NCBI GenBank assembly: GCA_028281325.1
Contig: JANQKC010000031.1
Location: 25,223-89,222 of the forward strand
DNA: 64,000 nt
Direction of reading: 5' to 3'
From: Alphaproteobacteria bacterium
GTDB lineage: Bacteria; Pseudomonadota; Alphaproteobacteria; UBA8366
A program made the translations under genes and the position numbers. Of this stretch, positions 1 through 64,000 are shown piece by piece. The notes beneath the pieces were generated by a model, which ran no database searches, was not told the origin of the DNA, and saw only the letters and a list, made by a program, of their open reading frames with translations. Position 1 is the stretch's first letter. Every line of letters starts with the position of its first letter.

Positions 1-44
1 GTCGCCGAAAAGGACCTCGAAGAAGGGTTGCAGGAATTGACGGA

Positions 45-875
45 ATGGCGCGGTTCGCACATGGCGGAAATCGAGGCTCGGCGTTAGCGGGCGTGGTGAT
101 GGGCGGATTGACACCGGACTCAAGTCGGGAACCGCCGCCGAGCGTCTATGAAAGAGTGGCGGAGGCCGCTGGCCTGACGCTGCCCAAGGACGCCCGTATC
201 CTCGATTTTTGTTGCGGTGCCGGGGCGGACGTCTATCGGTTCCGTGATCGTGGGTACGAGAATATCCACGCGTACGACATACGCGACTATGTGGATCGTC
301 GAGCCGACGGGCCGCAGCCGGATTTTCGGTTTAGCGATGCGGAAGGCGGAGTTACGTTGCCATTTCCGGATGACTATTTCGACTTCATATATTCGAATCA
401 GGTTCTCGAGCATGTTCAGGATTTGGATGCGGCACTGTCGGAATTGTCACGTTGCCTTAAACAAGACGGATTCAGCCTCCATGTGTTTCCGTCCAAGTGG
501 CAGCCGATCGAATGTCACATCCATGTTCCGTTCGGCGGAGCCATAACGTCGGATGCCTATCTGCGATTCTGGGCGCTGATGGGGATACGGAACGAGTATC
601 AGAAGGATAAGAGTGCTGCGGAAACCGCGGCTGCGAACATTCGCTACACCCGTGACAGCTTGAACTATAAGACGGGGTCGGAGTTGACGGCTCTGTTCGA
701 GCGGCATTTCGGGTCGTTCGAATATGCCGATATTCATCTCTTGAAATACAGCCTTGGCAAGGGGCGCTGGATTTACCCCATTGCCAGAATTTTTCCACCT
801 TTGTTATGGCTCTACCGTTTTGCGCATATGCGGGTGGTATTGTTGTTTAATGAAAAAGGACGACGGGAGCGCTGA
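45..875 (+). CDS. class I SAM-dependent methyltransferase
   Basis: 276-aa ORF with a SAM-binding motif I region (ARILDFCCGAGADVYRFRDRGYENIHAYDI) and a Methyltransf_11-like FDFIYSNQVLEHV. Start is uncertain: a frame-1 ORF entering from the window edge stops at TAG 85-87, so ATG 99 is an alternative start. Confidence 0.8.
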   Translation: MARFAHGGNRGSALAGVVMGGLTPDSSREPPPSVYERVAEAAGLTLPKDARILDFCCGAGADVYRFRDRGYENIHAYDIRDYVDRRADGPQPDFRFSDAEGGVTLPFPDDYFDFIYSNQVLEHVQDLDAALSELSRCLKQDGFSLHVFPSKWQPIECHIHVPFGGAITSDAYLRFWALMGIRNEYQKDKSAAETAAANIRYTRDSLNYKTGSELTALFERHFGSFEYADIHLLKYSLGKGRWIYPIARIFPPLLWLYRFAHMRVVLLFNEKGRRER

Positions 876-1278
876 TGTATTTGCCCTTGGCGAAAACTGG
901 CAACTGTTTTTCCATGACCTAGACGGTTGATCGCATCGCCGAAGCGAAAAAGTCGCTCGTTGAAATGCTTGAGTAGGATAGTCTTGCCGGCAAACAGTTT
1001 TTGGATATCGGATCAGGAAGTGGTTTGTTCTCGCTCGTCGCGCGACAGTTAGGTGCCGCGGTGCGGTCGTTCGACACCGACCCGGAATTCGTGGTCTGTG
1101 CGACGGCTTTGCGGCACAAACACCGCTGCGATGACGTGGATTGGGAAACTTCTGCAGGGTAGGCGCTTGATACCGAATTCCTCGCTATTTCCACAAGCAG
1201 AAGGGCTACGTGCTTCGGAAACTCCGAACGGACAATGGCCATGGCTGCAACGAGTTCATATCCCAGAGAACGAGCTAG
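874..1278 (+). pseudogene. remnant of a second SAM-dependent methyltransferase (frameshifted, in-frame stops)
   Basis: Methyltransferase-like sequence is split across frames. DVFALGENWQLFFHDLDG runs in frame 1 and hits TGA 928-930. It continues in frame 2 as DRIAEAKKSLVEMLE*DSLAGKQFLDIGSGSGLFSLVARQLGAAVRSFDTDPEF (motif I GSGSG), with in-frame TAG at 974-976 and 1160-1162. A possible C-terminal piece (KGYVLRKLRTDNGHGCNEFI) lies back in frame 1 and ends at TAG 1276-1278. The total length is too short, so an internal deletion is likely. Confidence 0.5.
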
Positions 1279-1293
1279 CTGTCGCGGCCGGAC

Positions 1294-2454
1294 GTGATGG
1301 TCCGATCGTTGGCGGACACGTCACCTTCCCGCATGAGCGGCATGTTTCTTGTCCGATCGATGGATCTCGGCGGCGCGCAACGTCATCTGTCGGCGCTCGC
1401 TGTCGGATTGCGGAAACGGGGATACGAAGTGACCGTCGTAACGTTCTGCGATGGAGGGATGTTTGTCTCCGAGTTGATCGACGCCGGGGTTCGGCACGTC
1501 AGTCTATCGACGACCTTTCGTTGGGATCTCATCGGATTTGGACTTCGCTACGGCCGTTGCCTGCGAGCCGAGCGGCTTATCGACCGCAAACATCATAGTG
1601 GCCCTGTCGCGCGGGATCGCTCCGGTTCGTCCCCGTATCATTTGGAGCATTCGGGCGTCCGACATGCAGCTTCACCGTTATGACTGGATGGCGCGGCTGA
1701 GCTATAGGGTCGAGGCGTACGTATCGCGTTTCGCGGATTGTATTATTTCCAACTCGGGACGAGGGTTGGAAACGGCCATACAACGCGGATTTGTAATGAA
1801 CCGGGCCGCGCACATTCCCAATGACATCGATGTCGAGCGGTTCAAGCCCGATGCTGGCAAGCGATTCGCCGTTCGTGCGGAACTCGGCGTTCAGGAGTCA
1901 GATCTGCTGATCGGCCTGCCGGCGTGGTTCGATCTCATGAAGGATCATGTGAATTTCCTCACGGCGTTGCGGCGGTTGATGGATCAGGGCAAGAATGCTT
2001 CCTGCGTGCTTGTCGTTGCAGGCACCGGCCAAGAGAACAGCATGTTGGGTGAACTGCTGGAGGCTCGGGGGCTCCAAAACTAGGCTTATCGTTTGGGAAC
2101 TCGTGTCGATATGCCGGCGATTTTGGCCGCGCTGGATATCACCTGTTTGGCGTCGGTGTTCGGAGAAGGTTTTTCGAATGTCCTGGGCGAATCCATGGCG
2201 ACCGGCGTGCCTTGTACTGCAACCGACGTTGGCGATGCGCGCTAGCTCATTGGGAATACGGGAGAGATCGTTCCGGAAAGAACCCGATCGCCCTCGCAGA
2301 CAGTATCGGCCGATTGATCGATCGGTTGAGCGCCGATCACGAGACCGTTCGCGCCGATGCTCGGATGCGTATCGTCGAGAACTTCAGCTTAGAGAAGATG
2401 ATCGACCGTTCGGTCGCGGCGTTGGGGATTGAGAATGTTTCTGTCGTTCCTTAG
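1294..2454 (+). pseudogene. GT4-family glycosyltransferase, inactivated by frameshifts and in-frame stops
   Basis: GT4-like sequence can be followed through three ORF-track fragments. The N-terminus (FLVRSMDLGGAQRHLSALAVGLRKRGYEVTVVTF) is in frame 1. It shifts to frame 2 near 1570-1590 (STANIIVALSRGIAPVRPRIIWSIRASD...HIPNDIDVERFKP...). There are in-frame TAG codons at 2081-2083 and 2243-2245 ([38 protein letters not shown]). A second shift near 2275-2285 returns to frame 1 (NPIALADSIGRLIDRL...RIVENFSLEKMIDRSVAAL). Confidence 0.75.
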
Positions 2455-2537
2455 CGGACCATTCGACCTCGCTCGGCAAGTCCGGCTAAACTGCGCCCCG
2501 CAGTCATAATCACGCCAACAAACCGATACGGTGTCGC

Positions 2538-3167
2538 ATGAAACTCCACACAAGCAGCGTTGCCCCCAACCCGCGCCGGGTTGCGATCTTCCTGGGCGAA
2601 AAGGGCATCGAGGTGCCGACGGTCGAGATCGATCTCGTCGCGAAGCAGAATTTCGATCCGGACTTCGTCGCGTTGAATCCGTTGGCGCGCGTACCGGTTC
2701 TCGAGCTTGACGATGGCACTTGCATCGCCGAGTCCGTCGCGATCTGCCGGTACTTCGAAGAGCAACAGCCCGAGCCGCCGCTCTTCGGGACCGGCGCTGC
2801 CGGCAAGGCGATCGTGGAGATGTGGAATCGGCGGATGGAGTTCGAGGTCGTTGGGAATATCTCCTTCGCCTTCCGCCACGGCCATCCCTACTGGGAGGGC
2901 CGGATCGAGCAAGTGCCTGACTTCGCCGACCTGTGCCAGCGCACGATCCAGGAACGGATGACCTGGCTCGACGGTGAGTTGAAGGACCGCGAGTTTATTG
3001 CCGGCGATGCCTACTCGATCGCCGATATCACCGCCATCTGCGGCTTCGACCTGGGGCGCGTGGCGAAAATCCGCATTCCGGAAAACCTGGCCAATCTCAG
3101 CCGATGGTATGCGGCGGTGGCGGCGCGCCCGGCGGTGACGGCGACCGTGCCGTCGCGCAAAAAGTAA
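2538..3167 (+). CDS. glutathione S-transferase family protein
   Basis: 209 aa. The N-terminal thioredoxin-like GST motif is ALNPLARVPVLELDDGTCIAESVAICRYFEE. The C-terminal helical domain contains FIAGDAYSIADI. Confidence 0.9.
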   Translation: MKLHTSSVAPNPRRVAIFLGEKGIEVPTVEIDLVAKQNFDPDFVALNPLARVPVLELDDGTCIAESVAICRYFEEQQPEPPLFGTGAAGKAIVEMWNRRMEFEVVGNISFAFRHGHPYWEGRIEQVPDFADLCQRTIQERMTWLDGELKDREFIAGDAYSIADITAICGFDLGRVAKIRIPENLANLSRWYAAVAARPAVTATVPSRKK

Positions 3168-3196
3168 GCGCTCCATCATAATCCCGAAAAGAAAAA

Positions 3197-3226
3197 CCCC
3201 GGACGCCGCGGCATCCGGGGTTTTTT
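3197..3226. terminator. bidirectional rho-independent terminator between convergent genes
   Basis: Hairpin CCCCGGA (3197-3203) / TCCGGGG (3214-3220), flanked by an A-run upstream and TTTTTT (3221-3226) downstream. It lies between the GST stop (3167) and the minus-strand transferase stop (3249). Confidence 0.7.
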
Positions 3227-3248
3227 GTTTCGATCGGCGTGGGTCAGG

Positions 3249-4739
3249 TCAGTAGGCGCCGGTGCCGCGGACGACCGTCACGACCGTGCGCATCAAAACG
3301 TAGAGGTCGAGCCACAGCGACCAGTTCCGGATGTAGTAGCTGTCGAGCGATTCCTGTACGGCGAGATCGCCGTCGCTGCGTGCGGAAACCTGCCACAGTC
3401 CGGTCAGACCCGGCTGCACGCTGGCGCGGAAGTCGCAGAAACGCTGATCGAAGTGGCACAGGTGGTATTCCGGGAACGGCCGCGGCCCGACCAAGGACAT
3501 GTCGCCGCGCAGGACGTTGAAGATTTGCGGCAACTCGTCCAGGCTGGTGCGGCGCAGGAAGGCGCCGACGCCCGGCAGGACGCGTGGGTCCTTCTTCAGC
3601 TTGAAGAAGCGCTGCCATTCCTCGCGGGCTTCCGGGTTCTCGGCGAGATGGGCCTCCAACCGCTGCTCGGCGTCGCGATACATCGTGCGCAGCTTCAGGA
3701 CCTTGATGGTCTTTCCGCGATATCCCCGACGTTCCTGCGTAAAGAAGATCGGCGCGCCATCGACCAGCATGATCCACAGGGCGGAGACCAGCAGCACCGG
3801 CAGCGACAGGATCGCGGCGGGAATCGATACGGCGTAATCCAGCAGCCGCTTGATCACGTAGTTATGCGGCAGCGACAGATTGTTCGTCACCTGCAGGCCG
3901 ACCACGCCGTCAAGATCGATCGGGGAGACCCACAGGCTTTGCACGCCGAACAAGCGCGGTACGATGATGACATTCTCAAAGCGCAGCTTGTCCAGAACGT
4001 CCGCGGCCAGTTGGCCGTCGTCCATCGGCACCGCGAGGATTGCGGTGCGGATGCGCGACTGATCGAGTGATCCGGCATGGGCCAGGGGCCCGAGGATTTC
4101 GACTCCGCCGACCTGCTTGCCCCATTTCTTGGAATCGTCGTCGAACATCGCCACCGGCACCATGCCCAATTCCGGGCGGCGCTGCAGCAGTTCGATCATG
4201 TTGGTGCCGGTGTCGCCGGCGCCCAAAACGATCGTCGGCTGTCCCCACATCTTGAGTTTGACGAGGATCTTTCGGACGATCACTTCGATGAGGAATGGCA
4301 GGATCAGCGCGTAGGCCATCGACGCGACCAGGATACCGCGGGAGAGTTCTTCGCTGCGCCCCAGGTAGTTCCAGGCGATGAGCACGCCGAACAGCACGAA
4401 GCTGGCCATCACGCGCTGTCGCAGCCGAACGATCGGGCTAATGCCGTAGCCGGGATACATGCCCATGAAATGCAGCGCCACCGGCAGCGCCAGGACCCCC
4501 AGCGCGATTACGCCGAACTGGCTGATGCTGATGGTAATCGGCCAGACGGGGCTAAGGGCCAGGCGGGTCAGGTAACCAAGTAAAACGCAGAGTTCCAGCG
4601 CGACAACATCCGCGAGGAGCATGATGAGCCAAATCGACCGCCGTTCGCGGATATCGCGGGCGAGGTCTCGAAAATCAATAAAGCTTTTGGCGATGACCGA
4701 ATCTAACGGCACTACGCTCTCTCCCCTCAATTTTGACAT
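3249..4739 (-). CDS. priming polyprenyl-phosphate glycosyl-phosphotransferase (WbaP/ExoY-type 'bacterial sugar transferase')
   Basis: 496 aa with N-terminal TM helices, a central Rossmann-like segment (TIVLGAGDTGTNMIELL) and a C-terminal Bac_transf signature (SLDELPQIFNVLRGDMSLVGPRPFPEY...GLTGLWQVSARSD). Confidence 0.9.
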   Translation of the reverse strand: MSKLRGESVVPLDSVIAKSFIDFRDLARDIRERRSIWLIMLLADVVALELCVLLGYLTRLALSPVWPITISISQFGVIALGVLALPVALHFMGMYPGYGISPIVRLRQRVMASFVLFGVLIAWNYLGRSEELSRGILVASMAYALILPFLIEVIVRKILVKLKMWGQPTIVLGAGDTGTNMIELLQRRPELGMVPVAMFDDDSKKWGKQVGGVEILGPLAHAGSLDQSRIRTAILAVPMDDGQLAADVLDKLRFENVIIVPRLFGVQSLWVSPIDLDGVVGLQVTNNLSLPHNYVIKRLLDYAVSIPAAILSLPVLLVSALWIMLVDGAPIFFTQERRGYRGKTIKVLKLRTMYRDAEQRLEAHLAENPEAREEWQRFFKLKKDPRVLPGVGAFLRRTSLDELPQIFNVLRGDMSLVGPRPFPEYHLCHFDQRFCDFRASVQPGLTGLWQVSARSDGDLAVQESLDSYYIRNWSLWLDLYVLMRTVVTVVRGTGAY

Positions 4740-5134
4740 CTCGTTATAAGCCCTTATATCGAAAGGCTAATTTCACTAAGGGGTTGTGCCGATACTTGCC
4801 ACTTTCCGCTCCGCCCCATCGGGCTCGAAAAAATGAGCCTGCCACCCATACGGACTAGAAAGGTTGGGATGCGGATACTGGCCGAACACACGGGGCCAGA
4901 CACATCCCGATAACATCGTAACCCTTTATATTGTCAGTATGATTCGCCGAGATTTCAGGCGCAAAGTGAATTGGGGGTTATAGAACGTCTCAATAGTAGT
5001 AAAGAACTGGGGGTAGATAGATTGCATTTTCGACAAAATGTAATTGAATATCGCCTTGGAATTATTGAATAAATTTCAGGCTCCGCGCGATTTTTCCGCT
5101 TTTTCGACACGACGCTCGAAAGGCCGAAAATGGG

Positions 5135-7621
5135 CTAAGCGACCGAAATCGCCGCGGTTTCGCGGTGACGCAAGGGGGGTAGCTGGAGGCAGTAAAAGAT
5201 TCCCGGCAGGTTTTCACGCAGATTGTGCCGGTCGTCCAGCTCCAGCAGATGGATCTTGAAATAGGTCTGAAGCAGCGACAGTTCGCGGCCGATATCGGTG
5301 TCCAACTGATCGATCTGAATTTCCTGCTGGTGCAGGGCCGTGCCCACGTCCGACAGGAACATCCAATTCAGGAAAATCGATTTGTAGTCGTCCGGCTTGG
5401 CGGCCAGGAGATGCTTTAGCTCGCTGTTGATGCGCATTGCCGAGTCGACCGAATAGTCCGGCGTGACCTCGCCGAGTTCGCCGTCGAGAACATCGTGTAG
5501 GAAGCCGTCGCGAATCCGCCGCGCGCGTCGGAGCGGGTCGCTCTTGAAATTCTCTTCGAGCGCGCCGAGCGTTTTGCTCGTGTTGGCGGAGCCGGTTCCC
5601 AGGTCGAGCGAAAGATCGTCTGTCCCGAAGAGTTGCGCAAAGGCCGTTTGCTTCTTGCGCCGCCGCTTACTGTAGACGACCGCGCCGGCGACGAGCAGCA
5701 AGGCCAGCCCTGTCGGGATTACGACTTCGGCCCAACTGTCCAATCGGATACTCACGTTGATGGCGGGGGATGTCGCGTCGGCGTCCGGTTCCGCCGGCAG
5801 CGTGGATGTCGGATCGGCTGTCGTGACGGCGGGACGGGCGATCGCGACGTCTTGTTTTTCGATCGCCGCCGCCGGTTTCTGCGCAGGCTGCGGTTCCCCG
5901 GAAGAACCGGTCGTCGGGGCGGTGGATATCGACGCCGCTGGTGTCGATGGCGGCGTGCTCGGCGGTGGGCTTGGGTCGGGCGCGGCCCGGGCGACCGGCG
6001 GCGCGGGGATCGCCGCGGTCTCAACCGGTTCCTGTGTCGCCGTGGTGGATTCTTTCGGCGCCTTCGTGATCGTCGGCGCGCGACTGTCCGCGAGCGGGTC
6101 GGTTGCCATGCCGGCATCGGAGGGCGGGGGACGGTCTTTCGCCACGACCGGCGACGGCGGCGCCGGGGCGGGCGGTGCGGCGGCAATCTCGCCGCCATCG
6201 TCTTTTCCCGGCGTATTCGCTTTTCCCGGCGTATTCGCTTTTGGGGACGTCTCTTCGTCTGCCGTATTCGGCGAGGTCGGCGGTGCGGCGGCGACCGTCG
6301 TTTCGGAACGATCCGGCGATTCAACACGCGGCGTTGGCGGGACTCGCTCCGCCGCCGTCGGTTTCGGTTCAGGGGGCGTTTCGATGTTGGCAGATTGCGG
6401 TTCCGCCGCTTCGACCGATTGGCTGCCAGCCAGCCTGGGTGGTGTGTCCGCCGCGGGTGTCTTCGTCTCGGATGTGTCGGCGGTCGCCTTATTGTTCGCG
6501 CGGGGCTTTTGGGGCCGTGACACGCCCGCTGCCTCGGCGAGTTCCTTGTCGTCGTTCAAACGGGATCGCTGATCCGGTTTGTTCGGGTCCAACGGGATGA
6601 GCGCGTTCGGATCCTTGATCGCGCTGATGTTCCGCCGCGTGGTCACGCAGGTCTGGCCGTTTCGTTTGAGCAGCGAGCATAAGACCGATGCGGTTTCCTG
6701 ATCGCGCACAGGGCCGACGAGAATGCGATAGAAGATGCCGCGTCCCTTGATGTTCGCTTTTTCGAAATAGACGTTTTCGGCCCCCAGGGCCGCGCGGTTG
6801 GAATCGCGAATGCGTCGCCACTCGCGTCGCGCGGCCTTGGAATCCCGCAACGACGCGACCTGGACGAAATAGAGCCGCCGATTCCCGGCCGGTTTGGACT
6901 GTACGACGGGTTTCGGGGCGGCAGCGGACTTCTTGGCCGGCGTTGTCGTCGCGGCGGCCGCGACCGTTGGCGCCTTTGTCGCTCTCGGCGGGGGCGTGAC
7001 CGTCGGTGCGGGGCTCGCGGCCGGCGTCGCCGCAGGCTCCGGCGGCGGCTTGGCCACGTTCTTCGTTGGCGGCTTGGGAACGGGAGGCGCGGTGACTTTT
7101 GGAGCTGGGGGGGCGGTCACTTGTGGAACCGCGGGCGCCGCGGTCTTGGGCTTCCCCGGCGGCGGCGCGATCGACGATGGCGCTACGGCGACTTGCGGCG
7201 GGCTTGTCCTGGACGGTGATTTCAACGACGACATGCGGGCGAGCGCCGCCAGAATTTCCGAAACAAGTTGTTCGTTGTTGCGGGGCGGCGACGACAAGCC
7301 AAATGAGTTCTGAAAGTTCTTGATCGCGATCGCGGTGTCATCGCCGAAAACGCCATCGACGCGTTTCGGGTCGGCATTGGCGTATTTTTCAGGATACCGC
7401 GTGGCCAGCAATTTCAGCAGCCGCTGCACATTCTGGATTTCGGCCCGTGTCCCCTTGCCGACCGGCGCGCTTGCCTGCGCGATCGATTGGCGTGCGCCAT
7501 CCTTTGCCGCCGCCGAGCCTTCGGCCGCGGCCAGCAGGATCAAGACGGCCGGAAAAAGCGCCCGAATCGCTATTGCCCCATAAGCGATCATTTGGCCCTC
7601 GTGGTGATACGTGTCATGCAT
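5135..7621 (-). CDS. single-pass envelope protein with peptidoglycan-binding (PG_binding_1-like) and SPOR domains and long Pro/Ala/Thr-rich linkers
   Basis: 828 aa. Features in order: N-terminal signal-like segment AIAIRALFPAVLILLAAAEGSAAA; PG-binding-like VQRLLKLLATRYPEKYANADPKRVDGVFGDDTAIAIKNFQNSFGL; SPOR-like YFVQVASLRDSKAARREWRRIR...GIFYRILVGPVRDQETASVLCSLLKRNGQTC; TM VVIPTGLALLLVAGAVVYS followed by KRRRKK; then a C-terminal tail of about 170 aa. Confidence 0.75.
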   Translation of the reverse strand: MHDTYHHEGQMIAYGAIAIRALFPAVLILLAAAEGSAAAKDGARQSIAQASAPVGKGTRAEIQNVQRLLKLLATRYPEKYANADPKRVDGVFGDDTAIAIKNFQNSFGLSSPPRNNEQLVSEILAALARMSSLKSPSRTSPPQVAVAPSSIAPPPGKPKTAAPAVPQVTAPPAPKVTAPPVPKPPTKNVAKPPPEPAATPAASPAPTVTPPPRATKAPTVAAAATTTPAKKSAAAPKPVVQSKPAGNRRLYFVQVASLRDSKAARREWRRIRDSNRAALGAENVYFEKANIKGRGIFYRILVGPVRDQETASVLCSLLKRNGQTCVTTRRNISAIKDPNALIPLDPNKPDQRSRLNDDKELAEAAGVSRPQKPRANNKATADTSETKTPAADTPPRLAGSQSVEAAEPQSANIETPPEPKPTAAERVPPTPRVESPDRSETTVAAAPPTSPNTADEETSPKANTPGKANTPGKDDGGEIAAAPPAPAPPSPVVAKDRPPPSDAGMATDPLADSRAPTITKAPKESTTATQEPVETAAIPAPPVARAAPDPSPPPSTPPSTPAASISTAPTTGSSGEPQPAQKPAAAIEKQDVAIARPAVTTADPTSTLPAEPDADATSPAINVSIRLDSWAEVVIPTGLALLLVAGAVVYSKRRRKKQTAFAQLFGTDDLSLDLGTGSANTSKTLGALEENFKSDPLRRARRIRDGFLHDVLDGELGEVTPDYSVDSAMRINSELKHLLAAKPDDYKSIFLNWMFLSDVGTALHQQEIQIDQLDTDIGRELSLLQTYFKIHLLELDDRHNLRENLPGIFYCLQLPPLRHRETAAISVA
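6203..6238. repeat. perfect 18-bp tandem duplication inside the SPOR-protein gene
   Basis: TTTTCCCGGCGTATTCGC occurs at 6203-6220 and again at 6221-6238. On the coding (minus) strand this gives KANTPGKANTPG. Confidence 0.9.
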
Positions 7622-7935
7622 GCCAGGGACTGTTGCCCCCTGGCGGGATCGTTCGATCTTATATGACTCATTATGAAAGCGCTGGCGCTCTAGTTAATTG
7701 TCGCATCGGAGTTACGCCGAAAGGCGCAGAATGATCGTTTCGAATGACGAATATTGATATCTTTCAATTTTGAGTCCCTATCGTCGGTACAATCGCAAAA
7801 ATCCGTATGAGAGCCAACGGGTATTGTCCGGCCCTATTGCAAGGGCCGTCGCGGATTCGATCCCGAATGAGGCATGGAAACCCTGCGTCCGGATGCCGTG
7901 GCCGACGCCGTGGGTATTACGGTCTGCCGAAATTT

Positions 7936-9216
7936 CTAGGCTTTTGGCGTTGCTGGGTAGGGAGCATTCAATCGTTTCAGACAAGGGCCGGCAAGGCAGA
8001 CGATCGTAATGACATAGGTCACCGCCAACCCGATCATCACGCCATGCAAGTCGAAATAAATCACCAGGAAATAGGACGCGACTATGCCGAATGCCGCTTC
8101 GAGGACGGCGCTGACGAAATAGGGTTTGGTGTACTCGAATATCTTCAGGCCGGCGCCGAGCGGGAAAGCGGTGATCTGAACCACATTCATCGCGGCGAGC
8201 CAGTAGATCAAATAGGCGTAGGGGACGAATTCCGGGCCGTAGATATAGAACATCAGCTCTTCGGCGAAGATGACGGCCGTCAGCGCGATGCAAGCGTCGA
8301 ATGCGGTCATGAAGACGCCGATCTTGGCGAGGTAGCGCCGCAGGTCCGGCGTGCCCTGATGGTGCAGGATCGTCGACCCTTTGACGATGACGATATTCGT
8401 GAGGCCGTTGATCAGCACATTCCGGGGGGCGAGGATGTTCATCGCGGCCCGGACGGCGCCGATCGCCTGGGCGCCGAGCAGCGCGCCCCCCATCAGGACG
8501 ATCAAATTGCCGGCAAGCCAACGCAGGATGGACGTGCCGACGGTCCATTTGGACACCGACCAATGCCGCGCCGCGATAGCCGCCAGCCAGGCCCGGTCGA
8601 TCTGAGCCCGGTCGAGCATGAACATGCCCAGGGCCGCGGGAACGATCGAACAGACGAACAAGACCCACAGGACGCCTTCGCTGAGCACCGGGGAATACTG
8701 CCATAACAGGAACAGAATGATCAGGCGGCTGATATAGCTGATAAAATCGTTGAAGAAGGCCGCGACATGCCGGTTGTTGGTGTAGAAATACCGCCGCATG
8801 AAATCCTGTAATTCATCGGCAAGCACGGCGGCGGCCAAGGGCAGCACCAACTGCGACAGCCGCAAATCCGGGAAAAATACGCTGGACCCGGCCATCCCGA
8901 TCAAGACCACCAAGAAACTCGCCGTGGTAAAGATCGTCTGTTGCGCGAAGACCGCGCCATAGTATTTCGGCAAGTCTTTGCGGTTTTGCTTCGGCCCGAT
9001 GCTCATCATCGTGGGTTCGAGAAGGGATGTCTGCAAGTCCTTGAAAAGAAGGATGATTATCCAGGCAATCATGAAGCGCCCGAATTCCTCGATTCCGACC
9101 ATCCGGGCAACGATGACGGATGTCAGAAAATTCGACGCGCTGACAACGGCTTGGTCCGAGAGGGCCCAATGCAGATGGCTCTGGGAGCGGAATCGATCGA
9201 TCAGTATTCGGAACAA
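7936..9216 (-). CDS. MOP-superfamily polysaccharide flippase (Wzx-like), copy 1
   Basis: 426 aa and polytopic, with about 10-12 hydrophobic segments. The N-terminus (ALSDQAVVSASNFLTSVIVARMVGIEEFGRF) is typical of Polysacc_synt / oligosaccharide flippase family proteins. Confidence 0.75.
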   Translation of the reverse strand: MFRILIDRFRSQSHLHWALSDQAVVSASNFLTSVIVARMVGIEEFGRFMIAWIIILLFKDLQTSLLEPTMMSIGPKQNRKDLPKYYGAVFAQQTIFTTASFLVVLIGMAGSSVFFPDLRLSQLVLPLAAAVLADELQDFMRRYFYTNNRHVAAFFNDFISYISRLIILFLLWQYSPVLSEGVLWVLFVCSIVPAALGMFMLDRAQIDRAWLAAIAARHWSVSKWTVGTSILRWLAGNLIVLMGGALLGAQAIGAVRAAMNILAPRNVLINGLTNIVIVKGSTILHHQGTPDLRRYLAKIGVFMTAFDACIALTAVIFAEELMFYIYGPEFVPYAYLIYWLAAMNVVQITAFPLGAGLKIFEYTKPYFVSAVLEAAFGIVASYFLVIYFDLHGVMIGLAVTYVITIVCLAGPCLKRLNAPYPATPKA

Positions 9217-9863
9217 GCTGGATATCCCACTCTAGCTACCGAGCGCCGACGGCTTTCGAGCCCATTGCACGGATGAAGCGTTGCGATAAGGGAGACCAAT
9301 ATGTTTCGTGTGCCGTACAGCGGGCGATGAGGGCATGAAAAAGGCCAAGTGCCAATCGACCACCGTTGCCATGCCGCTGTTAACCATTCCAAGGCTGCCC
9401 GAGTTATGCGTCAGGTTCTAGAATCCGGTCCGATATTGCGGAACCGCGATCATCGCATATGCGCATCGCGCTCATAGGGTAGTTTTGCGACGGAAACCAT
9501 CAGGATGAAACCGTCTAAAATGGGTATTTAGTACAGTGTTCGGCTCTAGCGGCATTGGGCTCGTGAGCATCCGGTCGATGCTTGGCCAATCTGCTGCCGT
9601 GCCGGTTCGATTCTTGTTTCTGATGACGTCACGCTTTCGACGAGCGACGTGATGGATGATCGCCACTCCACGGGAAGGTTCAGTAATACATTGATATTAA
9701 TGCTATATTAGAAGCGCCATCTGGCGATGTGCGGTCCGGCAGACGGGCTTTGCTTTCGGAAAATAGGTACCACGAACGTAGCATATCGTGACCACGTCGA
9801 TTTAAGTACTGATCTATCTACGGAGTGGCTTGAACGGCGCTTCCAACAAATGGGTGGATTTCG

Positions 9864-10580
9864 ATGAGTGGTATCAAGGCGGTCATTCAAGCGGGTGGCC
9901 AAGGGACAAGGCTTTATCCTTATTCGACGGTATTGCCGAAGGCGTTGATGCCGATCGGGAAAGGAACCGTCGCCGACAAGCTGATCGATATGTTTCGCGT
10001 CGCCGGCGTCGAGGACGTCTACATCACGTTGAGCGACCAGAACAAGATCAGCAGCCTGATCAAGAGCTATTGCGGGGACGGCAGCCGCTACGGCGTCAAA
10101 ATCCATTACATCTCGGAATCCGAGCCGTTGGGGACGATCGGACCGCTGCGGTTGTTCGCGTCCGAGCTGGACACCAGTTTCATGGTGACGAACTCGGATG
10201 TCGCGGTCGATATGGATGTCAGCGAGTTCATCGGATTTCATCAGAAGTCGGACGCCTTGCTGACCGTCGCCGTCGCAAAGCAGACTGTTGCGATCGAGTA
10301 TGGCGTGATGGAAGCCGAAGACGGCCGGGTTCACGGGTTTCGCGAAAAACCGACGGAGGAATTCTGCGTCAGCACCGGCGTGTACTGCATGGAGCCTAGG
10401 ATTCTCGACTATGTTCCGGAAGGGCAGGCGTACGGGTTCGACAGGCTGATCGAGACCTTGCTCGAAAACAAGGAGCGGGTCATGGCGTTCGACCGCACCG
10501 AGAACTGGATCGACATCGGGCGTATCGAGGACTTGCGACGGGCTCAGGAACAAGCGGCCAAAGGGCTTCTGAAAGAGTAG
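9864..10580 (+). CDS. sugar-1-phosphate nucleotidyltransferase (NTP_transferase family)
   Basis: 238 aa. The N-terminal signature KAVIQAGGQGTRLYPYSTVLPKALMPI matches the G-x-G-T-R-L nucleotide-binding loop. Confidence 0.85.
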   Translation: MSGIKAVIQAGGQGTRLYPYSTVLPKALMPIGKGTVADKLIDMFRVAGVEDVYITLSDQNKISSLIKSYCGDGSRYGVKIHYISESEPLGTIGPLRLFASELDTSFMVTNSDVAVDMDVSEFIGFHQKSDALLTVAVAKQTVAIEYGVMEAEDGRVHGFREKPTEEFCVSTGVYCMEPRILDYVPEGQAYGFDRLIETLLENKERVMAFDRTENWIDIGRIEDLRRAQEQAAKGLLKE

Positions 10581-10592
10581 ATTGAGGTAGCT

Positions 10593-11729
10593 GTGGATAA
10601 GAACAGTATTGTCGAACTTGGGCCGCCCCGGTTGGGCCAGGCCGAGAAAGATGCGCTAAACGCCGTAATCGACAGCGGCTGGATCACGATGGGCGACCGC
10701 GTGCGCCAGTTCGAAACCGCGTTCGGCCAAATGCATCAGACGGATCAGGACCATGCCGTTGCGGTGAGTTCCGCGACGGCGGCGCTGCATCTCAGCCTGG
10801 TTGCCTTGGGCATCGGCGCGGGGGACGAAGTGCTCGTGCCGTCGATGACCTTCGTTGCGACGGCGAACACGGTCATGCATGCGGGGGCGGATCCGGTCTT
10901 CGTCGATATCGAATCGCCGATCCGGCCGCATATGTCGATCGCCGACGCGGAAGCGAAGGTCACCGACCGGACGCGCGCCGTCGTCATCATGCATTACGGC
11001 GGCTACATGATGGGTATCGCCGAATGGCGGCGTTTCGCCGACGAGCACGACCTGTTTCTGATCGAGGATGCGGCGCATGTCGCGGGCGTTCCGGCGGCCG
11101 GAAACGGCAGCGACGCCGCGGCTTTCAGCTTCTTCGGCAACAAGAACATGACAACCGCCGAGGGCGGGATGGTCCTGTTGCGCGATACCGGCGTGGCCGA
11201 CCGGGTTCGCAAGATGCGGACGCACGGCATGACCAGCGTAACCCTGGACCGGGTGCGCGGCCGGGCGGTGAGCTACGATGTTGTCGAGTGCGGCTACAAT
11301 TACCGGATCGACGAACTGCGGGCCGCCTTGGGATTGGTGCAACTCGAAGAGTTGCCCGGATGGAACGACAAGCGCGTGTCGATCATCGGTGAATACAGGA
11401 CGGCGCTCGGCGCTTCGGTCGACACGATGGTCGTGCCCTTCGATCGCGATCATGTTTCGTCGGGGCATATCATGCCGACGGTGCTGCCGGCCGATACCGA
11501 CCGGCTCGCCGTGATGGAGCATCTGAAATCGGAAGGTATCCAAAGCAGCATCCACTACCCGCCGGTTCATACCTTCAGTTACTTCGTCGAGCGGTTCGGC
11601 GAGATCAGACTGCCGAATACCGAGGAGTTCGGCGCACGACAGCTTACGCTGCCGCTGCATCCCGGCCTCGATTCCTACGATGTCACACGGGTCGTAACGG
11701 CTTTGCAGGGGGCCCTGGACAAGTCCTAG
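10593..11729 (+). CDS. DegT/DnrJ/EryC1/StrS-family PLP-dependent sugar aminotransferase
   Basis: 378 aa with a GTG start 12 nt after the upstream stop. Motifs: GWITMGDRVRQFETAF, AVSSATAALHLSL, and the PLP-lysine region FSFFGNKNMTTAEGGMVL. Confidence 0.9.
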   Translation: MDKNSIVELGPPRLGQAEKDALNAVIDSGWITMGDRVRQFETAFGQMHQTDQDHAVAVSSATAALHLSLVALGIGAGDEVLVPSMTFVATANTVMHAGADPVFVDIESPIRPHMSIADAEAKVTDRTRAVVIMHYGGYMMGIAEWRRFADEHDLFLIEDAAHVAGVPAAGNGSDAAAFSFFGNKNMTTAEGGMVLLRDTGVADRVRKMRTHGMTSVTLDRVRGRAVSYDVVECGYNYRIDELRAALGLVQLEELPGWNDKRVSIIGEYRTALGASVDTMVVPFDRDHVSSGHIMPTVLPADTDRLAVMEHLKSEGIQSSIHYPPVHTFSYFVERFGEIRLPNTEEFGARQLTLPLHPGLDSYDVTRVVTALQGALDKS

Positions 11730-11762
11730 CGATCCCTACCGGATAGGATACCCATCGAACCA

Positions 11763-11788
11763 AAGGGCGCCGGTCGGCGCCCTTTTTC
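11763..11788 (+). terminator. rho-independent terminator after the aminotransferase gene
   Basis: Stem AGGGCGCC (11764-11771), loop GGTC, stem GGCGCCCT (11776-11783), running into TTTTT. Confidence 0.7.
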
Positions 11789-11993
11789 GTGACGGCGGCC
11801 AGGGTCACAAAGAGTCATACGTTCGTTCTTGCATGCCGAGTGTGTTCGCTGCCGTTCACGATGGCGAGACGATCCGGCGGAGCCATCTCGGCCTTTCACC
11901 TACATCTGCGCGCCCCAAAAGAAACCGCCCCGCGCGACGGCGCAGGGCGGGTTCATGAGGCGATCCGGGGGCCATGCGATAGGAAGCTGTCCC

Positions 11994-13028
11994 TTATCCG
12001 GCGGCGACCTTGGCGATCGATTCCGGGATTTCGTAATTGCCGTACCGGTTGCCGGAACGGCTCGGCGTGAAGACGCCGTTCTGCACCGCGGTGATCAGGC
12101 TCGGCACGTATCGCTCGACGCTGTAGTCGCAGGTGAAGCCGATCTGCTCGGCGATCTTGTCGAAGGAGACGCGGTAGTTGCGGGGGTCCGTATCGCCGGA
12201 CACGTAGCTGACTTCCCGTTCGCCGAGATGCTTCAGCGCCTCGTCGACGATCATTCGCTTGGTAAATTGCTGACCCGTGTCGCCGACATTGAAGACTTCG
12301 CCGCTGACCTTGGCTTTGTCCTCGGTCAGGACGGTCATGATCGCCTTCGACAGGTCGCGGACATGGCAATACGGCCGCCAGGTGTCGGGGTCGTAGACGT
12401 CCAAGGAACCGCCGACCGCGAGTTCGCTCGCGAAATGCGAAACGGTGAGGTCGAAGCGCATACGCGGCGAGAAGCCATAGGCCGTCGCGAAGCGCAGGAT
12501 CGTCGGCGAATAGGGCAGCTTCGCCGCGTTCTCCAGAATGTATGTCTCGACCGCGATCTTGGTTTCCGCGTAGATCGATTGCGGATTCAGGTCCGATGTC
12601 TCGGTGGCCAGCGCGTCGCCTTCATGAATGCCGTAATTGCTGCATGTCGAAGCGAAGGTGAAGCGCTCGGTGCCTTTCTCGGCCATCGAATCGATCAAAT
12701 GCTGGGTCGCGTCCCGATTGATCTTCACAGCCAAATCCGGATAGCGCTTGCAGATGGGATCGCCGACCAGCGAGGCGAGCAGGATGACATCCGACATTCC
12801 GTCCAGGGCGCTGCTCATGACGCCGGCGTCGGAAAAATCGTCGTTGATGAACGAGAAATTCGGCTCGTCGAAATAGTGCTGAAGCGAGTACCCGTTGTCA
12901 TAAATCAGATGGTCAAGCACGCGGACCTTGGCGCCTGCCTGCATCAGCTTACCCACGAGGACCGAACCGATATAGCCTGCCCCGCCAATCACTAACACGT
13001 TGCGATTGTTGAATTTTTCTAGCTGCAC
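11994..13028 (-). CDS. NAD-dependent epimerase/dehydratase (extended SDR)
   Basis: 344 aa with a Rossmann motif VLVIGGAGYIGSVLV and the catalytic YxxxK in SIYAETKIAVE. Confidence 0.85.
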   Translation of the reverse strand: MQLEKFNNRNVLVIGGAGYIGSVLVGKLMQAGAKVRVLDHLIYDNGYSLQHYFDEPNFSFINDDFSDAGVMSSALDGMSDVILLASLVGDPICKRYPDLAVKINRDATQHLIDSMAEKGTERFTFASTCSNYGIHEGDALATETSDLNPQSIYAETKIAVETYILENAAKLPYSPTILRFATAYGFSPRMRFDLTVSHFASELAVGGSLDVYDPDTWRPYCHVRDLSKAIMTVLTEDKAKVSGEVFNVGDTGQQFTKRMIVDEALKHLGEREVSYVSGDTDPRNYRVSFDKIAEQIGFTCDYSVERYVPSLITAVQNGVFTPSRSGNRYGNYEIPESIAKVAAG

Positions 13029-13039
13029 GAGATCACCTT

Positions 13040-13225
13040 GAGATTAGAGAGTTGTGGCGTCGATACTTGTTCTATGAAGCACATGTTTAAGACCTGTGCT
13101 GAAATCATCAAGTATTCTTTCGGATTATTTGTTAATCATAATCTCTTTTTGGAATTTATTATTCTAACAATGAAATATGGCGACGAAATTACGGAAAATT
13201 TGTAGAATTAGACAAGTAAAATTCC
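13040..13225. promoter_or_regulatory. AT-rich intergenic region upstream of the epimerase gene (candidate internal promoter)
   Basis: About 185 bp that is visibly AT-rich (e.g. GGATTATTTGTTAATCATAATCTCTTTTTGGAATTTATTATTCTAACAATGAAATATGG). It lies between two co-directional minus-strand genes in an otherwise GC-rich context. Confidence 0.4.
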
Positions 13226-13370
13226 GTGGCTGGTTTTCGTCTCCGCACGGCCGAATCGGCCGTTGGCTTCGTTAGGATCCGGGTGCCACTTTTCATTCAA
13301 TCGCGGTTGCGTCTCCAACATGCGGTTTTGCGCCGGCGGGAGAACCGATCCCGGAGTCCGGGGCCGACCC

Positions 13371-14558
13371 TCAGGCAATCGCCGGGGCGCTGGCCGGCGC
13401 CACTTCCTCGATGGCGTCCCGGTAGATTCCCGTCAGGATGTCGAGATTCTGTTTCGGCGAGAACCGCGTTTCGTAGACATGCCGCGCGTTTCGGCCGAAT
13501 TCCCGCATCTTGTCGGGGTTTTCCGATGCCCATTCGATCTTGGCTCTCAGGTCGTTTGCGTCGCCGGGGGCGAAGTGCAGGCCGGTTACGCCGTCCTCGA
13601 TGATCTCCCGCATCCCGCCGTGGCGCGACGCGATGATCGGAATGCCCATTGAGAAGGCTTCCGGGATCACCATGGGAAACCCTTCGTAGACGATCGACGG
13701 CAGCACCAGGAACGACGCCGTTTCCTGCATCTTCCGCATATCCGCGTCGTCGACGTACCCATGCACATGTAGATTGTCCGGGGCCGCGGCCTTGACGGCG
13801 TCAAGCTTCGGGCCGGCGCCGATCAGGTCGATCGGCACACTGCAGTTCTGGGCCGCCTCGACGAGGATATCGATGCCCTTTTCGTGACTGAGTCGGCCGA
13901 CGAACAGACCACGGTTTCGATCCGGGTTGGATGCCGCGGTCGCCCCGGAGTCGGGGCAAAAATTCGGTTTGACGACCATGCGTTTGGCGGGATAGCCGGC
14001 CGAAATCAACTTGTTGCGCTGGAACTCGGTCAGCGTGATGTAGCGTGTCACCTTATGCTGCCAGGTCCCGAGCAGGTCATGGATCGACAGCATGCTGGCC
14101 ACCGTTGCGCTGGCGAGGCGGCTGTTGCGGTAGCAGCCGTGCATGACGCCTGGCCATTTTATGCGCTTTTCGACGCATTTCTCGCAGATGGCACCATCGC
14201 GCATCAACATACCGTCCACGCAGACCATGCGGAAGTTATGCAAGGTCTGGACGATAGGAACATGTTCCGCATGCGCGGCGTGGAATATCGCGGGCGATAT
14301 CCGGGGCACGTAATTGTGGACGTGAACGACGTCGGGTCTGGTGTTCCGAAACTCCCGGCGCAGTTCTTTATAGGATTGATGCGCCCAAACCGCGTCCACG
14401 GCAACGCGGATCGAGCCGTGTTGCTTAATGGAATCGTTGGATTTCGTGTACTCCAGGACCTCATGGCCGCTTTCGCGCAGGAGGTTGCCTTCGGCGAGGA
14501 AGACGGAGTCTTCACCGCCTTTGTGCTGGTATGTGTTATGGGCCAGAAGTATGCGCAT
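13371..14558 (-). CDS. GT4-family glycosyltransferase
   Basis: 395 aa. The N-terminus is MRILLAHNTYQHKGGEDSVF. The C-terminal E-x7-E region is EGFPMVIPEAFSMGIPIIASRHGGMREII. Confidence 0.85.
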   Translation of the reverse strand: MRILLAHNTYQHKGGEDSVFLAEGNLLRESGHEVLEYTKSNDSIKQHGSIRVAVDAVWAHQSYKELRREFRNTRPDVVHVHNYVPRISPAIFHAAHAEHVPIVQTLHNFRMVCVDGMLMRDGAICEKCVEKRIKWPGVMHGCYRNSRLASATVASMLSIHDLLGTWQHKVTRYITLTEFQRNKLISAGYPAKRMVVKPNFCPDSGATAASNPDRNRGLFVGRLSHEKGIDILVEAAQNCSVPIDLIGAGPKLDAVKAAAPDNLHVHGYVDDADMRKMQETASFLVLPSIVYEGFPMVIPEAFSMGIPIIASRHGGMREIIEDGVTGLHFAPGDANDLRAKIEWASENPDKMREFGRNARHVYETRFSPKQNLDILTGIYRDAIEEVAPASAPAIA

Positions 14559-14947
14559 AGGGATTTTGACTTTTCTGTACTAAGGGTAACTTTAGGTTGT
14601 TTTTCTTATTGAACGTGAATTTTTATTCGAATTTCGTCGGTAGGGCGTTCTCAGTTAGACCGATAACGGTTACAGGATCGTGGCATTATCTCCATCAGTC
14701 TATGCGCTTCGTCCGGCATTTACTATCCATCGAATCAACATGCCGTGATCCGCAATCCGATTTCTTTCCCGAGGAACGATATACGGTCTTGTATCGATGA
14801 GCATTACTTTCACAAGTTCTAGTTGATGGGATATAGGCTTAACCCCAAAGGATGAGGCGCGCTTCGTAAGAATTCAATTACGATGGCCTCGGCCGAACGG
14901 GGCCGGGAAACTGACGCGCGTTTTGAACTGGTGAGGACTCGGGACGG

Positions 14948-15739
14948 ATGAGCTTGAAACGCTCAATTCAAATGGCTATTCGCCAAGTACATAAGCTTGC
15001 CGCCTATCGTGAAGTTCCTGAAAAATTAGGCTTATACTTTCATGAACTTGAGGAATCACAGTATTCGATCTTTGAAGACTGTATGCGGTATTGGATAGAT
15101 CAAGGATACGATTTCGTAAATGCCGACGAATTTGTTGAACGTGACGATGGAAAGACTTTATTTATTTCCTTCGACGATAATTTCAAAAGTTGGCATACGG
15201 CGCTGCCGCTGTTCAAGTCGTTGGGGGCGAAGGTCACGTTTTACACCAATACGCTGCCGATTCGCGGCAAGGCCGATGCGCAAGCCATCAACGGGTTCTT
15301 CGATCGGATCCGCCATACCGGGGAGCGTGTGACGCTGTCCGAGGATGAAATCCGCGAAATCGCAGCGGCGGGCCACACCATCGGCTGCCACAGCCACGCC
15401 CATTTCGACTTGGGCGCAATTCCGGAAGAAGAGGCGAAATCCGAAATCATGATTTCGAAGGACATCCTGGAAGATATCGTTCAACAGCCGGTCACCGACT
15501 TTTCCTATCCCTTCGGCATGCGGCGGAATTTCACCGAGAAGCTGCGGGATTTTTGCCTGGCGAACGGATTCCGGACCGTTTGCAATGCCATACCGGGCCG
15601 GCTTCACGAAGCGCCTACGGCGCGGTGCATCAACCGATCACCGTGGGACTTGGGTCAGACCCTGCATTACAACATTGAGAATATACGGATCGACGGGCGG
15701 GTGTTCGAAGAGATGACGGGACGGAGCGCCGTCGTTTGA
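14948..15739 (+). CDS. polysaccharide deacetylase (NodB homology / CE4)
   Basis: 263 aa with NodB motifs LFISFDDNFKSWH (the D-D metal/catalytic motif) and IGCHSHAHFDL (H-x-x-x-H). Confidence 0.85.
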   Translation: MSLKRSIQMAIRQVHKLAAYREVPEKLGLYFHELEESQYSIFEDCMRYWIDQGYDFVNADEFVERDDGKTLFISFDDNFKSWHTALPLFKSLGAKVTFYTNTLPIRGKADAQAINGFFDRIRHTGERVTLSEDEIREIAAAGHTIGCHSHAHFDLGAIPEEEAKSEIMISKDILEDIVQQPVTDFSYPFGMRRNFTEKLRDFCLANGFRTVCNAIPGRLHEAPTARCINRSPWDLGQTLHYNIENIRIDGRVFEEMTGRSAVV

Positions 15740-15912
15740 TCGCTCGGATTACCGGCGTTCCGGCGTCATCACGAAGTTGAACGAATGATCAAGTTTTGCG
15801 ATAGCTTTCCGACGGAGCGGATCGGTCTCGAACCCTATCGAGTTTTGCGGTCGGCACGTCGACGCGACCATCAGGGCCTTGCTGGGCCGCAGCCTTTGGG
15901 AACGGAGCGATA

Positions 15913-17259
15913 ATGTCAGTCTCTCGGCTCTATCTGATTGCGGCGGGGATGCTCCTGATCGGCTATGCCGTGTTCAACAAGGGCTTTGCCTATGTCGGCG
16001 TGGCGCCGATCTTCATCAGCGAAGTTTTCCTGGCGTTCAGCTTTTTCCTTATCCTGGCCGGGAGCTACAGCAGCCGCGTTTTCGGGTCGCCGTTGGTCTG
16101 GATCATCATCCTCTTCATTTCGTGGGGGGCGATACGGACGTTTCCGTACATCCAGGAATACGGCATGAACGCTCTGCGGGATGCGGTGGTTTGGGGCTAC
16201 GCCTTCTATGCCATTTTCATCGCGGCGGCGCTCCTGCAGGGGCGGTTGGTCGGTCAGGTGCCGAGATGGTTTTCGACCTGGTTCCCGTGGTTCCTCGTTA
16301 TCGCGCCCATCCTCTATATGATGGGGCAGTTGATTGGGGACCGGCTTCCGAAATGGCCGGGAACCGAAACGTCGTTCATCCACATGAAGCCTGGCGACAT
16401 GGCGGTTCATCTTGCCGGGGTCGCGGGCTTTCTCGGGCTTGGGCTGCATCGGCGGTTTCTCCGGCCGGGCGAGCGGATCTCGCAGGTGAAAGAGTTCAGC
16501 CTTTGGATGATCTGGGGCATCGGGGTAATCGCGGCCGGATCGCGGAACCGCGGCGGGATGCTCTCGGTTTTTCTGGCCTGCAGCATCGTCTTGTTGTTCA
16601 AGCCGATGGGCCGCTTGAACCGCGTCATTCTGCCGGCGTTGATCGTCGTCTTCATTGGATTGGCATTCGATATCAGGATTCCCGTCGGCGGGGACCGATA
16701 TTTCTCGGTCCAGCAGATTCTCGACAACATCGAGAGCGTCGTCTCGAAATCGGATAAGACGCAGCTTACCGGCACCGCGTCATGGCGTCTTGAATGGTGG
16801 TCGAAGATTTACCAGGAAACGGTGCATGGCGAATATTTCTGGGACGGGCGCGGATACGGCGTCGACCTATCCAAGGTGCACAACTTCGCCGATTCGACCA
16901 GAAACCGAAGTCCGCATAACGGCCATTTGACGATTTTGTCGCGTTCGGGCATGCCAGGGCTGGTGCTCTGGGTGGTCTTCCTCGGTCTTGTCGGTATCTT
17001 GCTGCTGCAAGGGTATTTCCGAATGCGATCGTTGGGTCAGTATGACTTGGCGGATATCAACGTATGGTGCTTGGTGTATATGTCGGCCTTCATGGTGAAC
17101 TCGTCCTTCGACGTCTACCTGGAAGGCCCGCAAGGCGGGATTTGGTTCTGGGCGTTGATGGGCTTCGTCATCGCGTTGACCGAAGAGCAGCGGTTGCTGT
17201 ATGCGCAGTCGATGGCGTCGCTGCGATCCGAACCCCGTACGTCGCCCGGCCGCTTGTAG
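15913..17259 (+). CDS. O-antigen ligase/polymerase family membrane protein (Wzy_C domain; likely the Wzy polymerase of the locus)
   Basis: 448 aa and polytopic. It has a periplasmic loop and the conserved SPHNGHLTILSRSGMPGLVLWVVF segment typical of the O-antigen ligase/Wzy_C family. Confidence 0.75.
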   Translation: MSVSRLYLIAAGMLLIGYAVFNKGFAYVGVAPIFISEVFLAFSFFLILAGSYSSRVFGSPLVWIIILFISWGAIRTFPYIQEYGMNALRDAVVWGYAFYAIFIAAALLQGRLVGQVPRWFSTWFPWFLVIAPILYMMGQLIGDRLPKWPGTETSFIHMKPGDMAVHLAGVAGFLGLGLHRRFLRPGERISQVKEFSLWMIWGIGVIAAGSRNRGGMLSVFLACSIVLLFKPMGRLNRVILPALIVVFIGLAFDIRIPVGGDRYFSVQQILDNIESVVSKSDKTQLTGTASWRLEWWSKIYQETVHGEYFWDGRGYGVDLSKVHNFADSTRNRSPHNGHLTILSRSGMPGLVLWVVFLGLVGILLLQGYFRMRSLGQYDLADINVWCLVYMSAFMVNSSFDVYLEGPQGGIWFWALMGFVIALTEEQRLLYAQSMASLRSEPRTSPGRL

Positions 17260-17339
17260 ATATCGTCCGGCGGACCGCTCGCGCTGCCGGGCGCGTCGCT
17301 TTCGCCGGGACTGCCGAAGCGCATTCAGCCCCTGGGCAT

Positions 17340-17362
17340 AAAGGGCGCACGCGGCGCCCTTT
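17340..17362. terminator. hairpin between convergent genes (possible bidirectional terminator)
   Basis: 9-bp stem AAAGGGCGC (17340-17348) / GCGCCCTTT (17354-17362) with a 5-nt loop. The A/T runs are part of the stem and there is no extended U-tract. Confidence 0.5.
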
Positions 17363-17465
17363 ACACGGTTCAATCCCTGAAAGTTGATTTGCTGGGCCCC
17401 TTAGCAGGCCCATGAGGGGCCGTCGGGAAACGGCTGCGTGGCGGCGGTCTGCCGGGCCTGCCGGC

Positions 17466-18308
17466 CTATTTCCGCGGCGTCATATGCGCCCACAAATGCC
17501 AGCCCATCAGCCCGGCGCCCGGCAGGGAATTCACCGATAACGGCGGCGCGTGCATGTGTTCCTTGTGTACGCGTTTCATTTCGAACAACGGGAAATCCGC
17601 TTCGATTTCCTTCGCCGTATAGACCTTGCTGTACGGGTTGAGCGGGCCGTCGGTGTTGCGATGGATGAAATTCTTCATCTTGATGTATTCGAGCAGTCCG
17701 GTCTCTTTGGCGAGTTCGTAATGCTCGTCGTAGATCTTGCCGAGGCTGATGCCGGTCGCATACAGGAATATCAGGCCGAGCCGCCGCAGCACGCTGATCG
17801 ACAGCAGGTAGTTCAGCGAGACCTTCGCATACATCATGATGACGAGTTCGCCGTCCGGCTTCAGGATGCGGGCGATTTCCTTCTGCGCCTGATGGATGTT
17901 CGGGACATGGTGCAGCACCCCATGCGAGAACACGACATCGAAGGAATTGTCTTCGTACGGGGCGTCGAGGATGCTGCCGCATTTCAGTTCGTCATAATCC
18001 AATTCGCGAATCTGCATGCGCGTTTGCAGTCGGGAGATGGATTCGGGGGTGAGATCCAGGCCGCTCCAGCGTCCGCCACGGCGGATGATCTGTTCGCTGT
18101 CGGCGCCTTCGCCCAATCCGATCTCGAGGACGCGCTTGTCCTTGAAATCGACCTCGTCCAGACACCGCAGAATATGGCTCTCGGTCCGGTACCGGAACGC
18201 ATCGTATTTATTGAAGAAATCTTCGTAGTCATCCTTGAGGCCGCCGACTTGGTGGTCGCCGCAAGGATGCGTGTTCCAAAAATCTCTAATTACCGTTTCG
18301 TTCATCAT
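17466..18308 (-). CDS. class I SAM-dependent methyltransferase
   Basis: 280 aa with motif I VLEIGLGEGADSEQIIRRGGRWSGLDL, plus FDVVFSHGVLHHVPN and LKPDGELVIM. Confidence 0.85.
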   Translation of the reverse strand: MMNETVIRDFWNTHPCGDHQVGGLKDDYEDFFNKYDAFRYRTESHILRCLDEVDFKDKRVLEIGLGEGADSEQIIRRGGRWSGLDLTPESISRLQTRMQIRELDYDELKCGSILDAPYEDNSFDVVFSHGVLHHVPNIHQAQKEIARILKPDGELVIMMYAKVSLNYLLSISVLRRLGLIFLYATGISLGKIYDEHYELAKETGLLEYIKMKNFIHRNTDGPLNPYSKVYTAKEIEADFPLFEMKRVHKEHMHAPPLSVNSLPGAGLMGWHLWAHMTPRK

Positions 18309-18770
18309 GGGTCACCGACAACATCGCGTTGTTTTTGCAACGTAAAAACTAAGAGCCGCCCTTTATTCGAATAGGATCATGCGTTGCAAAGTGGCAAGTG
18401 CCTATAGTCCGATCGCCGTACTCACATAGAGTTAACGCCCACCGGCCTTTGAGGGGTGTTTTCCGCTCCGATTCGACGTGGGGATACAGTTTGGAAAACG
18501 GTGCCGAACTGCCAATGCGCGAACGCTCCAACTTTCATGTTTCAGTCCGACTCTCGCGGACATTTCGAGTTACTTGGCCCCCGACGTGAAGCATATGTTG
18601 GGTGCCAAGTGCGAAAATGCATCCCGGTGTCGTCCGAGACTTTCGAACGCCCTCTCGGACGACTCACGGCAGGTTGAGTCGTGCGTTTGGCATGCGTACC
18701 CCGGTAAGATAGTTAAGCATGTCATTGGAAACAATGCGATTTGTCGATTCAAATTAGCTCATAGATCGAC

Positions 18771-18897
18771 ATGATATTATTAAATGTTATTATAATTTAA
18801 TTTATATAAATTTACATATATTACAAATTAAATAAATTTATATTTCTATTATATAAAGTTTTATTTTATTTTATTTCAGGTGATTTCAAAATTGTAA
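18771..18897. promoter_or_regulatory. extreme AT-rich island in a divergent promoter region
   Basis: About 125 bp made almost entirely of A/T, in a GC-rich genome. It contains the perfect 14-bp palindrome AATTTATATAAATT (18799-18812) and a (TTTTA)3 run at about 18859-18876. It lies about 150 bp upstream of the beta-helix gene start (19051). Confidence 0.6.
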
Positions 18898-19050
18898 CGC
18901 CGTTACTTCAGCTTCCTCACTTTACTACGAATGCTCTTCCCAAATACCCCCAAAGGGGTGTGCTGTTTGCTCCGAATTGACCGAAAATCACTCTGGATCG
19001 CGCTGCCGACATGAATTCGTCGGCGGCGCATCTGCATAGAGTCCCACAGT

Positions 19051-20583
19051 ATGGCGATGGCCCCGGTCGAGGATAGGATGACGAAACTGGTCAAAAACAT
19101 GAGTACCCCAGCCAAATGGTTTTCGATCGCGGCAATCGTGATGATCGCCGGCGCCACGGGCTATGCCGTGCGGCACCATGGCGCGGCCGCTTTCTCGGAG
19201 CGCGTTCCGCTCGATAAGCAGGTTGTCGTCAGCCCTGGCGACAACGTTGCGAAAATCGTCAAAGAGCATCCGAGCGGCACGATGTTCGTATTCGAACCGG
19301 GGCTATACCGCGGCAACGTCATCGTACCGAAGGACAACCAGCAGTTTTTTGGCACGGGCGAAGTCATTCTCAGCGGGGCCGCCATCCTGGATAAATGGCA
19401 GCGCGAGGGCGATCGTTGGGTGGCGACGGGCATTCCCAAGCCGCTGCGCCCGCATGGCGACTGCCGGGAAGGGTATGAGTTATGCAAATACAGGGAAGAC
19501 CTGTTTTTTAACGATCGGTTGTTTCACCGGGTCGCATCCCTGGACAAGCTGGTCGCCGGCACCTGGCATTACGTGGACAACAAGGCCTACATCGTGGATG
19601 ACCCGCGGGCCGCGAAGGTCGAGATGAGCCTGTTGCCGGTCGCTTTCACCGGCGGCGCGAAAGACGTGCGGCTGGAAAACCTGATCGTCGAGAAATACGC
19701 GACCCAAGCCCAGTCGGGCGCGATCGACGGCCGGGGCAGCGAACGTTGGGTCGTGTCGAACGTCAGTGCGCGCTGGAACCATGGCCAGGGCTTGTTCATC
19801 GGCAAGGAAATGCGCGTATCCGGCGGCTCGTACAACAATAATGGCCAGATGGGCATGTCAGGCAGCGGCGACAACGCCGTCATCGAAGGGGTCGAGATCG
19901 CCTACAACAACTACGCCAATTTCGCCTATGGATGGGAAGCCGGCGGCTTCAAGTTCGACCGCTCTCGGGGGATTGTGGTGCGCAATTCGTGCATTCACAA
20001 CAACAACGGCGTGGGGATGTGGAACGACATCGACAACATCGACACGGTCTTTGAGGGCAACCGGGTGTTCGGAAACGCCCGGGTCGGTATCGCCAACGAA
20101 ATTTCCTACGCGATGGTGATCCGAAACAACATCGTTGCCAGGAACGCCACGGATCGGGACGGTTGGCTGTGGGGCTCGCAAATCCTGGTGTTGAACAGCC
20201 AGGACACCGAAGTGTACGGCAACGTCGTCGAGGTCGCGGCCGGTTACGGCAACGGGATTACCATCATCCACCAGGATCGCGGCGATGGGGAGTATGGCGA
20301 ATACCTGACCCAGAACAACTATATCCACAACAACCGCATCATCCATCTCGGGGATCGCGGCCGGAACGGCATGGTCGCCGACTTCCAGCAAGAATGGTTC
20401 AAGACGCAATCCAACAACCGGTTTGACCGGAACACCTATGTCGTTCCGAAACCGAACCGGTCCAGATTCGCCGGCAAGGATGGATTTCGGAGTTGGGAGG
20501 CCTTTCTGGAAAACGGCATGGAGCCGAATGGCCAGCGTATCATCAAGCAATCGGAGCCGATGAAGCTGTCCTGCCGCAGCTGA
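19051..20583 (+). CDS. membrane-anchored right-handed parallel beta-helix repeat protein (pectate-lyase fold; polysaccharide lyase/epimerase/hydrolase-like)
   Basis: 510 aa with an N-terminal anchor KWFSIAAIVMIAGATGYAV. Repeated beta-helix coils are visible: NNNGQMGMSGSGDNAVIEG, IHNNNGVGMWNDIDNIDTVFEGNRVFGNARVGIANEISYAMVIRNNIVARN, EVYGNVVEVAAGYGNGITI. Confidence 0.75.
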   Translation: MAMAPVEDRMTKLVKNMSTPAKWFSIAAIVMIAGATGYAVRHHGAAAFSERVPLDKQVVVSPGDNVAKIVKEHPSGTMFVFEPGLYRGNVIVPKDNQQFFGTGEVILSGAAILDKWQREGDRWVATGIPKPLRPHGDCREGYELCKYREDLFFNDRLFHRVASLDKLVAGTWHYVDNKAYIVDDPRAAKVEMSLLPVAFTGGAKDVRLENLIVEKYATQAQSGAIDGRGSERWVVSNVSARWNHGQGLFIGKEMRVSGGSYNNNGQMGMSGSGDNAVIEGVEIAYNNYANFAYGWEAGGFKFDRSRGIVVRNSCIHNNNGVGMWNDIDNIDTVFEGNRVFGNARVGIANEISYAMVIRNNIVARNATDRDGWLWGSQILVLNSQDTEVYGNVVEVAAGYGNGITIIHQDRGDGEYGEYLTQNNYIHNNRIIHLGDRGRNGMVADFQQEWFKTQSNNRFDRNTYVVPKPNRSRFAGKDGFRSWEAFLENGMEPNGQRIIKQSEPMKLSCRS

Positions 20584-20950
20584 TTGGGACTGGTCGAACC
20601 CCCGCCGGCCGAGAGCGGGCGGGGCTGTGGATTTCAAATGCTCCGGCGCGGCGTCGCAAATCGACATAAGGTCGCGTCGTTTTTTCACGCGGAATACGCC
20701 TCTGGCGGGCTGCCGAAAACGTCATTTGTATCCTTCGGGACGGGCCTATCGGCCCGCCTCAAGATGAGGAAAACAAGCATGACTCTCATGGCGAGGAGGC
20801 GCGACAGCGCCGTCTCGAACCATGGAGCCCTTAAAAACCATGGTTTTTCAACAACCTGCTAGAGGGATGCTCCACGCAACGATGTCGATTGCCGGTTTCC
20901 TGCCGCGGTACTCCGGACCGGTGCCGCGCGGCAGGCCGGGCCGCTGTCCC

Positions 20951-21751
20951 CTAGGATGGCGTCGTCGAGGAGGACGGCTTCGCCTTGTACTGCAGCCCGC
21001 GCTTGAAATAGCGCAGCCATATCGCGCAAAGCAGCGACGCCTGGAAAGCGAAGATCAGCATGCAGGCGACCGGCGAGATCAGGAAAACCAGCATCGTAAC
21101 CACGACGATCTGATGATCGATCACGCCTTTGAGGATCTCGCTCGCCAAACTGGGATCGCTCTTGCTGTCCTCATAGGTTTCCGGCAGCAGATGCAGGAAA
21201 AACTGCCAGACGGTGAACCGCGCCAGATAGAAGAAGATGAATGCCAGACCGCCGAATAGCCAGACTTGCGCCAGGGACGTTTCTCCCGCCGCCATATAGT
21301 ACCGATAGATGAAAATGAAAAACGCGCTGTATTGCAGTTGAATGCCGACCAGGTCCATCGCGCGGTCCAGAAAGGCGCCGTAGGGCGATGTGGTTTTCGT
21401 GGCGCGCGCCAACTGTCCGTCCGCGCAGTCTAGGATGTATGAGATCTGAGACAGGACGAAAATCGTCAGTATCGGCGCGACGGCGCTTTCCGTTCCCATC
21501 AGCGCGGCGGCGAGAAGGGCCAGTAGACTGAATGCGCCAGAGGCGGCCGAAATCTGGTTGGCCGTCATGTTCAGCCGATAGCCCGCATAGGCAATGAATA
21601 TCGAAACATTGTGCGTCGTCAGTCGATCCAACAGCAATTGACCGTCCGCGCTACGGCCGCGCCAGAACTCGGCCAGGGGAATTCTGTCGGCTTTCGGGCC
21701 GGCGGCGACCGCGACCTTTGGATCGTTAATTGCTTGTTTCATATCGGTCAT
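20951..21751 (-). CDS. CDP-alcohol phosphatidyltransferase family protein
   Basis: 266 aa and polytopic. It has an exact family signature D-x2-D-G-x2-A-R-x8-G-x3-D-x3-D in ILDCADGQLARATKTTSPYGAFLDRAMDLVG. Confidence 0.85.
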   Translation of the reverse strand: MTDMKQAINDPKVAVAAGPKADRIPLAEFWRGRSADGQLLLDRLTTHNVSIFIAYAGYRLNMTANQISAASGAFSLLALLAAALMGTESAVAPILTIFVLSQISYILDCADGQLARATKTTSPYGAFLDRAMDLVGIQLQYSAFFIFIYRYYMAAGETSLAQVWLFGGLAFIFFYLARFTVWQFFLHLLPETYEDSKSDPSLASEILKGVIDHQIVVVTMLVFLISPVACMLIFAFQASLLCAIWLRYFKRGLQYKAKPSSSTTPS

Positions 21752-22224
21752 TTTTCTCGCCGACCGGCGTAAATATTTGAATTATATCGGTAAAAGTCGT
21801 CTGCCTTCGCGCGCGCGTTGTTTCTCTCTTTGTGGACCGCCGGCTTGTTGGCGACTGCGCGTGGAATCCGATTCACGCCGATGTCGATCGTCAGGGTGGG
21901 GCGCTGATCGGCAGTAGCATGCTGCGCGACCCGAAACGGGGGCCGTCCGGTCTGATTGATCGAGCGCGCAACGGCGCGGCGGTCGGCAGGCAAGTGAATG
22001 CGCAGGGTCACGTCGCAGGCTTTGTTACACAAATTTTACGATCCGAGTATGACTTGCCCTCTCCAAAAATAAATAACCCTTTCGAGTGTTCGGCTAACTA
22101 CCTTGGCGAAGATGCCGGTCTCCGTTGTTTCCCTGTCCTTGATCTGGATTCTCGGTCAAGATGACCCAGAACATGTATATAATTCATTAAGTTATATGTT
22201 TTTCTGCAGCGCGGTATACTTGAT

Positions 22225-23175
22225 GTGACGAAGCCTTTCAAACCCGGTGTTAGGCCGTCGAGACGGCTTCGCCTCGTCTCGCTTGGCGACGCTTTTAGGG
22301 TGCTCCGATTGGCGGTGCTTGCCGCAGCCTCATGGATTGTTCCTCGCAGGTTCTGGTCCGGATTGTCCGGCGTGTTGGCCGAGGTCGATGTTCGTCTGCG
22401 CGCCAAGGAGATGACCGGTCGAGCCGATGAAATCGCACGGGTCGCCGGATCGACTATTGAGTTGGATACGGACAGGGTTGTGCGCGCGAGCATGGCGGCC
22501 CATTGCGAGAGCCAACTGCAGCATTTCCGGTGCTACCGGCCCGGTGGGTGGCTGCCGAAAACCCGCGTTTCCGGCCGTGATCAAATCGATCAGGCGTTGG
22601 CCGAAGGGCGGGGCGTGATCCTTTGGGTCAGCAATTTCACGTTCAGCGATTTGGTGTCGAAGATCGCGCTCGCCGAAGCGAGCGTCGACGTGACGCATCT
22701 CAGCCGTCCGACGCATGGTTTTTCGATCACGCGTTTCGGCGTGCGCTTTCTCAATCCGCTGCAATCGAAGATCGAGGATCGTTTTCTCAAGGAGCGCGTG
22801 CTGATTTTGGATCATGCAGCGGTCCGGGCGCTGGTGACGTTGCGCGACCGCTTGCAGAAAAACGGCGTCGTGTCGATCACCGTCGGCGACATGGCGCATC
22901 GGGTGGTGCAAGCGCCCTTTTTGGGGGGAAGGATCAACTTGTCGACCGGACCCGCGGAATTGGCCCGTATGACGGGGGCGGCCCTTTTTCCGGTGTTTAC
23001 GGTGCGGGATGGTGACGATGCGTATTGCACGCATATCGGCCGCCCGCTCGGCGCGGACGGCGTCGACGGGCCGGCGTATTTCCAGGCCGTGGCGGCCGGC
23101 TACGCGGACCAACTTTTGCCTTTCGTGCGCAACCATCCGGAATGTTGGAAGAGTTGGGGAATCGTCAGCGTCTAG
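22225..23175 (+). CDS. LpxL/HtrB-like (lipid A biosynthesis acyltransferase family) protein, atypical active-site motif
   Basis: 316 aa. By-eye alignment to the Lip_A_acyltrans template gives GRGVILWVSNFTFSDLV versus G-K-G-V-I-L-x-x-x-H-x-G-N-W-E-L. It also gives LQKNGVVSITVGDMAHRVVQAPFLGGRINLSTGPAELARMTGAALFPVF versus the conserved substrate-binding block. His appears to be replaced by Asn. Confidence 0.55.
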   Translation: MTKPFKPGVRPSRRLRLVSLGDAFRVLRLAVLAAASWIVPRRFWSGLSGVLAEVDVRLRAKEMTGRADEIARVAGSTIELDTDRVVRASMAAHCESQLQHFRCYRPGGWLPKTRVSGRDQIDQALAEGRGVILWVSNFTFSDLVSKIALAEASVDVTHLSRPTHGFSITRFGVRFLNPLQSKIEDRFLKERVLILDHAAVRALVTLRDRLQKNGVVSITVGDMAHRVVQAPFLGGRINLSTGPAELARMTGAALFPVFTVRDGDDAYCTHIGRPLGADGVDGPAYFQAVAAGYADQLLPFVRNHPECWKSWGIVSV

Positions 23176-23227
23176 CCGACGCTATCCCGCGGCACGCCTG
23201 TCCGCGCGCGTCGCATTGAATCGCGTA

Positions 23228-24766
23228 TCAGCGTCGGCGGCGCAGCATGCCGCGGACGGCGCCGATGGCGTTCAGGCAAAGCCGCCGCCGCAGGATAATC
23301 GCAGCCAGGCCGAAGCAGGCCGTGTAGATCGTTCCATTCATGACGGCGCTGAAAAAGGCATGGTCGGGCGCGGGCAGCGAGGCGGCGGCTCCCCATGCGG
23401 CGGCCAGACCGATGATCCCGATGAGGTAAGGCCAGTAGACCGCTGCTAGAATTCGATGGAGGGGTACGGAAACGTAGCGACCGCCGATCACCAAGTAGAC
23501 GATGGCGCTTAGGATGGAGTAGGCGCCGATCGCATAGGTGATCTCCATAAGGCCGCCGACCGTTGCGCCGATCGCCGCCGTCGCCATGATGCCGATGGCG
23601 TCCCAACAAGACAGGGCGGTTGTCACCCGCCAAAGACCGCGCGATTCGAGCATGGCCCGGACGACGATGGTCACCGCCGGGCGGGTCGCGGTGATGGCCA
23701 TGACTTCGGCCACCGGCACGGCGTCGTCCCATTTGCCGCTCCAGACGAAACCGATCGTCGGTTCCGCGACCGCGGCGATCGCGAAGCCCAGGAAGAACAT
23801 AACGAAGGTGCTCATCTCCATCGATTGGATGAAGGCGCGGTCGCGTTGTTCCGGCAGTTTCTGCAGGGTCGCGAGGGATGGCGTAAACACCGCGTACAGG
23901 CTTTGGGAAACGATCGTGAAGACGCCTAGCGTCAGCTGAAACCCAAAGAAATACAGACCGATGGTCGTTTTGTCCTCAAGCGCGCCGATCACCATATAGG
24001 CGCCATTGCCGACCAGCGACATGGCGACCAACCCTGGAATGATCCAGGCGCATTGGTGCATTGTAGGCCAGAAAATGCGGAGCTTGGGCAGTGTCGGCCG
24101 CCAGTCGATCCGCGTCCGTCGAAGCAGGAACATCCATTCGAAAACGCCGACAAGAACGAAAGGCCATGCCAGACTGTAGGGACCGAAGCCGAATACGGCG
24201 AGTAAGATGATGGAGATGTTTCGGATCAGCGCCGAGTATCCGTTCAGGACGGATAGCTCGCCGAAGCGTAAGCCGACCGCCAACTCCGCACGCAACAGTC
24301 GCGGGATCGTCTCGGCCGGCACGCTGACGCCGATGATGATCAGCAGCCAGATGACGTCATCGCTTTCGTAGACGCGGCCAATCGCCGGTGCGATGGCCAG
24401 GACGATGGCGAGAAGCCCGATATTGATGATGAAGGACAATCCGCAAAGCGGCCCATAGAGATGGCGAAATGCCTTTCCCCGATAGATCAGAATCTTGTGC
24501 AGGCCGCCGTTGGTTACGAAACCGAATATTTCACCCCATGCGACGGCGATCGCGAACAGGGCGAAATCTTCGGCCGACAGCATCAATCCGGTGACGTAAA
24601 GCGTGCCGATCCCGAGCAGCTTGGCGGCGAGATTGGTTGAGAACAGCATCGTCGCGCCGCGGGTCGCGGTTTCGCTGTAGCTGCGCTGCGATGGCTCGGT
24701 CTGTGTCATCGGGTCCGGTCGTCCCAGCCGAAATGGCGCGGTAACCCCACGATCGCGCGACCGCAT
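23228..24766 (-). CDS. MOP-superfamily polysaccharide flippase (Wzx-like / Polysacc_synt), copy 2
   Basis: 512 aa with about 12-14 hydrophobic segments. The N-terminus (TNLAAKLLGIGTLYVTGLMLSAEDFALFAIAVAW) is typical of the lipopolysaccharide/polysaccharide biosynthesis protein family. Confidence 0.75.
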   Translation of the reverse strand: MRSRDRGVTAPFRLGRPDPMTQTEPSQRSYSETATRGATMLFSTNLAAKLLGIGTLYVTGLMLSAEDFALFAIAVAWGEIFGFVTNGGLHKILIYRGKAFRHLYGPLCGLSFIINIGLLAIVLAIAPAIGRVYESDDVIWLLIIIGVSVPAETIPRLLRAELAVGLRFGELSVLNGYSALIRNISIILLAVFGFGPYSLAWPFVLVGVFEWMFLLRRTRIDWRPTLPKLRIFWPTMHQCAWIIPGLVAMSLVGNGAYMVIGALEDKTTIGLYFFGFQLTLGVFTIVSQSLYAVFTPSLATLQKLPEQRDRAFIQSMEMSTFVMFFLGFAIAAVAEPTIGFVWSGKWDDAVPVAEVMAITATRPAVTIVVRAMLESRGLWRVTTALSCWDAIGIMATAAIGATVGGLMEITYAIGAYSILSAIVYLVIGGRYVSVPLHRILAAVYWPYLIGIIGLAAAWGAAASLPAPDHAFFSAVMNGTIYTACFGLAAIILRRRLCLNAIGAVRGMLRRRR

Positions 24767-24954
24767 CCCGTGGCCGTCTCCGATCTATGGCGCCCAGTCG
24801 TCGCAAACCTAGGGCACATCGGCATCCTGCGCATCATATATCCCGCCGTCCGATTCGGGGTTGAGCGGCGATCGGCGTTTAATGGGGATCGCTTGCGCGA
24901 ATTTTGTTTGGGACGAACCATGTATCCGGTAGAAGTATGCAGCTTGTGCTGCTG

Positions 24955-25065
24955 TGATTTTTTTCAATAATTGAATTTATAAGAAATAAAAATCAATATT
25001 TACTTAGTTAGTATTGATTAATCAAAAATACATAAGCAAAAATTAATTGATGTGTTGAATGGATG
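24955..25065. promoter_or_regulatory. AT-rich island with nested palindromes in a divergent promoter region
   Basis: About 110 bp, nearly all A/T. It contains an 8-bp inverted repeat AATCAATA (24991-24998) / TATTGATT (25012-25019) and the perfect 12-bp palindrome TTGATTAATCAA (25014-25025). It sits between flippase copy 2 (minus strand) and the carrier-protein cassette (plus strand). Confidence 0.5.
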
Positions 25066-25310
25066 CCAAAATTTACAAGTAAAGCGGGTTTGCGCCACGA
25101 AAATTTGGGATTAGGTCCGATTAAACCCATCGACGCCGCCATAAAGTTTGATAGGTTTTTTCCATTGATCGCCGTGTCCAACGGTTCATCGGGTTTGAAT
25201 CCGGTTGGATGGAATGGGTTTTACGACCGTGGGTGCTGGCTGATCATTTTGTAAGAGTTACCCTGTCGGGCGTCTTGGCGCCCGGCGGCGTTCAGCCGGA
25301 ATGAATTGAA

Positions 25311-26357
25311 ATGCCCCTTGCCTATACCTCACTCGACCACGGCAACATGCACACGATGGAGAGCATGTTCCTCTCCTATCTCAGGCGGGACTGGCCGCGT
25401 GCATTCATTGACGAATATTTCGGCTGGCAGTTCTTGGACGGGGACGATTGCGAAACCGTGATGGCCTTGGACGAGGACCGTTGCGTGGCCATGATCCATT
25501 CATCGATCCGGCCATACGCGATCGACGGGACGCCGACCCGCGTGCGGGAAACCGATTTTTGGATCAGCGAGCCGGAGTATCGGCCATTCGCGAGCTTTCG
25601 CGTCTTGCAGACGTTGATGGCCAAGCCGGAGCCTATCTGCGCCGTTACGGCGAATGACTATGTGACATCGATTTTCCATCGTCTGAAATGGCAACAACTG
25701 CCCGATATCCAACAGATGGTATTGCCGGTCCGCGCGAGCCTTCTTGTAAAGGCGCTCGCCAACCGGCTCGAGAAAAGCGTGGGGGAGTTGCCGCGGCTTG
25801 CCGCGTTGCCGTTCCGTGTTCCCATACGGCGGCCCAAGCGCATTCCCGCACCATCGTCGTCCGCTTCCGTCCGCGAGATAATGGCGGCCGACGAGATACC
25901 GCATATCGTCCCGCCGGCGGATGAATATGCCGTCGTGCAGTTGGCGACGCCGCAGGACTACGATTGGTTCGCGGCGGCGCCTGCGCCGTTCGGGGATTTC
26001 GTTTGGCTTGCGTTTTCGATCGGCGGCAAGCCCGTCGCCTACACGATCAGCAGGATTTACCCGGAAGGGCCGTGTTTCGGCGCGAAGATCCTTCACGTCC
26101 AATCGGCGGCGAAGGGGCCGGAGATTTATGGCTGGGTCTTAAGCGAGACTTCCGCGCATCTCGCGAAACGCGGGGCAGATTGGATCGACGCGCGGTTTTC
26201 TTGTCCGCTTCTGGTCGAGGCGCTGGACCGGGTCGGCTACATGACCGGCCGGACCGATATCGCCTTCTGGTGGCCGGGAGCGGAAAAAATGCCTAAAGGT
26301 CAGTACCTTATATCCGTCCTCTTCCGGGGCGAAGGACTTGCGCCATACCCCGTCTGA
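25311..26357 (+). CDS. hypothetical protein, possibly a tandem GNAT-fold (FemAB-like) acyl/aminoacyl transferase
   Basis: 348-aa ORF with good coding appearance, the first gene of a co-directional cassette. Its two halves each resemble an acyl-CoA N-acyltransferase fold (e.g. VWLAFSIGGKPVAYTISRIY...AKILHVQSAAKGPEIYGWVLSETSAHLAKRGADWIDARF). The functional call is weak and made by eye only. Confidence 0.45.
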   Translation: MPLAYTSLDHGNMHTMESMFLSYLRRDWPRAFIDEYFGWQFLDGDDCETVMALDEDRCVAMIHSSIRPYAIDGTPTRVRETDFWISEPEYRPFASFRVLQTLMAKPEPICAVTANDYVTSIFHRLKWQQLPDIQQMVLPVRASLLVKALANRLEKSVGELPRLAALPFRVPIRRPKRIPAPSSSASVREIMAADEIPHIVPPADEYAVVQLATPQDYDWFAAAPAPFGDFVWLAFSIGGKPVAYTISRIYPEGPCFGAKILHVQSAAKGPEIYGWVLSETSAHLAKRGADWIDARFSCPLLVEALDRVGYMTGRTDIAFWWPGAEKMPKGQYLISVLFRGEGLAPYPV

Positions 26358-26513
26358 ATGCGCCGGCGACCGGCCGTTGCAGCTTTCGACGTAAACGGTA
26401 TCTGAGTACCATTCAAAATTGTGGTACTACCAAAAGAGGATTTCATAAGCATGGATATCGTGGGCACAATTCCACTGCAAAGTCATGTATTTAGATAAAA
26501 TGATATCTTTGAT

Positions 26514-27548
26514 ATGAGCGCTCTATCTTCAGACCGTCAACATTTCAAGATTTACTCCACGTCACCGCAGTCAAAAGACTTTCCGCGAGAAGACTATGTG
26601 GATCAAACGATAAGGGTGGCGCAATGGAGCGAGGAGTTCGGCTGCGAAGGGATTTTGGTCTACACGGATAACGGCCTCGTCGATCCTTGGCATGTGTCCC
26701 AGCTCATCTTGGAGAATACGAAAACGCTGAGCCCTTTGGTCGCGGTGCAACCGATCTACATGCATCCGTATACCGCCGCGAAGAAGATCGCGACGCTGGC
26801 CTATATGTACGGCCGGCGGATTTGCCTCAACATGCTCGCCGGCGGGTTCAAGAACGATCTTATTGCGCTTGGCGACGATACGCCGCACGACGACCGTTAC
26901 GTTCGAACGACCGAGTACACGCTGATCCTGCGGCGGCTATTGGAGGGCAAGGGGCCCGTCACCTTCAAGGGGAAATACTACACCGTCGAGAATCTGAAGT
27001 TGACGCCGACGCTGCCCGAAGAGTTGTTCCCGGGTATCCTTATCTCCGGATCGTCGGATGCGGGCATGCAGGCCGCGCGGGATATCGAGGCGACGGCGAT
27101 CAAATATCCGAAGGCGCCGTCGGACGAGTCCGCCGACGCCATCGAAGAACCCATGGAGTGCGGTATTCGTGTCGGTATCGTCGCGCGCGACAGCGATGAC
27201 GAGGCGTGGCGTATCGCGCTCGATCGCTTCCCGGAAGACCGCAAGGGGCAGATCACGCATAAACTGGCGATGAACGTCAGCGACTCGAGCTGGCACAAAC
27301 AGCTTTCGGAGATCGAAGGCGAGACGTCGCCAAGCGAGGGGCGCAGCCCGTACTGGCTCGGACCGTTTCAAAACTACCGGACCTTCTGCCCCTATCTCGT
27401 GGGCAGTTACGAGCGGTTGGGCGGTGAACTCGGCAAGTATCATCAACGGGGCTACCGAACCGTCATTTTGGATATCCCGCCGAACCAGGAAGAGTTGGAG
27501 CATACCGACCGCGCCTTTGCGGAAGCGTCCAAGCGGGTAGGGGCCTAG
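26514..27548 (+). CDS. LLM-class (luciferase-like) flavin-dependent oxidoreductase
   Basis: 344 aa with a TIM-barrel LLM pattern: WSEEFGCEGILVYTDNGLVDPWHVSQL, LVAVQPIYMHPYTAAKKIATLAYMYGRRICLNMLAGG, RYVRTTEYTLILRRL. Confidence 0.85.
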   Translation: MSALSSDRQHFKIYSTSPQSKDFPREDYVDQTIRVAQWSEEFGCEGILVYTDNGLVDPWHVSQLILENTKTLSPLVAVQPIYMHPYTAAKKIATLAYMYGRRICLNMLAGGFKNDLIALGDDTPHDDRYVRTTEYTLILRRLLEGKGPVTFKGKYYTVENLKLTPTLPEELFPGILISGSSDAGMQAARDIEATAIKYPKAPSDESADAIEEPMECGIRVGIVARDSDDEAWRIALDRFPEDRKGQITHKLAMNVSDSSWHKQLSEIEGETSPSEGRSPYWLGPFQNYRTFCPYLVGSYERLGGELGKYHQRGYRTVILDIPPNQEELEHTDRAFAEASKRVGA

Positions 27549-27553
27549 CCGCC

Positions 27554-29155
27554 GTGTTGATGCAGGATCTTGTCTCCGGTCAGGTGGAGGCGCGCCCCAA
27601 CGCAACCGCGCTGGTGATGGGGGCTGACAAGATTTCTTATGGCGACTTGGATATCTTAAGCAATCGCGCGGCGAGTATGCTGCGCGAAATGGGCTGCAAG
27701 CCCGGCGACCGCGTCTGCCTGTTGCTGCCCAAGGCGATTCCGACGATTGCCGCCATGCTCGGCGTATTGAAGGCCGGCTGCCTCTATGTCCCGATGGATC
27801 TGGAAAGCCCGACCGAGCGGCTGGCGCGAATCACGAAAGCCTGCGAGCCGGCGGTGATCCTGGTTGCCAACGACTCGATCGAACAGCTTATTGAACTCCG
27901 TGACCTGTCCCCCGAGGCGAAATCGGCGCGGTGCGGTACCCTTGCCGATGATCTTGATGCGCCCGCGGGTTTGGATCTCGCCTTCTCCGGGCCGGATGTC
28001 GCGCAGATGCCGGCTGCGGCGTTCGACAGCCGTCGCGGGGCCGGCGATACGGCCCATATCCTGTTCACCTCCGGATCGACCGGCGATCCGAAGGGCGTCC
28101 AAATCTCACATGGGAATGTCGTGTCCTTCGTGGAATGGGGACGGCGCCATTTCCAGATCGGGACCGACGATCGCACGTCCGGCCAGCCGCCGTTGCATTT
28201 CGATCTCTCGACATTCGACATTTTCGGATCGCTCGCCGCCGGCGCGGAGCTTCACCTCGTGCCGGGGTCTTTGAATCTGTTTCCCAACAAGGTCGCCGAT
28301 TTGATTCGGACGTCACGGCTGACGCAATGGTTCTCGGTGCCGTCCCTGTTGTCCTATATGATGAAGTTCGATGTCGTGAAACAAGGCGATTTCCCGGACC
28401 TCAAACGTCTTATCTGGTGCGGCGAAGTGTTCCCGACGCCGGGGCTGATCTACTGGATGGAGCGGTTGCCGCACGTCACGTTCACGAACCTATACGGTCC
28501 GACCGAGGCGACGATCGCCAGCAGCTATTACACCGTGCCGGCCTGCCCGCCGGAGGCGACGTGGCAGACGCCGATCGGCAAGGCGTGCGACGGCGAGGAA
28601 CTGCTGGTTCTGGATGAGGCGTTGAAGCCGGTGGAAACCGGCGCGGTGGGCGACCTCTACATCGGCGGGGAGGGCCTGAGCCCTGGATACTGGAAGGACA
28701 CGGCGAAGACCGCCGCCGTATTCATCGACGATCCGCGAAGCGACCGCGCCGGCGCCCGGATATACAAGACCGGCGATTTGGCGACCGTTGGGGAGGACGG
28801 TCTCGTCTATTTCCTGGGTCGTGCGGACAGTCAGATCAAGTCGCGCGGGTACCGTATCGAACTCGGCGAGATCGAGACCGCCGCGAACGCAATCGACGCC
28901 GTCAGCGAGGCGGCGATCGTCGCGATCGAGGGCGAAGGATTCGAAGGGGCCATCATCTGCTGCGCTTATGCGAGTATGGAGGCGCAGGACCTCTCGCCCG
29001 CGGACTTGCGGCGGGCGCTGACCGAGAAACTGCCGAAATACATGCTGCCGTCACGCTGGCTCATGCTCGACCCGTTACCAAAAAACGCCAATGGCAAGAT
29101 TGACCGCAAAACCCTAAGGGAGCGCTTTAGCAATGGTTTGGGTCAGGCCGCTTGA
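27554..29155 (+). CDS. stand-alone amino-acid adenylation enzyme (NRPS A-domain / DltA-like)
   Basis: 533 aa with the canonical A-domain cores. A3 is LFTSGSTGDPKG, A4 is LHFDLSTFDIF, A5 is NLYGPTE, A7 is YKTGDL, A8 is GRADSQIKSRGYRIELGEIE and A10 is PKNANGKIDRK. No condensation, thiolation or thioesterase domain is fused. Start may be GTG 27554, TTG 27557 or ATG 27560. Confidence 0.9.
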   Translation: MLMQDLVSGQVEARPNATALVMGADKISYGDLDILSNRAASMLREMGCKPGDRVCLLLPKAIPTIAAMLGVLKAGCLYVPMDLESPTERLARITKACEPAVILVANDSIEQLIELRDLSPEAKSARCGTLADDLDAPAGLDLAFSGPDVAQMPAAAFDSRRGAGDTAHILFTSGSTGDPKGVQISHGNVVSFVEWGRRHFQIGTDDRTSGQPPLHFDLSTFDIFGSLAAGAELHLVPGSLNLFPNKVADLIRTSRLTQWFSVPSLLSYMMKFDVVKQGDFPDLKRLIWCGEVFPTPGLIYWMERLPHVTFTNLYGPTEATIASSYYTVPACPPEATWQTPIGKACDGEELLVLDEALKPVETGAVGDLYIGGEGLSPGYWKDTAKTAAVFIDDPRSDRAGARIYKTGDLATVGEDGLVYFLGRADSQIKSRGYRIELGEIETAANAIDAVSEAAIVAIEGEGFEGAIICCAYASMEAQDLSPADLRRALTEKLPKYMLPSRWLMLDPLPKNANGKIDRKTLRERFSNGLGQAA

Positions 29156-29690
29156 ACCGCATGACCTCGAATTGGCGGCCGAATGGCTGTCGAACGAGCG
29201 GAACTATGCTTGGCTGGATTTCGGCGGCGGCGTGCAGCATCTGTCGCCGCTGGCGTTGGCGGCAATGTCGCAGCGCCCCACCCATGACTTGATGGTCTTT
29301 GGCGTGAAAGGGGAACCGACGCCGATCGGACTGATTGGTGTTAGTAACATTGCGCCAATGTTTGGCTCGGGCACGCTTTGGTATGTATTAGGCGAGAAAA
29401 CGTTCGAAACGAAAGGAATCACCAGCAGGGCCGTCGCACGGGCCCTTGACCGCGCTTTCGGAACGCTCGGTTTAGAAAGCGTGAATGCGTGGGTCGTGGC
29501 GAACAACATCGGATCGATCAGAGTGCTGGAGAAAAACGGATTTCAGCAGATCGGCCGTCAAAGAAAATGTCATCGAATCGGTGCGACACTGGTGGATCGG
29601 ATTCATTTCGATAAATTGGCCGATGAGCAAACGCAAGATCGGTGGGACGATTCTGAAAGACGGCTCGGCGGCGCAAGAAACGAGCATTGA
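29133..29690 (+). CDS. GNAT-family N-acyltransferase (RimJ/RimL-like)
   Basis: 185 aa. It overlaps the adenylation gene by 23 nt. Motifs: VRPLEPHDLELAAEWLSN and the acyl-CoA-binding region ESVNAWVVANNIGSIRVLEKNGFQQIG. Confidence 0.8.
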   Translation: MVWVRPLEPHDLELAAEWLSNERNYAWLDFGGGVQHLSPLALAAMSQRPTHDLMVFGVKGEPTPIGLIGVSNIAPMFGSGTLWYVLGEKTFETKGITSRAVARALDRAFGTLGLESVNAWVVANNIGSIRVLEKNGFQQIGRQRKCHRIGATLVDRIHFDKLADEQTQDRWDDSERRLGGARNEH

Positions 29691-29736
29691 ACTACAAATC
29701 GCGTTAGGGGCACGCGGCGGGAGAGTGAGGAGTAAA

Positions 29737-30021
29737 GTGGAGCAAAACGTAGCATCGGGTGGGTGCAACGAGACGACGGATCGGATTTTGAGCATCCTGA
29801 CGGACCAGTTGAACCTGACAGTTCCGACACCACAGACAGACTTGATCGGCGAGGGCATTCTCGATTCCCTGGCGCTGGTGGATTTGATCATGCATCTCGA
29901 GGGCGAATTCGGTTTCGCGGTCGAACCGGACCAACTCGAGTTGGATAATTTTCAGACAGTCGAACGCATCGGCCAGATGGTCTTGCAGTCGACCGCCGAG
30001 CTGAGGAGCGCCGCGGTCTAG
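29737..30021 (+). CDS. acyl/peptidyl carrier protein (phosphopantetheine attachment site)
   Basis: This is the C-terminal 94 codons of ORF 29485..30021. A GTG at 29737 is preceded by a GAGG Shine-Dalgarno sequence (29727-29730). The 4'-PP attachment motif is LIGEGILDSLALVDLIMHLE. Size and acidic character are typical of ACP, PCP or DltC. Confidence 0.8.
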   Translation: MEQNVASGGCNETTDRILSILTDQLNLTVPTPQTDLIGEGILDSLALVDLIMHLEGEFGFAVEPDQLELDNFQTVERIGQMVLQSTAELRSAAV

Positions 30022-30072
30022 TTAACGGCAGGGCGGCGACGCGCGGACCATCGTTTGCATCGGACAGAAAAC

Positions 30073-30103
30073 AACGCCGCCGGCATCGACCGGCGGCGTT
30101 TTT
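30073..30103. terminator. bidirectional rho-independent terminator
   Basis: 11-bp stem AACGCCGCCGG (30073-30083) / CCGGCGGCGTT (30090-30100), loop CATCGA, then TTT. An A-run lies on the other side. It sits between the carrier-protein stop (30021) and the uxs stop (30126). Confidence 0.7.
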
Positions 30104-30125
30104 CGTTCAGGCCCAGGGATCGAGG

Positions 30126-31073
30126 TTAGGTATTGCGCCGCAGCAGGTCTTCGAAGAATGCGACGGTTTTCACCAACCCTTCGTCGAGGGGAATCTTCGG
30201 CTCCCAGTCGAGATGCTTCTTCGCCGCCGCGATGTTCGGGCAGCGCTGGGTCGGGTCGTCCTGTGGCAGCGGATGATAGCTGATCTCGGACTTCGAGCCG
30301 GTCATCTCGACGACCTTTTCGGCGAGTTGCTTGATCGTGAACTCTCCCGGATTGCCGAGGTTCATCGGGCCCGTGACCTCGCTCGGCGCGTCCATCAGGT
30401 TCAGGAAACCGCGGATGAGATCGTCGACGTAGCAGAAGGAGCGGGTCTGGCTGCCGTCGCCGAAGATGGTGATCGGCTGGTTCTGCAGCGCCTGCATGAT
30501 GAAGTTGGACACGACGCGTCCGTCGTTCGGCAGCATGCGCGGACCGTAGGTGTTGAAGATACGGGCGACGCGGATGTCGACCTTGTGTTGGCGGTGGTAG
30601 TCGAAGAACAGTGTTTCGGCGCAGCGCTTGCCTTCGTCGTAGCAGGCGCGCGGACCGATCGTGTTCACATTGCCGTGGTAGTCTTCGGTCTGCGGATGAA
30701 CGTCCGGGTCGCCGTAGACCTCGCTGGTCGAGGCCTGGAAGATCTTCGCCCGGACCCGCTTCGCCAGGCCCAGCATGTTGATCGCGCCATGCACCGACGT
30801 CTTGGTCGTCTGCACCGGGTCGAACTGGTAGTGGACCGGCGAGGCCGGGCAGGCGAGGTTGTAGATCTCGTTGACCTCGACATAGAGCGGAAAGGTCACG
30901 TCGTGGCGCATGACCTCGAAATACGGGTTGTCCAGGAGATGGGCGATGTTGTCCTTCGTGCCGGTGAAATAGTTATCGACGCAGAGAACGTCGTGGCCGC
31001 GCTCCAACAATTGCTCGCACAGATGCGAACCCAGAAATCCGGCGCCACCGGTTACCAATACGCGCTTACGCAC
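30126..31073 (-). CDS. uxs: UDP-glucuronic acid decarboxylase (UDP-xylose synthase)
   Basis: 315 aa with very strong resemblance to UXS. Motifs: [63 protein letters not shown], and YxxxK in [11 protein letters not shown]. Confidence 0.9.
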
Positions 31074-31191
31074 TTTCGCTTCTCCTAAAACTCAAAATCC
31101 AAATCGGGCGCCGAGGCGGGACCTTTGGCACGGCCCACAGCCTCGGCAATTGTCATTAAATTACCGTTAACCAATAACGATTTGCGTCGTC

Positions 31192-32475
31192 CTATCCGCC
31201 ATGTCCGTCCTTGGCGATCTGTAATCGATCTTCGCTACCGCGCGGTTTCTTGAACCGGCCGAAAATCGCGTCATAGGCCGCCAGCAGCGGCGGCACCGAA
31301 TGCTGCCACACCAGCTTTTCGCGCACGCGGGTCGAACCGTACTCCGACATACGCTTGCGCGTTTCCGGGTCGTCCAGCAGTTTGGCGACCTCTTCGGCGA
31401 GGGCGGTCTCGGAATTGGACTCGGCATAGATCGCGGCGTCCTGCGCCGACACCCGATGCTCCGTCAGGTCGTAGGACACGATCGGCAGGCCGAAGAACAT
31501 GTATTCCATGATCTTGTTCATGGTGCTCTTGTCCGACCAGTCGGTCTTCGGATCCGGGTCCACGGCCACGTCCGCCGAGGACAGGATGCGGCAGAGGTCC
31601 TCGTCGCTGACCCGGCCGGTGAAGGTGCAGATATCGCCGACACCTTGGTCGTCCGCGTATTCCTTGAGCAAGGGTTGTTCCGGGCCGCCGCCGACGAAGA
31701 CGGCCTGCACGTCGTTGCGTCCCAGGTCGTCGCGCAGAATCTTCACCGCGCGGACCAGATGATCCACGCCGTCCTGTTTGCACATTTCGCCCAGATAGAC
31801 GATCGCGAACGGCTTGCCCTTTTTCCAGCTCGGGTCGGGATCGTAGACCTTGAAGCGGCTGACGTCCGGGCCCGACCGCACGACATAGACGTCGTCGGCC
31901 GCCATGCCGCCGCGGTCCTGGGCGATCTTCTTGTGGCTTTCGTTGGTGGTGATGACCACGTCGGCGGTCTTGAAGGTCATCCGCTCCAGGAACAACAGGC
32001 CCCGGTACATCGCCCCGCCCTCGCGCTCGAACTTGGCCGCATACATTTCCGGCGACAAGTCGTGGTGATCGAACAGGAAGCGCTTGCCGAAAATCCGCCA
32101 GAACCAGCCGAGCAGCCAGAACGTCTCGGGCGGGTTGCAGGCATGGATGATGTCGAAGCCGCGGCCGGAGACGGCGATGCGGACCGACTTCATGAAGCTC
32201 CGGATGAAGCACCACGCGAATTCCATCACGAATCCCAGCGCGCCCTGCGCGTCGATCGGCAGGTCGTAGCGGTAGATGTCGACGCCTTCCAGGGTTTCGA
32301 AGGATGTGTTGTAGCCCTTCGCCTTGGGGCAGATGACGCTGACGCTGTAGCCCGCTTCAGTGAGCGAGGTCGCTTCGAGCCAGACCCGCCGGTCGAACGG
32401 GACCGGCAGGTTCTGGACGATGATCAGGACGCGCCGGCCGTTACCAGCAGATGCCATTGTAGCCACCATTCGCAT
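31192..32475 (-). CDS. GT4-family glycosyltransferase (WbuB-like)
   Basis: 427 aa. Motifs: RVLIIVQNLPVPFDRRVWLEATSLTEAGYSVSVICPK, and the C-terminal KSTMNKIMEYMFFGLPIVSYDL. The start overlaps the upstream dehydrogenase stop by up to 35 nt. Confidence 0.85.
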   Translation of the reverse strand: MRMVATMASAGNGRRVLIIVQNLPVPFDRRVWLEATSLTEAGYSVSVICPKAKGYNTSFETLEGVDIYRYDLPIDAQGALGFVMEFAWCFIRSFMKSVRIAVSGRGFDIIHACNPPETFWLLGWFWRIFGKRFLFDHHDLSPEMYAAKFEREGGAMYRGLLFLERMTFKTADVVITTNESHKKIAQDRGGMAADDVYVVRSGPDVSRFKVYDPDPSWKKGKPFAIVYLGEMCKQDGVDHLVRAVKILRDDLGRNDVQAVFVGGGPEQPLLKEYADDQGVGDICTFTGRVSDEDLCRILSSADVAVDPDPKTDWSDKSTMNKIMEYMFFGLPIVSYDLTEHRVSAQDAAIYAESNSETALAEEVAKLLDDPETRKRMSEYGSTRVREKLVWQHSVPPLLAAYDAIFGRFKKPRGSEDRLQIAKDGHGG

Positions 32476-33754
32476 TCGCTTCGTTTTCGATACGCACCAG
32501 GTCGATGACGCGTTGAGAGTCGTTCAGCCGGCCGACCACGTCCGAGAAGCGGCTGTCGCCGTTGCCGATCACGATGGTGCCGCCATGGGTCACTACCTCG
32601 TCCATGTCGTCGACCATCAGCTTTGCGATATGCGGCAGATGCTCGTAGATATAGGCGCGGTTCGCGCCGACCAGACGGCTGAGGTTGACGTTCTGGTCGA
32701 AGATGCGGATTTCGTGCCCCTTGCCGAGCAGGCGCTCCACCAATTCGACCATCGGGCTTTCCCGCAGGTCGTCCGTCCCCGCCTTGAAGCTGAGGCCCAG
32801 GACGCCGACATTCTTCTCGTTCAGGTCCATGATCATCTGCATCGCGCGGTCGATGTGGCTACGGTTGCTGGGCATGATCGAGTTGATCAGCGGCAGTTCC
32901 AGGTCGAGGCTGCGGCCCTTGTAGTTCAGTGCGCGCACGTCCTTCGGCAGGCAGGAGCCGCCGAAGGCGAATCCCGGCCGAAGATATTTCGACGAGATGT
33001 TCAGCTTCGTGTCCTGACAGAAGATGTCCATCACCGCGCCGCCGTCGATGCCGACCGCCTTGCTGATGCTGCCGATCTCGTTGCCGAAGGCGACCTTCAA
33101 GGCATGCCAGGTGTTATCGGCGTATTTGACCATTTCGGCGACTTCGTAGTCGGCGCAGCTCAGCGGTGCGTCGAAGTCGGCATTCAGCGATTCCAGCATG
33201 GCGCGGGTGCGGTCGTCGCTGGCCGCGATGACGACTTTCGGCGGATTGTAGAAATCGTAGACCGCCGTGCTCTCGCGGAGGAATTCCGGGAAGAAGCCGA
33301 CGCCGAAATCCACGCCGGCCTTCTTGCCGGACGCTTTTTCGAGGGTTGGGATCACCAGCGTGCGAAGGGTGCCGGGCAGGACCGTGCTGCGGATGATGAT
33401 GGCCGTGAAGCCGTCCTTGTCGCGCAACTCTTCACCGATGTCCTCGCAGACCCGCTGAACGAAATCCAGGTTCAGGTTCCCGTTGACGGCGCTCGGCGTG
33501 CCGACGCAGACGATGGCGAGTTCGCTGTCGCGGATCGCGGCGCGGTTGTCCGTGGTCGCCCGCAAGGTGCCCTTGCTGACCGCCTCGGCGATCATCTCGT
33601 CGACGTCCTTCTCGACGACCGGGCTCTTACCCTTATTGATGAGGTCCGTCTTGCTGTCGTTGAAATCGACGCCGATGACGTTATGCCCTTCCTTCGACAG
33701 GCACGCCGCCGAGACGGCGCCCACATAGCCTAGGCCGAAAATCGCAATATCCAT
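32441..33754 (-). CDS. nucleotide-sugar 6-dehydrogenase, GDP-mannose dehydrogenase (AlgD)-like subfamily
   Basis: 437 aa. The N-terminus IAIFGLGYVGAVSAACLSKEGHNVIGVDFNDSKTDLINKGKSPVVE closely recalls AlgD. The catalytic Cys lies in FGGSCLPKDVRAL. Substrate (GDP-Man versus UDP-Glc) is not resolvable by eye. Confidence 0.85.
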   Translation of the reverse strand: MDIAIFGLGYVGAVSAACLSKEGHNVIGVDFNDSKTDLINKGKSPVVEKDVDEMIAEAVSKGTLRATTDNRAAIRDSELAIVCVGTPSAVNGNLNLDFVQRVCEDIGEELRDKDGFTAIIIRSTVLPGTLRTLVIPTLEKASGKKAGVDFGVGFFPEFLRESTAVYDFYNPPKVVIAASDDRTRAMLESLNADFDAPLSCADYEVAEMVKYADNTWHALKVAFGNEIGSISKAVGIDGGAVMDIFCQDTKLNISSKYLRPGFAFGGSCLPKDVRALNYKGRSLDLELPLINSIMPSNRSHIDRAMQMIMDLNEKNVGVLGLSFKAGTDDLRESPMVELVERLLGKGHEIRIFDQNVNLSRLVGANRAYIYEHLPHIAKLMVDDMDEVVTHGGTIVIGNGDSRFSDVVGRLNDSQRVIDLVRIENEANANGGYNGICW

Positions 33755-33773
33755 TTTTCGTTCTTTCCTTCTT

Positions 33774-35825
33774 TTACGAAACGGTCGAGGCGTCGGCTTC
33801 TTCGGCCGAGGCTTGGGTTCCGCTTCGATCCTTCAAATCAATTTTGATATCGGTGTTCAGTGTGTCGCCGCCGCCGGTCCGACCTTTCCCGACCAGCGTC
33901 GTGATCGGCATCTTGGCGCCGAAACACGGGGAGTACCATCCGAGCGGCGGTTCGGTTTGTCCGCGCACGGTGGACCATTCCAAAGCCACGGGCAGTTGCA
34001 TCGTCGCGCGTCGCGTTCCGGCGGCGGTCTGCCAACGCAATTGCGCCACGCTGCCGTCCAGGAAGCAATCGACCTCGGGGCCGAGATGAAAGGCGAGACG
34101 GCAGTCCACCTGTCCCGCGCTTTCGACGATATCCTCGATGACCATCCGTCCGTCCCCGCGTGCCAATCGAACGCTGCGCTGATGCCGCGCGGACGGCGTC
34201 AATCGCGCATAACCGCGATGGGCCGCGGTCCAGACCGCTTCGTCACCGTCCTGGAGGCCGGCGGTCGCGACGGCTTCGCCGTCGGTCGACTTCAGCCACA
34301 TGAATGGACCGCCGGGTTGCGACTGATCCTCGCCACCGAGTTCGAGGCAGTTATGCCCGATCGTCGAGCGGAAATAGGACCGCCACTCGGCCTCGCCCTG
34401 ATAGGTGTAGGTTCCGGGATCGACCAGGATTTCGACCCCACCGCACCGCAGTTCCACCGACAGGGCGTCGGCATGCGCGTGCGCGGCGATCGACAGGAAA
34501 CCGTGCGGTCCCTCGTCGCAACGGCACCAGATTTCGTCGTCGCCGCCGGCGTTGTCGCGCAGGATGACCATGCCGGCATCCTCGAACTTGTGCGGCATGA
34601 CGTCCGGCCGGCCGCCGCTTGGCATCGGTCCATCGATCAGATTCCGCCATAACAGGGTGCGCAGGTCGTCCGGGCCTGTATCCGGCCACCAGTCCTGGCG
34701 TCCAAAGATCGCCGCACCGGTCGCCAGCAGCGACGGGCAGGGGTTGGCGTTCGGGTCGTCCAGGACCAGGCCGCGGCCCTCATCGCCGTCGCCCTGGCGC
34801 GGCGGCCGGCTGCGTACGTCGATCATCGCGGCCAGCGCATCGGTCATGGCGCAGATGCAGTGCCAGAAGGGCGAGCCCAAGGGCGTGCCGGCGGCTTCGC
34901 CTTCAATGGCGGCGGCGAGGAAAAGCTCTAGGACAAAGACATGATAGCTGGAGGCCAGTTCCTTGTTGATGCCGGACGCGAAGGTCTGCAACTCCGCTTC
35001 GCGCCGCAGGGCGGTGGCGGAATGCTCGCGCCAGGACGCCGATTCCGGGAAGAAGGGGAAGGCGCAGCTCGCGGCGAACTGGCCGGCTTCCTCGGCGATC
35101 ACGTGATTGTTGGCCGACGACCCATGGCTCGGCAGCGCCGCCAGATACTCTTGATGATGGTGAAGCTGACGCAGGAAATCCGGATTGTCGTCGAACAGTT
35201 CCTTGACCCGGGGCGAGCCGTCGAGCAGCCGGCGGATCCAGACCCAGGAGATCAGGCGGCAACCCAACTCGATGCCGCTGGTCCAATGGACGCCGGACAG
35301 GAACGGGTTGTTCTGCCACCAGGACCGGAGCTGGTCGGCCACGAACTCGGCATAGCGGTCGTCCGACGTCAGCAGATAGGCCGCTGCCAAGACGGTAAGC
35401 TGATAATGCCGCGACGGTTCCCAGACATACTTGATCGTGCCCACCTGTTCGACGTTGCGGTGGTCGATGTCGAAGGCATAGGTGTCGTTGGGCGCGCGCC
35501 GGCCGGTCCGGATATCCAGGAACCAGTCGGGATCACGGTTGAGGTCGTCATGCTCCCGGTCGAAGAAATGGAACCGTCCCGCGAGCGCGGCGTCGGCGGC
35601 CCGCAGCAGGCGCGCCCGGCCGTCCGCCGACAGCGTATCCGGATCGAAATCGCGGAGCGGCGTCGGAAAGGGCACGACGGACGCGGGCAACGGCAACGGG
35701 TCTTCCTGACCCGGCCGAATCTGCCGGCTTCGCCAGCGGCGTTTGATCCACTGGTCGGCGACCCGGCCCTTGATCTCCGCAGGGGACATCCGGGCCAGTC
35801 GCCGCATGTACCACGTCAGGTTCAT
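33774..35825 (-). CDS. heparinase II/III-like (alginate-lyase-superfamily) protein, no signal peptide
   Basis: 683 aa. The (alpha/alpha)-toroid region contains HWTSGIELGCRLISWVW and SSANNHVIAEEAGQFAAS. The C-terminal Hepar_II_III-like region contains HAHADALSVEL. The start ATG overlaps the upstream gene's stop (ATGA). Confidence 0.75.
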   Translation of the reverse strand: MNLTWYMRRLARMSPAEIKGRVADQWIKRRWRSRQIRPGQEDPLPLPASVVPFPTPLRDFDPDTLSADGRARLLRAADAALAGRFHFFDREHDDLNRDPDWFLDIRTGRRAPNDTYAFDIDHRNVEQVGTIKYVWEPSRHYQLTVLAAAYLLTSDDRYAEFVADQLRSWWQNNPFLSGVHWTSGIELGCRLISWVWIRRLLDGSPRVKELFDDNPDFLRQLHHHQEYLAALPSHGSSANNHVIAEEAGQFAASCAFPFFPESASWREHSATALRREAELQTFASGINKELASSYHVFVLELFLAAAIEGEAAGTPLGSPFWHCICAMTDALAAMIDVRSRPPRQGDGDEGRGLVLDDPNANPCPSLLATGAAIFGRQDWWPDTGPDDLRTLLWRNLIDGPMPSGGRPDVMPHKFEDAGMVILRDNAGGDDEIWCRCDEGPHGFLSIAAHAHADALSVELRCGGVEILVDPGTYTYQGEAEWRSYFRSTIGHNCLELGGEDQSQPGGPFMWLKSTDGEAVATAGLQDGDEAVWTAAHRGYARLTPSARHQRSVRLARGDGRMVIEDIVESAGQVDCRLAFHLGPEVDCFLDGSVAQLRWQTAAGTRRATMQLPVALEWSTVRGQTEPPLGWYSPCFGAKMPITTLVGKGRTGGGDTLNTDIKIDLKDRSGTQASAEEADASTVS

Positions 35826-38068
35826 TGCGCGGCCCCGGCTTCGGGAAGATCATCATCGTCCGCATTCACCGGCTCCCAGGCATCGACTTGTTCGGGCTTG
35901 CCCGAAGCGATGCTGCGTCCGACGGCAAAGGTCGCAGCGGTGGTCGCCATCAGCGAGGATAGCGGGTTCGGCATGTCCCCGCCGCTCTTGATCGCGTCGA
36001 CGAAGGCTTCGAGCTGGTACTTCTGGCCCTTGTCGATATTGGCCGCGCGGTTGGTCTTGCACTTGCCGCCGCGCCACACTTCGGTGCGCTTGAAGTTCTG
36101 CAGACGCGCGACGCGGCCGTCGCCGAAGACTTCCATCATTTCCTTCGGGTATTTCGGGTCGCCGTTCGTCGCATAGGCGATCTTGGCGACCGAGCCGTCG
36201 GGATAGGTCAGCAGGGCGATCAGATTGTCCGGATCGCCTGGCGTCGCGATCGCGTGCGCCGACACCGGATCGGCGCCGAGCCACCACGACACGGTGTCGA
36301 TGAAGTGGCCGCCTTCGCCGGCGAAGCGGGTGCCCTGCGTGTCGGTCTGGTTGTACCAGCTGCCGGCTTCGAGCGGTCCGGCGTTGACCGTGTAGTGGAC
36401 CATCTGCGGCCCGGCGCAGTCGCCCCAGGCGTCTTTCAGGCCGGTCAGCACTTTCGCGAAACGGCGGTTGAAGCCGACCATCAGCCGGTCGTTGCCGGTC
36501 TCGTGGATCGTGTCGCGCACGGCGGCAAGTTGTTCCGCCGTGACCGCCAGCGGCTTCTCGACGAACACGGCCTTTCCGGCGCGCAATGCTTCGCACACTA
36601 TATAAGAATGGCTGTCGTGACGGGTGGCGATCAGCACGGCGTCGATCTCGCGGTCCGCGAGCAGGCCCTGGTAATCGGTGGACATGCGGTCGAAGTTGAA
36701 CTTCGACTGCGCATTGGCCGCCGACAGGGAGGTCGCCGTGGCGACTTCCACGAGGTCGACGTCCGAGCGACTCTTGAGATGCGGCAACAGCATCGTCGTC
36801 GCATAGTTGCCGCAGCCGATGACGCCCACGCGGACCCGGTCCATGCCCGACGGGTGCAGGCGCAGCGCCTGCGCCGGGGCGGGCTTCGGCGCGGGAATCT
36901 CCTCGACGTCCGCGCCTTCCAGCGGATACTTGAAGACCACGCCGAGACCTTGCAGCTCGCCGGCGTTGATCCGCTCGTAGACGGAAACGGCGTCGTCGAA
37001 GTCGACGACATCGCTCGTGATCACGTCGAAGTCGAGCTTGCCCGCCGCCAGCAGGTCGATGATGCATTCCATGTTGCGGCGCTCGGTCCAGCGGACGTAC
37101 CCGATCGGGTAATCGACGCCGCCTTCCTCATAAGTCGGGTCGTACCGGCCGGGACCGTAGGACCGCGAGAAGCGGACATCGAGTTCCTTCTCGTAATAGG
37201 CGTTCCACGGCAGGTCGAGCTTGCACTTGCCGATATCGACGATGCGGGCGCGGTCGCGCGCCAGGTCGGCGGCGATCTCGACCGGCTGGTTGGTGTTGCC
37301 GCCCGCGGTCAGGAAGACGTGATCCGCGCCGGCGCCGTTGGTCAGCGACATCAATGTCGCCTTCATCGCGTCGAACGAGGTCTGGCCGGGAATGCCGCAG
37401 GCGGCCGCGCCGCTGGCGACCGCTTGGTCGCAGCGCTCGGTGGACACGTCGATGCCGACGACATGAACGCCGGCCGCGCGGAGGATCTGCACCAGAATCT
37501 GGCCGACCAGGCCGAGACCGATGACGCAGGCGGTCTCGCCGAGGGCGGCCTCGGATTGCCGGAAGCCCTGCATCGAGATCGAGCCGACCGTGGCGTAGCT
37601 GGCGTGCAGCGAGGACACCGCGTCCGGAATCGCGACGCACATGTTGGTCGGGACCCAATTGTATTCGGCGTGCAGGGCGAACTGGTTGCCGCCGCAGGCG
37701 ACGCGCTGGCCGACCTTGAACTCTTCGACGCCGGAACCGACCGCGACCACCACGCCGGACAGCGAGTAGCCGAGCGGCGTATAGCTGTCGAGCCGGTTCA
37801 TGACCTTCTTATAGGTCGCGACCGGGCCCTGCTGCGCCATCGTCTGCATGACCTTCTTGACCTGGTCCGGACGGGCGCGCGCCTTGCCGATGAGCGACAG
37901 CTTGCTCTCGTGAATCTTCATGGCTTCGGTGCCCATGGAGATGAGCGAATAGTCGCTGCGCACCAGCACGCCGCCGGACTTGCAGGCGGGGACGGGAACG
38001 TCGAGCAGGGAGATTTCTCCGGATTTATAATTTTGTGCGATTTGCTTCATGGTCTTGTGCCTGAACAC
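35822..38068 (-). CDS. bi-domain oxidoreductase (N-terminal MDR/zinc-alcohol-dehydrogenase-like + C-terminal Gfo/Idh/MocA)
   Basis: 748 aa. The N-terminal half contains GVLVRSDYSLISMGTE and the Rossmann motif VIGLGLVGQILVQILRAAG. The C-terminal half contains RVGVIGCGNYATTMLLPHL and VFVEKPLAVT. Confidence 0.8.
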   Translation of the reverse strand: MFRHKTMKQIAQNYKSGEISLLDVPVPACKSGGVLVRSDYSLISMGTEAMKIHESKLSLIGKARARPDQVKKVMQTMAQQGPVATYKKVMNRLDSYTPLGYSLSGVVVAVGSGVEEFKVGQRVACGGNQFALHAEYNWVPTNMCVAIPDAVSSLHASYATVGSISMQGFRQSEAALGETACVIGLGLVGQILVQILRAAGVHVVGIDVSTERCDQAVASGAAACGIPGQTSFDAMKATLMSLTNGAGADHVFLTAGGNTNQPVEIAADLARDRARIVDIGKCKLDLPWNAYYEKELDVRFSRSYGPGRYDPTYEEGGVDYPIGYVRWTERRNMECIIDLLAAGKLDFDVITSDVVDFDDAVSVYERINAGELQGLGVVFKYPLEGADVEEIPAPKPAPAQALRLHPSGMDRVRVGVIGCGNYATTMLLPHLKSRSDVDLVEVATATSLSAANAQSKFNFDRMSTDYQGLLADREIDAVLIATRHDSHSYIVCEALRAGKAVFVEKPLAVTAEQLAAVRDTIHETGNDRLMVGFNRRFAKVLTGLKDAWGDCAGPQMVHYTVNAGPLEAGSWYNQTDTQGTRFAGEGGHFIDTVSWWLGADPVSAHAIATPGDPDNLIALLTYPDGSVAKIAYATNGDPKYPKEMMEVFGDGRVARLQNFKRTEVWRGGKCKTNRAANIDKGQKYQLEAFVDAIKSGGDMPNPLSSLMATTAATFAVGRSIASGKPEQVDAWEPVNADDDDLPEAGAAQ

Positions 38069-38128
38069 ACCCTGTTAAGTGTCGTTTCGATAAAGTATTA
38101 CGGCGTAACGGTTATTTTTTCGTTGCGG

Positions 38129-40045
38129 TTATAGCGTCGCCGACTGTTTGCGCAGCCAGCTTTCCAGCGTCATCATCTGCCAGATTTCCTTCGACCGGTC
38201 GGCCGTGCCGGCGCGGTCCTCGTCGACCATGCGGCGTACGGTCTTTCCGTTCAGGAAGCCCGACTTCACCATGTCGCCGTCGATCAGCAGGTCTTCCACC
38301 ATGTCCTTGAGATCGCGGCGGATCCAGGCGCGCAGCGGCGCGCTGAACAGGCCCTTCGGCCGGTAGATGACCTCCTTGGGCAGATACTGTTCCGCGGCCT
38401 TCTTGAGGACCGATTTGGTCTCGCGGCCGTCGATCTTGCGCTTGCCGGAAATGCCGAAGGCGGCGGCGACGACCTCGCGGTCCACATAGGGCACGCGAAC
38501 CTCGGTCGACGCGGCCATGCTGGCCCGGTCGGTATAGGCGAGGTTCAGGCCCGGCAGGAAATGGCGCGTATCGGTATAGCACATGCTGTTGACCTGATCG
38601 CTGCAGTTCGCCGTCCGGTATTCGTTGTACAGGTCGGCATGTTCGTCGACGAGGGTATCGACCGCGCCGTGCAGGTCCGGGTTCAGCAGCTCATGGAATT
38701 CGGGCACGCCGTAATGCGTGTAACTGCGCCGGAACGCGGTTTCTTCGGGCATGTCGGCGAAGGCGAGGAAGCGCTTCGCCCAGCGGACGGTGCGGAAACC
38801 GCGATCCTTGTAGGCCACCGGCAGCCGGTTGACGGTGGGACGGATCATGCCTTGCCGCACGAAGCCGGGAATCTTCCGGTATTGGGCGGCCAGCATGCAG
38901 GCGAGATGCTTGCGGTAGCCGCCGAACAATTCGTCGGCGCCCATGCCGGACAGCAGGACCTTGGTTCCCGTGTCCCGGGCCGCTTTGCAGATCAGATAGG
39001 CGTTGATCGCGGCCGCGTCGCCGATCGGCTCGTCGAGCATGTCGACAACGCGGGGCAGCATGTCGGCCACGTCGGGGGCGATCTCGATCTCGTGCAGCTT
39101 CAGATCGTAGGCCTTGGCGATCTTCCGCGCGTAGAACAGGTCGTCCGGCATGGCCTCGAGCTTCTGATCCTCTTCGCGAAAGGAGATCGTGTAGCCTTCG
39201 ATCGTATGACCCTGCCGGGCCGCGATCGCGGTGATCAGGCTGGAGTCGAGCCCGCCCGACAGAAAGGCCGAGACAGGGACGTCGGCGACCATATGGGCCT
39301 CGACCGAGTCCTCGATGATCGTGCGCAGCCGGTCGACCGTGATCTCCTCGTAGGAGTCGTGGATCAACTCGCGCTGCGGATCGTAGTAGCACTGTTCCCG
39401 ATAGTCGCCGTTCGGGGAGATTTCGGCCCAGTGCCCTGGCGGTAGTTTTTCCACGCCGTCGTAGACGCAGTGGCCTTCCGGAATCCAGTAATACATCAGC
39501 GACGAAATCAACGCCGTCGGGTTGACCTTCAGGTCGTCGCCGAGCGCCGGCGTGATCGCCTTCAGTTCGGAGGCGAACACCAGGCCGCCGTTGCGCCGCG
39601 CAATGAACAGCGGCTTGATGCCGAAAGGGTCGCGCGCCAGCGCGAGGCGGCCGGTCCGGGTGTCGAGCATCGCGAAAGCGAACATGCCGCGAAAGCGGTT
39701 GAGGCAATCGGCGCCCCATTTGCGCCAGGCTTCCAGGACGACCTCTGTGTCCGATGTGGTCCGGAATCGGACACCCGCGGCGCGGAGTTCTTCGCCGATC
39801 TCTTTATAGTTATAGAGTTCGCCGTTGTAGACGATGATGAGGCCGTCTTTCTCGAACGGCTGGTTCGCGGCCTCCGACAGATCGATGATCGACAGCCGCC
39901 GATGTCCAAGCCGGACGTCGGCGCCATGGCTCACGATCTCGTGAATGCCTTCGGCATCGGGCCCACGGTGGGCGATCGCATCGAGCATGCGCGGCAATAC
40001 ATCCGCGTCGGCCGGGATTCCGTATAGGCCGGCTATTCCGCACAT
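38129..40045 (-). CDS. asnB: asparagine synthase (glutamine-hydrolysing) family amidotransferase
   Basis: 638 aa. The Ntn nucleophile is in MCGIAGLYG. The GATase_7 region is HRRLSIIDLS...NQPF. The PP-loop is SAFLSGGLDSSLI. This is probably a polysaccharide-amidating paralogue rather than the housekeeping AsnB. Confidence 0.85.
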   Translation of the reverse strand: MCGIAGLYGIPADADVLPRMLDAIAHRGPDAEGIHEIVSHGADVRLGHRRLSIIDLSEAANQPFEKDGLIIVYNGELYNYKEIGEELRAAGVRFRTTSDTEVVLEAWRKWGADCLNRFRGMFAFAMLDTRTGRLALARDPFGIKPLFIARRNGGLVFASELKAITPALGDDLKVNPTALISSLMYYWIPEGHCVYDGVEKLPPGHWAEISPNGDYREQCYYDPQRELIHDSYEEITVDRLRTIIEDSVEAHMVADVPVSAFLSGGLDSSLITAIAARQGHTIEGYTISFREEDQKLEAMPDDLFYARKIAKAYDLKLHEIEIAPDVADMLPRVVDMLDEPIGDAAAINAYLICKAARDTGTKVLLSGMGADELFGGYRKHLACMLAAQYRKIPGFVRQGMIRPTVNRLPVAYKDRGFRTVRWAKRFLAFADMPEETAFRRSYTHYGVPEFHELLNPDLHGAVDTLVDEHADLYNEYRTANCSDQVNSMCYTDTRHFLPGLNLAYTDRASMAASTEVRVPYVDREVVAAAFGISGKRKIDGRETKSVLKKAAEQYLPKEVIYRPKGLFSAPLRAWIRRDLKDMVEDLLIDGDMVKSGFLNGKTVRRMVDEDRAGTADRSKEIWQMMTLESWLRKQSATL

Positions 40046-40693
40046 GACTGAAAATCTCCTTGTTCGACATGCCGCATCGAGTCGCCATAGGGTCGATCCA
40101 AGGCGACGCCTTCGAGATGCGCGGGAGCCCGCGTCTCTCGAAGGGTGTGGGGGCTAAACTGATGGGTTGAAAACGGCACGGTCGCCTCAATTAACTATCT
40201 AAAACTGCGGAGAAATAATCGGTATAAGGTCGGTGCCCTAGGACCGCTTCGATGCCTGAGAATCACCATCGACCCCACCGTTGATGTATGGCTCCCCATA
40301 CCGATAGCTCCCCAGGGGCTAGCCCGTTCACGTCAAGTGCCCCGCAAGAATTGTCTTATCCGGGCGGAGTTTGAGCCAAGAATGCCGTGTTGACATTAAT
40401 CCATTCGAAATAACCCCTTTGGTCGCTGCCATCGTCTCAGAATCTATGGCTTATGGGGGTATCGATGCTCCGCGTTTGTGTTTCATCGAACGAGGGGGCG
40501 TCGGGAGACATAGACTTTCTGGGGGGATCGGAACTGCGCCGGGATATTAACTGCAAAGGTGGTAACACCATTGCGAAATTGTCTCTGCAAAATATTGATT
40601 TACCTTAGAAATCTAGTCGACGGGAAATCGAGTAAAGAATCGTTTCTAGGAAAAACCTATACTAATTTTCGGCTGTCTTGAGGCCCATTCGTA

Positions 40694-42460
40694 ATGCACC
40701 CGATTGACAAAAAGATATTCACGCGACTTATCCGCTTGCTTCGTAAGAACCGGCGGTCGGTCTCACCTTCTGAAATCGTCGATGTGGTTGAGATGATTGA
40801 CCCGGTACTCGGATCGCCTGAGGCGGATAAGCCCGGCACGATCAGCGGTGGTGGTCCGCGTGATGGTCGGACGCCCGACAAGGCCGCCGGAAAACCGGCT
40901 GTGTCCGAACCGGGCAGGAAGACCCGCAACGACGAAAGAGTCCTCGGGTCGCCTGAAGTCGGCGATGCCGATTTGGATGCCGCCGTGTCGGAGCAGCGTC
41001 AGGCGGCGGACAATCAGAACGAAGGACCGGGTGTCGTTGTCGCCGATGGAGCGGAGGACCTGACCGGCGCCGAACGCAAGAGCACGATGCTGCGGACCGT
41101 CTCGGTCCGTCAGAGCGAGTTGGCCAAACACGAAAGCAACCTGCCGGACGCGCCGTCCTTTAACATCGTCGCCAACGCGCGCTTATGGCGCCGGGATCAG
41201 GGTAACCTGAATTATTCGGGTGAGGTTGCGAAGCTTTATCGCGATGTTTTCACGCCGACGCGGCCGAAGCGCGCCTATAAAGATTTTTCCGGCCGGCGCG
41301 ATATGATCGAGTCGATCATCCAGGCGGTCGAGGAAGAAAGAACGCATGTCGTGCTTCTCGGCGAGAAGGGGATCGGCAAGACCTCCTTGGCCAACATCGT
41401 TGGCGAATGCGCCAAGGAGGCGGGCTATCTCGTTGCCCGCGTGACCTGCTCCGCCGATCTGACATTCGAACATCTCATGCGGTCGATCCTCGAACAGTTT
41501 TCGAACCGGATCGCCGAAGCGCCCGTCGGCGACCTGCTGCAGAAGCGGCTTGGGGCGTCGGACCTCATCGACCTGATGGAAGACGATGCGTTCGATGTCC
41601 CGTCGGCGATCCGGGTATTCCAGAAGCTTGCGGAAAATCAAGCGATTGTGCTGATCGATGATTTCGAGCGCATCGAGTGTAACGACTTCAAGGTCAAGAT
41701 TGCGGAGTTGATGGAGATCTTGTCCGATCAGGGCGCGTGGTTGTCGCTGCTGATCTTCGGGCGCGGCGCGCGGGCCGTTGACATTCTCCCGGATGCGTTC
41801 GAGACGGTGCCGAACGTTACGTGGCTCAAATTGCAGCCGATGAAGGAAGAGGAATGCAGCCACGCCATCCGGCGGGGTGCGGCATCCGTCGGCATTCGCT
41901 TCGACGAGCCTGTTGTCGACGCGCTGGTCAGCCTGTCGCAGGGCGTGCCGTCGGCGCTGCAATGGCTTTGCCTTCTGTCGATTCGGCGGGCGACGCAACG
42001 GTATGCGTCCGACGTGGAGTTGCAGGACTTGGCCGAGATCGTCGGCCTTGCGGCGAACAAGGTCGATCCGAAACTGAGCGCCTGCTACGACGATTTGTGC
42101 GGTGCCAGGCGCGGGCAGTCGATCGACGACACCTTGTATCTCGCGGTGCGGACGCCGGCCGATTCCAACGGCATCTTTTCCACCGAGAGCATGAGCCATA
42201 TTTCCTTCGACGCGATCGGGCGCTCCATGGTCGAGTTGCCGTTGCATAAGGCGTTGAGCCGGCTCTCCAAGAATGGCGGCGAACAGCCGGCCGTATTGGA
42301 AAAGATGCAGGCGTCGGGCGGGACCTGCTATCGCTTCGTCGATCCGACGATGCGGTCCATCGTGATGATGAAAAATGTCGGTCGTCTGGCCGATATGCCG
42401 GATTCGTTGATCGAGAAGGCCGATAACATCGAATTGCTGCCGTCACCGGGTGCCGCGTAA
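40694..42460 (+). CDS. P-loop NTPase (AAA/ORC-like ATP-binding protein) with a long low-complexity N-terminal region
   Basis: 588 aa. The first ~170 aa are Pro/Gly/Asp-rich and probably disordered. Walker A is VVLLGEKGIGKTSLANIV and Walker B-like is AIVLIDDFERI. It is the first gene of the plus-strand export block. Confidence 0.6.
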   Translation: MHPIDKKIFTRLIRLLRKNRRSVSPSEIVDVVEMIDPVLGSPEADKPGTISGGGPRDGRTPDKAAGKPAVSEPGRKTRNDERVLGSPEVGDADLDAAVSEQRQAADNQNEGPGVVVADGAEDLTGAERKSTMLRTVSVRQSELAKHESNLPDAPSFNIVANARLWRRDQGNLNYSGEVAKLYRDVFTPTRPKRAYKDFSGRRDMIESIIQAVEEERTHVVLLGEKGIGKTSLANIVGECAKEAGYLVARVTCSADLTFEHLMRSILEQFSNRIAEAPVGDLLQKRLGASDLIDLMEDDAFDVPSAIRVFQKLAENQAIVLIDDFERIECNDFKVKIAELMEILSDQGAWLSLLIFGRGARAVDILPDAFETVPNVTWLKLQPMKEEECSHAIRRGAASVGIRFDEPVVDALVSLSQGVPSALQWLCLLSIRRATQRYASDVELQDLAEIVGLAANKVDPKLSACYDDLCGARRGQSIDDTLYLAVRTPADSNGIFSTESMSHISFDAIGRSMVELPLHKALSRLSKNGGEQPAVLEKMQASGGTCYRFVDPTMRSIVMMKNVGRLADMPDSLIEKADNIELLPSPGAA

Positions 42461-42649
42461 GCGTTTGCGCGTCGGTTAACGGCTGGTTAACGACTGCCTG
42501 CGCCGTCGGTCGGGCAGCATCGTCGAGCAGTGTTATCTAATTGTCACAGTCCTCTAGACAATCCTAAAAGTTGTGAAGTGAAGGTTTGTCAGCCCTCGCT
42601 TCCTCGGGGTAAGTTACCGCAGCAAAGTTGTGGTTGATGGGAAGGGGCT

Positions 42650-43978
42650 ATGTTGGGAAAGCGCTCGTGTGCGGGTATGCGCGTCGTGGCAAGCAGCCGC
42701 GCGCTTGGTCTTCTGGGACTGGGATTGAGTGTCGGTATTTTGTCCGCGACGGCGGTGAATGCACAGATCGCTCCGGAATATCTCTACAATAGAGGCATCT
42801 TCGATTCCGATATTCCGCGCGGTGAGACCGTGCGCTCGCGGGAGCGTCCGGAACTCGACGCGCTCGGCGTGCGGGGCGGAGGGTTCCTTGTCTTCCCGTC
42901 GCTGACCAATCGTTTCAGCTACAATGACAATATCTTCGCCACCGACGGCAACGAGACAGACGACTTCATTTACCAGCTACAGCCCGAGCTGGATATTCGG
43001 TCCGATTGGAACAATCACGAAGTCGCCCTCAACATCGCCGGCGATGTCGGCTTTTTCGCCGACAATTCCGACGAAAATTTCGAGGATGTAAGCTTGTCGG
43101 CCAGCGGCCGGCTCGACGTACGGCGCAGCACGGCGGTGCGCGGCAATGTCGGTTTCAGCCGCGAACATGAAGAGCGCAGCGACCCCGATGACGTCGGCGG
43201 AACCGAGCCGACGATCTTTCGGAGGTTCGATGCCGGCGGCACCGTCCGGCATCGGTTCAACCGCCTCTCGATTTCCGGCGGCGGGGCGGTTCGATACTTG
43301 GACTATGACGACACGCCGACCGCCGGTGCAGACATCAACAACGACGACCGCGACCGGTTGGTCATCCTCCCGAGCGTCCGCGCCGGCTATGAAATCATTC
43401 CCGATTACGAAGCGTTCGTGCGGGTCGATGGCGAGTTCACGCGATATGATACGGCCCGGGACGACGCCGGGTTCCAGCGCGATTCGGAGGGGTTCGATGT
43501 CGTTGCTGGCGCGGCGGTCGATCTGACGGGGCTGTTGTTCGGCGACTTCTTCGCCGGGTATCGTGAGCGGTATTTCGATGACTCCCGGTTCGATACGCTC
43601 AGAGGGCCGGTTGTCGGTTCGACGCTGACGTGGATTCCAACGGGGTTGACCACGGTGATCTTGGATATCAATAGCGAGGTCGTCGAGTCGACGGCGACCG
43701 ATTCTTCCGGGTACCAAAGTACGGCGGCGAGCGTTTCCGTCGATCACGAGTTGCTGCGCAACCTGATCCTTGGCGGCGAAGTGGCGTTCCGGTACGACGA
43801 CTACGAGGGCATCTCCCGTGAAGAGAAGAATTACGGTGTTGGAATCTCGGCGGATTACCTATGGAACCGATACCTGACGCTGGGAGCGAGCTACGATTTC
43901 CGATATCGCGACAGCAACGTCGCCGATGAGGATTTGACCCGTAACATCTTTTCGCTCTTCTTGCGGGCGCAGCTCTAA
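42650..43978 (+). CDS. outer-membrane beta-barrel protein (polysaccharide-export-associated porin-like)
   Basis: 442 aa with a signal peptide MRVVASSRALGLLGLGLSVGILSATAVNAQ. Amphipathic strands alternate throughout (e.g. LTLGASYDFRYRD...NIFSLFLRAQL at the C-terminus), and the sequence is rich in Asp, Gly, Arg and Tyr turns. Confidence 0.6.
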   Translation: MLGKRSCAGMRVVASSRALGLLGLGLSVGILSATAVNAQIAPEYLYNRGIFDSDIPRGETVRSRERPELDALGVRGGGFLVFPSLTNRFSYNDNIFATDGNETDDFIYQLQPELDIRSDWNNHEVALNIAGDVGFFADNSDENFEDVSLSASGRLDVRRSTAVRGNVGFSREHEERSDPDDVGGTEPTIFRRFDAGGTVRHRFNRLSISGGGAVRYLDYDDTPTAGADINNDDRDRLVILPSVRAGYEIIPDYEAFVRVDGEFTRYDTARDDAGFQRDSEGFDVVAGAAVDLTGLLFGDFFAGYRERYFDDSRFDTLRGPVVGSTLTWIPTGLTTVILDINSEVVESTATDSSGYQSTAASVSVDHELLRNLILGGEVAFRYDDYEGISREEKNYGVGISADYLWNRYLTLGASYDFRYRDSNVADEDLTRNIFSLFLRAQL

Positions 43979-44354
43979 CGCCCTTTTCCAATCGGTTTTG
44001 AGACATACGCAAGCGGCTGCGTCGTTCGATTTCGGCGCAGCTCTTTGCGTATCGGATTGCCCTATCCTATCGATCGGGTAGGGCGTTTCTATCTGCCATC
44101 GTAGATAGCGGTTTTGGGCGCATTACAATGCCGCAACCATCGCGGCGGCCGAATTGCGTCAATTTTTGGTAGTAATACTAAAGGCATGGGTTAGTTCTCT
44201 GAACTTCTTACTATAATCGTTTTTAGTGAACCGTCGGAAACGGCCCGGCTTGGCCGTGCGTCGGCGGATGCGGAAAGGGGTCTGTGCCCTCTTTCGTCTC
44301 GACGACGACAAGAACCCGGAATTAACGATTAGGACGGAATCAAAGGCGCTGGTC

Positions 44355-44894
44355 ATGATGAAAATGATGCGTTCGATATTTACGGTTTTCCTGTTGGTCG
44401 GCTTTTCGGCGTCTGCCTGGGCCGGTGATGCCACCTATAGCCTGGGGGCGGGCGACAAGGTCCGTATTACCGTGTTCGGCGAGCCCGACCTGACCGGTGA
44501 GTATGAGGTCGACGGGTCCGGCGTCGTGGCGTTCCCCCTGGTCGGTGAAGTGCAGGCTGCCAGCGGCACGGCGCGGGATCTTGAGCGTCGGATCGTGGCA
44601 AAGTTGCAGGAAGGCTATCTGAAGCATCCGACCGTCAATGTCGAGGTCTTGACCTATCGTCCGTTCTTCATCATGGGCGAAGTAAAGGCGCCAGGCGGGT
44701 ACGCCTATCGTAACGGGTTGACGTTGATGAATGCCGTGGCCATGGCGGGCGGATACACCTATCGCGCAAAGTCGAATGTCTGGGTGGTCACGCGCGACGG
44801 CGGCGAGCGGAAGATGCAGGCCGAGGAAATTGCCAATGGGAATTTCCGCGTGTTGCCGGGCGATACGATCCTTATTCCAGAACGTTTCTTTTAA
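44355..44894 (+). CDS. wza: short polysaccharide export (OPX, Wza/GumB-like) protein
   Basis: The most plausible start is ATG 44355 within ORF 44226..44894, giving the signal peptide MMKMMRSIFTVFLLVGFSASAWAG. The Poly_export motif is YSLGAGDKVRITVFGEPDLTGEYEVDGSGVVAFPLVG...PTVNVEVLTYRPFFIMGEVKAPGGYAY. There is one SLBB-like module. At only about 179 aa it lacks a C-terminal outer-membrane helix domain. Confidence 0.85.
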   Translation: MMKMMRSIFTVFLLVGFSASAWAGDATYSLGAGDKVRITVFGEPDLTGEYEVDGSGVVAFPLVGEVQAASGTARDLERRIVAKLQEGYLKHPTVNVEVLTYRPFFIMGEVKAPGGYAYRNGLTLMNAVAMAGGYTYRAKSNVWVVTRDGGERKMQAEEIANGNFRVLPGDTILIPERFF

Positions 44895-45319
44895 GGCTGT
44901 TTTCTTCCTCGGTTTGGGGGCGGAAGGCAACGGTACGGTCGGGCCGGTCGTCCTGGGCGCGTCCGGTCGGAACCCAAGCTAAAGGCGGTCCTTTTTTGAC
45001 TTTCTTACTTATTTACTACCGCCTTTGCTCCTTTCGTATCGAATCTGGCCATGGGGTATACATTCTTTAGGTAATAAACGGCTGGAACCGCGACTGTGTG
45101 ATGGCGGGCTCTGGTCCAAAAATAAAGTGTGAAATCGTTTTTTGAGCCGGTATGGCCGGTTCGGGAGTTTAGAGGGGAGATGCAGAATCAATCTAATCCG
45201 TTCGGGGATGCAAGTCGGAAACAATCCGGCGGCCCGATGCGACGGCTGATTGGTCTGACTTCCGATCCTGTGAGTGTTCGCGAAACCTGGTTGAACCCTG
45301 TTCGGACGAGTCTCAAATA

Positions 45320-47704
45320 ATGCAACGTAAGATCGCGTTTCAGTCCAATCAAGAAGATGTCGTTGATCGCCCGATTATCGACGTAACCCCGGAACCCGTG
45401 GATGAGGTCAGCCTTAGGGATGTTCTCGACCGGCTTCGTCGTCGTTGGGGGATCATGCTCGGTATCGTTTGTATCGCGCTGGTCATCACGACGGTATTCC
45501 TGTTTTCCGTCAAACCGACCTATACGGCGATGGGGCAGCTTCTGCTCGATAACCGCGCCAACCAGGTGACCAACATTCGCTCGGTCGTCGAGGCGTCGTC
45601 CTCGGATCTCGCCGACGTGCCGAACGAGGTCGAGATTCTCAAATCGAGCATCCTCGCCGGCATGGTGGTCGAGGAGCTTGGCCTGTACAAGGATCCGGAA
45701 TTCAACATCGCCCTGCGCGAAAAGAACCTCGAGGGTAAGTCGCCCTGGCAGCAGGTCATGTTCACCGTTGAAGAGGCTATTCAAGATTTCTTCCACGGTG
45801 AGGAAAAGGGCCCGCAGCTGAAGCCGGAGGACAAAAAGAAAATCGACGACCGGCTCGTCATCGGTACGCCGGCTGTTGACCGCGCCCATATCAACGAACG
45901 GTTCGCGAAGCACCTGACCATCAAGGCGACGGAGCGCGCGCGTATCATCGATGTGGAGTTCGAGTCCAAGGACCCGGTCAAGGCGTCGAACGTGGTCAAT
46001 GTCCTGATGCGCATCTATCTCGCCAATCAGGTTCAGTACCAGAAGCGCGGTATTCAGAAGGCCACGGAACGGCTGGAAAAAATTGTCGCCGAGCTGAAGG
46101 GCGAAGTGCTGGCCGCGGAAGATTCGGTGCAGGCGTTCCGCTCCCAGTCTCGCTTGATCGAAGCGAGGGGCACCAGCGTTACGGCGCAGCAGCTCGCGGA
46201 ATTGAACTCGCAGCTTGTGCAGGCTCGCGCCGACGAAGCGGCGGCGGCGGCTCGCTTGTCGCAGGTTTCCCGGTTGCTGAAGGTGCCGGGCAGCATGGAC
46301 GCGGCGCCGGATGTTTTGGCATCGCCGCTGATCCAGTCTTTGCGCAACACCGAAGTGACCCTCATTCGCGAGCGGTCGGATCTTTCAAGCCGGTATGGCG
46401 AGAAGCATCCGCGGATGATCAAGATTCGCACCGAGATCCGCGACTTGCGCAGCAAGATTCGGGAAGAGATCAACAAGATCGTCGAAGGGTTGTCGAATGA
46501 GGTGGCGGTTGCCCGGGCGAAGCTCTCGGCGTTGCAGCGCGGTCTCGGTAAACTCGAAGGCGAGGCGATCGACATCAACAAGTCGGAGATTCGGCTGCGC
46601 GAGCTGGAGCGGGAAGCGAACTCGAAGCGCGAACTGCACCGGACCTTCATCATCCGCCTGCGTGAGACGAGCGCGCGAGAGGAGATGATCGAGCCGACCG
46701 CCCGTGTCGTTTCCTTCGCCGAGCCGCCCCGCAAGCCGTCCTTCCCGAAGAAGGGCAAGACGCTGGCGATCGCCACGATGCTATCCGCTTTGTTCGCGAT
46801 TGCGGCGGCCTTGGTCCTCGAAGGATTGCGGCGCAATTTCGAGACGGCGGAAGAGGTGGAAAAGATCACCGGCTATCGGTGCCTCGGCGTGTTGCCGCGG
46901 ACGCAGAAGGCGCTCGCGACATTGCAGCCGGGTGAACACAAGCACCTTATGAACCCGTACTCACGTCTCAATCAGGCGATACAAAACGTCCGGTCGACCC
47001 TCTACCTCGCCAATGAGTCGCGCCATCCGAAGACGCTGCTCGTCACCTCGGCCTTGCCGCGGGAAGGGAAGTCGACCTTCGCGATGTGGTATGCGACCTT
47101 CTGTGCGAGCACGGGCAAGAAAGTCCTCTTGATCGATTGCGATTTCGAGCGTCCGAAGATTCACAAGATGCTGGGCGTCGGGAACGACGAGGGCTTGATC
47201 AACGTTTTCGCCGATAACCTGGACGTCAAGGATGTCATCCGTGACGACGCCAAGCGGGGGATCAGCTTCATCTCCGCCGGCAGCGGACATGGGAACGCGT
47301 CCAAGGTCATTGAATCGGCCAAGATGCAGGATATTCTCGACACGCTGGCGTGGGACTATGACTTGATCGTCATCGACTCGGCCCCGGTCCTGGCCCTTAC
47401 CGACGCGCATATCATCGCGAAGTTGGTGGACAGCACGGTCTTCGTTCTGCAGTGGCGACGGACGCGGCGCGACTTGGCCGTTGCCGCGGCGCGGCGGTTG
47501 GAGAGCATCGATGTGACGTCGCTCGGCGGCTTCATCCTGACGCAGGTGAGTCCCAGCAAGAGCGCCGGCGTCATCGGCTACTCGCCGTATACCAAGGACA
47601 TGGACGAGGGAACCGCCAGCGCGTTCAAGCGTTACATCCGGCGCCTCACCGGTCGGGGATCGTCGGCGGACGGCACGAAGATGCCGCCGCAGCTTGAGGC
47701 ATAG
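45320..47704 (+). CDS. wzc: polysaccharide co-polymerase fused to a BY-kinase-type P-loop ATPase (Wzc/GumC/ExoP-like)
   Basis: 794 aa. The N-terminal Wzz region contains SLRDVLDRLRRRWGIMLGIVCIALV. A long coiled-coil periplasmic segment follows, then a second TM helix. The ATPase has Walker A SALPREGKST, A' LLIDCDFERP and B LIVIDSAPVLALTDA. The C-terminus carries a few Tyr residues (GYSPYTKD...KRYIRR). Confidence 0.85.
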   Translation: MQRKIAFQSNQEDVVDRPIIDVTPEPVDEVSLRDVLDRLRRRWGIMLGIVCIALVITTVFLFSVKPTYTAMGQLLLDNRANQVTNIRSVVEASSSDLADVPNEVEILKSSILAGMVVEELGLYKDPEFNIALREKNLEGKSPWQQVMFTVEEAIQDFFHGEEKGPQLKPEDKKKIDDRLVIGTPAVDRAHINERFAKHLTIKATERARIIDVEFESKDPVKASNVVNVLMRIYLANQVQYQKRGIQKATERLEKIVAELKGEVLAAEDSVQAFRSQSRLIEARGTSVTAQQLAELNSQLVQARADEAAAAARLSQVSRLLKVPGSMDAAPDVLASPLIQSLRNTEVTLIRERSDLSSRYGEKHPRMIKIRTEIRDLRSKIREEINKIVEGLSNEVAVARAKLSALQRGLGKLEGEAIDINKSEIRLRELEREANSKRELHRTFIIRLRETSAREEMIEPTARVVSFAEPPRKPSFPKKGKTLAIATMLSALFAIAAALVLEGLRRNFETAEEVEKITGYRCLGVLPRTQKALATLQPGEHKHLMNPYSRLNQAIQNVRSTLYLANESRHPKTLLVTSALPREGKSTFAMWYATFCASTGKKVLLIDCDFERPKIHKMLGVGNDEGLINVFADNLDVKDVIRDDAKRGISFISAGSGHGNASKVIESAKMQDILDTLAWDYDLIVIDSAPVLALTDAHIIAKLVDSTVFVLQWRRTRRDLAVAAARRLESIDVTSLGGFILTQVSPSKSAGVIGYSPYTKDMDEGTASAFKRYIRRLTGRGSSADGTKMPPQLEA

Positions 47705-47739
47705 TCCTCGACGCCGTTGACGGAAGAAGCCAATTGGGG

Positions 47740-47770
47740 AAAGGCGGCGGATGTTTTCCGCCGCCTTTTC
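47740..47770 (+). terminator. rho-independent terminator after the wzc-like gene
   Basis: Stem AAGGCGGCGG (47741-47750) / CCGCCGCCTT (47758-47767), loop ATGTTTT, then a T-run. Confidence 0.65.
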
Positions 47771-47973
47771 GATTCCGCCATGGTCGCGATGGGCGTTGAC
47801 CGCGACCTTTCGCCCTGGGCCGTTCACGGCATTGTGCCAAGAAGATCAGGTCGGTAGGGTTGAAAGAGCCGGTCGGCTATTTAAGTGGTAGCTGCCACGG
47901 GAATTTATCCGTAGCATCTGATACTATCGCTGCGACCGGACATTTTAGATTCACCGAGGTTACCGAGATCGAC

Positions 47974-48498
47974 ATGCCAGCCAGACGGTTCCGCGTGCAC
48001 TGCCTGTATACCGCCTTGGCCGTTCTGCTCCTTTTGCCGGGGGGCGCGGCGAAGGCCGAACCCATGGTCATGGGTTGGATCGAGAGGGTTCAGATCGATC
48101 CTGGCGGTCTCATGATGGACGCGAAGATGGATACCGGCGCCAAGACCACCTCTATCGATGCGCAGGATATCAAAGAGTTCGATCGTGACGGGAAGAAATG
48201 GGTTCGTTTCACGGTCTCCAACAGGAAAGGGCGGACCGTGACCTTCGAGCAGCCGATCGTGCGCGTTGCGCGCATCCGGCGGGCGGAGATGAAGACCACG
48301 TCCCGTCCCGTTGTGATGTTGCCGCTGTGCATCGGGAATGTGCGCCAGGTGGTGGAGGTCAATTTGGCGAACCGTTCGCATCTGAATTATCCGTTGCTCG
48401 TGGGCCGGACAGCCATGACGGGGAAAGTGATCGTCGATTCTTCGCGCAAATACACCAACGATCCGATGTGTCAGGGACCAAAGCCGGGTAAAGGATGA
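47974..48498 (+). CDS. retropepsin-like 'ATP-dependent zinc protease' family protein (RimK-associated, DUF785/Zn_protease type)
   Basis: The likely start is ATG 47974 within ORF 47860..48498, giving the signal peptide MPARRFRVHCLYTALAVLLLLPGGAAKAEP. The family pattern is GWIERVQIDPGGLMMDAKMDTGAKTTSIDAQDIKEFDRDGKKWVRF. The stop overlaps the next gene's start (48495-48498). Confidence 0.75.
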   Translation: MPARRFRVHCLYTALAVLLLLPGGAAKAEPMVMGWIERVQIDPGGLMMDAKMDTGAKTTSIDAQDIKEFDRDGKKWVRFTVSNRKGRTVTFEQPIVRVARIRRAEMKTTSRPVVMLPLCIGNVRQVVEVNLANRSHLNYPLLVGRTAMTGKVIVDSSRKYTNDPMCQGPKPGKG

Positions 48499-50027
48499 AG
48501 AACACCCACCCGTATGTTCTTGCCGCCGTGTTGGCGGTGATCGGGATTTCCATCTTCGTTTACAAGTATGTCGGATTGGGGCTGCCGCTGACGGCGGGGG
48601 AGTCGTCGCAGACCTGGCAGATCGAGACGCGGCTCGCCTTCCGGGCGGGTATGGGGCCGACAAAGGTGGTGCTTCAGTACCCCAGCAATACCGGCCGCTT
48701 CGCGATTATCGACCAAAACTTCGTGGCGCCCGGTTATGGGCTTTTCACCCAGGTGCAGGATGAGAATCGCCAGTCGGTCTTCGCGATCCGCGATGCGCTG
48801 GGCGAACAGGTGCTCTATGCCAGCTTTGTCGCGCATCTCGTGCCGCGGTCGACGGAGTTCATTCCCATGGAAGAGTCGCCGCCGGAAGCGACGATCCGCC
48901 TCATCGGCGCCAAACTGTTGGCGGGGCAGTCGGTCTTGGATGCGGCGCGGGCAAAATCGGCCGATACGCCGACGCTGGTGCTGGCGGTTCTCTCGCGTCT
49001 CGGCTTGGCCGGGTCCGACGACCGGGTCGACGTGCTGCTCGACAACCGGAATTCGCCGGCGCTGGTCGCGGGCGCGGCGGTGGACGTTCTCGCCCTTGCG
49101 GGTATTCCCGCCCGCGTGGTGCACGGTGTCCGCCTTGTTCCGGGCGCGCGCAATGTCAATTTCATTCATTGGATCGAAGCTTATAGCGACGGGTTTTGGC
49201 GTCCTTACCGGTTGACGGCGCAGCAACCCGGATTACCGGAAAACTATTTTCCGTGGTGGCGGGGCGACGCGCCCTTCGTTGAATCGAATATCATGGGCAA
49301 CATCGATACGTTGGTGACGGTTGCCAGGGCCACGGAAACGACCGGCCGGTCGGCGCTGGTGCCGTTGAGTTTCATGGAGCGCAGCCTCTTGGACTTTTCG
49401 CTCCTGACGCTGCCGTTGGACGTCCAACAGGTGTTCCGCGTCATCCTCATGGTGCCGCTGGGTGTCCTGCTCCTCGTATTCCTGCGCAACGTCATCGGCG
49501 TCATCATGTTTGGAACTTTCATGCCGGTGCTGATCGGGCTGGCATTTCGCGAAACGACGCTACTGTGGGGATTGTTCCTGTTCACCGTCGTGGTCGGCGC
49601 CGGTCTGATGGTGCGCGTGTATCTGGAGTATCTGAAGCTGCTTGTGGTGCCGCGGCTCGCTTGCGTGCTGATCGTCGTGATCATCCTCATGACCTTCCTT
49701 AGCGTGTTGACGCACAAGCTGGGCGTGGACCGTGGCTTGTCGATCGCCTTGTTTCCGCTGGTGATCATCACGATGACCATCGAACGCATGTCGATCGTCT
49801 GGGACGAGAACGGGCCGGCGACGGCGTTGAAACAAGGCCTCGGCAGTCTCGTCGCCGCGTCATTATGCTATTCCGTGATGACGATCGAATATCTGGAGCA
49901 TCTGTTCTTCGTCTATCCGGAGATTTTGATCGTGTTACTGGCGATGTCGATCCTGCTCGGACGGTATAGCGGATACCGATTGCTGGAGCTTTGGCGCTTC
50001 CGGGAATTCGTCAAGGTGGCCAACTGA
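48495..50027 (+). CDS. inactive-transglutaminase domain fused to a 7-TM module (UUP1-type membrane protein)
   Basis: 510 aa. An N-terminal TM helix is followed by a periplasmic domain (GESSQTWQIETRLAFRAGMGPTKVVLQYPSNTGRFAIIDQNFVAPGYGLF). The C-terminal ~200 aa contain about 7 hydrophobic helices (VILMVPLGVLLLVFLRNVIGVIMFGTFMPVLIGLAF...). Confidence 0.7.
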   Translation: MKNTHPYVLAAVLAVIGISIFVYKYVGLGLPLTAGESSQTWQIETRLAFRAGMGPTKVVLQYPSNTGRFAIIDQNFVAPGYGLFTQVQDENRQSVFAIRDALGEQVLYASFVAHLVPRSTEFIPMEESPPEATIRLIGAKLLAGQSVLDAARAKSADTPTLVLAVLSRLGLAGSDDRVDVLLDNRNSPALVAGAAVDVLALAGIPARVVHGVRLVPGARNVNFIHWIEAYSDGFWRPYRLTAQQPGLPENYFPWWRGDAPFVESNIMGNIDTLVTVARATETTGRSALVPLSFMERSLLDFSLLTLPLDVQQVFRVILMVPLGVLLLVFLRNVIGVIMFGTFMPVLIGLAFRETTLLWGLFLFTVVVGAGLMVRVYLEYLKLLVVPRLACVLIVVIILMTFLSVLTHKLGVDRGLSIALFPLVIITMTIERMSIVWDENGPATALKQGLGSLVAASLCYSVMTIEYLEHLFFVYPEILIVLLAMSILLGRYSGYRLLELWRFREFVKVAN

Positions 50028-51013
50028 TGCTGCAGACACTCCGCAGTCTTAAGAAACTGGGTATTGTCGGGCTCAATGCCCGCAACGCCCAGTACATCCT
50101 GCCGAATAACGCGCGCGAGAATTATCCGGCGGTCGATGACAAGCTGTTGACCAAGGAGATTGCGATCGCGGCGGGGCTCGCGGTGCCGAAGCTCTACGAT
50201 GTCATTCGCATTAACCACGAGATCAAGGAGCTGGAAGATCGTATCGCGGGGATGGACGAATTCGTGATCAAGCCGGCGCAAGGCAGCGGCGGGGACGGGA
50301 TTCTCGTCGTCATCAGCCGGTCGGGCGATCGCTACCGGCTCGCCTCGGGTGAGATCCTGACGCTGGACGAAATCGGCTATCACGTGCACATGATCCTGGC
50401 GGGCGTCTATAGCCTGGGAGGCCAGCCGGACAAGGCGTTGATCGAGTATCGGGTTCGATTTGATCCGCTGTTCGAGAAGATCGCGTATCAGGGCGTTCCG
50501 GATGTTCGGATCATCACCTATCTTGGGGTTCCCGCCATGGCGATGGTTCGTTTGCCGACCCGTCAATCGCGGGGCCGGGCCAATCTCCATCAGGGCGCCA
50601 TCGGCGCCGGAATTGACATGGGGACGGGCATGACGCTGTCCGCGGTCTGGAACAGCCGCATGGTTTCCGAGCACCCGGACACGGGAAACCCCGTGTCGGA
50701 CCTGAAGATTCCCTATTGGGACGAGATGTTGCTGCTCGCCGCAAAGTCGCAGCAATTGACCAAACTCTGCTATCAGGGCATCGACATCGTTCTGGACCGG
50801 GACCTTGGGCCGCTCATCCTGGAAATGAATGCCCGACCCGGGCTGGCTATTCAGATTGCCAACCAGGCGGGGCTCAAACCCCGTTTCGACATCATTGATG
50901 CGCATGTCGGGACGCACGCGGACGAACCCGCCCGCGTCGTCTTCGCCAAGGAGCGGTTCAATGTCGCAGCATTGGCGTCTTCTTCAGGAACCGGTGGCGT
51001 CGCTCGGCGTTAA
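50027..51013 (+). CDS. alpha-L-glutamate-ligase-like (RimK-related) ATP-grasp protein
   Basis: The likely start ATG 50027 overlaps the upstream TGA (50025-50027). Motifs: LGIVGLNARNAQYILPNNARENYPAVDDKLLTKEIA, FVIKPAQGSGGDGILVV, GPLILEMNARPGLAIQ. Confidence 0.8.
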   Translation: MLQTLRSLKKLGIVGLNARNAQYILPNNARENYPAVDDKLLTKEIAIAAGLAVPKLYDVIRINHEIKELEDRIAGMDEFVIKPAQGSGGDGILVVISRSGDRYRLASGEILTLDEIGYHVHMILAGVYSLGGQPDKALIEYRVRFDPLFEKIAYQGVPDVRIITYLGVPAMAMVRLPTRQSRGRANLHQGAIGAGIDMGTGMTLSAVWNSRMVSEHPDTGNPVSDLKIPYWDEMLLLAAKSQQLTKLCYQGIDIVLDRDLGPLILEMNARPGLAIQIANQAGLKPRFDIIDAHVGTHADEPARVVFAKERFNVAALASSSGTGGVARR

Positions 51014-51318
51014 CCATGTAAGCTGAATGTGTCGGTGCCCGTCCGCCAGGTAGGCATCGGAAGTGAGGGCTTTAAAGCGAGTAGAATCAACGCTCAAACG
51101 GCAATTAGGCTTATAGAGCTACTCCTAAAGTATAGGATTGGCAAACTAAATTTAATTCAAAAGCAGTAATCTAAAATTCGTCCTAATTACCTCTAAATCT
51201 GAATATTCCCCAAACGGATAATTCGATACAGTAGTCAAATATTCGAAGGGATGAGGCCGTTGGGGTGGGGATGCTACCGACGGTCGAGAGTTTGAGAAAC
51301 GAATTCAGGGGTGTCGAA

Positions 51319-51918
51319 ATGAATTGTGTCTCAGTTGGCTTGGTCAGCAGCGACCAGTTTTTCCGCGAAGGCCTCAAGGCTCTATTGGAAGAGAACGGGT
51401 ACAAGGTCACCGCCAGTGTTGCCGATCAGCGGGAACTGGATGCGGCGATGTCGCCGGCCGACACGCCGGTCATGGTCCTCATCGACCTGGCTCGCGATAT
51501 CGATACGGCTGCCGATCAGCTTCGGTGCCTCAACAGCAATCTGCCGGGGGTGGGCATCGTTTCCTTCAGTGATGAGCGGGACGGTGACTGGCTGACGATC
51601 TGTGAGGACTACGAAGCGAGCGCTCTGTTGCGCAAACAGGTTTCTTTCAAGGCGCTGCTGCACTGTCTCGAATTGGTGATGATCGGCGAAAAGGTCATGC
51701 CGACCGACATGCCCCGGACCACGCGCGAGCGGTCCGGCGAGGCCGGCCACGGCGCGGTGCAAGGCCAGAGCGCCGAACCGAAAGGCGATGTCATCCCGTG
51801 CATGACCTGCGGCCAGCCCTTCGAGACCGAAGATCGGCGCACCAACCGAATCTGTTCCAGCTGCAAATCACGGATGTCGCGCATCAGCAGCGTGTCCGAG
51901 CATACGCTCCACTACTAA
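51319..51918 (+). CDS. receiver (REC)-like domain protein with a C-terminal CxxC...CxxC zinc-ribbon-like tail; no HTH
   Basis: The likely start is ATG 51319 within ORF 51265..51918. The NarL/FixJ-type REC layout is VGLVSSDQFFREGL (acidic pair degraded to S-D), VMVLIDL (candidate phospho-Asp), GIVSFS and SALLRKQ. The C-terminus is CMTCGQPFETEDRRTNRICSSC. Confidence 0.5.
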   Translation: MNCVSVGLVSSDQFFREGLKALLEENGYKVTASVADQRELDAAMSPADTPVMVLIDLARDIDTAADQLRCLNSNLPGVGIVSFSDERDGDWLTICEDYEASALLRKQVSFKALLHCLELVMIGEKVMPTDMPRTTRERSGEAGHGAVQGQSAEPKGDVIPCMTCGQPFETEDRRTNRICSSCKSRMSRISSVSEHTLHY

Positions 51919-51982
51919 TACATCTATCGCATAACTCCCTCGTGCGGCATGGACGCCGGATCGCTTTGTTGCGGTTCGGCGT

Positions 51983-53014
51983 TCAGCTTTTTGACCAGAC
52001 GATCGCGCGGTCGCCGTCTACCGTCAGGTCGACGCCGTGGTCGGCCGATGCGGTCCGCAGCAGCTCCAATTCGGTCTCTTCATCCTGCATGCTGCACAGA
52101 TAGGTTTCGTTCCGATCATTGTGCCGCACAAAGGAAAAGGCCGCCTGATCGAGTTGCCCGTCGGTGACGGATAGGTCGACCATCAGCCCGATCCAATCCG
52201 GGTGGAGCTTTCCCCAATGCCCGGTTTCGAAGGAAAAGCTGCCGAGTCCGTAAAACACCGGCTTGTCCTTATAGACCTCCATCGCGTTCGGGACATGCGG
52301 GCCGTGACCCATCACGATATCGGCGCCGGCATCGATGGCGGCATGGGCGATTTCCCGCTGGTACTGCAGCACCTCGCGGTTCAGGCCCCAATGATTGCTC
52401 GAGACGACAACGTCGGCGCGCTTCCTAAGGGCGGCGATATCCGCACGGAACTGGTCCAACGCGTCCGGCTCGGTCCATGTAATCACCTCCGGCGGCATGC
52501 CGGGGCGGGTGATGGTTCTGAGATTCTCGATCGGCGGTCGGTACGCGGTATGCGCCTTAAGCGTCGCGACACCGGCATAGTCGTCGGTCGCCGCATGGCC
52601 TTGGGAGTGGAACACCGACGTGCGTTGCATGAAACCGTATCGTACGCCGTTCCGTTCGATGATGATCGGTTGGGCGGCGGCTTCCCGGTTGATGCCCGCG
52701 CCGCAATGGGGCATGCCGGCGCGGTCCAGCGCCTGTAGCGATGATCGGATCGCCGGGGTGCCGAAGTTGACGTTGTTGGCGTTCCCGATTCCGTGGATAC
52801 CGGCGATGTTGAGCGCGTCGACAGTCGCCAATGGGGCGTAGAAACCTTCTTCGTCCACCGAACGTTCCTCCGCGGGCTCGTAGAAGCAGCATTCGAGATT
52901 GGCGAACACGACGTCGGCAGAGTGCAGCGTCTCTTTGATCTTGGCGAAGGGGATCGTGGGATCGGAAACCCCCATCAAGTTGATATCGCCGATCAAAATC
53001 ACTTTATGCTGCAT
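51983..53014 (-). CDS. CapA-family (PGA_cap) metallophosphoesterase-like protein
   Basis: 343 aa. Motifs: ILIGDINLMG, ADVVFANLECCF, IGNANNVNFG, and VVVSSNHWGLN...IVMGHGPH. No signal peptide is evident. Confidence 0.8.
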   Translation of the reverse strand: MQHKVILIGDINLMGVSDPTIPFAKIKETLHSADVVFANLECCFYEPAEERSVDEEGFYAPLATVDALNIAGIHGIGNANNVNFGTPAIRSSLQALDRAGMPHCGAGINREAAAQPIIIERNGVRYGFMQRTSVFHSQGHAATDDYAGVATLKAHTAYRPPIENLRTITRPGMPPEVITWTEPDALDQFRADIAALRKRADVVVSSNHWGLNREVLQYQREIAHAAIDAGADIVMGHGPHVPNAMEVYKDKPVFYGLGSFSFETGHWGKLHPDWIGLMVDLSVTDGQLDQAAFSFVRHNDRNETYLCSMQDEETELELLRTASADHGVDLTVDGDRAIVWSKS

Positions 53015-53239
53015 CGAAATTTGCCTTTCCTGACTCTTGGTTTTTCCGGGATCGCATGGTGCGACATGGACGGATTTGCGCGGCTATCCTACGCCAGGGC
53101 ATCATATCCGCGATCACCGACCCACACCAAATTGCGACAGATCAGGTGTCAGGTGATACGCGGTTTCCAGCCGTCGGCCGGCTTGGCATCCGGTTGCCGG
53201 AAGGAATGTGTTAAGAGCGTGGGGCACGCCGTCATGACG

Positions 53240-53266
53240 GCAAAAGCGGCCGAAGCCGCCTTTGCT
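53240..53266 (-). terminator. weak hairpin terminator after the tctA-tctB fusion gene
   Basis: On the minus strand the sequence reads GGCGGC-TTCG-GCCGC followed by TTTTG. It lies about 15 nt after the stop at 53279. The stem is short and imperfect. Confidence 0.35.
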
Positions 53267-53278
53267 TTTGATCGTAAG

Positions 53279-55252
53279 CTAGCCGCCCAGCCACCACGGC
53301 ATATCGACGACCGTCTGCAACAGGCCCGGCGGATACCGCAGGGTCAGGAAGTGCGACATGATGCCGAGGAAGGATACGCCTGCGATCCCCAGGGCCGCGT
53401 TTCGCAGCATCGACCCATCGGCCTTTTTCGTGATGAAGATGAAGATGAACAGGGCGCAGCCGATCGGGAAGCCGACAAGCGCCACGATCGCCAGCATGCC
53501 GACGATCCAGCCCAAATAATGATACTCGTTATGCTCGGCTGCTAATCCGCGCTCATTGTCGTAGAGAACGGCGTTCGCCGCTTTCTGCCGGATGATGGAT
53601 ATGACGAGCGGGATCGACAGGGCCAAGCTGATGATCGAAACGGTCATCGGGAAGACCGCGCCGCGCGGATGATACTGGAAGCTGTCGATCAGGGCGAACA
53701 CGGCAAAGGCAACGACGGCCCCGGCGAACACGAGCTGCGGCCTCTTGTTACCGAAACCGTGCGGCCCTTCCTGCTCGTAGGTTTTGCCGCGGTTCGGCGA
53801 GAAACGCCACGCCGAGTAGATCGAGAGAATCGTGAGTATCAGCAGCACGATCACGATCGGGCGTTCGAAGAAGCTCCAACCATAGACCTGAGCCGCCTGG
53901 TAAATCTTCGGCTCAAGGCGCGGCGCCAGGAAGTAGCCGATCAGCAGCGCCGGCCGCGACCAACCGAACCGTTTCATGAAACAGCCCAGCGTGCCCATGA
54001 CCAACAGGGCGATCAGGTCCTGCCAGTCGCGGGTTGCCTGAAAGGCCGCGAAGAAGATCAGCATGATCATGAACGGCGCCAGCAGCGCGTAGCGGATTGT
54101 GGTCAGCAGGGCCACATAGTTGGCCAAGGCGAGGCATAGTCCGGCGCCGATGACGTTGGCGAGGGCCAGCGACCAGATCATCACGAAGGTGAGGTTGAGA
54201 TGCTCGGTGATCATCGTGATGCCGGGCTCGACGCCGACCAGAATAAAGCCGCCGAGCAGGATCGCCATGCTGCCCGATCCGGGAATGCCGAAAAGCAGGG
54301 TCGGGATCAGCGCGCCGCCTTCCTTGGCGTTGTTGGCGGCTTCGGGCGCAAGCACGCCGCGAATGTCGCCTTTGCCGAACCCTTCGCGGTCCTTGGTGGT
54401 TTGAACCACATGCCCGTAGGCGATCCAGTCGACGACCGATCCGCCGAGGCCGGGCAGGGCGCCGACGACGCAGCCGATAACGGCGCAGCGCAGCACGATC
54501 CACTTGTTCCGAAACGCGTCCTGGAAGCCCTGGAACCAACCCTTGCCGAGTTTTCCGGTCTCCGAGATTGCCGTTCCCCGCCGAAGCAGGTCGACGATCT
54601 CCGGCAGGGCGAACATGCCGAGGCCGACGATCACGATGGGGATGCCTTCGCTGAGATAGATGGACCCCATCGTCATGCGGAACTCGCCGGTGGCCGGTGC
54701 GGCGCCGATGCTGCCGAGCAGCAGGCCGAAGGTGCAGGTCGCGAGTCCTTTCAGCGCACTGGTGCCGGTCAGCATGCCGATCATGCTGAGCGCCAGAACG
54801 ATCAAGAGAAGCTGCTCGCCGAAACCCATGGCGAGAATAATTGGCCGGGCGGCGAAGATCGCACCCGTCAGGACCATGGCGCCGAACAGCCCGCCGAACA
54901 AGGACGCCGTGAAGGCGGCGCCAAGCGCGCGCGCGCCTTCGCCACGTTTGGACAGCGGAAAACCGTCGACGACCGTTGCCTGTGATCCCGCGGTGCCGGG
55001 TATCCCCATGAGCACCGATGGAAAGGTGTCTGATGTCGTGGTTGGCGCGAGAAGGCCGATCATCATCGACAAGGCGTGCGACTCTTCCATGCCGAAGATA
55101 AACGGCAGGATAATCGACAAGCCGGCAATGCCGCCAAGCCCCGGCAGAATACCTACGACAAGACCCAGCATCGTTCCCAAGACCAGGAAGAACAGGTGGG
55201 TCGGCGTAAACATGTCCGTAAGGGCTTGGAAAAAGAAATCGACTTCAGGCAT
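53279..55252 (-). CDS. tctA: tripartite tricarboxylate transporter large permease TctA with a fused C-terminal TctB-like 4-TM module
   Basis: 657 aa. The first ~500 aa are typical TctA (LGLVVGILPGLGGIAGLSIILPF, GALPGLGGSVVDWIAYG). The extra ~150 aa contain four further hydrophobic helices (PIVIVLLILTILSIYSAW..., LVFAGAVVAFAVFALI, VFPMTVSIISLALSIPLVI, LGWIVGMLAIVALVGFPIGCALFIFIFI). No separate tctB gene is adjacent. Confidence 0.85.
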   Translation of the reverse strand: MPEVDFFFQALTDMFTPTHLFFLVLGTMLGLVVGILPGLGGIAGLSIILPFIFGMEESHALSMMIGLLAPTTTSDTFPSVLMGIPGTAGSQATVVDGFPLSKRGEGARALGAAFTASLFGGLFGAMVLTGAIFAARPIILAMGFGEQLLLIVLALSMIGMLTGTSALKGLATCTFGLLLGSIGAAPATGEFRMTMGSIYLSEGIPIVIVGLGMFALPEIVDLLRRGTAISETGKLGKGWFQGFQDAFRNKWIVLRCAVIGCVVGALPGLGGSVVDWIAYGHVVQTTKDREGFGKGDIRGVLAPEAANNAKEGGALIPTLLFGIPGSGSMAILLGGFILVGVEPGITMITEHLNLTFVMIWSLALANVIGAGLCLALANYVALLTTIRYALLAPFMIMLIFFAAFQATRDWQDLIALLVMGTLGCFMKRFGWSRPALLIGYFLAPRLEPKIYQAAQVYGWSFFERPIVIVLLILTILSIYSAWRFSPNRGKTYEQEGPHGFGNKRPQLVFAGAVVAFAVFALIDSFQYHPRGAVFPMTVSIISLALSIPLVISIIRQKAANAVLYDNERGLAAEHNEYHYLGWIVGMLAIVALVGFPIGCALFIFIFITKKADGSMLRNAALGIAGVSFLGIMSHFLTLRYPPGLLQTVVDMPWWLGG

Positions 55253-55407
55253 GGCCGGTTCCTACGTTGCCGCTTGTCCGAGCATAGCTCGAAGGTGCGG
55301 GACTATTATTACAGTGATTTATGGAGCGCGGTCGATTCCGCGCACTATGCCCCAGCGCCCGGCGGAAAGCCGCCGGGCGCTGAAACGTAGTTCAATAGAG
55401 ACTCGGC

Positions 55408-56538
55408 CTACTTGCCGAGCGTCACGCCGTAGCGGGCCTGGACGTAGTTACCCAGCCACTTCTTGGCGTTCGGTGAAAGCGTCGTCGCGGCGTCGCGAAT
55501 TGCGAAGGCGCCGTCACCAATGGTCTGCGGATAAGGTCCGAACATCTTGTCACGCTTCGCGATGAAGTCCGGATCTTCCAACATCTTCTTGGCTGCGGTG
55601 CGGTACGCCTCGACGATGTCTTTCGGCGTGCCGGCCGGCAGGTTCCAAGATTTCGACATGGTCACGCTCATCTGATAGAGCGAATACCACGCTTCAAACG
55701 CATCGCCGTCCGGCTTCTTACCGTTAACGGCCTCGTACACTTCCATGAAGTGCGGAACGTTCGGAAGCGCCGGATCGCGCACGATCGTGCCGTCTTCATT
55801 CACCACACCGAGGGTGTAGAGCGGAATGGCGATGCCGTCGGCGATCAGCTTCTTGCGGTTGTTCTTGAACGACAGCGTGTTGTCGTAGTTCACGGTGAAC
55901 TCGCCGCGTTCGAAGGCGAGCGCCATCGGGCCGTTACCTTTCATGCCCCAGACGCTCTTGACCTCGATGCCGAGCATGCTCAGCGCGACACGCAGGTTCA
56001 AGCCGCCCGACGTCGGCGTCTTACCGCCGAAAATCAACTCGTCCGGCGTGAAGGACCGCATCTTTTCGATCTTCGCCTTGATCGTCTTTTCGTCCTGAAT
56101 GCCGAGATCCTTCCGCACATACTGCGTGATGCCGCGCGGCGACAGGATGACGGGAATGAACTCGTTCAGTTTGAACTTCACGCGCGGATCGCCGAGCGCA
56201 AAGTTCGAGATGGTCGAGGTGGACAGCGCGAAGACCGTTTCGCCATCCGGCTTGGCCCTCTGCTGGAAGAAGTTACCGCCGAGGATGCCACCGGCGCCCG
56301 GCTTGTTCACGACCAGAATCCTCGGGTTGCCCGGAAGATATTTCTGGAAGTACGGTTGCATGAAGCGCGTGTAGCTATCGGTTCCGCCACCTTCGTTGAA
56401 CGGAACGATAACGGTAATGCGCTTACCCGAGAAATCGGCTGCAACGGCATCCTGCGCCGACACCGCTGTCATGCCGATGGCCGCGCCAGCGATGGCAAAA
56501 GCCCCCGCCACGCCGCCAAGCGTCGTTTTCTTGAACAT
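55408..56538 (-). CDS. tctC: TTT-family (Bug/TctC-like) periplasmic substrate-binding protein
   Basis: 376 aa with the signal peptide MFKKTTLGGVAGAFAIAGAAIGMTAVSAQDAVA. The family core is KRITVIVPFNEGGGTDSYTRF...VVNKPGAGGILG...KPDGETVF. Confidence 0.8.
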   Translation of the reverse strand: MFKKTTLGGVAGAFAIAGAAIGMTAVSAQDAVAADFSGKRITVIVPFNEGGGTDSYTRFMQPYFQKYLPGNPRILVVNKPGAGGILGGNFFQQRAKPDGETVFALSTSTISNFALGDPRVKFKLNEFIPVILSPRGITQYVRKDLGIQDEKTIKAKIEKMRSFTPDELIFGGKTPTSGGLNLRVALSMLGIEVKSVWGMKGNGPMALAFERGEFTVNYDNTLSFKNNRKKLIADGIAIPLYTLGVVNEDGTIVRDPALPNVPHFMEVYEAVNGKKPDGDAFEAWYSLYQMSVTMSKSWNLPAGTPKDIVEAYRTAAKKMLEDPDFIAKRDKMFGPYPQTIGDGAFAIRDAATTLSPNAKKWLGNYVQARYGVTLGK

Positions 56539-56918
56539 TCCTTACAAACCTCCCTGTCGAAGTTCGACATACAAATGATGCCGATTGAATTTCTGGAGTG
56601 TACCTGAAAGGGCACCTAACCGCCTAATGCAGGTTCTCTCCAGGCAATCGACACCTTGGATACATTTCCACACGTTAAACAACCTTGCCCGCATGTGGCA
56701 AGCACAGTGCTGATATTCGCGGAAAGATTCTCCGCTAAACAGTACTATAATAGCCATCATTTTGACATATCACCTTCTTAAGATTGCGAGACATATCTTT
56801 ACGTCAACTTCTGATTATTTCGATTTACACTATCTATGCTTTCCTTGACAGGCAGTGCGGAAGCGCACTGCAATGGCGGGGAAGTCCGAATCGAATGCGA
56901 AATCAGTCTGAGGCGTCC

Positions 56919-57875
56919 ATGTCCGATCTACCGCAACGTATAGATGTGCAAGAAGAAGGTCCGCGCGAAGGGTTCCAATTCGAGAAGGGGCCGATTGCGA
57001 CGGCGCGCAAGATCGAGTTGATCGACGCCTTGTCGGAGACCGGGTTAAGCGAAATTCAGGTTGCATCCTATGTGAACCCGAAACGCGTACCGGGTTGGGC
57101 GGATGTCGAGGATGTCGTTTCCGGCATCAACCGCCGCGACGGCGTGCGCTACACGGCCCTTTGGCTCAATGAGCGGGGTTTGGAGCGCGCCTTGGCGGCG
57201 GAGGGGCTCTTCCTGAAAGGATCGATTTCCACATCGGCGTCGGAAACCTTCATGAAGCTCAACCAGAACCGCGGCTATGCGGATAACGAAACGGTTCAAC
57301 ACAATCAGGTCGCGCTCTACAAGGCGCATGGGATTACCTATTTCCGCGGCTCGATGATGGCGGCCTTCGGTTGCAACTTCGAAGGCGACGTGCCGATTGC
57401 GCGCGTGATCGAACAGGCCGAGGTCATTCGCCGCATCGCGGATGAAAATGACGTGGCGGTTGATATCCTGTCGCTGGCGGACACCATGGCCTGGGCGACG
57501 CCGGAATCGGTCAAGCGGGTCGTCGGCGCGGTGCGCGACCGCTGGCCCGATTGGCGCATCACCTTGCATCTTCACGATACCCGCGGCCTGGGCGTTGCGA
57601 ACGCGTATGCCGGGCTGCAGATGGGCGTCGACAGTTTCGATTCGAGCGTCGCCGGTTTAGGCGGCTGTCCTTTCGCCGGACACAAAGGGGCTGCCGGCAA
57701 CGTCTGCACCGAGGATCTCGTGTTCATGTGCCAGGAAATGGGGATCGACACCGGCATCGACCTTGAGGCGTTGTTGGAGGCGGCGCGATTGGCCGAAGAC
57801 GTGGTCGGACATGATTTGCCAGGGTCGGTGAAGCGCGGCGGAAGCCTGAACGCCTTGCGCCAAAAACTGCACTGA
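56919..57875 (+). CDS. hydroxymethylglutaryl-CoA lyase family (HMGL-like) protein
   Basis: The likely start is ATG 56919 (GAGG 5 nt upstream) within ORF 56784..57875. Motifs: IDVQEEGPREGFQFEKG, VASYVNPKRVPGWAD, TLHLHDTRGLGVANAYAGLQMG, GLGGCPFA. Confidence 0.85.
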   Translation: MSDLPQRIDVQEEGPREGFQFEKGPIATARKIELIDALSETGLSEIQVASYVNPKRVPGWADVEDVVSGINRRDGVRYTALWLNERGLERALAAEGLFLKGSISTSASETFMKLNQNRGYADNETVQHNQVALYKAHGITYFRGSMMAAFGCNFEGDVPIARVIEQAEVIRRIADENDVAVDILSLADTMAWATPESVKRVVGAVRDRWPDWRITLHLHDTRGLGVANAYAGLQMGVDSFDSSVAGLGGCPFAGHKGAAGNVCTEDLVFMCQEMGIDTGIDLEALLEAARLAEDVVGHDLPGSVKRGGSLNALRQKLH

Positions 57876-58140
57876 TCCCAGCTACCGCCGCACGCTAAGG
57901 CGCACTCTTTTCTGCTCGTTTTTTGACGGCCGGAATCGTGCTGCCGATCCCAACGCGACCCAACGGATTCGCATGGATCGGGTGGGCCGATCCGGTCAAA
58001 TGACTTGCTTCCCTCCACCGTCGCAGCCTAGCATTGTATTGAAAATAAAAGCGCACCGTACGGCGGTAGCTTAAAAAACGTTCGCGACAAATGACTTAAA
58101 GAATAAGCGCGAACGCAACTCAAAATGTGGAGGAAGGCTG

Positions 58141-59178
58141 ATGACACCGGGAAAATTCACCCTTGATCGCCGCACCATGTTGCAGGGAGGCGCGGCCGCG
58201 GTTGGCGGTGCGGCGTTGACGGCGTCCCCGTTGGCGGGCGCATTCGCCGACACGTTTCCATCGCGGAATCTGAGCGTCATGGTCGCGACCCGTGAAGGTG
58301 GCGGGGCGGACCGGAATCTCCGGGCTTTCTGGGGCGTTTGGAAGAAATACCTCAAGACCGATATGGAGGCGTCCTTCTATCCGGGCGCGGCCGGCCGTGT
58401 CGGCTACCAGCAATACATGGGGATCGCCAAGCCGGACGCGTACACGTTGTTGTTCGGCAATATGGGGCCGGAAACCTTGAACTGGGTCGTGAAGAAACCG
58501 TCGGGTTTCGATTTTCCGGGCGACTACATCTATTTCAACCGGGTTGACGTCGACCCAAGCTGTATTTTCGTCGACGCGAAGCGCAGCAAGTTCAAGACGA
58601 TCGACGACATCGTCGCCGAGGGCAAGAAACGCACCTTGAATGTCGGCGTCAGCCGGATCGCGCATCCCGCGTCGCTCGGCGTGCTTGCGCTCGGACGTCA
58701 CACCGGCGCGAAGTTCAACTTGATCCCGCTGTCGGGCGGCAAGAACACCTACGCCGGCGTCAAGTCGGGCGAAATGGACTTCGGCGCACTGCCCATGTCC
58801 GGGACGGCGAAGCGTCACAAGACCTTCAGCACGATGCTCATCTTCGACGACAAGACCTACAGCGACGGCTTGATGAAGAAGCTCAACAATGCGCCGTTGG
58901 TGAACAGGCATTTCGGCATGAAGCTGCCGCCGCTGGTATCGGCCCGCGCCTTCGCCATCAAGACCGAAGCGGTCGAAAAGCACCCGGATCGTTTCAAGAT
59001 TCTCGAGGAGACCGCGGCGAAGGTCTTCAAGGACCCGGATTACAAAGCGGCGGTCGAGAAAGCCAAGGCGCCCTGGGAGTTGATTCGTCATGGCAATGCC
59101 CAGGAATGCGCCGATTACGCCAAGAGCATCATGGCGATCGGCGAACAGTATAAAGACCTGCTGAGCGGCAAGGCCTGA
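58141..59178 (+). CDS. tctC: TTT-family (Bug/TctC-like) substrate-binding protein with a Tat-type signal
   Basis: 345 aa. The twin-arginine leader is FTLDRRTMLQGGAAAVGGAALTASPLAGAFA. The core is NLSVMVATREGGGADRNLR...KPDAYTLLFGNMG. Confidence 0.85.
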   Translation: MTPGKFTLDRRTMLQGGAAAVGGAALTASPLAGAFADTFPSRNLSVMVATREGGGADRNLRAFWGVWKKYLKTDMEASFYPGAAGRVGYQQYMGIAKPDAYTLLFGNMGPETLNWVVKKPSGFDFPGDYIYFNRVDVDPSCIFVDAKRSKFKTIDDIVAEGKKRTLNVGVSRIAHPASLGVLALGRHTGAKFNLIPLSGGKNTYAGVKSGEMDFGALPMSGTAKRHKTFSTMLIFDDKTYSDGLMKKLNNAPLVNRHFGMKLPPLVSARAFAIKTEAVEKHPDRFKILEETAAKVFKDPDYKAAVEKAKAPWELIRHGNAQECADYAKSIMAIGEQYKDLLSGKA

Positions 59179-59402
59179 ACGGCCGACCCGTGGGACCCAA
59201 CCGGCGGCCGGCGTCCCGCAAGGGGGCGCGGCCTCCCCGGGGCGGCGTACGGCGAACATGCGCCCTCGGCGTCATTCGCCTGATGGAAGCGCATGCGTTT
59301 GCCGACGGCGGATTTCGCGTCGTCTGAAATCCTGCCCTCGGCGGGCGTCTTCCGGCTCCCGCCGCGCCGAACCGCGCAAACCGAAACAGGGAAGGGAACC
59401 AA

Positions 59403-59939
59403 ATGTCCGTTGAGCCTTCGCCCGATGGGCCGGGCAAGAAGTCGCTTGGTCCTGATCTGATCATCCCGGTCGGGGCGGTCCTTTTTACCTTGTATTACTT
59501 CTCGACCATCATCGATTCGCCCTGGACGGCCCAGGTGAGTGCGTTTTTCGTGGGCGCGATCCTGTTGCTTCTGTCCTTCGTCTTTCTTGCCGTCACGGGG
59601 CTTCGGGTGGCGCGGGGGCAGGCGGATTTGCGTATGGACGGCCTGCTGGCGCCGCGATCGGTGGCGCTACGCCGATTGGCGTTGTTCGCGCTTACGCTGT
59701 CCTACATCTTCTTTATCGACCGGCTTGGTTTCACGATCACGACCTTCTTGTTCATCTTCCTGGGCATGTTCCTGTTGTCCGGGTGGCAGCGTGCGAAAAA
59801 GCGTCTGATCCTGGCGCTCTCGGCCGTTCTGTCGGTCGGCGGCTATCTGCTGTTCGTGGTGGCCTTCCAACGGCGGTTCCCCGAAGGCCCGTTCGAGCAA
59901 TTGTTCAAGGCGCTTGTCGCCTCCACGGGAGGTGGCTGA
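59403..59939 (+). CDS. tctB: TctB-family small TTT permease subunit
   Basis: 178 aa with four hydrophobic helices. It lies between tctC and tctA, and its stop TGA (59937-59939) is 1 nt before the tctA ATG. Confidence 0.7.
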   Translation: MSVEPSPDGPGKKSLGPDLIIPVGAVLFTLYYFSTIIDSPWTAQVSAFFVGAILLLLSFVFLAVTGLRVARGQADLRMDGLLAPRSVALRRLALFALTLSYIFFIDRLGFTITTFLFIFLGMFLLSGWQRAKKRLILALSAVLSVGGYLLFVVAFQRRFPEGPFEQLFKALVASTGGG

Positions 59940-59940
59940 T

Positions 59941-61500
59941 ATGGACGAGGTCGGCCTTTCCTTTTTCGCGGAGCTTTTCGCCCATACCTTCGGTTTTTGG
60001 TGGGTCATCATTCCCGCCATTTTTCTCGGCCTGATCGTCGGCGCGATCCCGGGGTTCAGCGCCGCCAACACGATCATTATCCTCTTGCCGCTGACCCTGG
60101 CCATGGGCGAAGAGATCGGGCTGGTCTTCATGGTGGCGCTCTATTGCTCGTCGCGGATGGGGGCGGGTATCCCGGCGATCCTGGTCAATATTCCCGGCAC
60201 GGCCGGGGCGGCGGCGACGCCGCTCGACGGCTATCCGATGACGAAGCAGGGGAAGGGACCGCAGGCGCTTGCCATTTCCTTCGTCTCGTCGACCTTCGGC
60301 GGTTTGTTGACCACGATCGTGGTGCTCTTCGTCATGCCGTATGTGGCGCAGGTCGTGTACTACCTGCACAGCGTCGAGATGATCGTGGTCATGCTGTTCG
60401 GCATTTCGCTCATCGCGACCATCGCCGCGCGCGACACGCTCAAGGGGCTGATCGCCGGGTTCTTCGGTTTGATGATCGGGGCGATCGGCGCGGACCATGT
60501 CTACGCCACGCCGCGCGGCACGTTGGGCTTCTTGGAGCTGTATGACGGCGTGCCGTTGATACCCGCGCTTGTCGGATTGTTCGCGATCTCCGAAGCCTTC
60601 CTCATCATCGAAGGCGAATCGATCCTGTCCAAGAAGGGACAAGTATTGATGCGCGACGCCAAATGGGCCGAGACCTTCGAAGGCGCGCGCGAGGCGTTGA
60701 AGCGCTGGTGGCATATCGTCTGGACGAGTCTCATCGGCCTTGTCATCGGCGTGGTGCCCGGCGCGGGCGCGGCGATTGCGTCCTTCGTCGCCTATCAGCA
60801 GTCGAAGACCTTTTCCAAGACGCCCGAACTCTACGGCACCGGCCATGTCGAAGGGCTCGTGGCGCCCGAATCCGCGAATAACGGCGTGACCTCGGGGACG
60901 CTCGTACCGTTGCTCGTGATCGGTATTCCTGGCGGTGCGACGGCGGCGATCATGCTGGTCGTCCTGCAGTTCCATGGCACGACGGTCGGGCCCGACCTCT
61001 TCATCCAGAAGCCGTTGCTGGCCTACGGCGTCTTCTCGTCGATGGCGGTGACTTACGTCCTGATGATCCTGACGGTGTTCCCGCTGGCGCGGTACATGTC
61101 ACGCGTCACCATGGTCTCGACGGTTTATATCGCGCCGGTGATCATTTCCTTCACGCTGGTTGGCTCCTTCGTGCCGCGCGCCTATGTCTTCGATATGTAT
61201 CTGGCCTTGGCCTTCGGGGTGATCGGCTATATCGCCCGCAAGACTGGCTACCATGTCGCCGCCATCCTGATCGGCGTCATCCTCGGGCCCTTGCTCGAAC
61301 AATACTTTCTGCGCGCGCTGAAGATGTCAAAGGGCGACATCATGGTGATATTCTCGTCCAATATCGGCAATGTCCTGTGGGTCTGCCTCCTGCTGTCCCT
61401 GGCGGTTCCGTATCTCAAGGAACGCCATCGGAAACGCAGCGCCGCGCGGGACGCCTTGCGCCGCGGCGAGGAAGCGGAGCTGGGCGGCACGACGGAATAG
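59941..61500 (+). CDS. tctA: TctA-family large TTT permease subunit
   Basis: The likely start is ATG 59941 within ORF 59914..61500. Motifs: FLGLIVGAIPGFSAANTIIILLPLTL, GVVPGAGAAIASFVAYQ, APESANNGVTSGTLVPLL. Confidence 0.9.
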   Translation: MDEVGLSFFAELFAHTFGFWWVIIPAIFLGLIVGAIPGFSAANTIIILLPLTLAMGEEIGLVFMVALYCSSRMGAGIPAILVNIPGTAGAAATPLDGYPMTKQGKGPQALAISFVSSTFGGLLTTIVVLFVMPYVAQVVYYLHSVEMIVVMLFGISLIATIAARDTLKGLIAGFFGLMIGAIGADHVYATPRGTLGFLELYDGVPLIPALVGLFAISEAFLIIEGESILSKKGQVLMRDAKWAETFEGAREALKRWWHIVWTSLIGLVIGVVPGAGAAIASFVAYQQSKTFSKTPELYGTGHVEGLVAPESANNGVTSGTLVPLLVIGIPGGATAAIMLVVLQFHGTTVGPDLFIQKPLLAYGVFSSMAVTYVLMILTVFPLARYMSRVTMVSTVYIAPVIISFTLVGSFVPRAYVFDMYLALAFGVIGYIARKTGYHVAAILIGVILGPLLEQYFLRALKMSKGDIMVIFSSNIGNVLWVCLLLSLAVPYLKERHRKRSAARDALRRGEEAELGGTTE

Positions 61501-61521
61501 ATCGACGAAAGGAAGAGCACG

Positions 61522-62793
61522 ATGGCGCAGCATGCCGTTGCCCACAACGTGAAACGGATCGCCCATCTGGACATGCCGGGCGGCGGCCAGGTGATCGTCG
61601 ACGGGGACTACGCCTTTGTCGGCCACATGGCCCCGCCGCACGGCACCTCGATCATCGACGTGTCGGACCCGAAGAACCCGCGCGTCGTCAGCACGATCGA
61701 ACTCGACGGCGACGAGTCCCACTCCCATAAGGTGCGGGTGAACGGCGACGTGATGATCACCAACGTGGAACGCAACAAACGCCATTTTCGGCGCAAGGGC
61801 GACCGGCTGCCGGCGCTGCGGAAATCGCTGGCGGCGGAATTGGGTCGTCTGCCGAGCGATGCCGACTTGGCGTCGGCGCTGGATGTCGCGGAGGATCAGA
61901 TCGCCGAACTCGATGCGGCGCGCGAGCGCGGCTATCACGACGGCGGATTCCGGCTTTGGGATATCGCCGACAAAACCAGCCCGAAGCTGATTCATCATGA
62001 ACGCACCCACGGGTTCGGCGTTCATCGTTTCGACGCGGACGCTACCCATGCCTATATCTCGACCGAGATGGAGGGCTATGTCGGCAACATCCTCGTGATC
62101 TACGACATCCGCGATCCGGGCAAACCGGCCGAGGTGTCGCGCTGGTGGTTGCCGGGCCAGCACTTGGCCGGCGGCGAGACGCCGACCTGGAAGGGCTACA
62201 GCAACCGGTTGCATCATGCGATGAAGGTGGGGGACGAACTGTGGGGCGCGTTCTGGCATGCGGGGTTTCGGGTGCTCGACGTGTCGGACATGCGAAACCC
62301 GAAGCTTATCGGCGAATACGACTACCATCCGCCGTTCATGGAGCCATCGCACACCATCATGCCGTTGGAATCACCGATCGGCGGGCGGCGGATCGCGATC
62401 GGCGTCGACGAGGAACACGAGCATATCCCGGGACAGGCCCATGCCTGCCTATGGGTGTTCGACGTGACAGACATCGGCAACTTTCGGCCGCTCTCGACAT
62501 TCCATGTCAGCGAAATGGATTCCCCGTGGAGCCGGGCGGCGGGCCGGTTCGGCGCGCATCAGTTTCGCGAGAAGCTCGACGGCACGTTGGTCTACGTCAC
62601 TTGGTTCAGCGGTGGGGTACGGATCGTCGACGTGGCGAACCCGAGGGTTCCGCGCGAGGTGGGCGCTTTCATCCCCGAGCCGGTCGAGGGCGAGGCGAGC
62701 CCGCAAAGCAACGATGTCGAGGTGGACGAGCGCGGCCTGATCTACCTGATCGACCGTAACAACGGGTTTGATATTCTGGAATACGAAGGATAG
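61522..62793 (+). CDS. LVIVD-repeat beta-propeller protein (function unknown)
   Basis: 423 aa with repeated LVIVD-type blades: GTSIIDVSDPKNPRVV, GFRLWDIADKTSPKLI, ILVIYDIRDPGKPAEV, GFRVLDVSDMRNPKLIG, GGVRIVDVANPRVPREVG. Confidence 0.7.
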   Translation: MAQHAVAHNVKRIAHLDMPGGGQVIVDGDYAFVGHMAPPHGTSIIDVSDPKNPRVVSTIELDGDESHSHKVRVNGDVMITNVERNKRHFRRKGDRLPALRKSLAAELGRLPSDADLASALDVAEDQIAELDAARERGYHDGGFRLWDIADKTSPKLIHHERTHGFGVHRFDADATHAYISTEMEGYVGNILVIYDIRDPGKPAEVSRWWLPGQHLAGGETPTWKGYSNRLHHAMKVGDELWGAFWHAGFRVLDVSDMRNPKLIGEYDYHPPFMEPSHTIMPLESPIGGRRIAIGVDEEHEHIPGQAHACLWVFDVTDIGNFRPLSTFHVSEMDSPWSRAAGRFGAHQFREKLDGTLVYVTWFSGGVRIVDVANPRVPREVGAFIPEPVEGEASPQSNDVEVDERGLIYLIDRNNGFDILEYEG

Positions 62794-63789
62794 GTGAACA
62801 GGATGGAGTATCGTGAACTCGGCAGAACGGGAGCGCAGGTGTCGGCGATCGGTCTCGGGTGCGCCGGTTTCTCGCCCGATGGTTTGGCGCGTGACGACGA
62901 AGGCGGTATCGCGACGATACGCCGGGCGCTGGACCTGGGCGTCACCCTGCTGGACAGTTCGGACGCCTATGGCGGCGGGCATAACGAGGAATTGGTCGGC
63001 CGGGCCATCGCCGACCGTCGCGACGATGTCTTCCTGACCACGAAGTTCGGCAATATCCGCGGTCCGCAGGGGCAGCGCGGCGGCACCAATGGCCGGCCGG
63101 ACTATGTGCCGGTCGCCTGCGACGCGAGCCTCAAGCGCCTCGGCGTCGACGTGATCGATCTGTACTACCTGCACCGGGTCGACCCGGAGGTGCCGATCGA
63201 GGAGACGGTCGGTGCGATGGCCCGGCTGGTCGAGGCGGGCAAGGTCCGCTTCCTGGGGTTGTCCGAGGCCAAGCCCGATATCCTGCGCCGCGGCCATGCG
63301 GTGCATCCCATTTCGGCATTGGAATCCGAATATTCGCTGTGGTCGCGCGAGCCGGAGTTGGAGATCATGCCGGCCTGCCGGGAATTCGGCGTGACCTATG
63401 TCGCCTATTCGCCGCTCGGCCGCGGCTTTCTCAGCGGCGCGGTGCGGCAGGTCGACGATCTGCCCGCGGGAGACCGGCGGCACGACCACCCGCGCTTCCA
63501 CGACGAGAATCTGAACCGGAATCTAGCGCTGCTGGAACCGCTCGATGCGTTGGCCGCCGAAAAAGGCTGCACGCAAGCGCAGATCGCGCTGGCCTGGGTG
63601 CTGTCGCGCGGCGAGGGTGTGGTGCCGATTCCCGGCAGCCGCCGGCAAGAGCACCTGGAGAGCAACGTCGCGGCCTTGGACATTTCCTTGAGCGAGGCCG
63701 ATTGCGCCGCGTTGGAAGCGGTGTTCGAGATCGGCGCGACGCAAGGCACCCGCTATCCGGAAAGCCAGATGAAGCTGATGAGTTTCTGA
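62794..63789 (+). CDS. aldo/keto reductase
   Basis: 331 aa, with a GTG start at 62794 or ATG at 62803. Motifs: [81 protein letters not shown]. Confidence 0.9.
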
Positions 63790-63803
63790 CGGTCGCGAAC
63801 ACC

Positions 63804-63889
63804 CTTCGACAGGCTCAGGGTGAGGCGAACCAATTGCGTATGTCAGATTGAATCGCTACAGGAACGTCCTCATGCTGAGCCTGTCGAAG
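63804..63889. repeat. REP-like imperfect inverted repeat (long hairpin) downstream of the reductase gene
   Basis: The left arm is CTTCGACAGGCTCAGGGTGAGG (63804-63825). The right arm is CCTCATGCTGAGCCTGTCGAAG (63868-63889). They are complementary at 20 of 22 positions, with a loop of about 42 nt. The translated arms read FDRLRVR / MLSLSKH, a pattern I recognise from dispersed intergenic repeats in Alphaproteobacteria. Confidence 0.6.
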
Positions 63890-64000
63890 CATGTTGCCAC
63901 CCGGGTGCGGCTCGCTGTCGGTCGGTGGCATCGGCGAACTACCCCTTGCTCAACAGCCTTGGAATCTCGCCCGCGTCCTTCAGGTCTTCCATGTTCAAGA

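Follow-up and report, generated by a model that had tools for sequence, protein, structure and literature searches.

A five-gene cassette that may attach a modified small amino acid to an exported polysaccharide

Five packed genes in a Wzx/Wzy-type polysaccharide locus of an uncultured alphaproteobacterium appear to encode a cytoplasmic, carrier-protein-dependent pathway that decorates the exported polysaccharide by adding a modified small amino acid to one of its sugars; we give this reading a probability of about 0.55, and we infer its substrate, the reaction of its LLM flavoenzyme and its acceptor. The cassette is one variant of a core that is widespread in soil bacteria: an LLM gene, an adenylation (A) gene and a carrier-protein gene, accompanied by a GNAT-type protein of 320-400 aa. 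No curated family or paper describing such a system was found, as the first-pass annotation of this DNA had anticipated, but other loci share the core of the combination, which recurs widely in metagenomes.

The cassette spans positions 25311-30021 of the window, i.e., the whole 64-kb stretch of DNA that was analyzed. The ORF list contains all five genes, tightly packed on the plus strand: g1 (25311-26357, 348 aa), a tandem-GNAT protein of an unnamed family; g2 (26514-27548, 344 aa), an SsuD-like LLM flavin-dependent oxidoreductase; g3 (27554-29155, 533 aa, GTG start), a stand-alone amino-acid adenylation enzyme; g4 (29133-29690, 185 aa), a small GNAT of the RimJ/RimL type; and g5 (29737-30021, 94 aa, in the ORF frame 29485-30021), a stand-alone peptidyl/acyl carrier protein, for which GTG at 29737, with GGAG upstream, is a plausible start. 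The spacing is just as first described: g2 and g3 are separated by 5 nt, g3 and g4 overlap by 23 nt, and g4 ends 46 nt before g5; g1 and g2 are 156 nt apart. GC3 is 0.62 in g4 vs. 0.74-0.78 in the other four genes. Because the gene order is kept in related genomes, the cassette is not a chance arrangement. Both of its reported boundaries are also present. Upstream, the divergent intergenic region between wzx (minus strand) and g1 (plus strand; 24767-25310) has an AT-rich core at ~24930-25070, with 24% GC vs. 59.6% for the window; L001, L003, and L006 have comparable islands (16-23% GC) at this point of the locus, though without sequence conservation. The core presumably serves as a promoter or a regulatory region; the intergenic region matches neither the σ70 consensus nor any Rfam family. 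Downstream, a hairpin at 30073-30100 (11-12 pairs, nine of them G-C), followed by T-runs on both strands, resembles a bidirectional intrinsic terminator and lies between the convergent g5 and a UXS-like gene.

What does the adenylation enzyme load onto the carrier? g3 matches PF00501 (261.5 bits) and PF13193 (37.7 bits), and the only model that it passes is TIGR01733 (376.8 bits; cut-off 317.4). Every motif quoted earlier is found in the translations: TSGSTGDPKG, NLYGPTE, YKTGD, GRADSQIKSRGYRIELGEIE, NGKIDRK and HFDLSTFD in g3, and the GILDSL serine motif in g5, which matches PF00550 (38 bits). g3 retains Asp235 and Lys517, and its specificity code, which the first-pass annotation had proposed to extract, reads DLFFICLIAK; six of the ten positions, including the equivalent of Cys269, are shared with the code of B. 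cereus DltA (DLMTLCTVAK). Of 47 cassette A domains, 45 keep the pattern DL[F/H/Y]F[L/I/M]CLIAK, at a median identity of 53%. As far as a sequence can tell, this DltA-like pocket points to one small α-amino acid, comparable in size to Ala or Gly, as the substrate, with D-Ala a possible candidate; since the pocket is small and Asp235 is retained, the donor should not be a fatty acid, in line with the earlier preference for an amino acid. It is hard to credit that the substrate of g3 is instead a carboxylic acid without an amino group, for instance a short or hydroxy fatty acid, in the manner of the tetronate system of V. cholerae O1 or of fatty-acyl-AMP ligases. Generic acyl-CoA-ligase models do match g3 (e.g., NF004837, 247 bits), and in one related locus, L014, a CapK-like acid-CoA ligase adjoins a g1-like gene in place of the A domain; yet those generic matches fall below their cut-offs, unlike that to TIGR01733, the conserved Asp235 and Lys517 and the DltA-like code argue for an amino acid, and the equivalent enzyme in L013 is an aaRS-like amino acid–ACP ligase. 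The label “Dlt-like” given to the cassette suits how it may work, but not its membership: g3 scores below the cut-offs of the DltA models, and the cassette proteins reach neither the DltA nor the DltC equivalog cut-off.

g2 matches PF00296 (111.8 bits) and has SsuD structures as its nearest solved relatives, but scores only 105.7 bits against the SsuD equivalog model, whose cut-off is 518. It has more than 6500 homologs, many at 62-68% identity; close relatives are encoded on at least 535 metagenome contigs, and the neighbor of the LLM gene is almost always an adenylation gene. In L018, L025, and L036, the gene immediately before the LLM gene encodes a Flavin_Reduct fusion, which in L018 joins a flavin reductase to an NTP-transferase. 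We propose that g2 oxygenates the tethered aminoacyl group; LLM domains of assembly lines have been proposed to α-hydroxylate tethered intermediates (PMC8739492).

How would the loaded group leave the carrier? The first-pass annotation suggested that two GNAT proteins could serve as transferases, a proposal that fares better for g1 than for g4. g1 has no match in Pfam or NCBIfam, so that PF13480, alone among the domains expected in the cassette, was not confirmed (PF00501/PF13193, PF00550, PF00296, and PF13302 all were). Its AF2 model (pLDDT 82.7, pTM 0.85) nonetheless has the predicted tandem-GNAT fold, and the top Foldseek matches are N-myristoyltransferases and the Eis-like 2hv2 (E ~1e-12, TM 0.51-0.59). 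The g1 family, which comprises 256 representative clusters, includes two fusions: in a type I PKS (KS-AT-DH-KR-ACP-g1-like), the g1-like domain directly follows the ACP, the usual place of a thioesterase; in P0096, it follows a polysaccharide deacetylase (Polysacc_deac_1-g1-like). A carrier-protein gene adjoins a g1 homolog in L005, L012, and L013, and the carriers of the first two loci are 39-40% identical to g5. In L013, the g1 homolog is accompanied by the aaRS-like ligase, an AurF-like oxygenase and two carrier proteins: the logic of the cassette is rebuilt with non-homologous parts. Less favorably, the proteins of GNAT type encoded after the carrier gene give only weak matches to the g1 profile in L016-L018 (E 1e-7 to 1e-11) and no match in L021. 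The PKS-carrier and deacetylase fusions, together with a formyltransferase found in the slot of g4, make g1 the likely off-loading acyltransferase, from the carrier protein to the glycan, and an amino sugar the likely acceptor.

g4 matches PF13302 (62.1 bits) and, weakly, PseH and Acetyltransf_8, and its nearest solved structure is the RimJ-like 3igr. It is absent from L012, L016, L017, L018, and L021; in L021, a formyltransferase takes its slot with the same 23-nt overlap. The formyltransferases of such cassettes are mutual orthologs and the usual occupants of this slot, which holds a g4-type GNAT in one of the 24 well-flanked relatives (L029); g4 is therefore more likely an N-capping enzyme than an off-loading transferase. 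The converse, that g4 off-loads the carrier and g1 plays an unrelated part (a second acetylation or self-protection), would fit the position of g4 between the A and carrier genes and its translational coupling to g3, but is very unlikely given the rarity of g4-type GNATs in the slot and the g1-type proteins, which accompany a carrier gene far more often and are fused after an ACP. What, then, is capped? The nearest solved relatives of the cassette formyltransferases include both a sugar-amine enzyme, ArnA, and an enzyme whose target is an aminoacyl amine, Met-tRNA formyltransferase, so the target of the slot enzyme is ambiguous; we propose that g4 N-acetylates either the α-amine of the aminoacyl group or a second sugar amine.

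The case for a glycan product rests on the company that the cassette keeps. In an LLM-anchored survey of 24 well-flanked loci, the A gene was present in 23, the carrier protein in 21, a tandem-GNAT-like gene in 14 and a formyltransferase or GNAT in nine; glycan genes were detected in 14, with window-derived queries alone. The relatives are found mainly amid glycan genes and not inside NRPS/PKS clusters, as the first-pass annotation expected. Could the cassette nevertheless make, on its carrier protein, a small diffusible metabolite, such as a siderophore-like compound or an N-acyl or N-oxygenated derivative of an amino acid, that g1 releases onto a small-molecule amine, with the polysaccharide loci being incidental? 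The cassettes of L016, L060, L062, and L064 adjoin a PPTase gene and an NRPS gene; on plasmids of Tritonibacter and Rhizobium, small natural-product-like clusters combine LLM relatives at 46-49% identity with AMP-binding, carrier-protein, P450, and PPTase genes; the PKS ends in a g1-like domain; and orphan g1 homologs occur in non-glycan contexts (L004/L008, L007, and L015). We consider this explanation unlikely, however, because wzx on one side and UXS/GT4/UGD genes on the other enclose the cassette in the window and its relatives, because the deacetylase fusion and the NTP-transferase–flavin-reductase, DegT, and phosphoglycosyl transferase neighbors point to sugars, as do the 14 glycan-associated loci, and because the cassette lacks a small-molecule-specific exporter or regulator.

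For the favored reading, decoration of the exported polysaccharide, the window also offers candidate sources of the acceptor. Pfam matches bear out the Wzx/Wzy locus with a DegT aminotransferase described at first pass: an NTP_transferase gene (9864-10580, plus strand) and a DegT/EryC1 aminotransferase gene (10593-11729, plus strand) may supply a nucleotide-activated amino sugar, and L018, like many metagenome loci, again has DegT-, NTP_transferase-, and Bac_transf-type genes beside the cassette. A polysaccharide deacetylase (14948-15739, plus strand; PF01522, 62.4 bits) could free a sugar amine for re-acylation, and deacetylase genes adjoin the cassette in L018, L028, L060, L062, L064, L065, and L097. 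Known polysaccharide decorations include N-acetyl-D-alanyl, N-acetyl-L-alanyl, and N-acetylglycyl groups on Qui3N and Qui4N (PMC3210612). It counts against this reading that, for an Ala- or Gly-sized substrate, no polysaccharide decoration is known that would obviously call for an oxygenase. The acceptor might instead be a lipid or glycolipid anchor rather than a repeat-unit sugar, with g1 acting on a lipidic substrate like N-myristoyltransferase or OlsB. An LpxL/PIM-acyltransferase-like gene (22225-23175) and a CDP-alcohol phosphatidyltransferase gene (20951-21751) lie just upstream of the cassette, an LPG_synthase_TM protein is encoded near that of L021, and lipid-acyl transferases are the top fold matches of g1; still, we find a lipid acceptor decidedly improbable, as the lipid-type neighbors are missing from L005, L012, L016, L017, and L018, the small pocket of g3 speaks against a fatty acid donor, and the deacetylase fusion suggests amino sugars.

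Decoration of a polysaccharide sugar could proceed in four steps. First, judging by family membership and the specificity code, g3 would adenylate one small α-amino acid and transfer it as a thioester to holo-g5. Second, g2, a putative FMNH2-dependent SsuD-like monooxygenase, would oxygenate the tethered residue, either at Cα to give a 2-oxoacyl group or at the amine to give an N-hydroxy group; its near-universal pairing with adenylation and carrier genes suggests that it acts on the tethered group. Third, if the occupants of its slot are equivalent, g4 would N-acetylate the α-amine of the tethered residue or a second amine of the acceptor sugar. Fourth, as its fold, domain fusions and synteny imply, g1 would take the acyl group off the phosphopantetheine arm and pass it to the acceptor, most likely the free amine of a nucleotide- or undecaprenyl-linked amino sugar provided by the DegT pathway or the deacetylase. 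Since none of the g1-g5 proteins has a transmembrane segment, no MBOAT protein would be needed for membrane crossing, unlike in Dlt; the ORFs scanned in the 64-kb window include, as claimed at the outset, no MBOAT, DltD, C domain, or TE. They also include no formyltransferase, PPTase, or flavin reductase and no second adenylation or carrier gene; the phosphopantetheinyl transferase and the flavin reductase would necessarily be encoded elsewhere in the genome.

The proposed pathway borrows features from several known systems. In Dlt, DltA, DltC, DltB, and DltD carry out D-alanylation of Gram-positive teichoic acids; like Dlt, the cassette pairs a stand-alone adenylation enzyme with a small dedicated carrier, would use a small amino acid, to judge by the pocket that g3 shares with DltA, and would decorate a cell-surface polymer. 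Unlike Dlt, it has neither DltB nor DltD, its proteins stay below the equivalog cut-offs, transfer is predicted to be cytoplasmic and catalyzed by a tandem-GNAT enzyme, and it also has an LLM oxygenase and an N-capping enzyme. In Nod factor synthesis, a sugar amine is freed by the NodB deacetylase and acylated by the NodA N-acyltransferase with a fatty acid built by NodE on the acyl carrier protein NodF. The cassette would likewise rely on a sugar amine, freed or created, and on its cytoplasmic N-acylation from a dedicated carrier-protein thioester, and a deacetylase gene in its locus and the deacetylase–g1-like fusion add to the likeness; the donor, however, would be an A-domain-activated amino acid instead of a NodF/NodE fatty acid. 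NodA homology of g1 was considered and rejected, because g1 matches no Pfam family. V. cholerae O1 rfbKLMNO, which mediates tetronate N-acylation of perosamine, is similar in that an O-antigen locus includes a carrier protein and an AMP-forming ligase and puts an unusual N-acyl group on an amino sugar; going by the descriptions of the two systems, it differs in its alcohol dehydrogenase and LuxC/LuxE-like proteins and in using a hydroxy acid rather than an α-amino acid. N-myristoyltransferases and Eis-like enzymes share with g1 two GNAT halves, of which the N-terminal one in g1 has a conserved motif-A-like segment around R91, but their identity to g1 is 7-12% and their donors are acyl-CoAs, whereas g1, to judge by its context and fusions, would draw on a carrier-protein thioester. 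Finally, PvfB/PvfC-type systems, which N-oxygenate a carrier-tethered amino acid, and the LLM domains of PKS/NRPS assembly lines also direct an oxygenase to a thioester-tethered substrate, and in L013 an AurF-family enzyme takes the place of the LLM; those systems make small molecules, whereas the cassette combines a free-standing SsuD-like LLM with a glycan context.

The five genes of the cassette lie on the + strand at 25311-30021, and all are recovered in the ORF list, co-directional and spaced as the first-pass annotation described them: g1, the tandem-GNAT protein (25311-26357, 348 aa); g2, the LLM flavoenzyme (26514-27548, 344 aa), whose stop is 5 nt from the start of g3, the adenylation (A) enzyme (27554-29155, 533 aa); g4, a small GNAT (29133-29690, 185 aa) that overlaps g3 by 23 nt; and, after a gap of 46 nt, g5, the carrier protein (29737-30021), which is 94 aa long from a plausible GTG start at 29737 with GGAG ahead of it. 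Every sequence motif quoted for these genes is present in the translations, none of the five proteins has a transmembrane segment, and the domains expected of g2 to g5 (PF00296, PF00501/PF13193, PF13302 and PF00550, respectively) are all matched in Pfam and NCBIfam searches. The boundaries of the cassette are likewise as described: the AT-rich island upstream (24930-25070) has 24% GC against 59.6% for the whole window, and the downstream hairpin (30073-30100) is confirmed, with the character of a terminator on either strand. A regulatory role of the island is presumed from its base composition; a sigma-70 consensus scan matched no promoter, and an Rfam scan of 24600-30300 returned no RNA family. 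All four related loci (window 24930-25070; L001, ~9701; L003, ~9592; L006, ~9684) have an island of this kind (16-24% GC) between the divergent wzx and g1 genes, its position and composition kept and its sequence not. A second low-GC stretch (18001-19000, 47% GC) separates the methyltransferase and beta-helix genes; such stretches may be xenogeneic-silencer binding sites or promoter regions.

By Pfam and NCBIfam, the surroundings of the cassette are a large polysaccharide locus of the Wzx/Wzy type. Ahead of the cassette are a priming Bac_transf gene (3249-4739), NTP-transferase and DegT aminotransferase genes (9864-11729, +), a polysaccharide deacetylase (14948-15739, +), Wzy (15913-17259) and, directly before g1, Wzx (23228-24766, -); a methyltransferase and a beta-helix protein are listed between Wzy and Wzx, a CDP-alcohol phosphatidyltransferase and an LpxL-like acyltransferase just ahead of Wzx, and GT4 glycosyltransferases belong to the locus as well. 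The cassette is followed by UXS-like, GT4 and UGD genes, then by a heparinase II/III-like gene, an ADH/GFO fusion and an AsnB-like gene, and the listed polysaccharide genes end with a BBP2_2 porin, a Wza-like gene and a Wzz/BY-kinase gene; a STAND/AAA-type NTPase (nSTAND1, 40694-42460) is inserted between the AsnB-like gene and the porin. The reported absence of condensation and thioesterase domains and of DltB and DltD stands: none of these, nor any MBOAT, was matched among ~45 window ORFs scanned against Pfam, and tblastn with a DltB-like MBOAT gave nothing significant in the window. Window searches for a formyltransferase, a PPTase, a flavin reductase and a further adenylation or carrier gene were likewise negative.

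Several features of this locus merit separate mention. Two ORFs (7936-9216, -, 426 aa; 11829-12995, +, 388 aa), the latter directly 3' of the DegT gene, have no Pfam match even at E ≤ 1. At 48495-53014, two overlapping genes encode a 7TM protein whose transglutaminase domain is inactive (PF14402/PF14400) and a "sugar-transfer associated" ATP-grasp protein (PF14397), and the other strand has a gene of the PGA_cap family, just past the Wzz/BY-kinase gene; this region may be a second polymer-modification system. In the related loci L001, L003 and L006, the beta-helix and LpxL-like genes are separated by a GT4 gene and a complete gene of the PhyH family (phytanoyl-CoA dioxygenase-like); in the window at 20583-21923 (aligned with L001 3614-6644) the GT4 gene is missing, as is most of the PhyH gene, so the locus varies on this side as well as at g1.

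What does the A enzyme activate? An amino acid had been thought likelier than a fatty acid, and this expectation is borne out: g3 belongs to the amino-acid adenylation family TIGR01733 (376.8 bits, cut-off 317.4), has core motifs A3-A10 together with Asp235 and Lys517, and presents a DltA-like pocket. A FAAL or fatty-acid assignment was rejected on TIGR01733 membership and Asp235. The specificity code, whose extraction had been proposed as a check, is DLFFICLIAK (D235, L236, F239, F278, I299, C301, L322, I330, A331, K517); the ten positions were taken from an alignment of g3 with LgrA, then carried to other cassettes, and cross-checked on DltA. The pattern DL[F/H/Y]F[L/I/M]CLIAK recurs in 45 of 47 cassette A domains, at a median identity to g3 of 53%, and a code this nearly invariant argues that a single substrate is conserved. 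Bacillus cereus DltA (3DHV) has DLMTLCTVAK at the same positions: it matches six of ten where residue 299 is Leu, as in most cassettes, and five of ten in g3 itself, which has Ile. The positions held in common include the equivalent of Cys269, a residue that shapes the D-Ala pocket of DltA; at the four that always differ, g3 has bulkier hydrophobic residues. Judged from these residues, Asp235 indicates an alpha-amino group on the substrate, which is probably a small alpha-amino acid of about Ala or Gly size, possibly D-Ala. The protein on which it would be loaded, g5, is a carrier protein by PF00550 (38 bits, cut-off 20.8) and has the GILDSL serine motif. The carrier proteins also match NCBIfam "ACP_for_OlsHI", a lead that was dropped because the enzymes of the OlsH/OlsI pathway, one GH3-like and one an alpha/beta hydrolase, are unrelated.

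If a small amino acid is loaded on g5, which protein passes it on? The best candidate, g1, has no Pfam match of any kind at E ≤ 0.01, so the PF13480 (FemAB/BioF2-like) membership suggested for it did not hold; NCBIfam gave no family for it either, and no curated NCBIfam equivalog was found for g1 or g2. The call of a tandem GNAT fares better, at the level of the predicted fold: an AlphaFold (AF2) model built from a 13-sequence alignment (pLDDT 82.7, pTM 0.85) has two beta-alpha-beta halves, and Foldseek matches it in the PDB to N-myristoyltransferases and the Eis-like 2hv2 (E ~1e-12, TM 0.51-0.59), which together support the call. Relatives of g1 have Acetyltransf_9 or Acetyltransf_1 matches in their N-terminal halves. 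The g1 clade is rare (13 clusters in 5.8 billion proteins; 7 loci in 185,579 species genomes), its members all being Alphaproteobacteria MAGs, one of them Geminicoccaceae; a profile search of 1.84 billion representatives places it in a wider unnamed family of 256 clusters. g1 is thus a member of an undescribed transferase family, and two fusion proteins bear on what this family does. P0077 (2165 aa) is a type I PKS in which KS-AT-DH-KR-ACP is followed directly by a g1-like domain, a position normally occupied by a thioesterase; in P0096 (671 aa), a polysaccharide deacetylase is fused to a g1-like domain. The fusions suggest that the family draws its donor from a phosphopantetheine thioester and is able to use a sugar amine exposed by de-N-acetylation as acceptor.

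Within its locus, g1 is also the gene that changes. Between the window (25311-26357) and L003/L011 (10001-11047), identity is only 49% for g1, against 82-91% for g2 to g5 and 97-99% for the UXS, GT4 and UGD genes on the flank; at the nucleotide level, no homology is left from ~24846 to 25887. Diverged inside a conserved locus, g1 acts like a swapped, allelic gene, and the presence of such alleles (~50% identical) in otherwise 82-99%-identical loci may reflect surface-antigen diversification. A concentration of the divergence in one GNAT half, which would mark the acceptor side, was considered and rejected, as both halves are equally diverged.

The neighbors of g1 relatives tell what is kept and what is exchanged. 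The same five genes occur in the same locus in L001/L010, L006 and L003/L011; in L012, from a Geminicoccaceae MAG, the order is LLM–A–carrier protein–g1, with g4 absent and a formyltransferase next door; and in L005 a carrier protein lies beside the g1 homolog among Wzx, Wzy, GT4 and priming-transferase genes. The L013 homolog is 30% identical to g1 and resides in a locus with Wzz-like and ParA-like proteins, a sulfotransferase and a MurJ/MATE-type transporter. The g1-like gene stands there (5347-9047) behind genes for an aaRS-like amino acid–[acyl-carrier-protein] ligase (NF005479, 151 bits), a carrier of 86 aa, a diiron oxygenase of the AurF family and a second carrier of 92 aa. The activating enzyme and the oxygenase are thus swapped for non-homologous analogs, with the logic kept. 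Ligases of this aaRS-like family load Gly or Ala onto carrier proteins, in agreement with a small amino acid as the g3 substrate; we know of no biological role for them, and the L013 neighborhood may give them a biological context. In L014 (6619-11945), a gene for a CapK-like adenylating enzyme overlaps the g1-like gene in a glycosyltransferase/Wzy locus, with a DltB-like MBOAT (167 bits to TIGR04091, under the cut-off) and two unannotated proteins encoded on the opposite strand.

Other g1 homologs keep different company. That of L015 has neither glycan nor carrier-protein neighbors, and OZ245815.1 has a 1.2-kb segment holding only a g1 homolog twice, the copies being 99.4% identical and in unrelated contexts (L007 and L008, 9957-11184, L008 being one and the same locus as L004). 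The surroundings of one copy are a copper-resistance island (P-type ATPase, YHS domains, cupredoxin), and within 10 kb neither copy has a carrier, A or LLM gene. Such orphans outside glycan loci, together with a few neighborhoods that contain an NRPS or a natural-product-like cluster, leave some weight to a rival view in which the pathway makes a small molecule instead of decorating a glycan. The first-pass annotation had reasoned that a glycan role would fall if the cassette were found mainly next to NRPS/PKS genes; it is not, and recognizable glycan genes are present in 14 of the 24 well-flanked loci (at least 2.5 kb upstream and 4.5 kb downstream) in a survey anchored on the LLM gene. Decoration of a glycan is the likelier reading.

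This survey started from a metagenome scan that gave at least 535 contigs with a close LLM relative; 80 loci were kept and annotated on crude longest-ORF gene calls, with queries and profiles from the window and sampled loci. The A gene is found in 65 of the 80 and in 23 of the 24 well-flanked loci; of these 24, 21 have a carrier protein, 14 a detectable tandem-GNAT-like gene, eight a formyltransferase, three a PPTase and one a g4-type GNAT (L029: LLM–A–GNAT–carrier protein). As all queries were window-derived, the true numbers may be higher. Among the GNAT-type partners, some match the g1 profile only weakly and one not at all. Homologs of g2 exceed 6500 at E ≤ 1e-20, with more than 100 clusters 62-68% identical to it; most are named only by JGI ("alkanesulfonate monooxygenase"), and soil, judged by sample names, is the main source of core-bearing metagenomes. 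The core comes in several arrangements: formyltransferase–LLM–A–(uncalled carrier protein)–319-aa protein, with AsnB, ADH/GFO and GT genes around and a PPTase and an NRPS nearby (L016); LLM–A–carrier protein–383-aa protein, the last with an Acetyltransf_9 match (L017); LLM–A–carrier protein–366-aa protein–formyltransferase, preceded by DegT, a small Bac_transf and an NTP_transferase–Flavin_Reduct fusion and followed by a deacetylase, a methyltransferase and GT2 (L018); and LLM–A–formyltransferase–carrier protein–400-aa protein (L021). In L022, the LLM gene is without A or carrier genes, amid AsnB, GT4, UGD and carbamoyltransferase genes. No description of the cassette was found in the literature searched, and a paper on the Bordetella wbm locus mentions no relevant genes.

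Why would a cassette need two GNATs? Both had been proposed to transfer the tethered group; this role probably falls to g1, read as the off-loader, and not to g4, read as a capping enzyme because a formyltransferase takes the same slot in L021. g4 is an Acetyltransf_3 GNAT (PF13302, 62.1 bits, cut-off 25.4), its nearest solved structure is the RimJ-like 3igr (alpha-amine acetylases), and it weakly matches the sugar N-acetyltransferase PseH. In L021, the formyltransferase overlaps the A gene by 23 nt ahead of the carrier gene, exactly where g4 stands in the window. The cassette formyltransferases of L012, L016, L018 and L021 share 42-55% identity, about as diverged as the A domains and hence an old part of the cassette, and g4 has a GC3 of 0.62 against 0.74-0.78 for its neighbors, consistent with later acquisition. 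Taken together, slot, age and composition lead us to read g4 as a replacement N-acyl-capping enzyme that would add acetyl instead of formyl, not as an off-loading transferase. The nearest solved relatives of the cassette formyltransferases are ArnA (94 bits), which acts on a sugar amine, and Met-tRNA formyltransferase (80 bits), which acts on an aminoacyl amine; the slot enzyme may thus have either kind of amine as its target. A capped-aminoacyl product would be chemically precedented, since polysaccharides are known in which Qui3N and Qui4N carry N-acetyl-D-alanyl, N-acetyl-L-alanyl and N-acetylglycyl groups (PMC3210612).

Of the five genes, that for the LLM flavoenzyme is conserved best. g2 is a member of the class (PF00296, 111.8 bits, cut-off 27.9) whose nearest solved relatives are FMNH2-dependent SsuD (88.6 bits); it scores far below the SsuD equivalog TIGR03565 (105.7 bits, cut-off 518.2). 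Directly upstream of the LLM gene in L018 (5477-6934), a Flavin_Reduct domain is fused to an NTP_transferase (sugar nucleotidyltransferase), a fusion that ties nucleotide-sugar synthesis to LLM flavin supply, and the survey labels flavin-reductase matches in this position in L025 and L036 too. g2 adjoins the A gene and is often translationally coupled with it. A plasmid search with g2 found only LLMs of 34-49% identity, in natural-product-like clusters and not in the cassette; those at 46-49%, in L019 (Tritonibacter mobilis) and L020 (Rhizobium sp. pMK-3), are accompanied by AMP-binding proteins, a carrier protein, a cytochrome P450 and a PPTase, with an acyl-CoA dehydrogenase also in L019. 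This repeated pairing with adenylating enzymes makes action on the tethered residue the most economical proposal for g2.

Which reaction might this be? Two options can be considered: (i) hydroxylation at C-alpha, which LLM domains of assembly lines have been proposed to perform (PMC8739492) and which on a free alpha-aminoacyl thioester would lead by collapse to a 2-oxoacyl group; and (ii) N-oxygenation, suggested by the AurF-family enzyme in place of the LLM in L013, with a hydroxamate-type group as the expected product if a formyl or acetyl transferase acts as well. On the boldest version of the second option, the conserved pair of an oxygenase (LLM here, AurF-type in L013) and an N-formyl or N-acetyl transferase would turn a carrier-tethered small amino acid into an N-hydroxy-N-acyl (hydroxamate-type) or some other N-oxygenated aminoacyl group, which g1 would graft onto the exopolysaccharide; we regard this as improbable. 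Were it true, the polymer would be metal-binding or redox-active, its pathway would be widespread in soil bacteria, and the enigmatic aaRS-like amino acid–carrier-protein ligases would gain a biological role.

Many bacterial O-antigens and capsules bear N-acyl-aminoacyl groups on amino sugars; to our knowledge, the enzymes that install these groups are largely unassigned. The cassette, whose function we infer from sequence, predicted structure, fusions and gene neighborhood, suggests a specific route that can be put to the test: activation of the NRPS type on a stand-alone carrier, followed by off-loading by an unnamed tandem-GNAT family. As the A code is almost invariant, one biochemical characterization would annotate hundreds of loci, and the highly conserved, unexplained LLM hints at chemistry new to polysaccharide decoration.

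In Dlt, NodA/B/F and the Vibrio cholerae O1 tetronate pathway, and probably in the cassette too, a dedicated carrier-protein thioester feeds the decoration of a glycan. The likeness of g3 to DltA is confined to the pocket: g3 falls short of the DltA equivalogs (NF003417, 314 bits, cut-off 476; TIGR01734, 300 bits, cut-off 560), g5 falls short of those for DltC (NF003464, 34 bits, cut-off 68; TIGR01688, 22 bits, cut-off 52) and is a carrier protein by generic PF00550 membership only, and the DltB MBOAT and DltD are absent among the ~45 window ORFs. The logic of the g1 family, with a carrier thioester as donor and a deacetylated sugar amine as acceptor, is that of NodB, NodA and NodF, but g1 has no NodA signature. 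The rfbKLMNO genes of V. cholerae O1 encode a different set of enzymes. The cassette thus belongs to neither Dlt nor NodA/B/F and, judged by its enzyme set, probably not to the tetronate pathway either.

Follow-up and report, generated by a model that had tools for sequence, protein, structure and literature searches.

A three-gene operon at the edge of an alphaproteobacterial EPS locus is a probable orthologue of Pseudomonas rloABC

Three tightly packed genes within a 64-kb stretch of DNA (hereafter the window) from an uncultured alphaproteobacterium probably constitute the alphaproteobacterial orthologue of rloABC, a self-contained and translationally coupled operon that occurs in many genomic contexts and would have a role in envelope homeostasis. 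The rloABC operon was named and genetically characterized in 2025 in Pseudomonas aeruginosa PA14, where it corresponds to PA14_41690/41710/41730, in a study whose emphasis is on Gammaproteobacteria (Lormand et al., mBio; PMC12239564). In P. aeruginosa, deletion of all three rloA paralogues abolishes growth in hypo-osmotic medium and also causes biofilm, beta-lactam, and cell-shape defects. Deletion of rloB or rloC suppresses the defects of the triple mutant, showing epistasis over rloA1-3. The catalytic aspartate and the basic residues of RloA are required in vivo, poly-glutamate (poly-Glu) is cleaved by RloA in vitro, and rimB displays no genetic interaction with the rloA genes (PMC12239564). 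Hence, the view of the initial annotation that such triads have neither a defined substrate nor a defined phenotype is out of date. The Rlo system is important to Pseudomonas for surviving hypo-osmotic conditions, forming biofilms, and tolerating beta-lactams, and an operon with all its defining features also exists in Alphaproteobacteria, beyond the group emphasized so far. In practical terms, the genes are to be annotated as rloABC, not as a "zinc protease" or a "capsule-linked ligase."

A large EPS locus covers at least about 23-47.7 kb of the window, and the triad lies at its edge, downstream of genes for Wza and Wzc (Table 1). The rloA stop and the rloB start share an ATGA, and rloB and rloC meet in a TGATG; both overlaps are exactly where the initial annotation had placed them. 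The tight coupling that it proposed holds. Of 80 independent genome loci, 69 have the genes in the order A-B-C and 79 have B-C, with median junctions of -4 nt (A to B) and -1 nt (B to C). Genes overlap or are separated by at most 30 nt at 63/72 A-B junctions and 78/83 B-C junctions.

Table 1. Features of the rlo locus (window positions; residue numbers for parts of proteins).
Feature	Position	Strand	Description
Wza gene	44226-44894	+	upstream of rloA
Wzc gene	45320-47704	+	upstream of rloA
Terminator-like hairpin	47741-47772	+	GC-rich, followed by a U-run; starts 37 nt past the wzc stop codon
rloA	47974-48498	+	174 aa, start ATG; PF05618 match
DTGA of RloA	48130-48141	+	residues 53-56, catalytic
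rloA/rloB junction	48495-48498	+	ATGA overlap
rloB	48495-50027	+	510 aa; PF14400 and PF14402 matches
RloB TM helix	residues 8-26
RloB periplasmic part	residues about 27-300		beta-sandwich and transglutaminase-like domain
RloB TM domain	residues about 300-510		multi-helix
rloB/rloC junction	50025-50029	+	TGATG
rloC	50027-51013	+	328 aa; PF14397/TIGR02291 matches

On the upstream side, wzc and rloA are separated by a spacer of 269 nt. The terminator suspected after wzc is borne out by a terminator-like hairpin with a folding energy of -32.4 kcal/mol (z -3.77), equally good folds being found in 0/200 shuffles. A simple terminator scan misses it because the T-run lies partly within the extended stem. 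An analogous hairpin is also present 3' of wzc in the related locus L085. No promoter-like site of the sigma-70 type was found in the remainder of the spacer (47773-47973). The hairpin and the length of the spacer argue against transcription of rloA together with wzc, and the hairpin would form the upstream limit of the rlo unit. Downstream of rloC, profile matches point to a gene weakly resembling REC and to a PGA_cap gene of the CapA family.

All the families named for the three proteins in the initial annotation (PF05618, PF14400/PF14402, and PF14397 or TIGR02291) were matched with scores far beyond chance. The rloA product matches PF05618 with 133 bits (E 8e-39). The motif quoted for this protein, DAKMDTGAKTTSIDA, is present at residues 49-63 and contains the catalytic DTGA, in which D53 and G55 are found in 100% of 73 orthologues. 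Matches were obtained with PDB entries 9g58 (E 5e-26), 9g59 (E 8e-24), and 2pma (E 1e-16), and the DTGA and two cysteines of RloA align with those of 9g58 and 9g59. These cysteines, Cys119 and Cys166, form a predicted disulfide pair kept in 100% and 86% of the 73 orthologues, respectively. Residues 1-28 resemble a signal peptide, with a basic n-region (R4, R5, R7), a hydrophobic segment at residues 8-26, and an AKA|EP end. From this N-terminus and the cysteine pair we infer that RloA, a predicted aspartic endopeptidase, is secreted, so that the retropepsin-like secreted protein of the initial annotation is retained as a prediction. The basic channel residues are all present as K51, R97, R111, and R134 (conserved as K/R in 99%, 96%, 99%, and 100% of the 73 orthologues); by sequence offset and alignments they correspond to K46, R92, R114, and R137 of P. 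aeruginosa RloA. Compared with the crystallized RloA proteins, the flap lacks 7-10 residues, which could mean an altered specificity. No RloA paralogue is visible within the window.

RloB is a predicted inner-membrane protein. Its sequence matches PF14400 (106 bits) and PF14402 (306 bits), with a weak match to PF01841, and the family is large, with 489 clusters at E<=1e-30. The AF2 model has pLDDT values mostly of 76-92 at residues about 41-280, and Foldseek relates it to 3isr, a transglutaminase-fold "putative cysteine protease" (E 3e-11). RloB has no cysteine at residues 27-300, and the alignment of its homologues has no invariant cysteine. The transglutaminase-like membrane protein with a 7TM bundle described initially is thus recovered, with a periplasmic domain devoid of cysteine. 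The TM domain is poorly modeled by AF2 (pLDDT 31-56). It is the most conserved part of RloB: 65 of its 210 columns are invariant vs. 23 of 300 in the N-terminal part holding the periplasmic domain, a roughly fourfold enrichment.

The third protein, RloC, scores 432.6 bits against TIGR02291 (cut-off 314.2), its residues 3-313 covering positions 2-315 of the 317 of the model, and 299 bits against PF14397. The motif quoted for it, FVIKPAQGSGGDGILVV, is present. It has neither a TM segment nor a signal-like N-terminus. RloC is a predicted cytoplasmic RimK-related ATP-grasp amidoligase ("alpha-L-glutamate ligase-like"), in line with its first description. Its AF2 model (pLDDT 86.7) finds as top Foldseek matches ArgX (3vpb), RimK (5zk6/5zct/4iwx/7qys), cyanophycin synthetase (7wae), and Ddl, with E values from 1e-10 to 1e-9. 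Judged from the model, it is closest to enzymes extending a C-terminal carboxylate, ArgX/LysX, RimK, and CphA1. Residues invariant among 20 homologues (57-92% identity) include K82, E140, D253, E266, N268, and R270, which we read, by analogy, as putative ATP- and Mg-binding positions. LysW-dependent LysX/ArgX and CphA1 share with RloC the ATP-grasp fold and an activation of a carboxylate on a peptide or protein followed by amino acid addition. However, identity to these best structural neighbors is only 14-20%, the carrier protein or multidomain context of these enzymes is absent, and RloC belongs to a distinct family (PF14397/TIGR02291).

The resemblance to the PA14 operon concerns the order of the three genes, their domain architecture, and their start/stop overlaps. 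It extends to each protein: the signal-like N-terminus, DTGA, periplasmic cysteine pair, and K/R channel residues of RloA; the N-terminal anchor, inactive transglutaminase domain, and 7TM bundle of RloB, which is collinear with the RloB model; and the TIGR02291 membership of RloC. In contrast to PA14, the host is an uncultured alphaproteobacterium, the locus, known here from its sequence, adjoins an EPS locus, the RloA flap is shorter, RloA paralogues are missing from the window, and RloA and RloB fall below the NCBIfam cut-offs. Against the narrow "exception" or "equivalog" models for RloA, RloA2, and RloA3 (NF052262-4), RloA scores 127.5, 133, and 125 bits for cut-offs of 280, 250, and 210; against NF052267 (RloB), a model of the same narrow kind, RloB scores 378 bits for a cut-off of 900, with a full-length alignment at residues 3-507. 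Such below-threshold but full-length alignments argue for a distant orthologue, not for a different family. Equivalence with the Pseudomonas proteins would thus be an orthology by architecture and synteny, not by curated threshold.

The RimK/RimB system (with RimA), which glutamylates ribosomal protein S6, follows the same logic of a RimK-related ligase and a trimming protease, the latter a retropepsin-like PF05618 protein cleaving poly-alpha-glutamate. However, RimB is cytosolic, without signal peptide or cysteine pair, and no membrane protein resembling RloB is encoded at the rim locus. Identity with this system was rejected. RloC scores 35 bits against the RimK-family model TIGR00768 (cut-off 143), RloA scores 78 bits against the RimB model NF052261 (cut-off 200), which is out-scored by the RloA models, and the protease has a signal-like N-terminus.

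Any activity assigned to the locus itself is our extrapolation from these likenesses, and we would picture it as follows. RloC, as a cytoplasmic ligase of the RimK/LysX type, would activate a carboxylate as an acyl-phosphate at the expense of ATP and add amino acids to an acceptor. Most probably it would add alpha-linked L-glutamate, so that the product would be an acidic, Glu-rich peptide or tail. The TM domain of RloB would be its functional core and may act as a conduit or a platform for RloC, transporting or presenting the product, while the cysteine-less transglutaminase-like periplasmic domain would serve as a binding module coupling this product to the envelope. RloA would be a retropepsin-like homodimer in the periplasm, with a basic channel for its substrate; it would cleave the acidic product and thereby prevent its harmful accumulation. 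Overall, the system would keep the envelope or cell wall in homeostasis, which in Pseudomonas shows as hypo-osmotic stress tolerance.

The same components may also be arranged as a signaling device. RloB would then be a 7TM receptor that senses an envelope ligand through its pseudo-enzyme domain and controls RloC, RloC would modify a cytoplasmic protein, as RimK glutamylates S6, and RloA would process the periplasmic ligand instead of the product of RloC. The analogy with RimK/RimB, the structural likeness of RloC to RimK, and the lack of membrane or export signals in RloC agree with this arrangement. So do a REC-like gene that follows rloC throughout the close clade, the histidine kinase, binding protein, and response regulator genes that precede rloB in L081, and, in Vibrio cholerae, the membership of the rlo operon in the VxrAB cell-wall-damage regulon (PMC12239564). 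Nevertheless, we regard it as unlikely. The basic channel of RloA and its cleavage of poly-Glu in vitro match the product expected of a RimK-like ligase, and the full suppression caused by loss of rloB or rloC fits an RloA that removes what RloB and RloC make. Moreover, the bioinformatic searches of Lormand et al. for genome-encoded proteins with poly-Glu stretches as RloA substrates found none (PMC12239564), and the REC-like gene is also found without rlo genes, in the related loci L084-L086.

A second alternative to the self-contained rloABC operon takes in the neighboring genes. In the close clade, rloABC would form a single poly-glutamate pathway with the REC-like zinc-ribbon protein and with the convergently encoded, cytoplasmic PGA_cap enzyme (CapA/MslH-like). 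REC-like and PGA_cap genes adjoin rloC (or rloC and an Amidase_2 gene) in 6/6 rlo-carrying loci of the clade (the window, L001, L081, L082, L083, and L087), and among the members of the PGA_cap family are CapA/PgsA, a poly-gamma-glutamate protein, and MslH, an epimerase acting on peptide C-termini. However, the pair stands without adjacent rlo genes in L084-L086, and at the other 78 genome loci neither gene occurs close to the triad. The PGA_cap gene is on the opposite strand: in the window, L001, L081, L083, and L087 it comes last, after tctC-tctA; in L084-L086 a + strand MmgE/PrpD gene stands between it and tctA; and in L082 it follows an ATP-grasp_5/CoA-binding gene. In addition, no CapB/PgsB-type ligase was found among the ORFs scanned at 19-64 kb of the window. 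A single pathway of this kind is therefore very improbable. We give only slightly more credence to a recruitment of rloABC, in this clade, into a larger unit in which a receiver plus zinc-ribbon regulator would govern what RloC makes, a Glu-rich product, and the MslH-like PGA_cap enzyme would process this product further, for example by epimerization or hydrolysis; if true, this would open a first way toward the product of the Rlo system. Upstream of the gene for this clade-specific regulator lies a strongly conserved non-coding element of its own.

The PGA_cap gene, about 1 kb downstream, and a suspected chemistry of glutamate polymers also recall PgsBCA/CapBCA. In contrast to that system, the PGA_cap protein of the window reads as lacking a signal-like N-terminus and is closest to the epimerase MslH, and its gene, which follows tctC-tctA on the opposite strand, is also found without rlo genes beside it. 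This identity was rejected, with neither CapC nor a CapB/PgsB synthetase of the Mur-ligase type in the large ORFs scanned at 19-64 kb.

The survey of other genomes argues that the rloABC operon stands on its own. Its three genes travel as a portable module without fixed neighbors: across 49 loci, the commonest family accounts for at most 5 of the 98 proteins in the flanks, and the lists of the 25 commonest families for each flank contain no glycan-export or glycosyltransferase family. Near the triads, phmmer gave just three stray glycan-type matches (L014, L016, and L035). The initial annotation had taken the placement beside Wza/Wzc, CapA, and REC-like genes as strengthening a link to surface polymers, and this is not supported. 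Counted across genomes, the triad has Wza/Wzc within 10 kb in only 1 of 79 other loci, L001, which is 91% identical. In the close clade, export genes and rloABC come and go independently beside a constant pair of REC-like and PGA_cap genes: L084-L086 have STAND-BBP2_2-Wza-Wzc directly followed by the REC-like gene, without rlo genes, and L082, L083, and L087 carry rloABC but no export genes. The placement next to wza/wzc is probably a lineage-specific juxtaposition and not a functional link. Thus, even if the triad lies directly downstream of wzc, on the same strand and at the edge of the EPS locus, and PF14397 bears the Pfam name "sugar-transfer associated ATP-grasp," a modification (e.g., glutamylation or trimming) of the polysaccharide made and exported by the adjacent Wzx/Wza/Wzc locus is hardly credible in view of these distributions and of the terminator-like hairpin between wzc and rloA. 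This removes a tempting inference by association; the locus gives no evidence for such a role. The survey also finds the operon in MAGs labeled Nitrospirales, Desulfobacterales, Magnetococcales, and Bdellovibrionota.

The three genes that the initial annotation had joined into a tightly coupled triad are found as plus-strand open reading frames exactly where it had placed them. Both peptide motifs that it quoted can be read in the translated sequence, and the start/stop overlaps at the two junctions, ATGA (48495-48498) and TGATG (50025-50029), are legible in the window. Its family assignments also hold, with profile matches far beyond chance for all three genes (see the table). The NCBIfam top matches of the window proteins carry the names RloA/RloA2/RloA3 and RloB, and these names led to the work of Lormand et al. 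(mBio 2025; PMC12239564), where the rloABC operon of Pseudomonas aeruginosa PA14 is defined as exactly such a triad. The window triad is an alphaproteobacterial member of this known, recently characterised kind.

Features of the window discussed in the text
Feature	Coordinates	Strand	Remarks
Wzx-like flippase	23228-24766		polysaccharide locus
STAND-type ATPase	40694-42460		polysaccharide locus
BBP2_2 outer-membrane barrel		+	upstream of the triad
Wza-like gene	44226-44894	+	
Wzc-like gene	45320-47704	+	
Hairpin and U-run	47741-47772		GC-rich
rloA	47974-48498	+	174 aa; PF05618, 133 bits (profile search)
rloB	48495-50027	+	510 aa; PF14400, 106 bits, and PF14402, 306 bits (profile search)
rloC	50027-51013	+	328 aa; PF14397, 299 bits; TIGR02291, 432.6 bits vs. 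curated cut-off 314
Conserved non-coding element	51159-51215	+	AAAAGCAGTAATCTAAAATTCGTCCTAATTACCTCTAAATCTGAAT...; inside the 42%-GC spacer 51014-51264
REC-like gene	51265-51918	+	likely true start ATG 51319; weak receiver-like match
PGA_cap (CapA-family) gene	51983-53014	-	convergent with the REC-like gene
tctA	53279-55252	-	
tctC	55408-56538	-	

RloA proteins are retropepsin-like aspartic peptidases that are secreted, form dimers, have a positively charged channel and cut poly-glutamate substrates in vitro (PMC12239564). A strain deleted for its three RloA paralogues cannot grow in salt-free medium and is defective in biofilm formation, beta-lactam tolerance and cell shape; these defects are suppressed by deletion of rloB or rloC (PMC12239564). 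A literature search under other names and locus tags found no additional functional study of these genes. Iyer and colleagues, in their 2009 comparative genomics of amidoligases, reportedly made a prediction on such neighbourhoods. PMC12096838 cites that prediction. In a transposon screen in Shewanella, disruption of an inactive-transglutaminase/7TM gene led to more membrane vesicles.

All the architectural and motif features of rloABC that can be assessed in silico are present at the window locus, the sole exception being NCBIfam's narrow score cut-offs. In contrast, the locus does not fit the RimK/RimB system, which glutamylates ribosomal protein S6, nor, as judged from the ORFs scanned at 19-64 kb, a PgsBCA-type poly-gamma-glutamate capsule system. 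The window RloA has the features that separate RloA from cytosolic RimB: it scores 125-133 bits with the RloA models vs. 78 bits with RimB, all of these values being under the NCBIfam cut-offs. Its N-terminus is basic then hydrophobic and ends AKA|EP, a DTGA motif occupies residues 53-56, and Cys119 and Cys166 align to the cysteines that form the disulfide in the RloA crystal structures 9g58 and 9g59. Finally, K51, R97, R111 and R134, which are 96-100% conserved in 73 orthologues, match by offset the contacts K46, R92, R114 and R137 given in PMC12239564.

A sequence search of the PDB gave no matches for RloC and one marginal match for RloB; structure prediction and Foldseek were therefore used. 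RloB has one transmembrane helix at the N-terminus followed by a periplasmic domain (AF2 pLDDT mostly 76-92) that matches the transglutaminase-fold structure 3isr (E 3e-11, Foldseek) and is devoid of cysteine over residues 27-300. Of the 88 columns that are invariant in the family alignment, 65 fall in the C-terminal transmembrane domain, whose conserved charged positions include R331, R352/E353, E430/R431 and E476. The AF2 model is usable for the periplasmic domain only, the transmembrane part having a pLDDT of 31-56, and we therefore draw no conclusion on a channel or transporter fold. RloC, in which no transmembrane segment was found, has invariant K82, E140, D253, E266, N268 and R270, which we take, by analogy, to be the ATP- and Mg-binding positions of ATP-grasp enzymes. 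Its confident model (pLDDT 86.7) is closest to structures of ArgX/LysX, RimK and cyanophycin synthetase. In all these enzymes, the carboxylate of a peptide or protein is activated and receives an amino acid. The window RloC is 328 aa long vs. 318-322 aa in close relatives, the extra residues (window 50984-51013) forming a low-confidence Ser/Gly-rich C-terminal tail.

A mechanism can be proposed by combining the published Pseudomonas genetics with the features verified in the window. Cytoplasmic RloC would ligate amino acids in an ATP-dependent manner, glutamate being the best guess because of the specificity of RloA and the family of RloC. RloB may link this activity to the envelope by way of its conserved, though poorly modelled, transmembrane domain, and its dead transglutaminase domain would present or bind the RloC product. 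RloA would then cut this acidic product in the periplasm; its cleavage activity and in-vivo requirement were demonstrated for the Pseudomonas proteins (PMC12239564), and the residues involved in cleavage are conserved in the window protein. The suppression of rloA-null defects when rloB or rloC is lost is in keeping with a product that does harm unless trimmed. The window gives no special handle on the biochemical product of the Rlo system. Peptidoglycan-related neighbours elsewhere, namely Amidase_2 after rloC in two related loci (L083 12564-13427 and L087 6762-7580), a Sel1/SPOR protein before rloA in a third (L082 7769-9298) and M23 peptidases in two loci, point anecdotally to the cell wall, as PMC12239564 suggests. 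A less likely, rival reading would give RloB and RloC a receptor-type role in signalling.

RloB proteins form a stereotyped family of moderately large size (489 clusters at 50% identity with E<=1e-30). With one genome per species, at least 592 RloB loci were found, the best 80 of which were analysed. In these best 80, rloC follows rloB in 79 loci and rloA precedes it in 69, three of the 11 exceptions lying at contig ends; family-wide, the junction medians are -4 nt (A-B) and -1 nt (B-C), the same small overlaps as in the window. The pair rloB-rloC occurs without adjacent rloA in L081 (~9021-10000), L030, L040, L048, L054, L067, L071, L074 and L076, which by analogy is consistent with unlinked RloA paralogues such as Pseudomonas RloA2 and RloA3. 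One locus (L031) has rloA-rloB, with rloC not detectable within 4.9 kb downstream.

The same survey bears on the genomic context. Among the best 80 of at least 592 loci, homologues of the window's Wza, Wzc, PGA_cap or REC-like genes lie within 10 kb in one only, L001, a metagenome-assembled genome (MAG) labelled Alphaproteobacteria whose RloB is 91% identical to that of the window. A more sensitive phmmer search with 14 window flanking proteins gave three stray matches in the other 79 of these loci: L014 has a Wza-like ORF at a distance of 9 kb, and single ORFs resemble Ugd in L016 and GT4 in L035. When two ORFs per side of the triad were assigned to Pfam families in 49 loci (98 proteins per side), no family was found in more than 5 of the 98 proteins on either side, and no export, chain-length or PGA_cap family figured in the list of the 25 commonest for each side. 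In L001 (10001-11529; OZ245815.1), the closest relative, the rloB match is broken into one segment for residues 1-216 and another, in a different frame, for residues 204-510, owing either to a frameshift or to an error in the long-read assembly of that MAG.

Another rival reading, an unlikely one, extends the cluster, rloABC then acting with the REC-like and PGA_cap genes. In the close clade, rloABC lies beside this pair in L082, L083 and L087, where the export genes upstream are absent; in L084, L085 and L086, the STAND ATPase, BBP2_2, Wza and Wzc genes are directly followed by the REC-like and PGA_cap genes, and these loci carry no rlo genes. In L081, a histidine kinase, a binding protein and a response regulator stand between Wzc and rloB, and rloA is absent. 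From these arrangements, export genes and rlo genes come and go as independent blocks beside a constant REC-like and PGA_cap pair. The weakest reading is modification of the exopolysaccharide by the triad, a surface-polymer link that the initial annotation had seen strengthened by the placement beside the export genes: the two blocks are independent, and a recurrent co-localisation with export genes was not seen, L001 alone sharing the adjacency in the best 80 loci and no export family figuring among the 25 commonest listed for the flanks of 49 loci. The adjacency of the triad to Wza/Wzc is synteny common to the window and its 91%-identical relative, not evidence of function. The GC content of the triad (60.1% vs. 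59.6% for the window) and a search for bracketing direct or inverted repeats, which found none, give no sign of insertion by a mobile element. Alignment of intergenic DNA revealed no exact insertion boundaries and showed only an element upstream of the REC-like gene.

In the window and 8/8 clade loci, this strongly conserved element stands ~160 nt before the start codon of the REC-like gene, and it is kept whether rloC or wzc is upstream; it goes with the REC-like gene, for which it probably serves as promoter/operator or 5' leader. No Rfam family matches the element, nor any other part of the window at gathering thresholds. The REC-like protein has invariant D28, D72 and K122 in a receiver-type domain, D72 being what we take to be the phospho-acceptor, fused to a C-terminal invariant CxxC...CxxC zinc-ribbon-like motif and an EHTLH tail. 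Its family counts only 50 proteins in a 5.8-billion-protein set (56-100% identical, ~200 aa), and the few members with a source name are from Alphaproteobacteria MAGs. The convergent PGA_cap gene follows in every locus examined. The minus-strand order is tctC, tctA and, last, PGA_cap; no signal-like N-terminus was found on reading the PGA_cap protein sequence, and among solved structures its best match is the lasso-peptide C-terminal epimerase MslH (8gq9, E 6e-19). PGA_cap seems to belong to a transporter-linked metabolic unit rather than to a capsule system.

Upstream, where the initial annotation had placed a terminator after the export genes, a terminator-like hairpin was confirmed by folding: it begins 37 nt past the wzc stop codon (dG -32.4 kcal/mol, z -3.8). 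A promoter scan of the wzc-rloA spacer found nothing, and the scanner used for it had missed this hairpin. The large polysaccharide locus upstream of the triad spans window ~19000-47704, where matches to PEP-CTERM/exosortase-associated models are partial and sub-threshold. Besides the flippase and the STAND-type ATPase, it encodes a beta-helix protein, a CDP-alcohol phosphatidyltransferase, a lipid-A-type acyltransferase, an epimerase, a GT4 glycosyltransferase, a luciferase-like monooxygenase with an AMP-binding enzyme, UDP-glucose dehydrogenase, a heparinase II/III-like protein, a fused dehydrogenase, an AsnB-type amidotransferase, the BBP2_2 outer-membrane barrel, Wza and Wzc.
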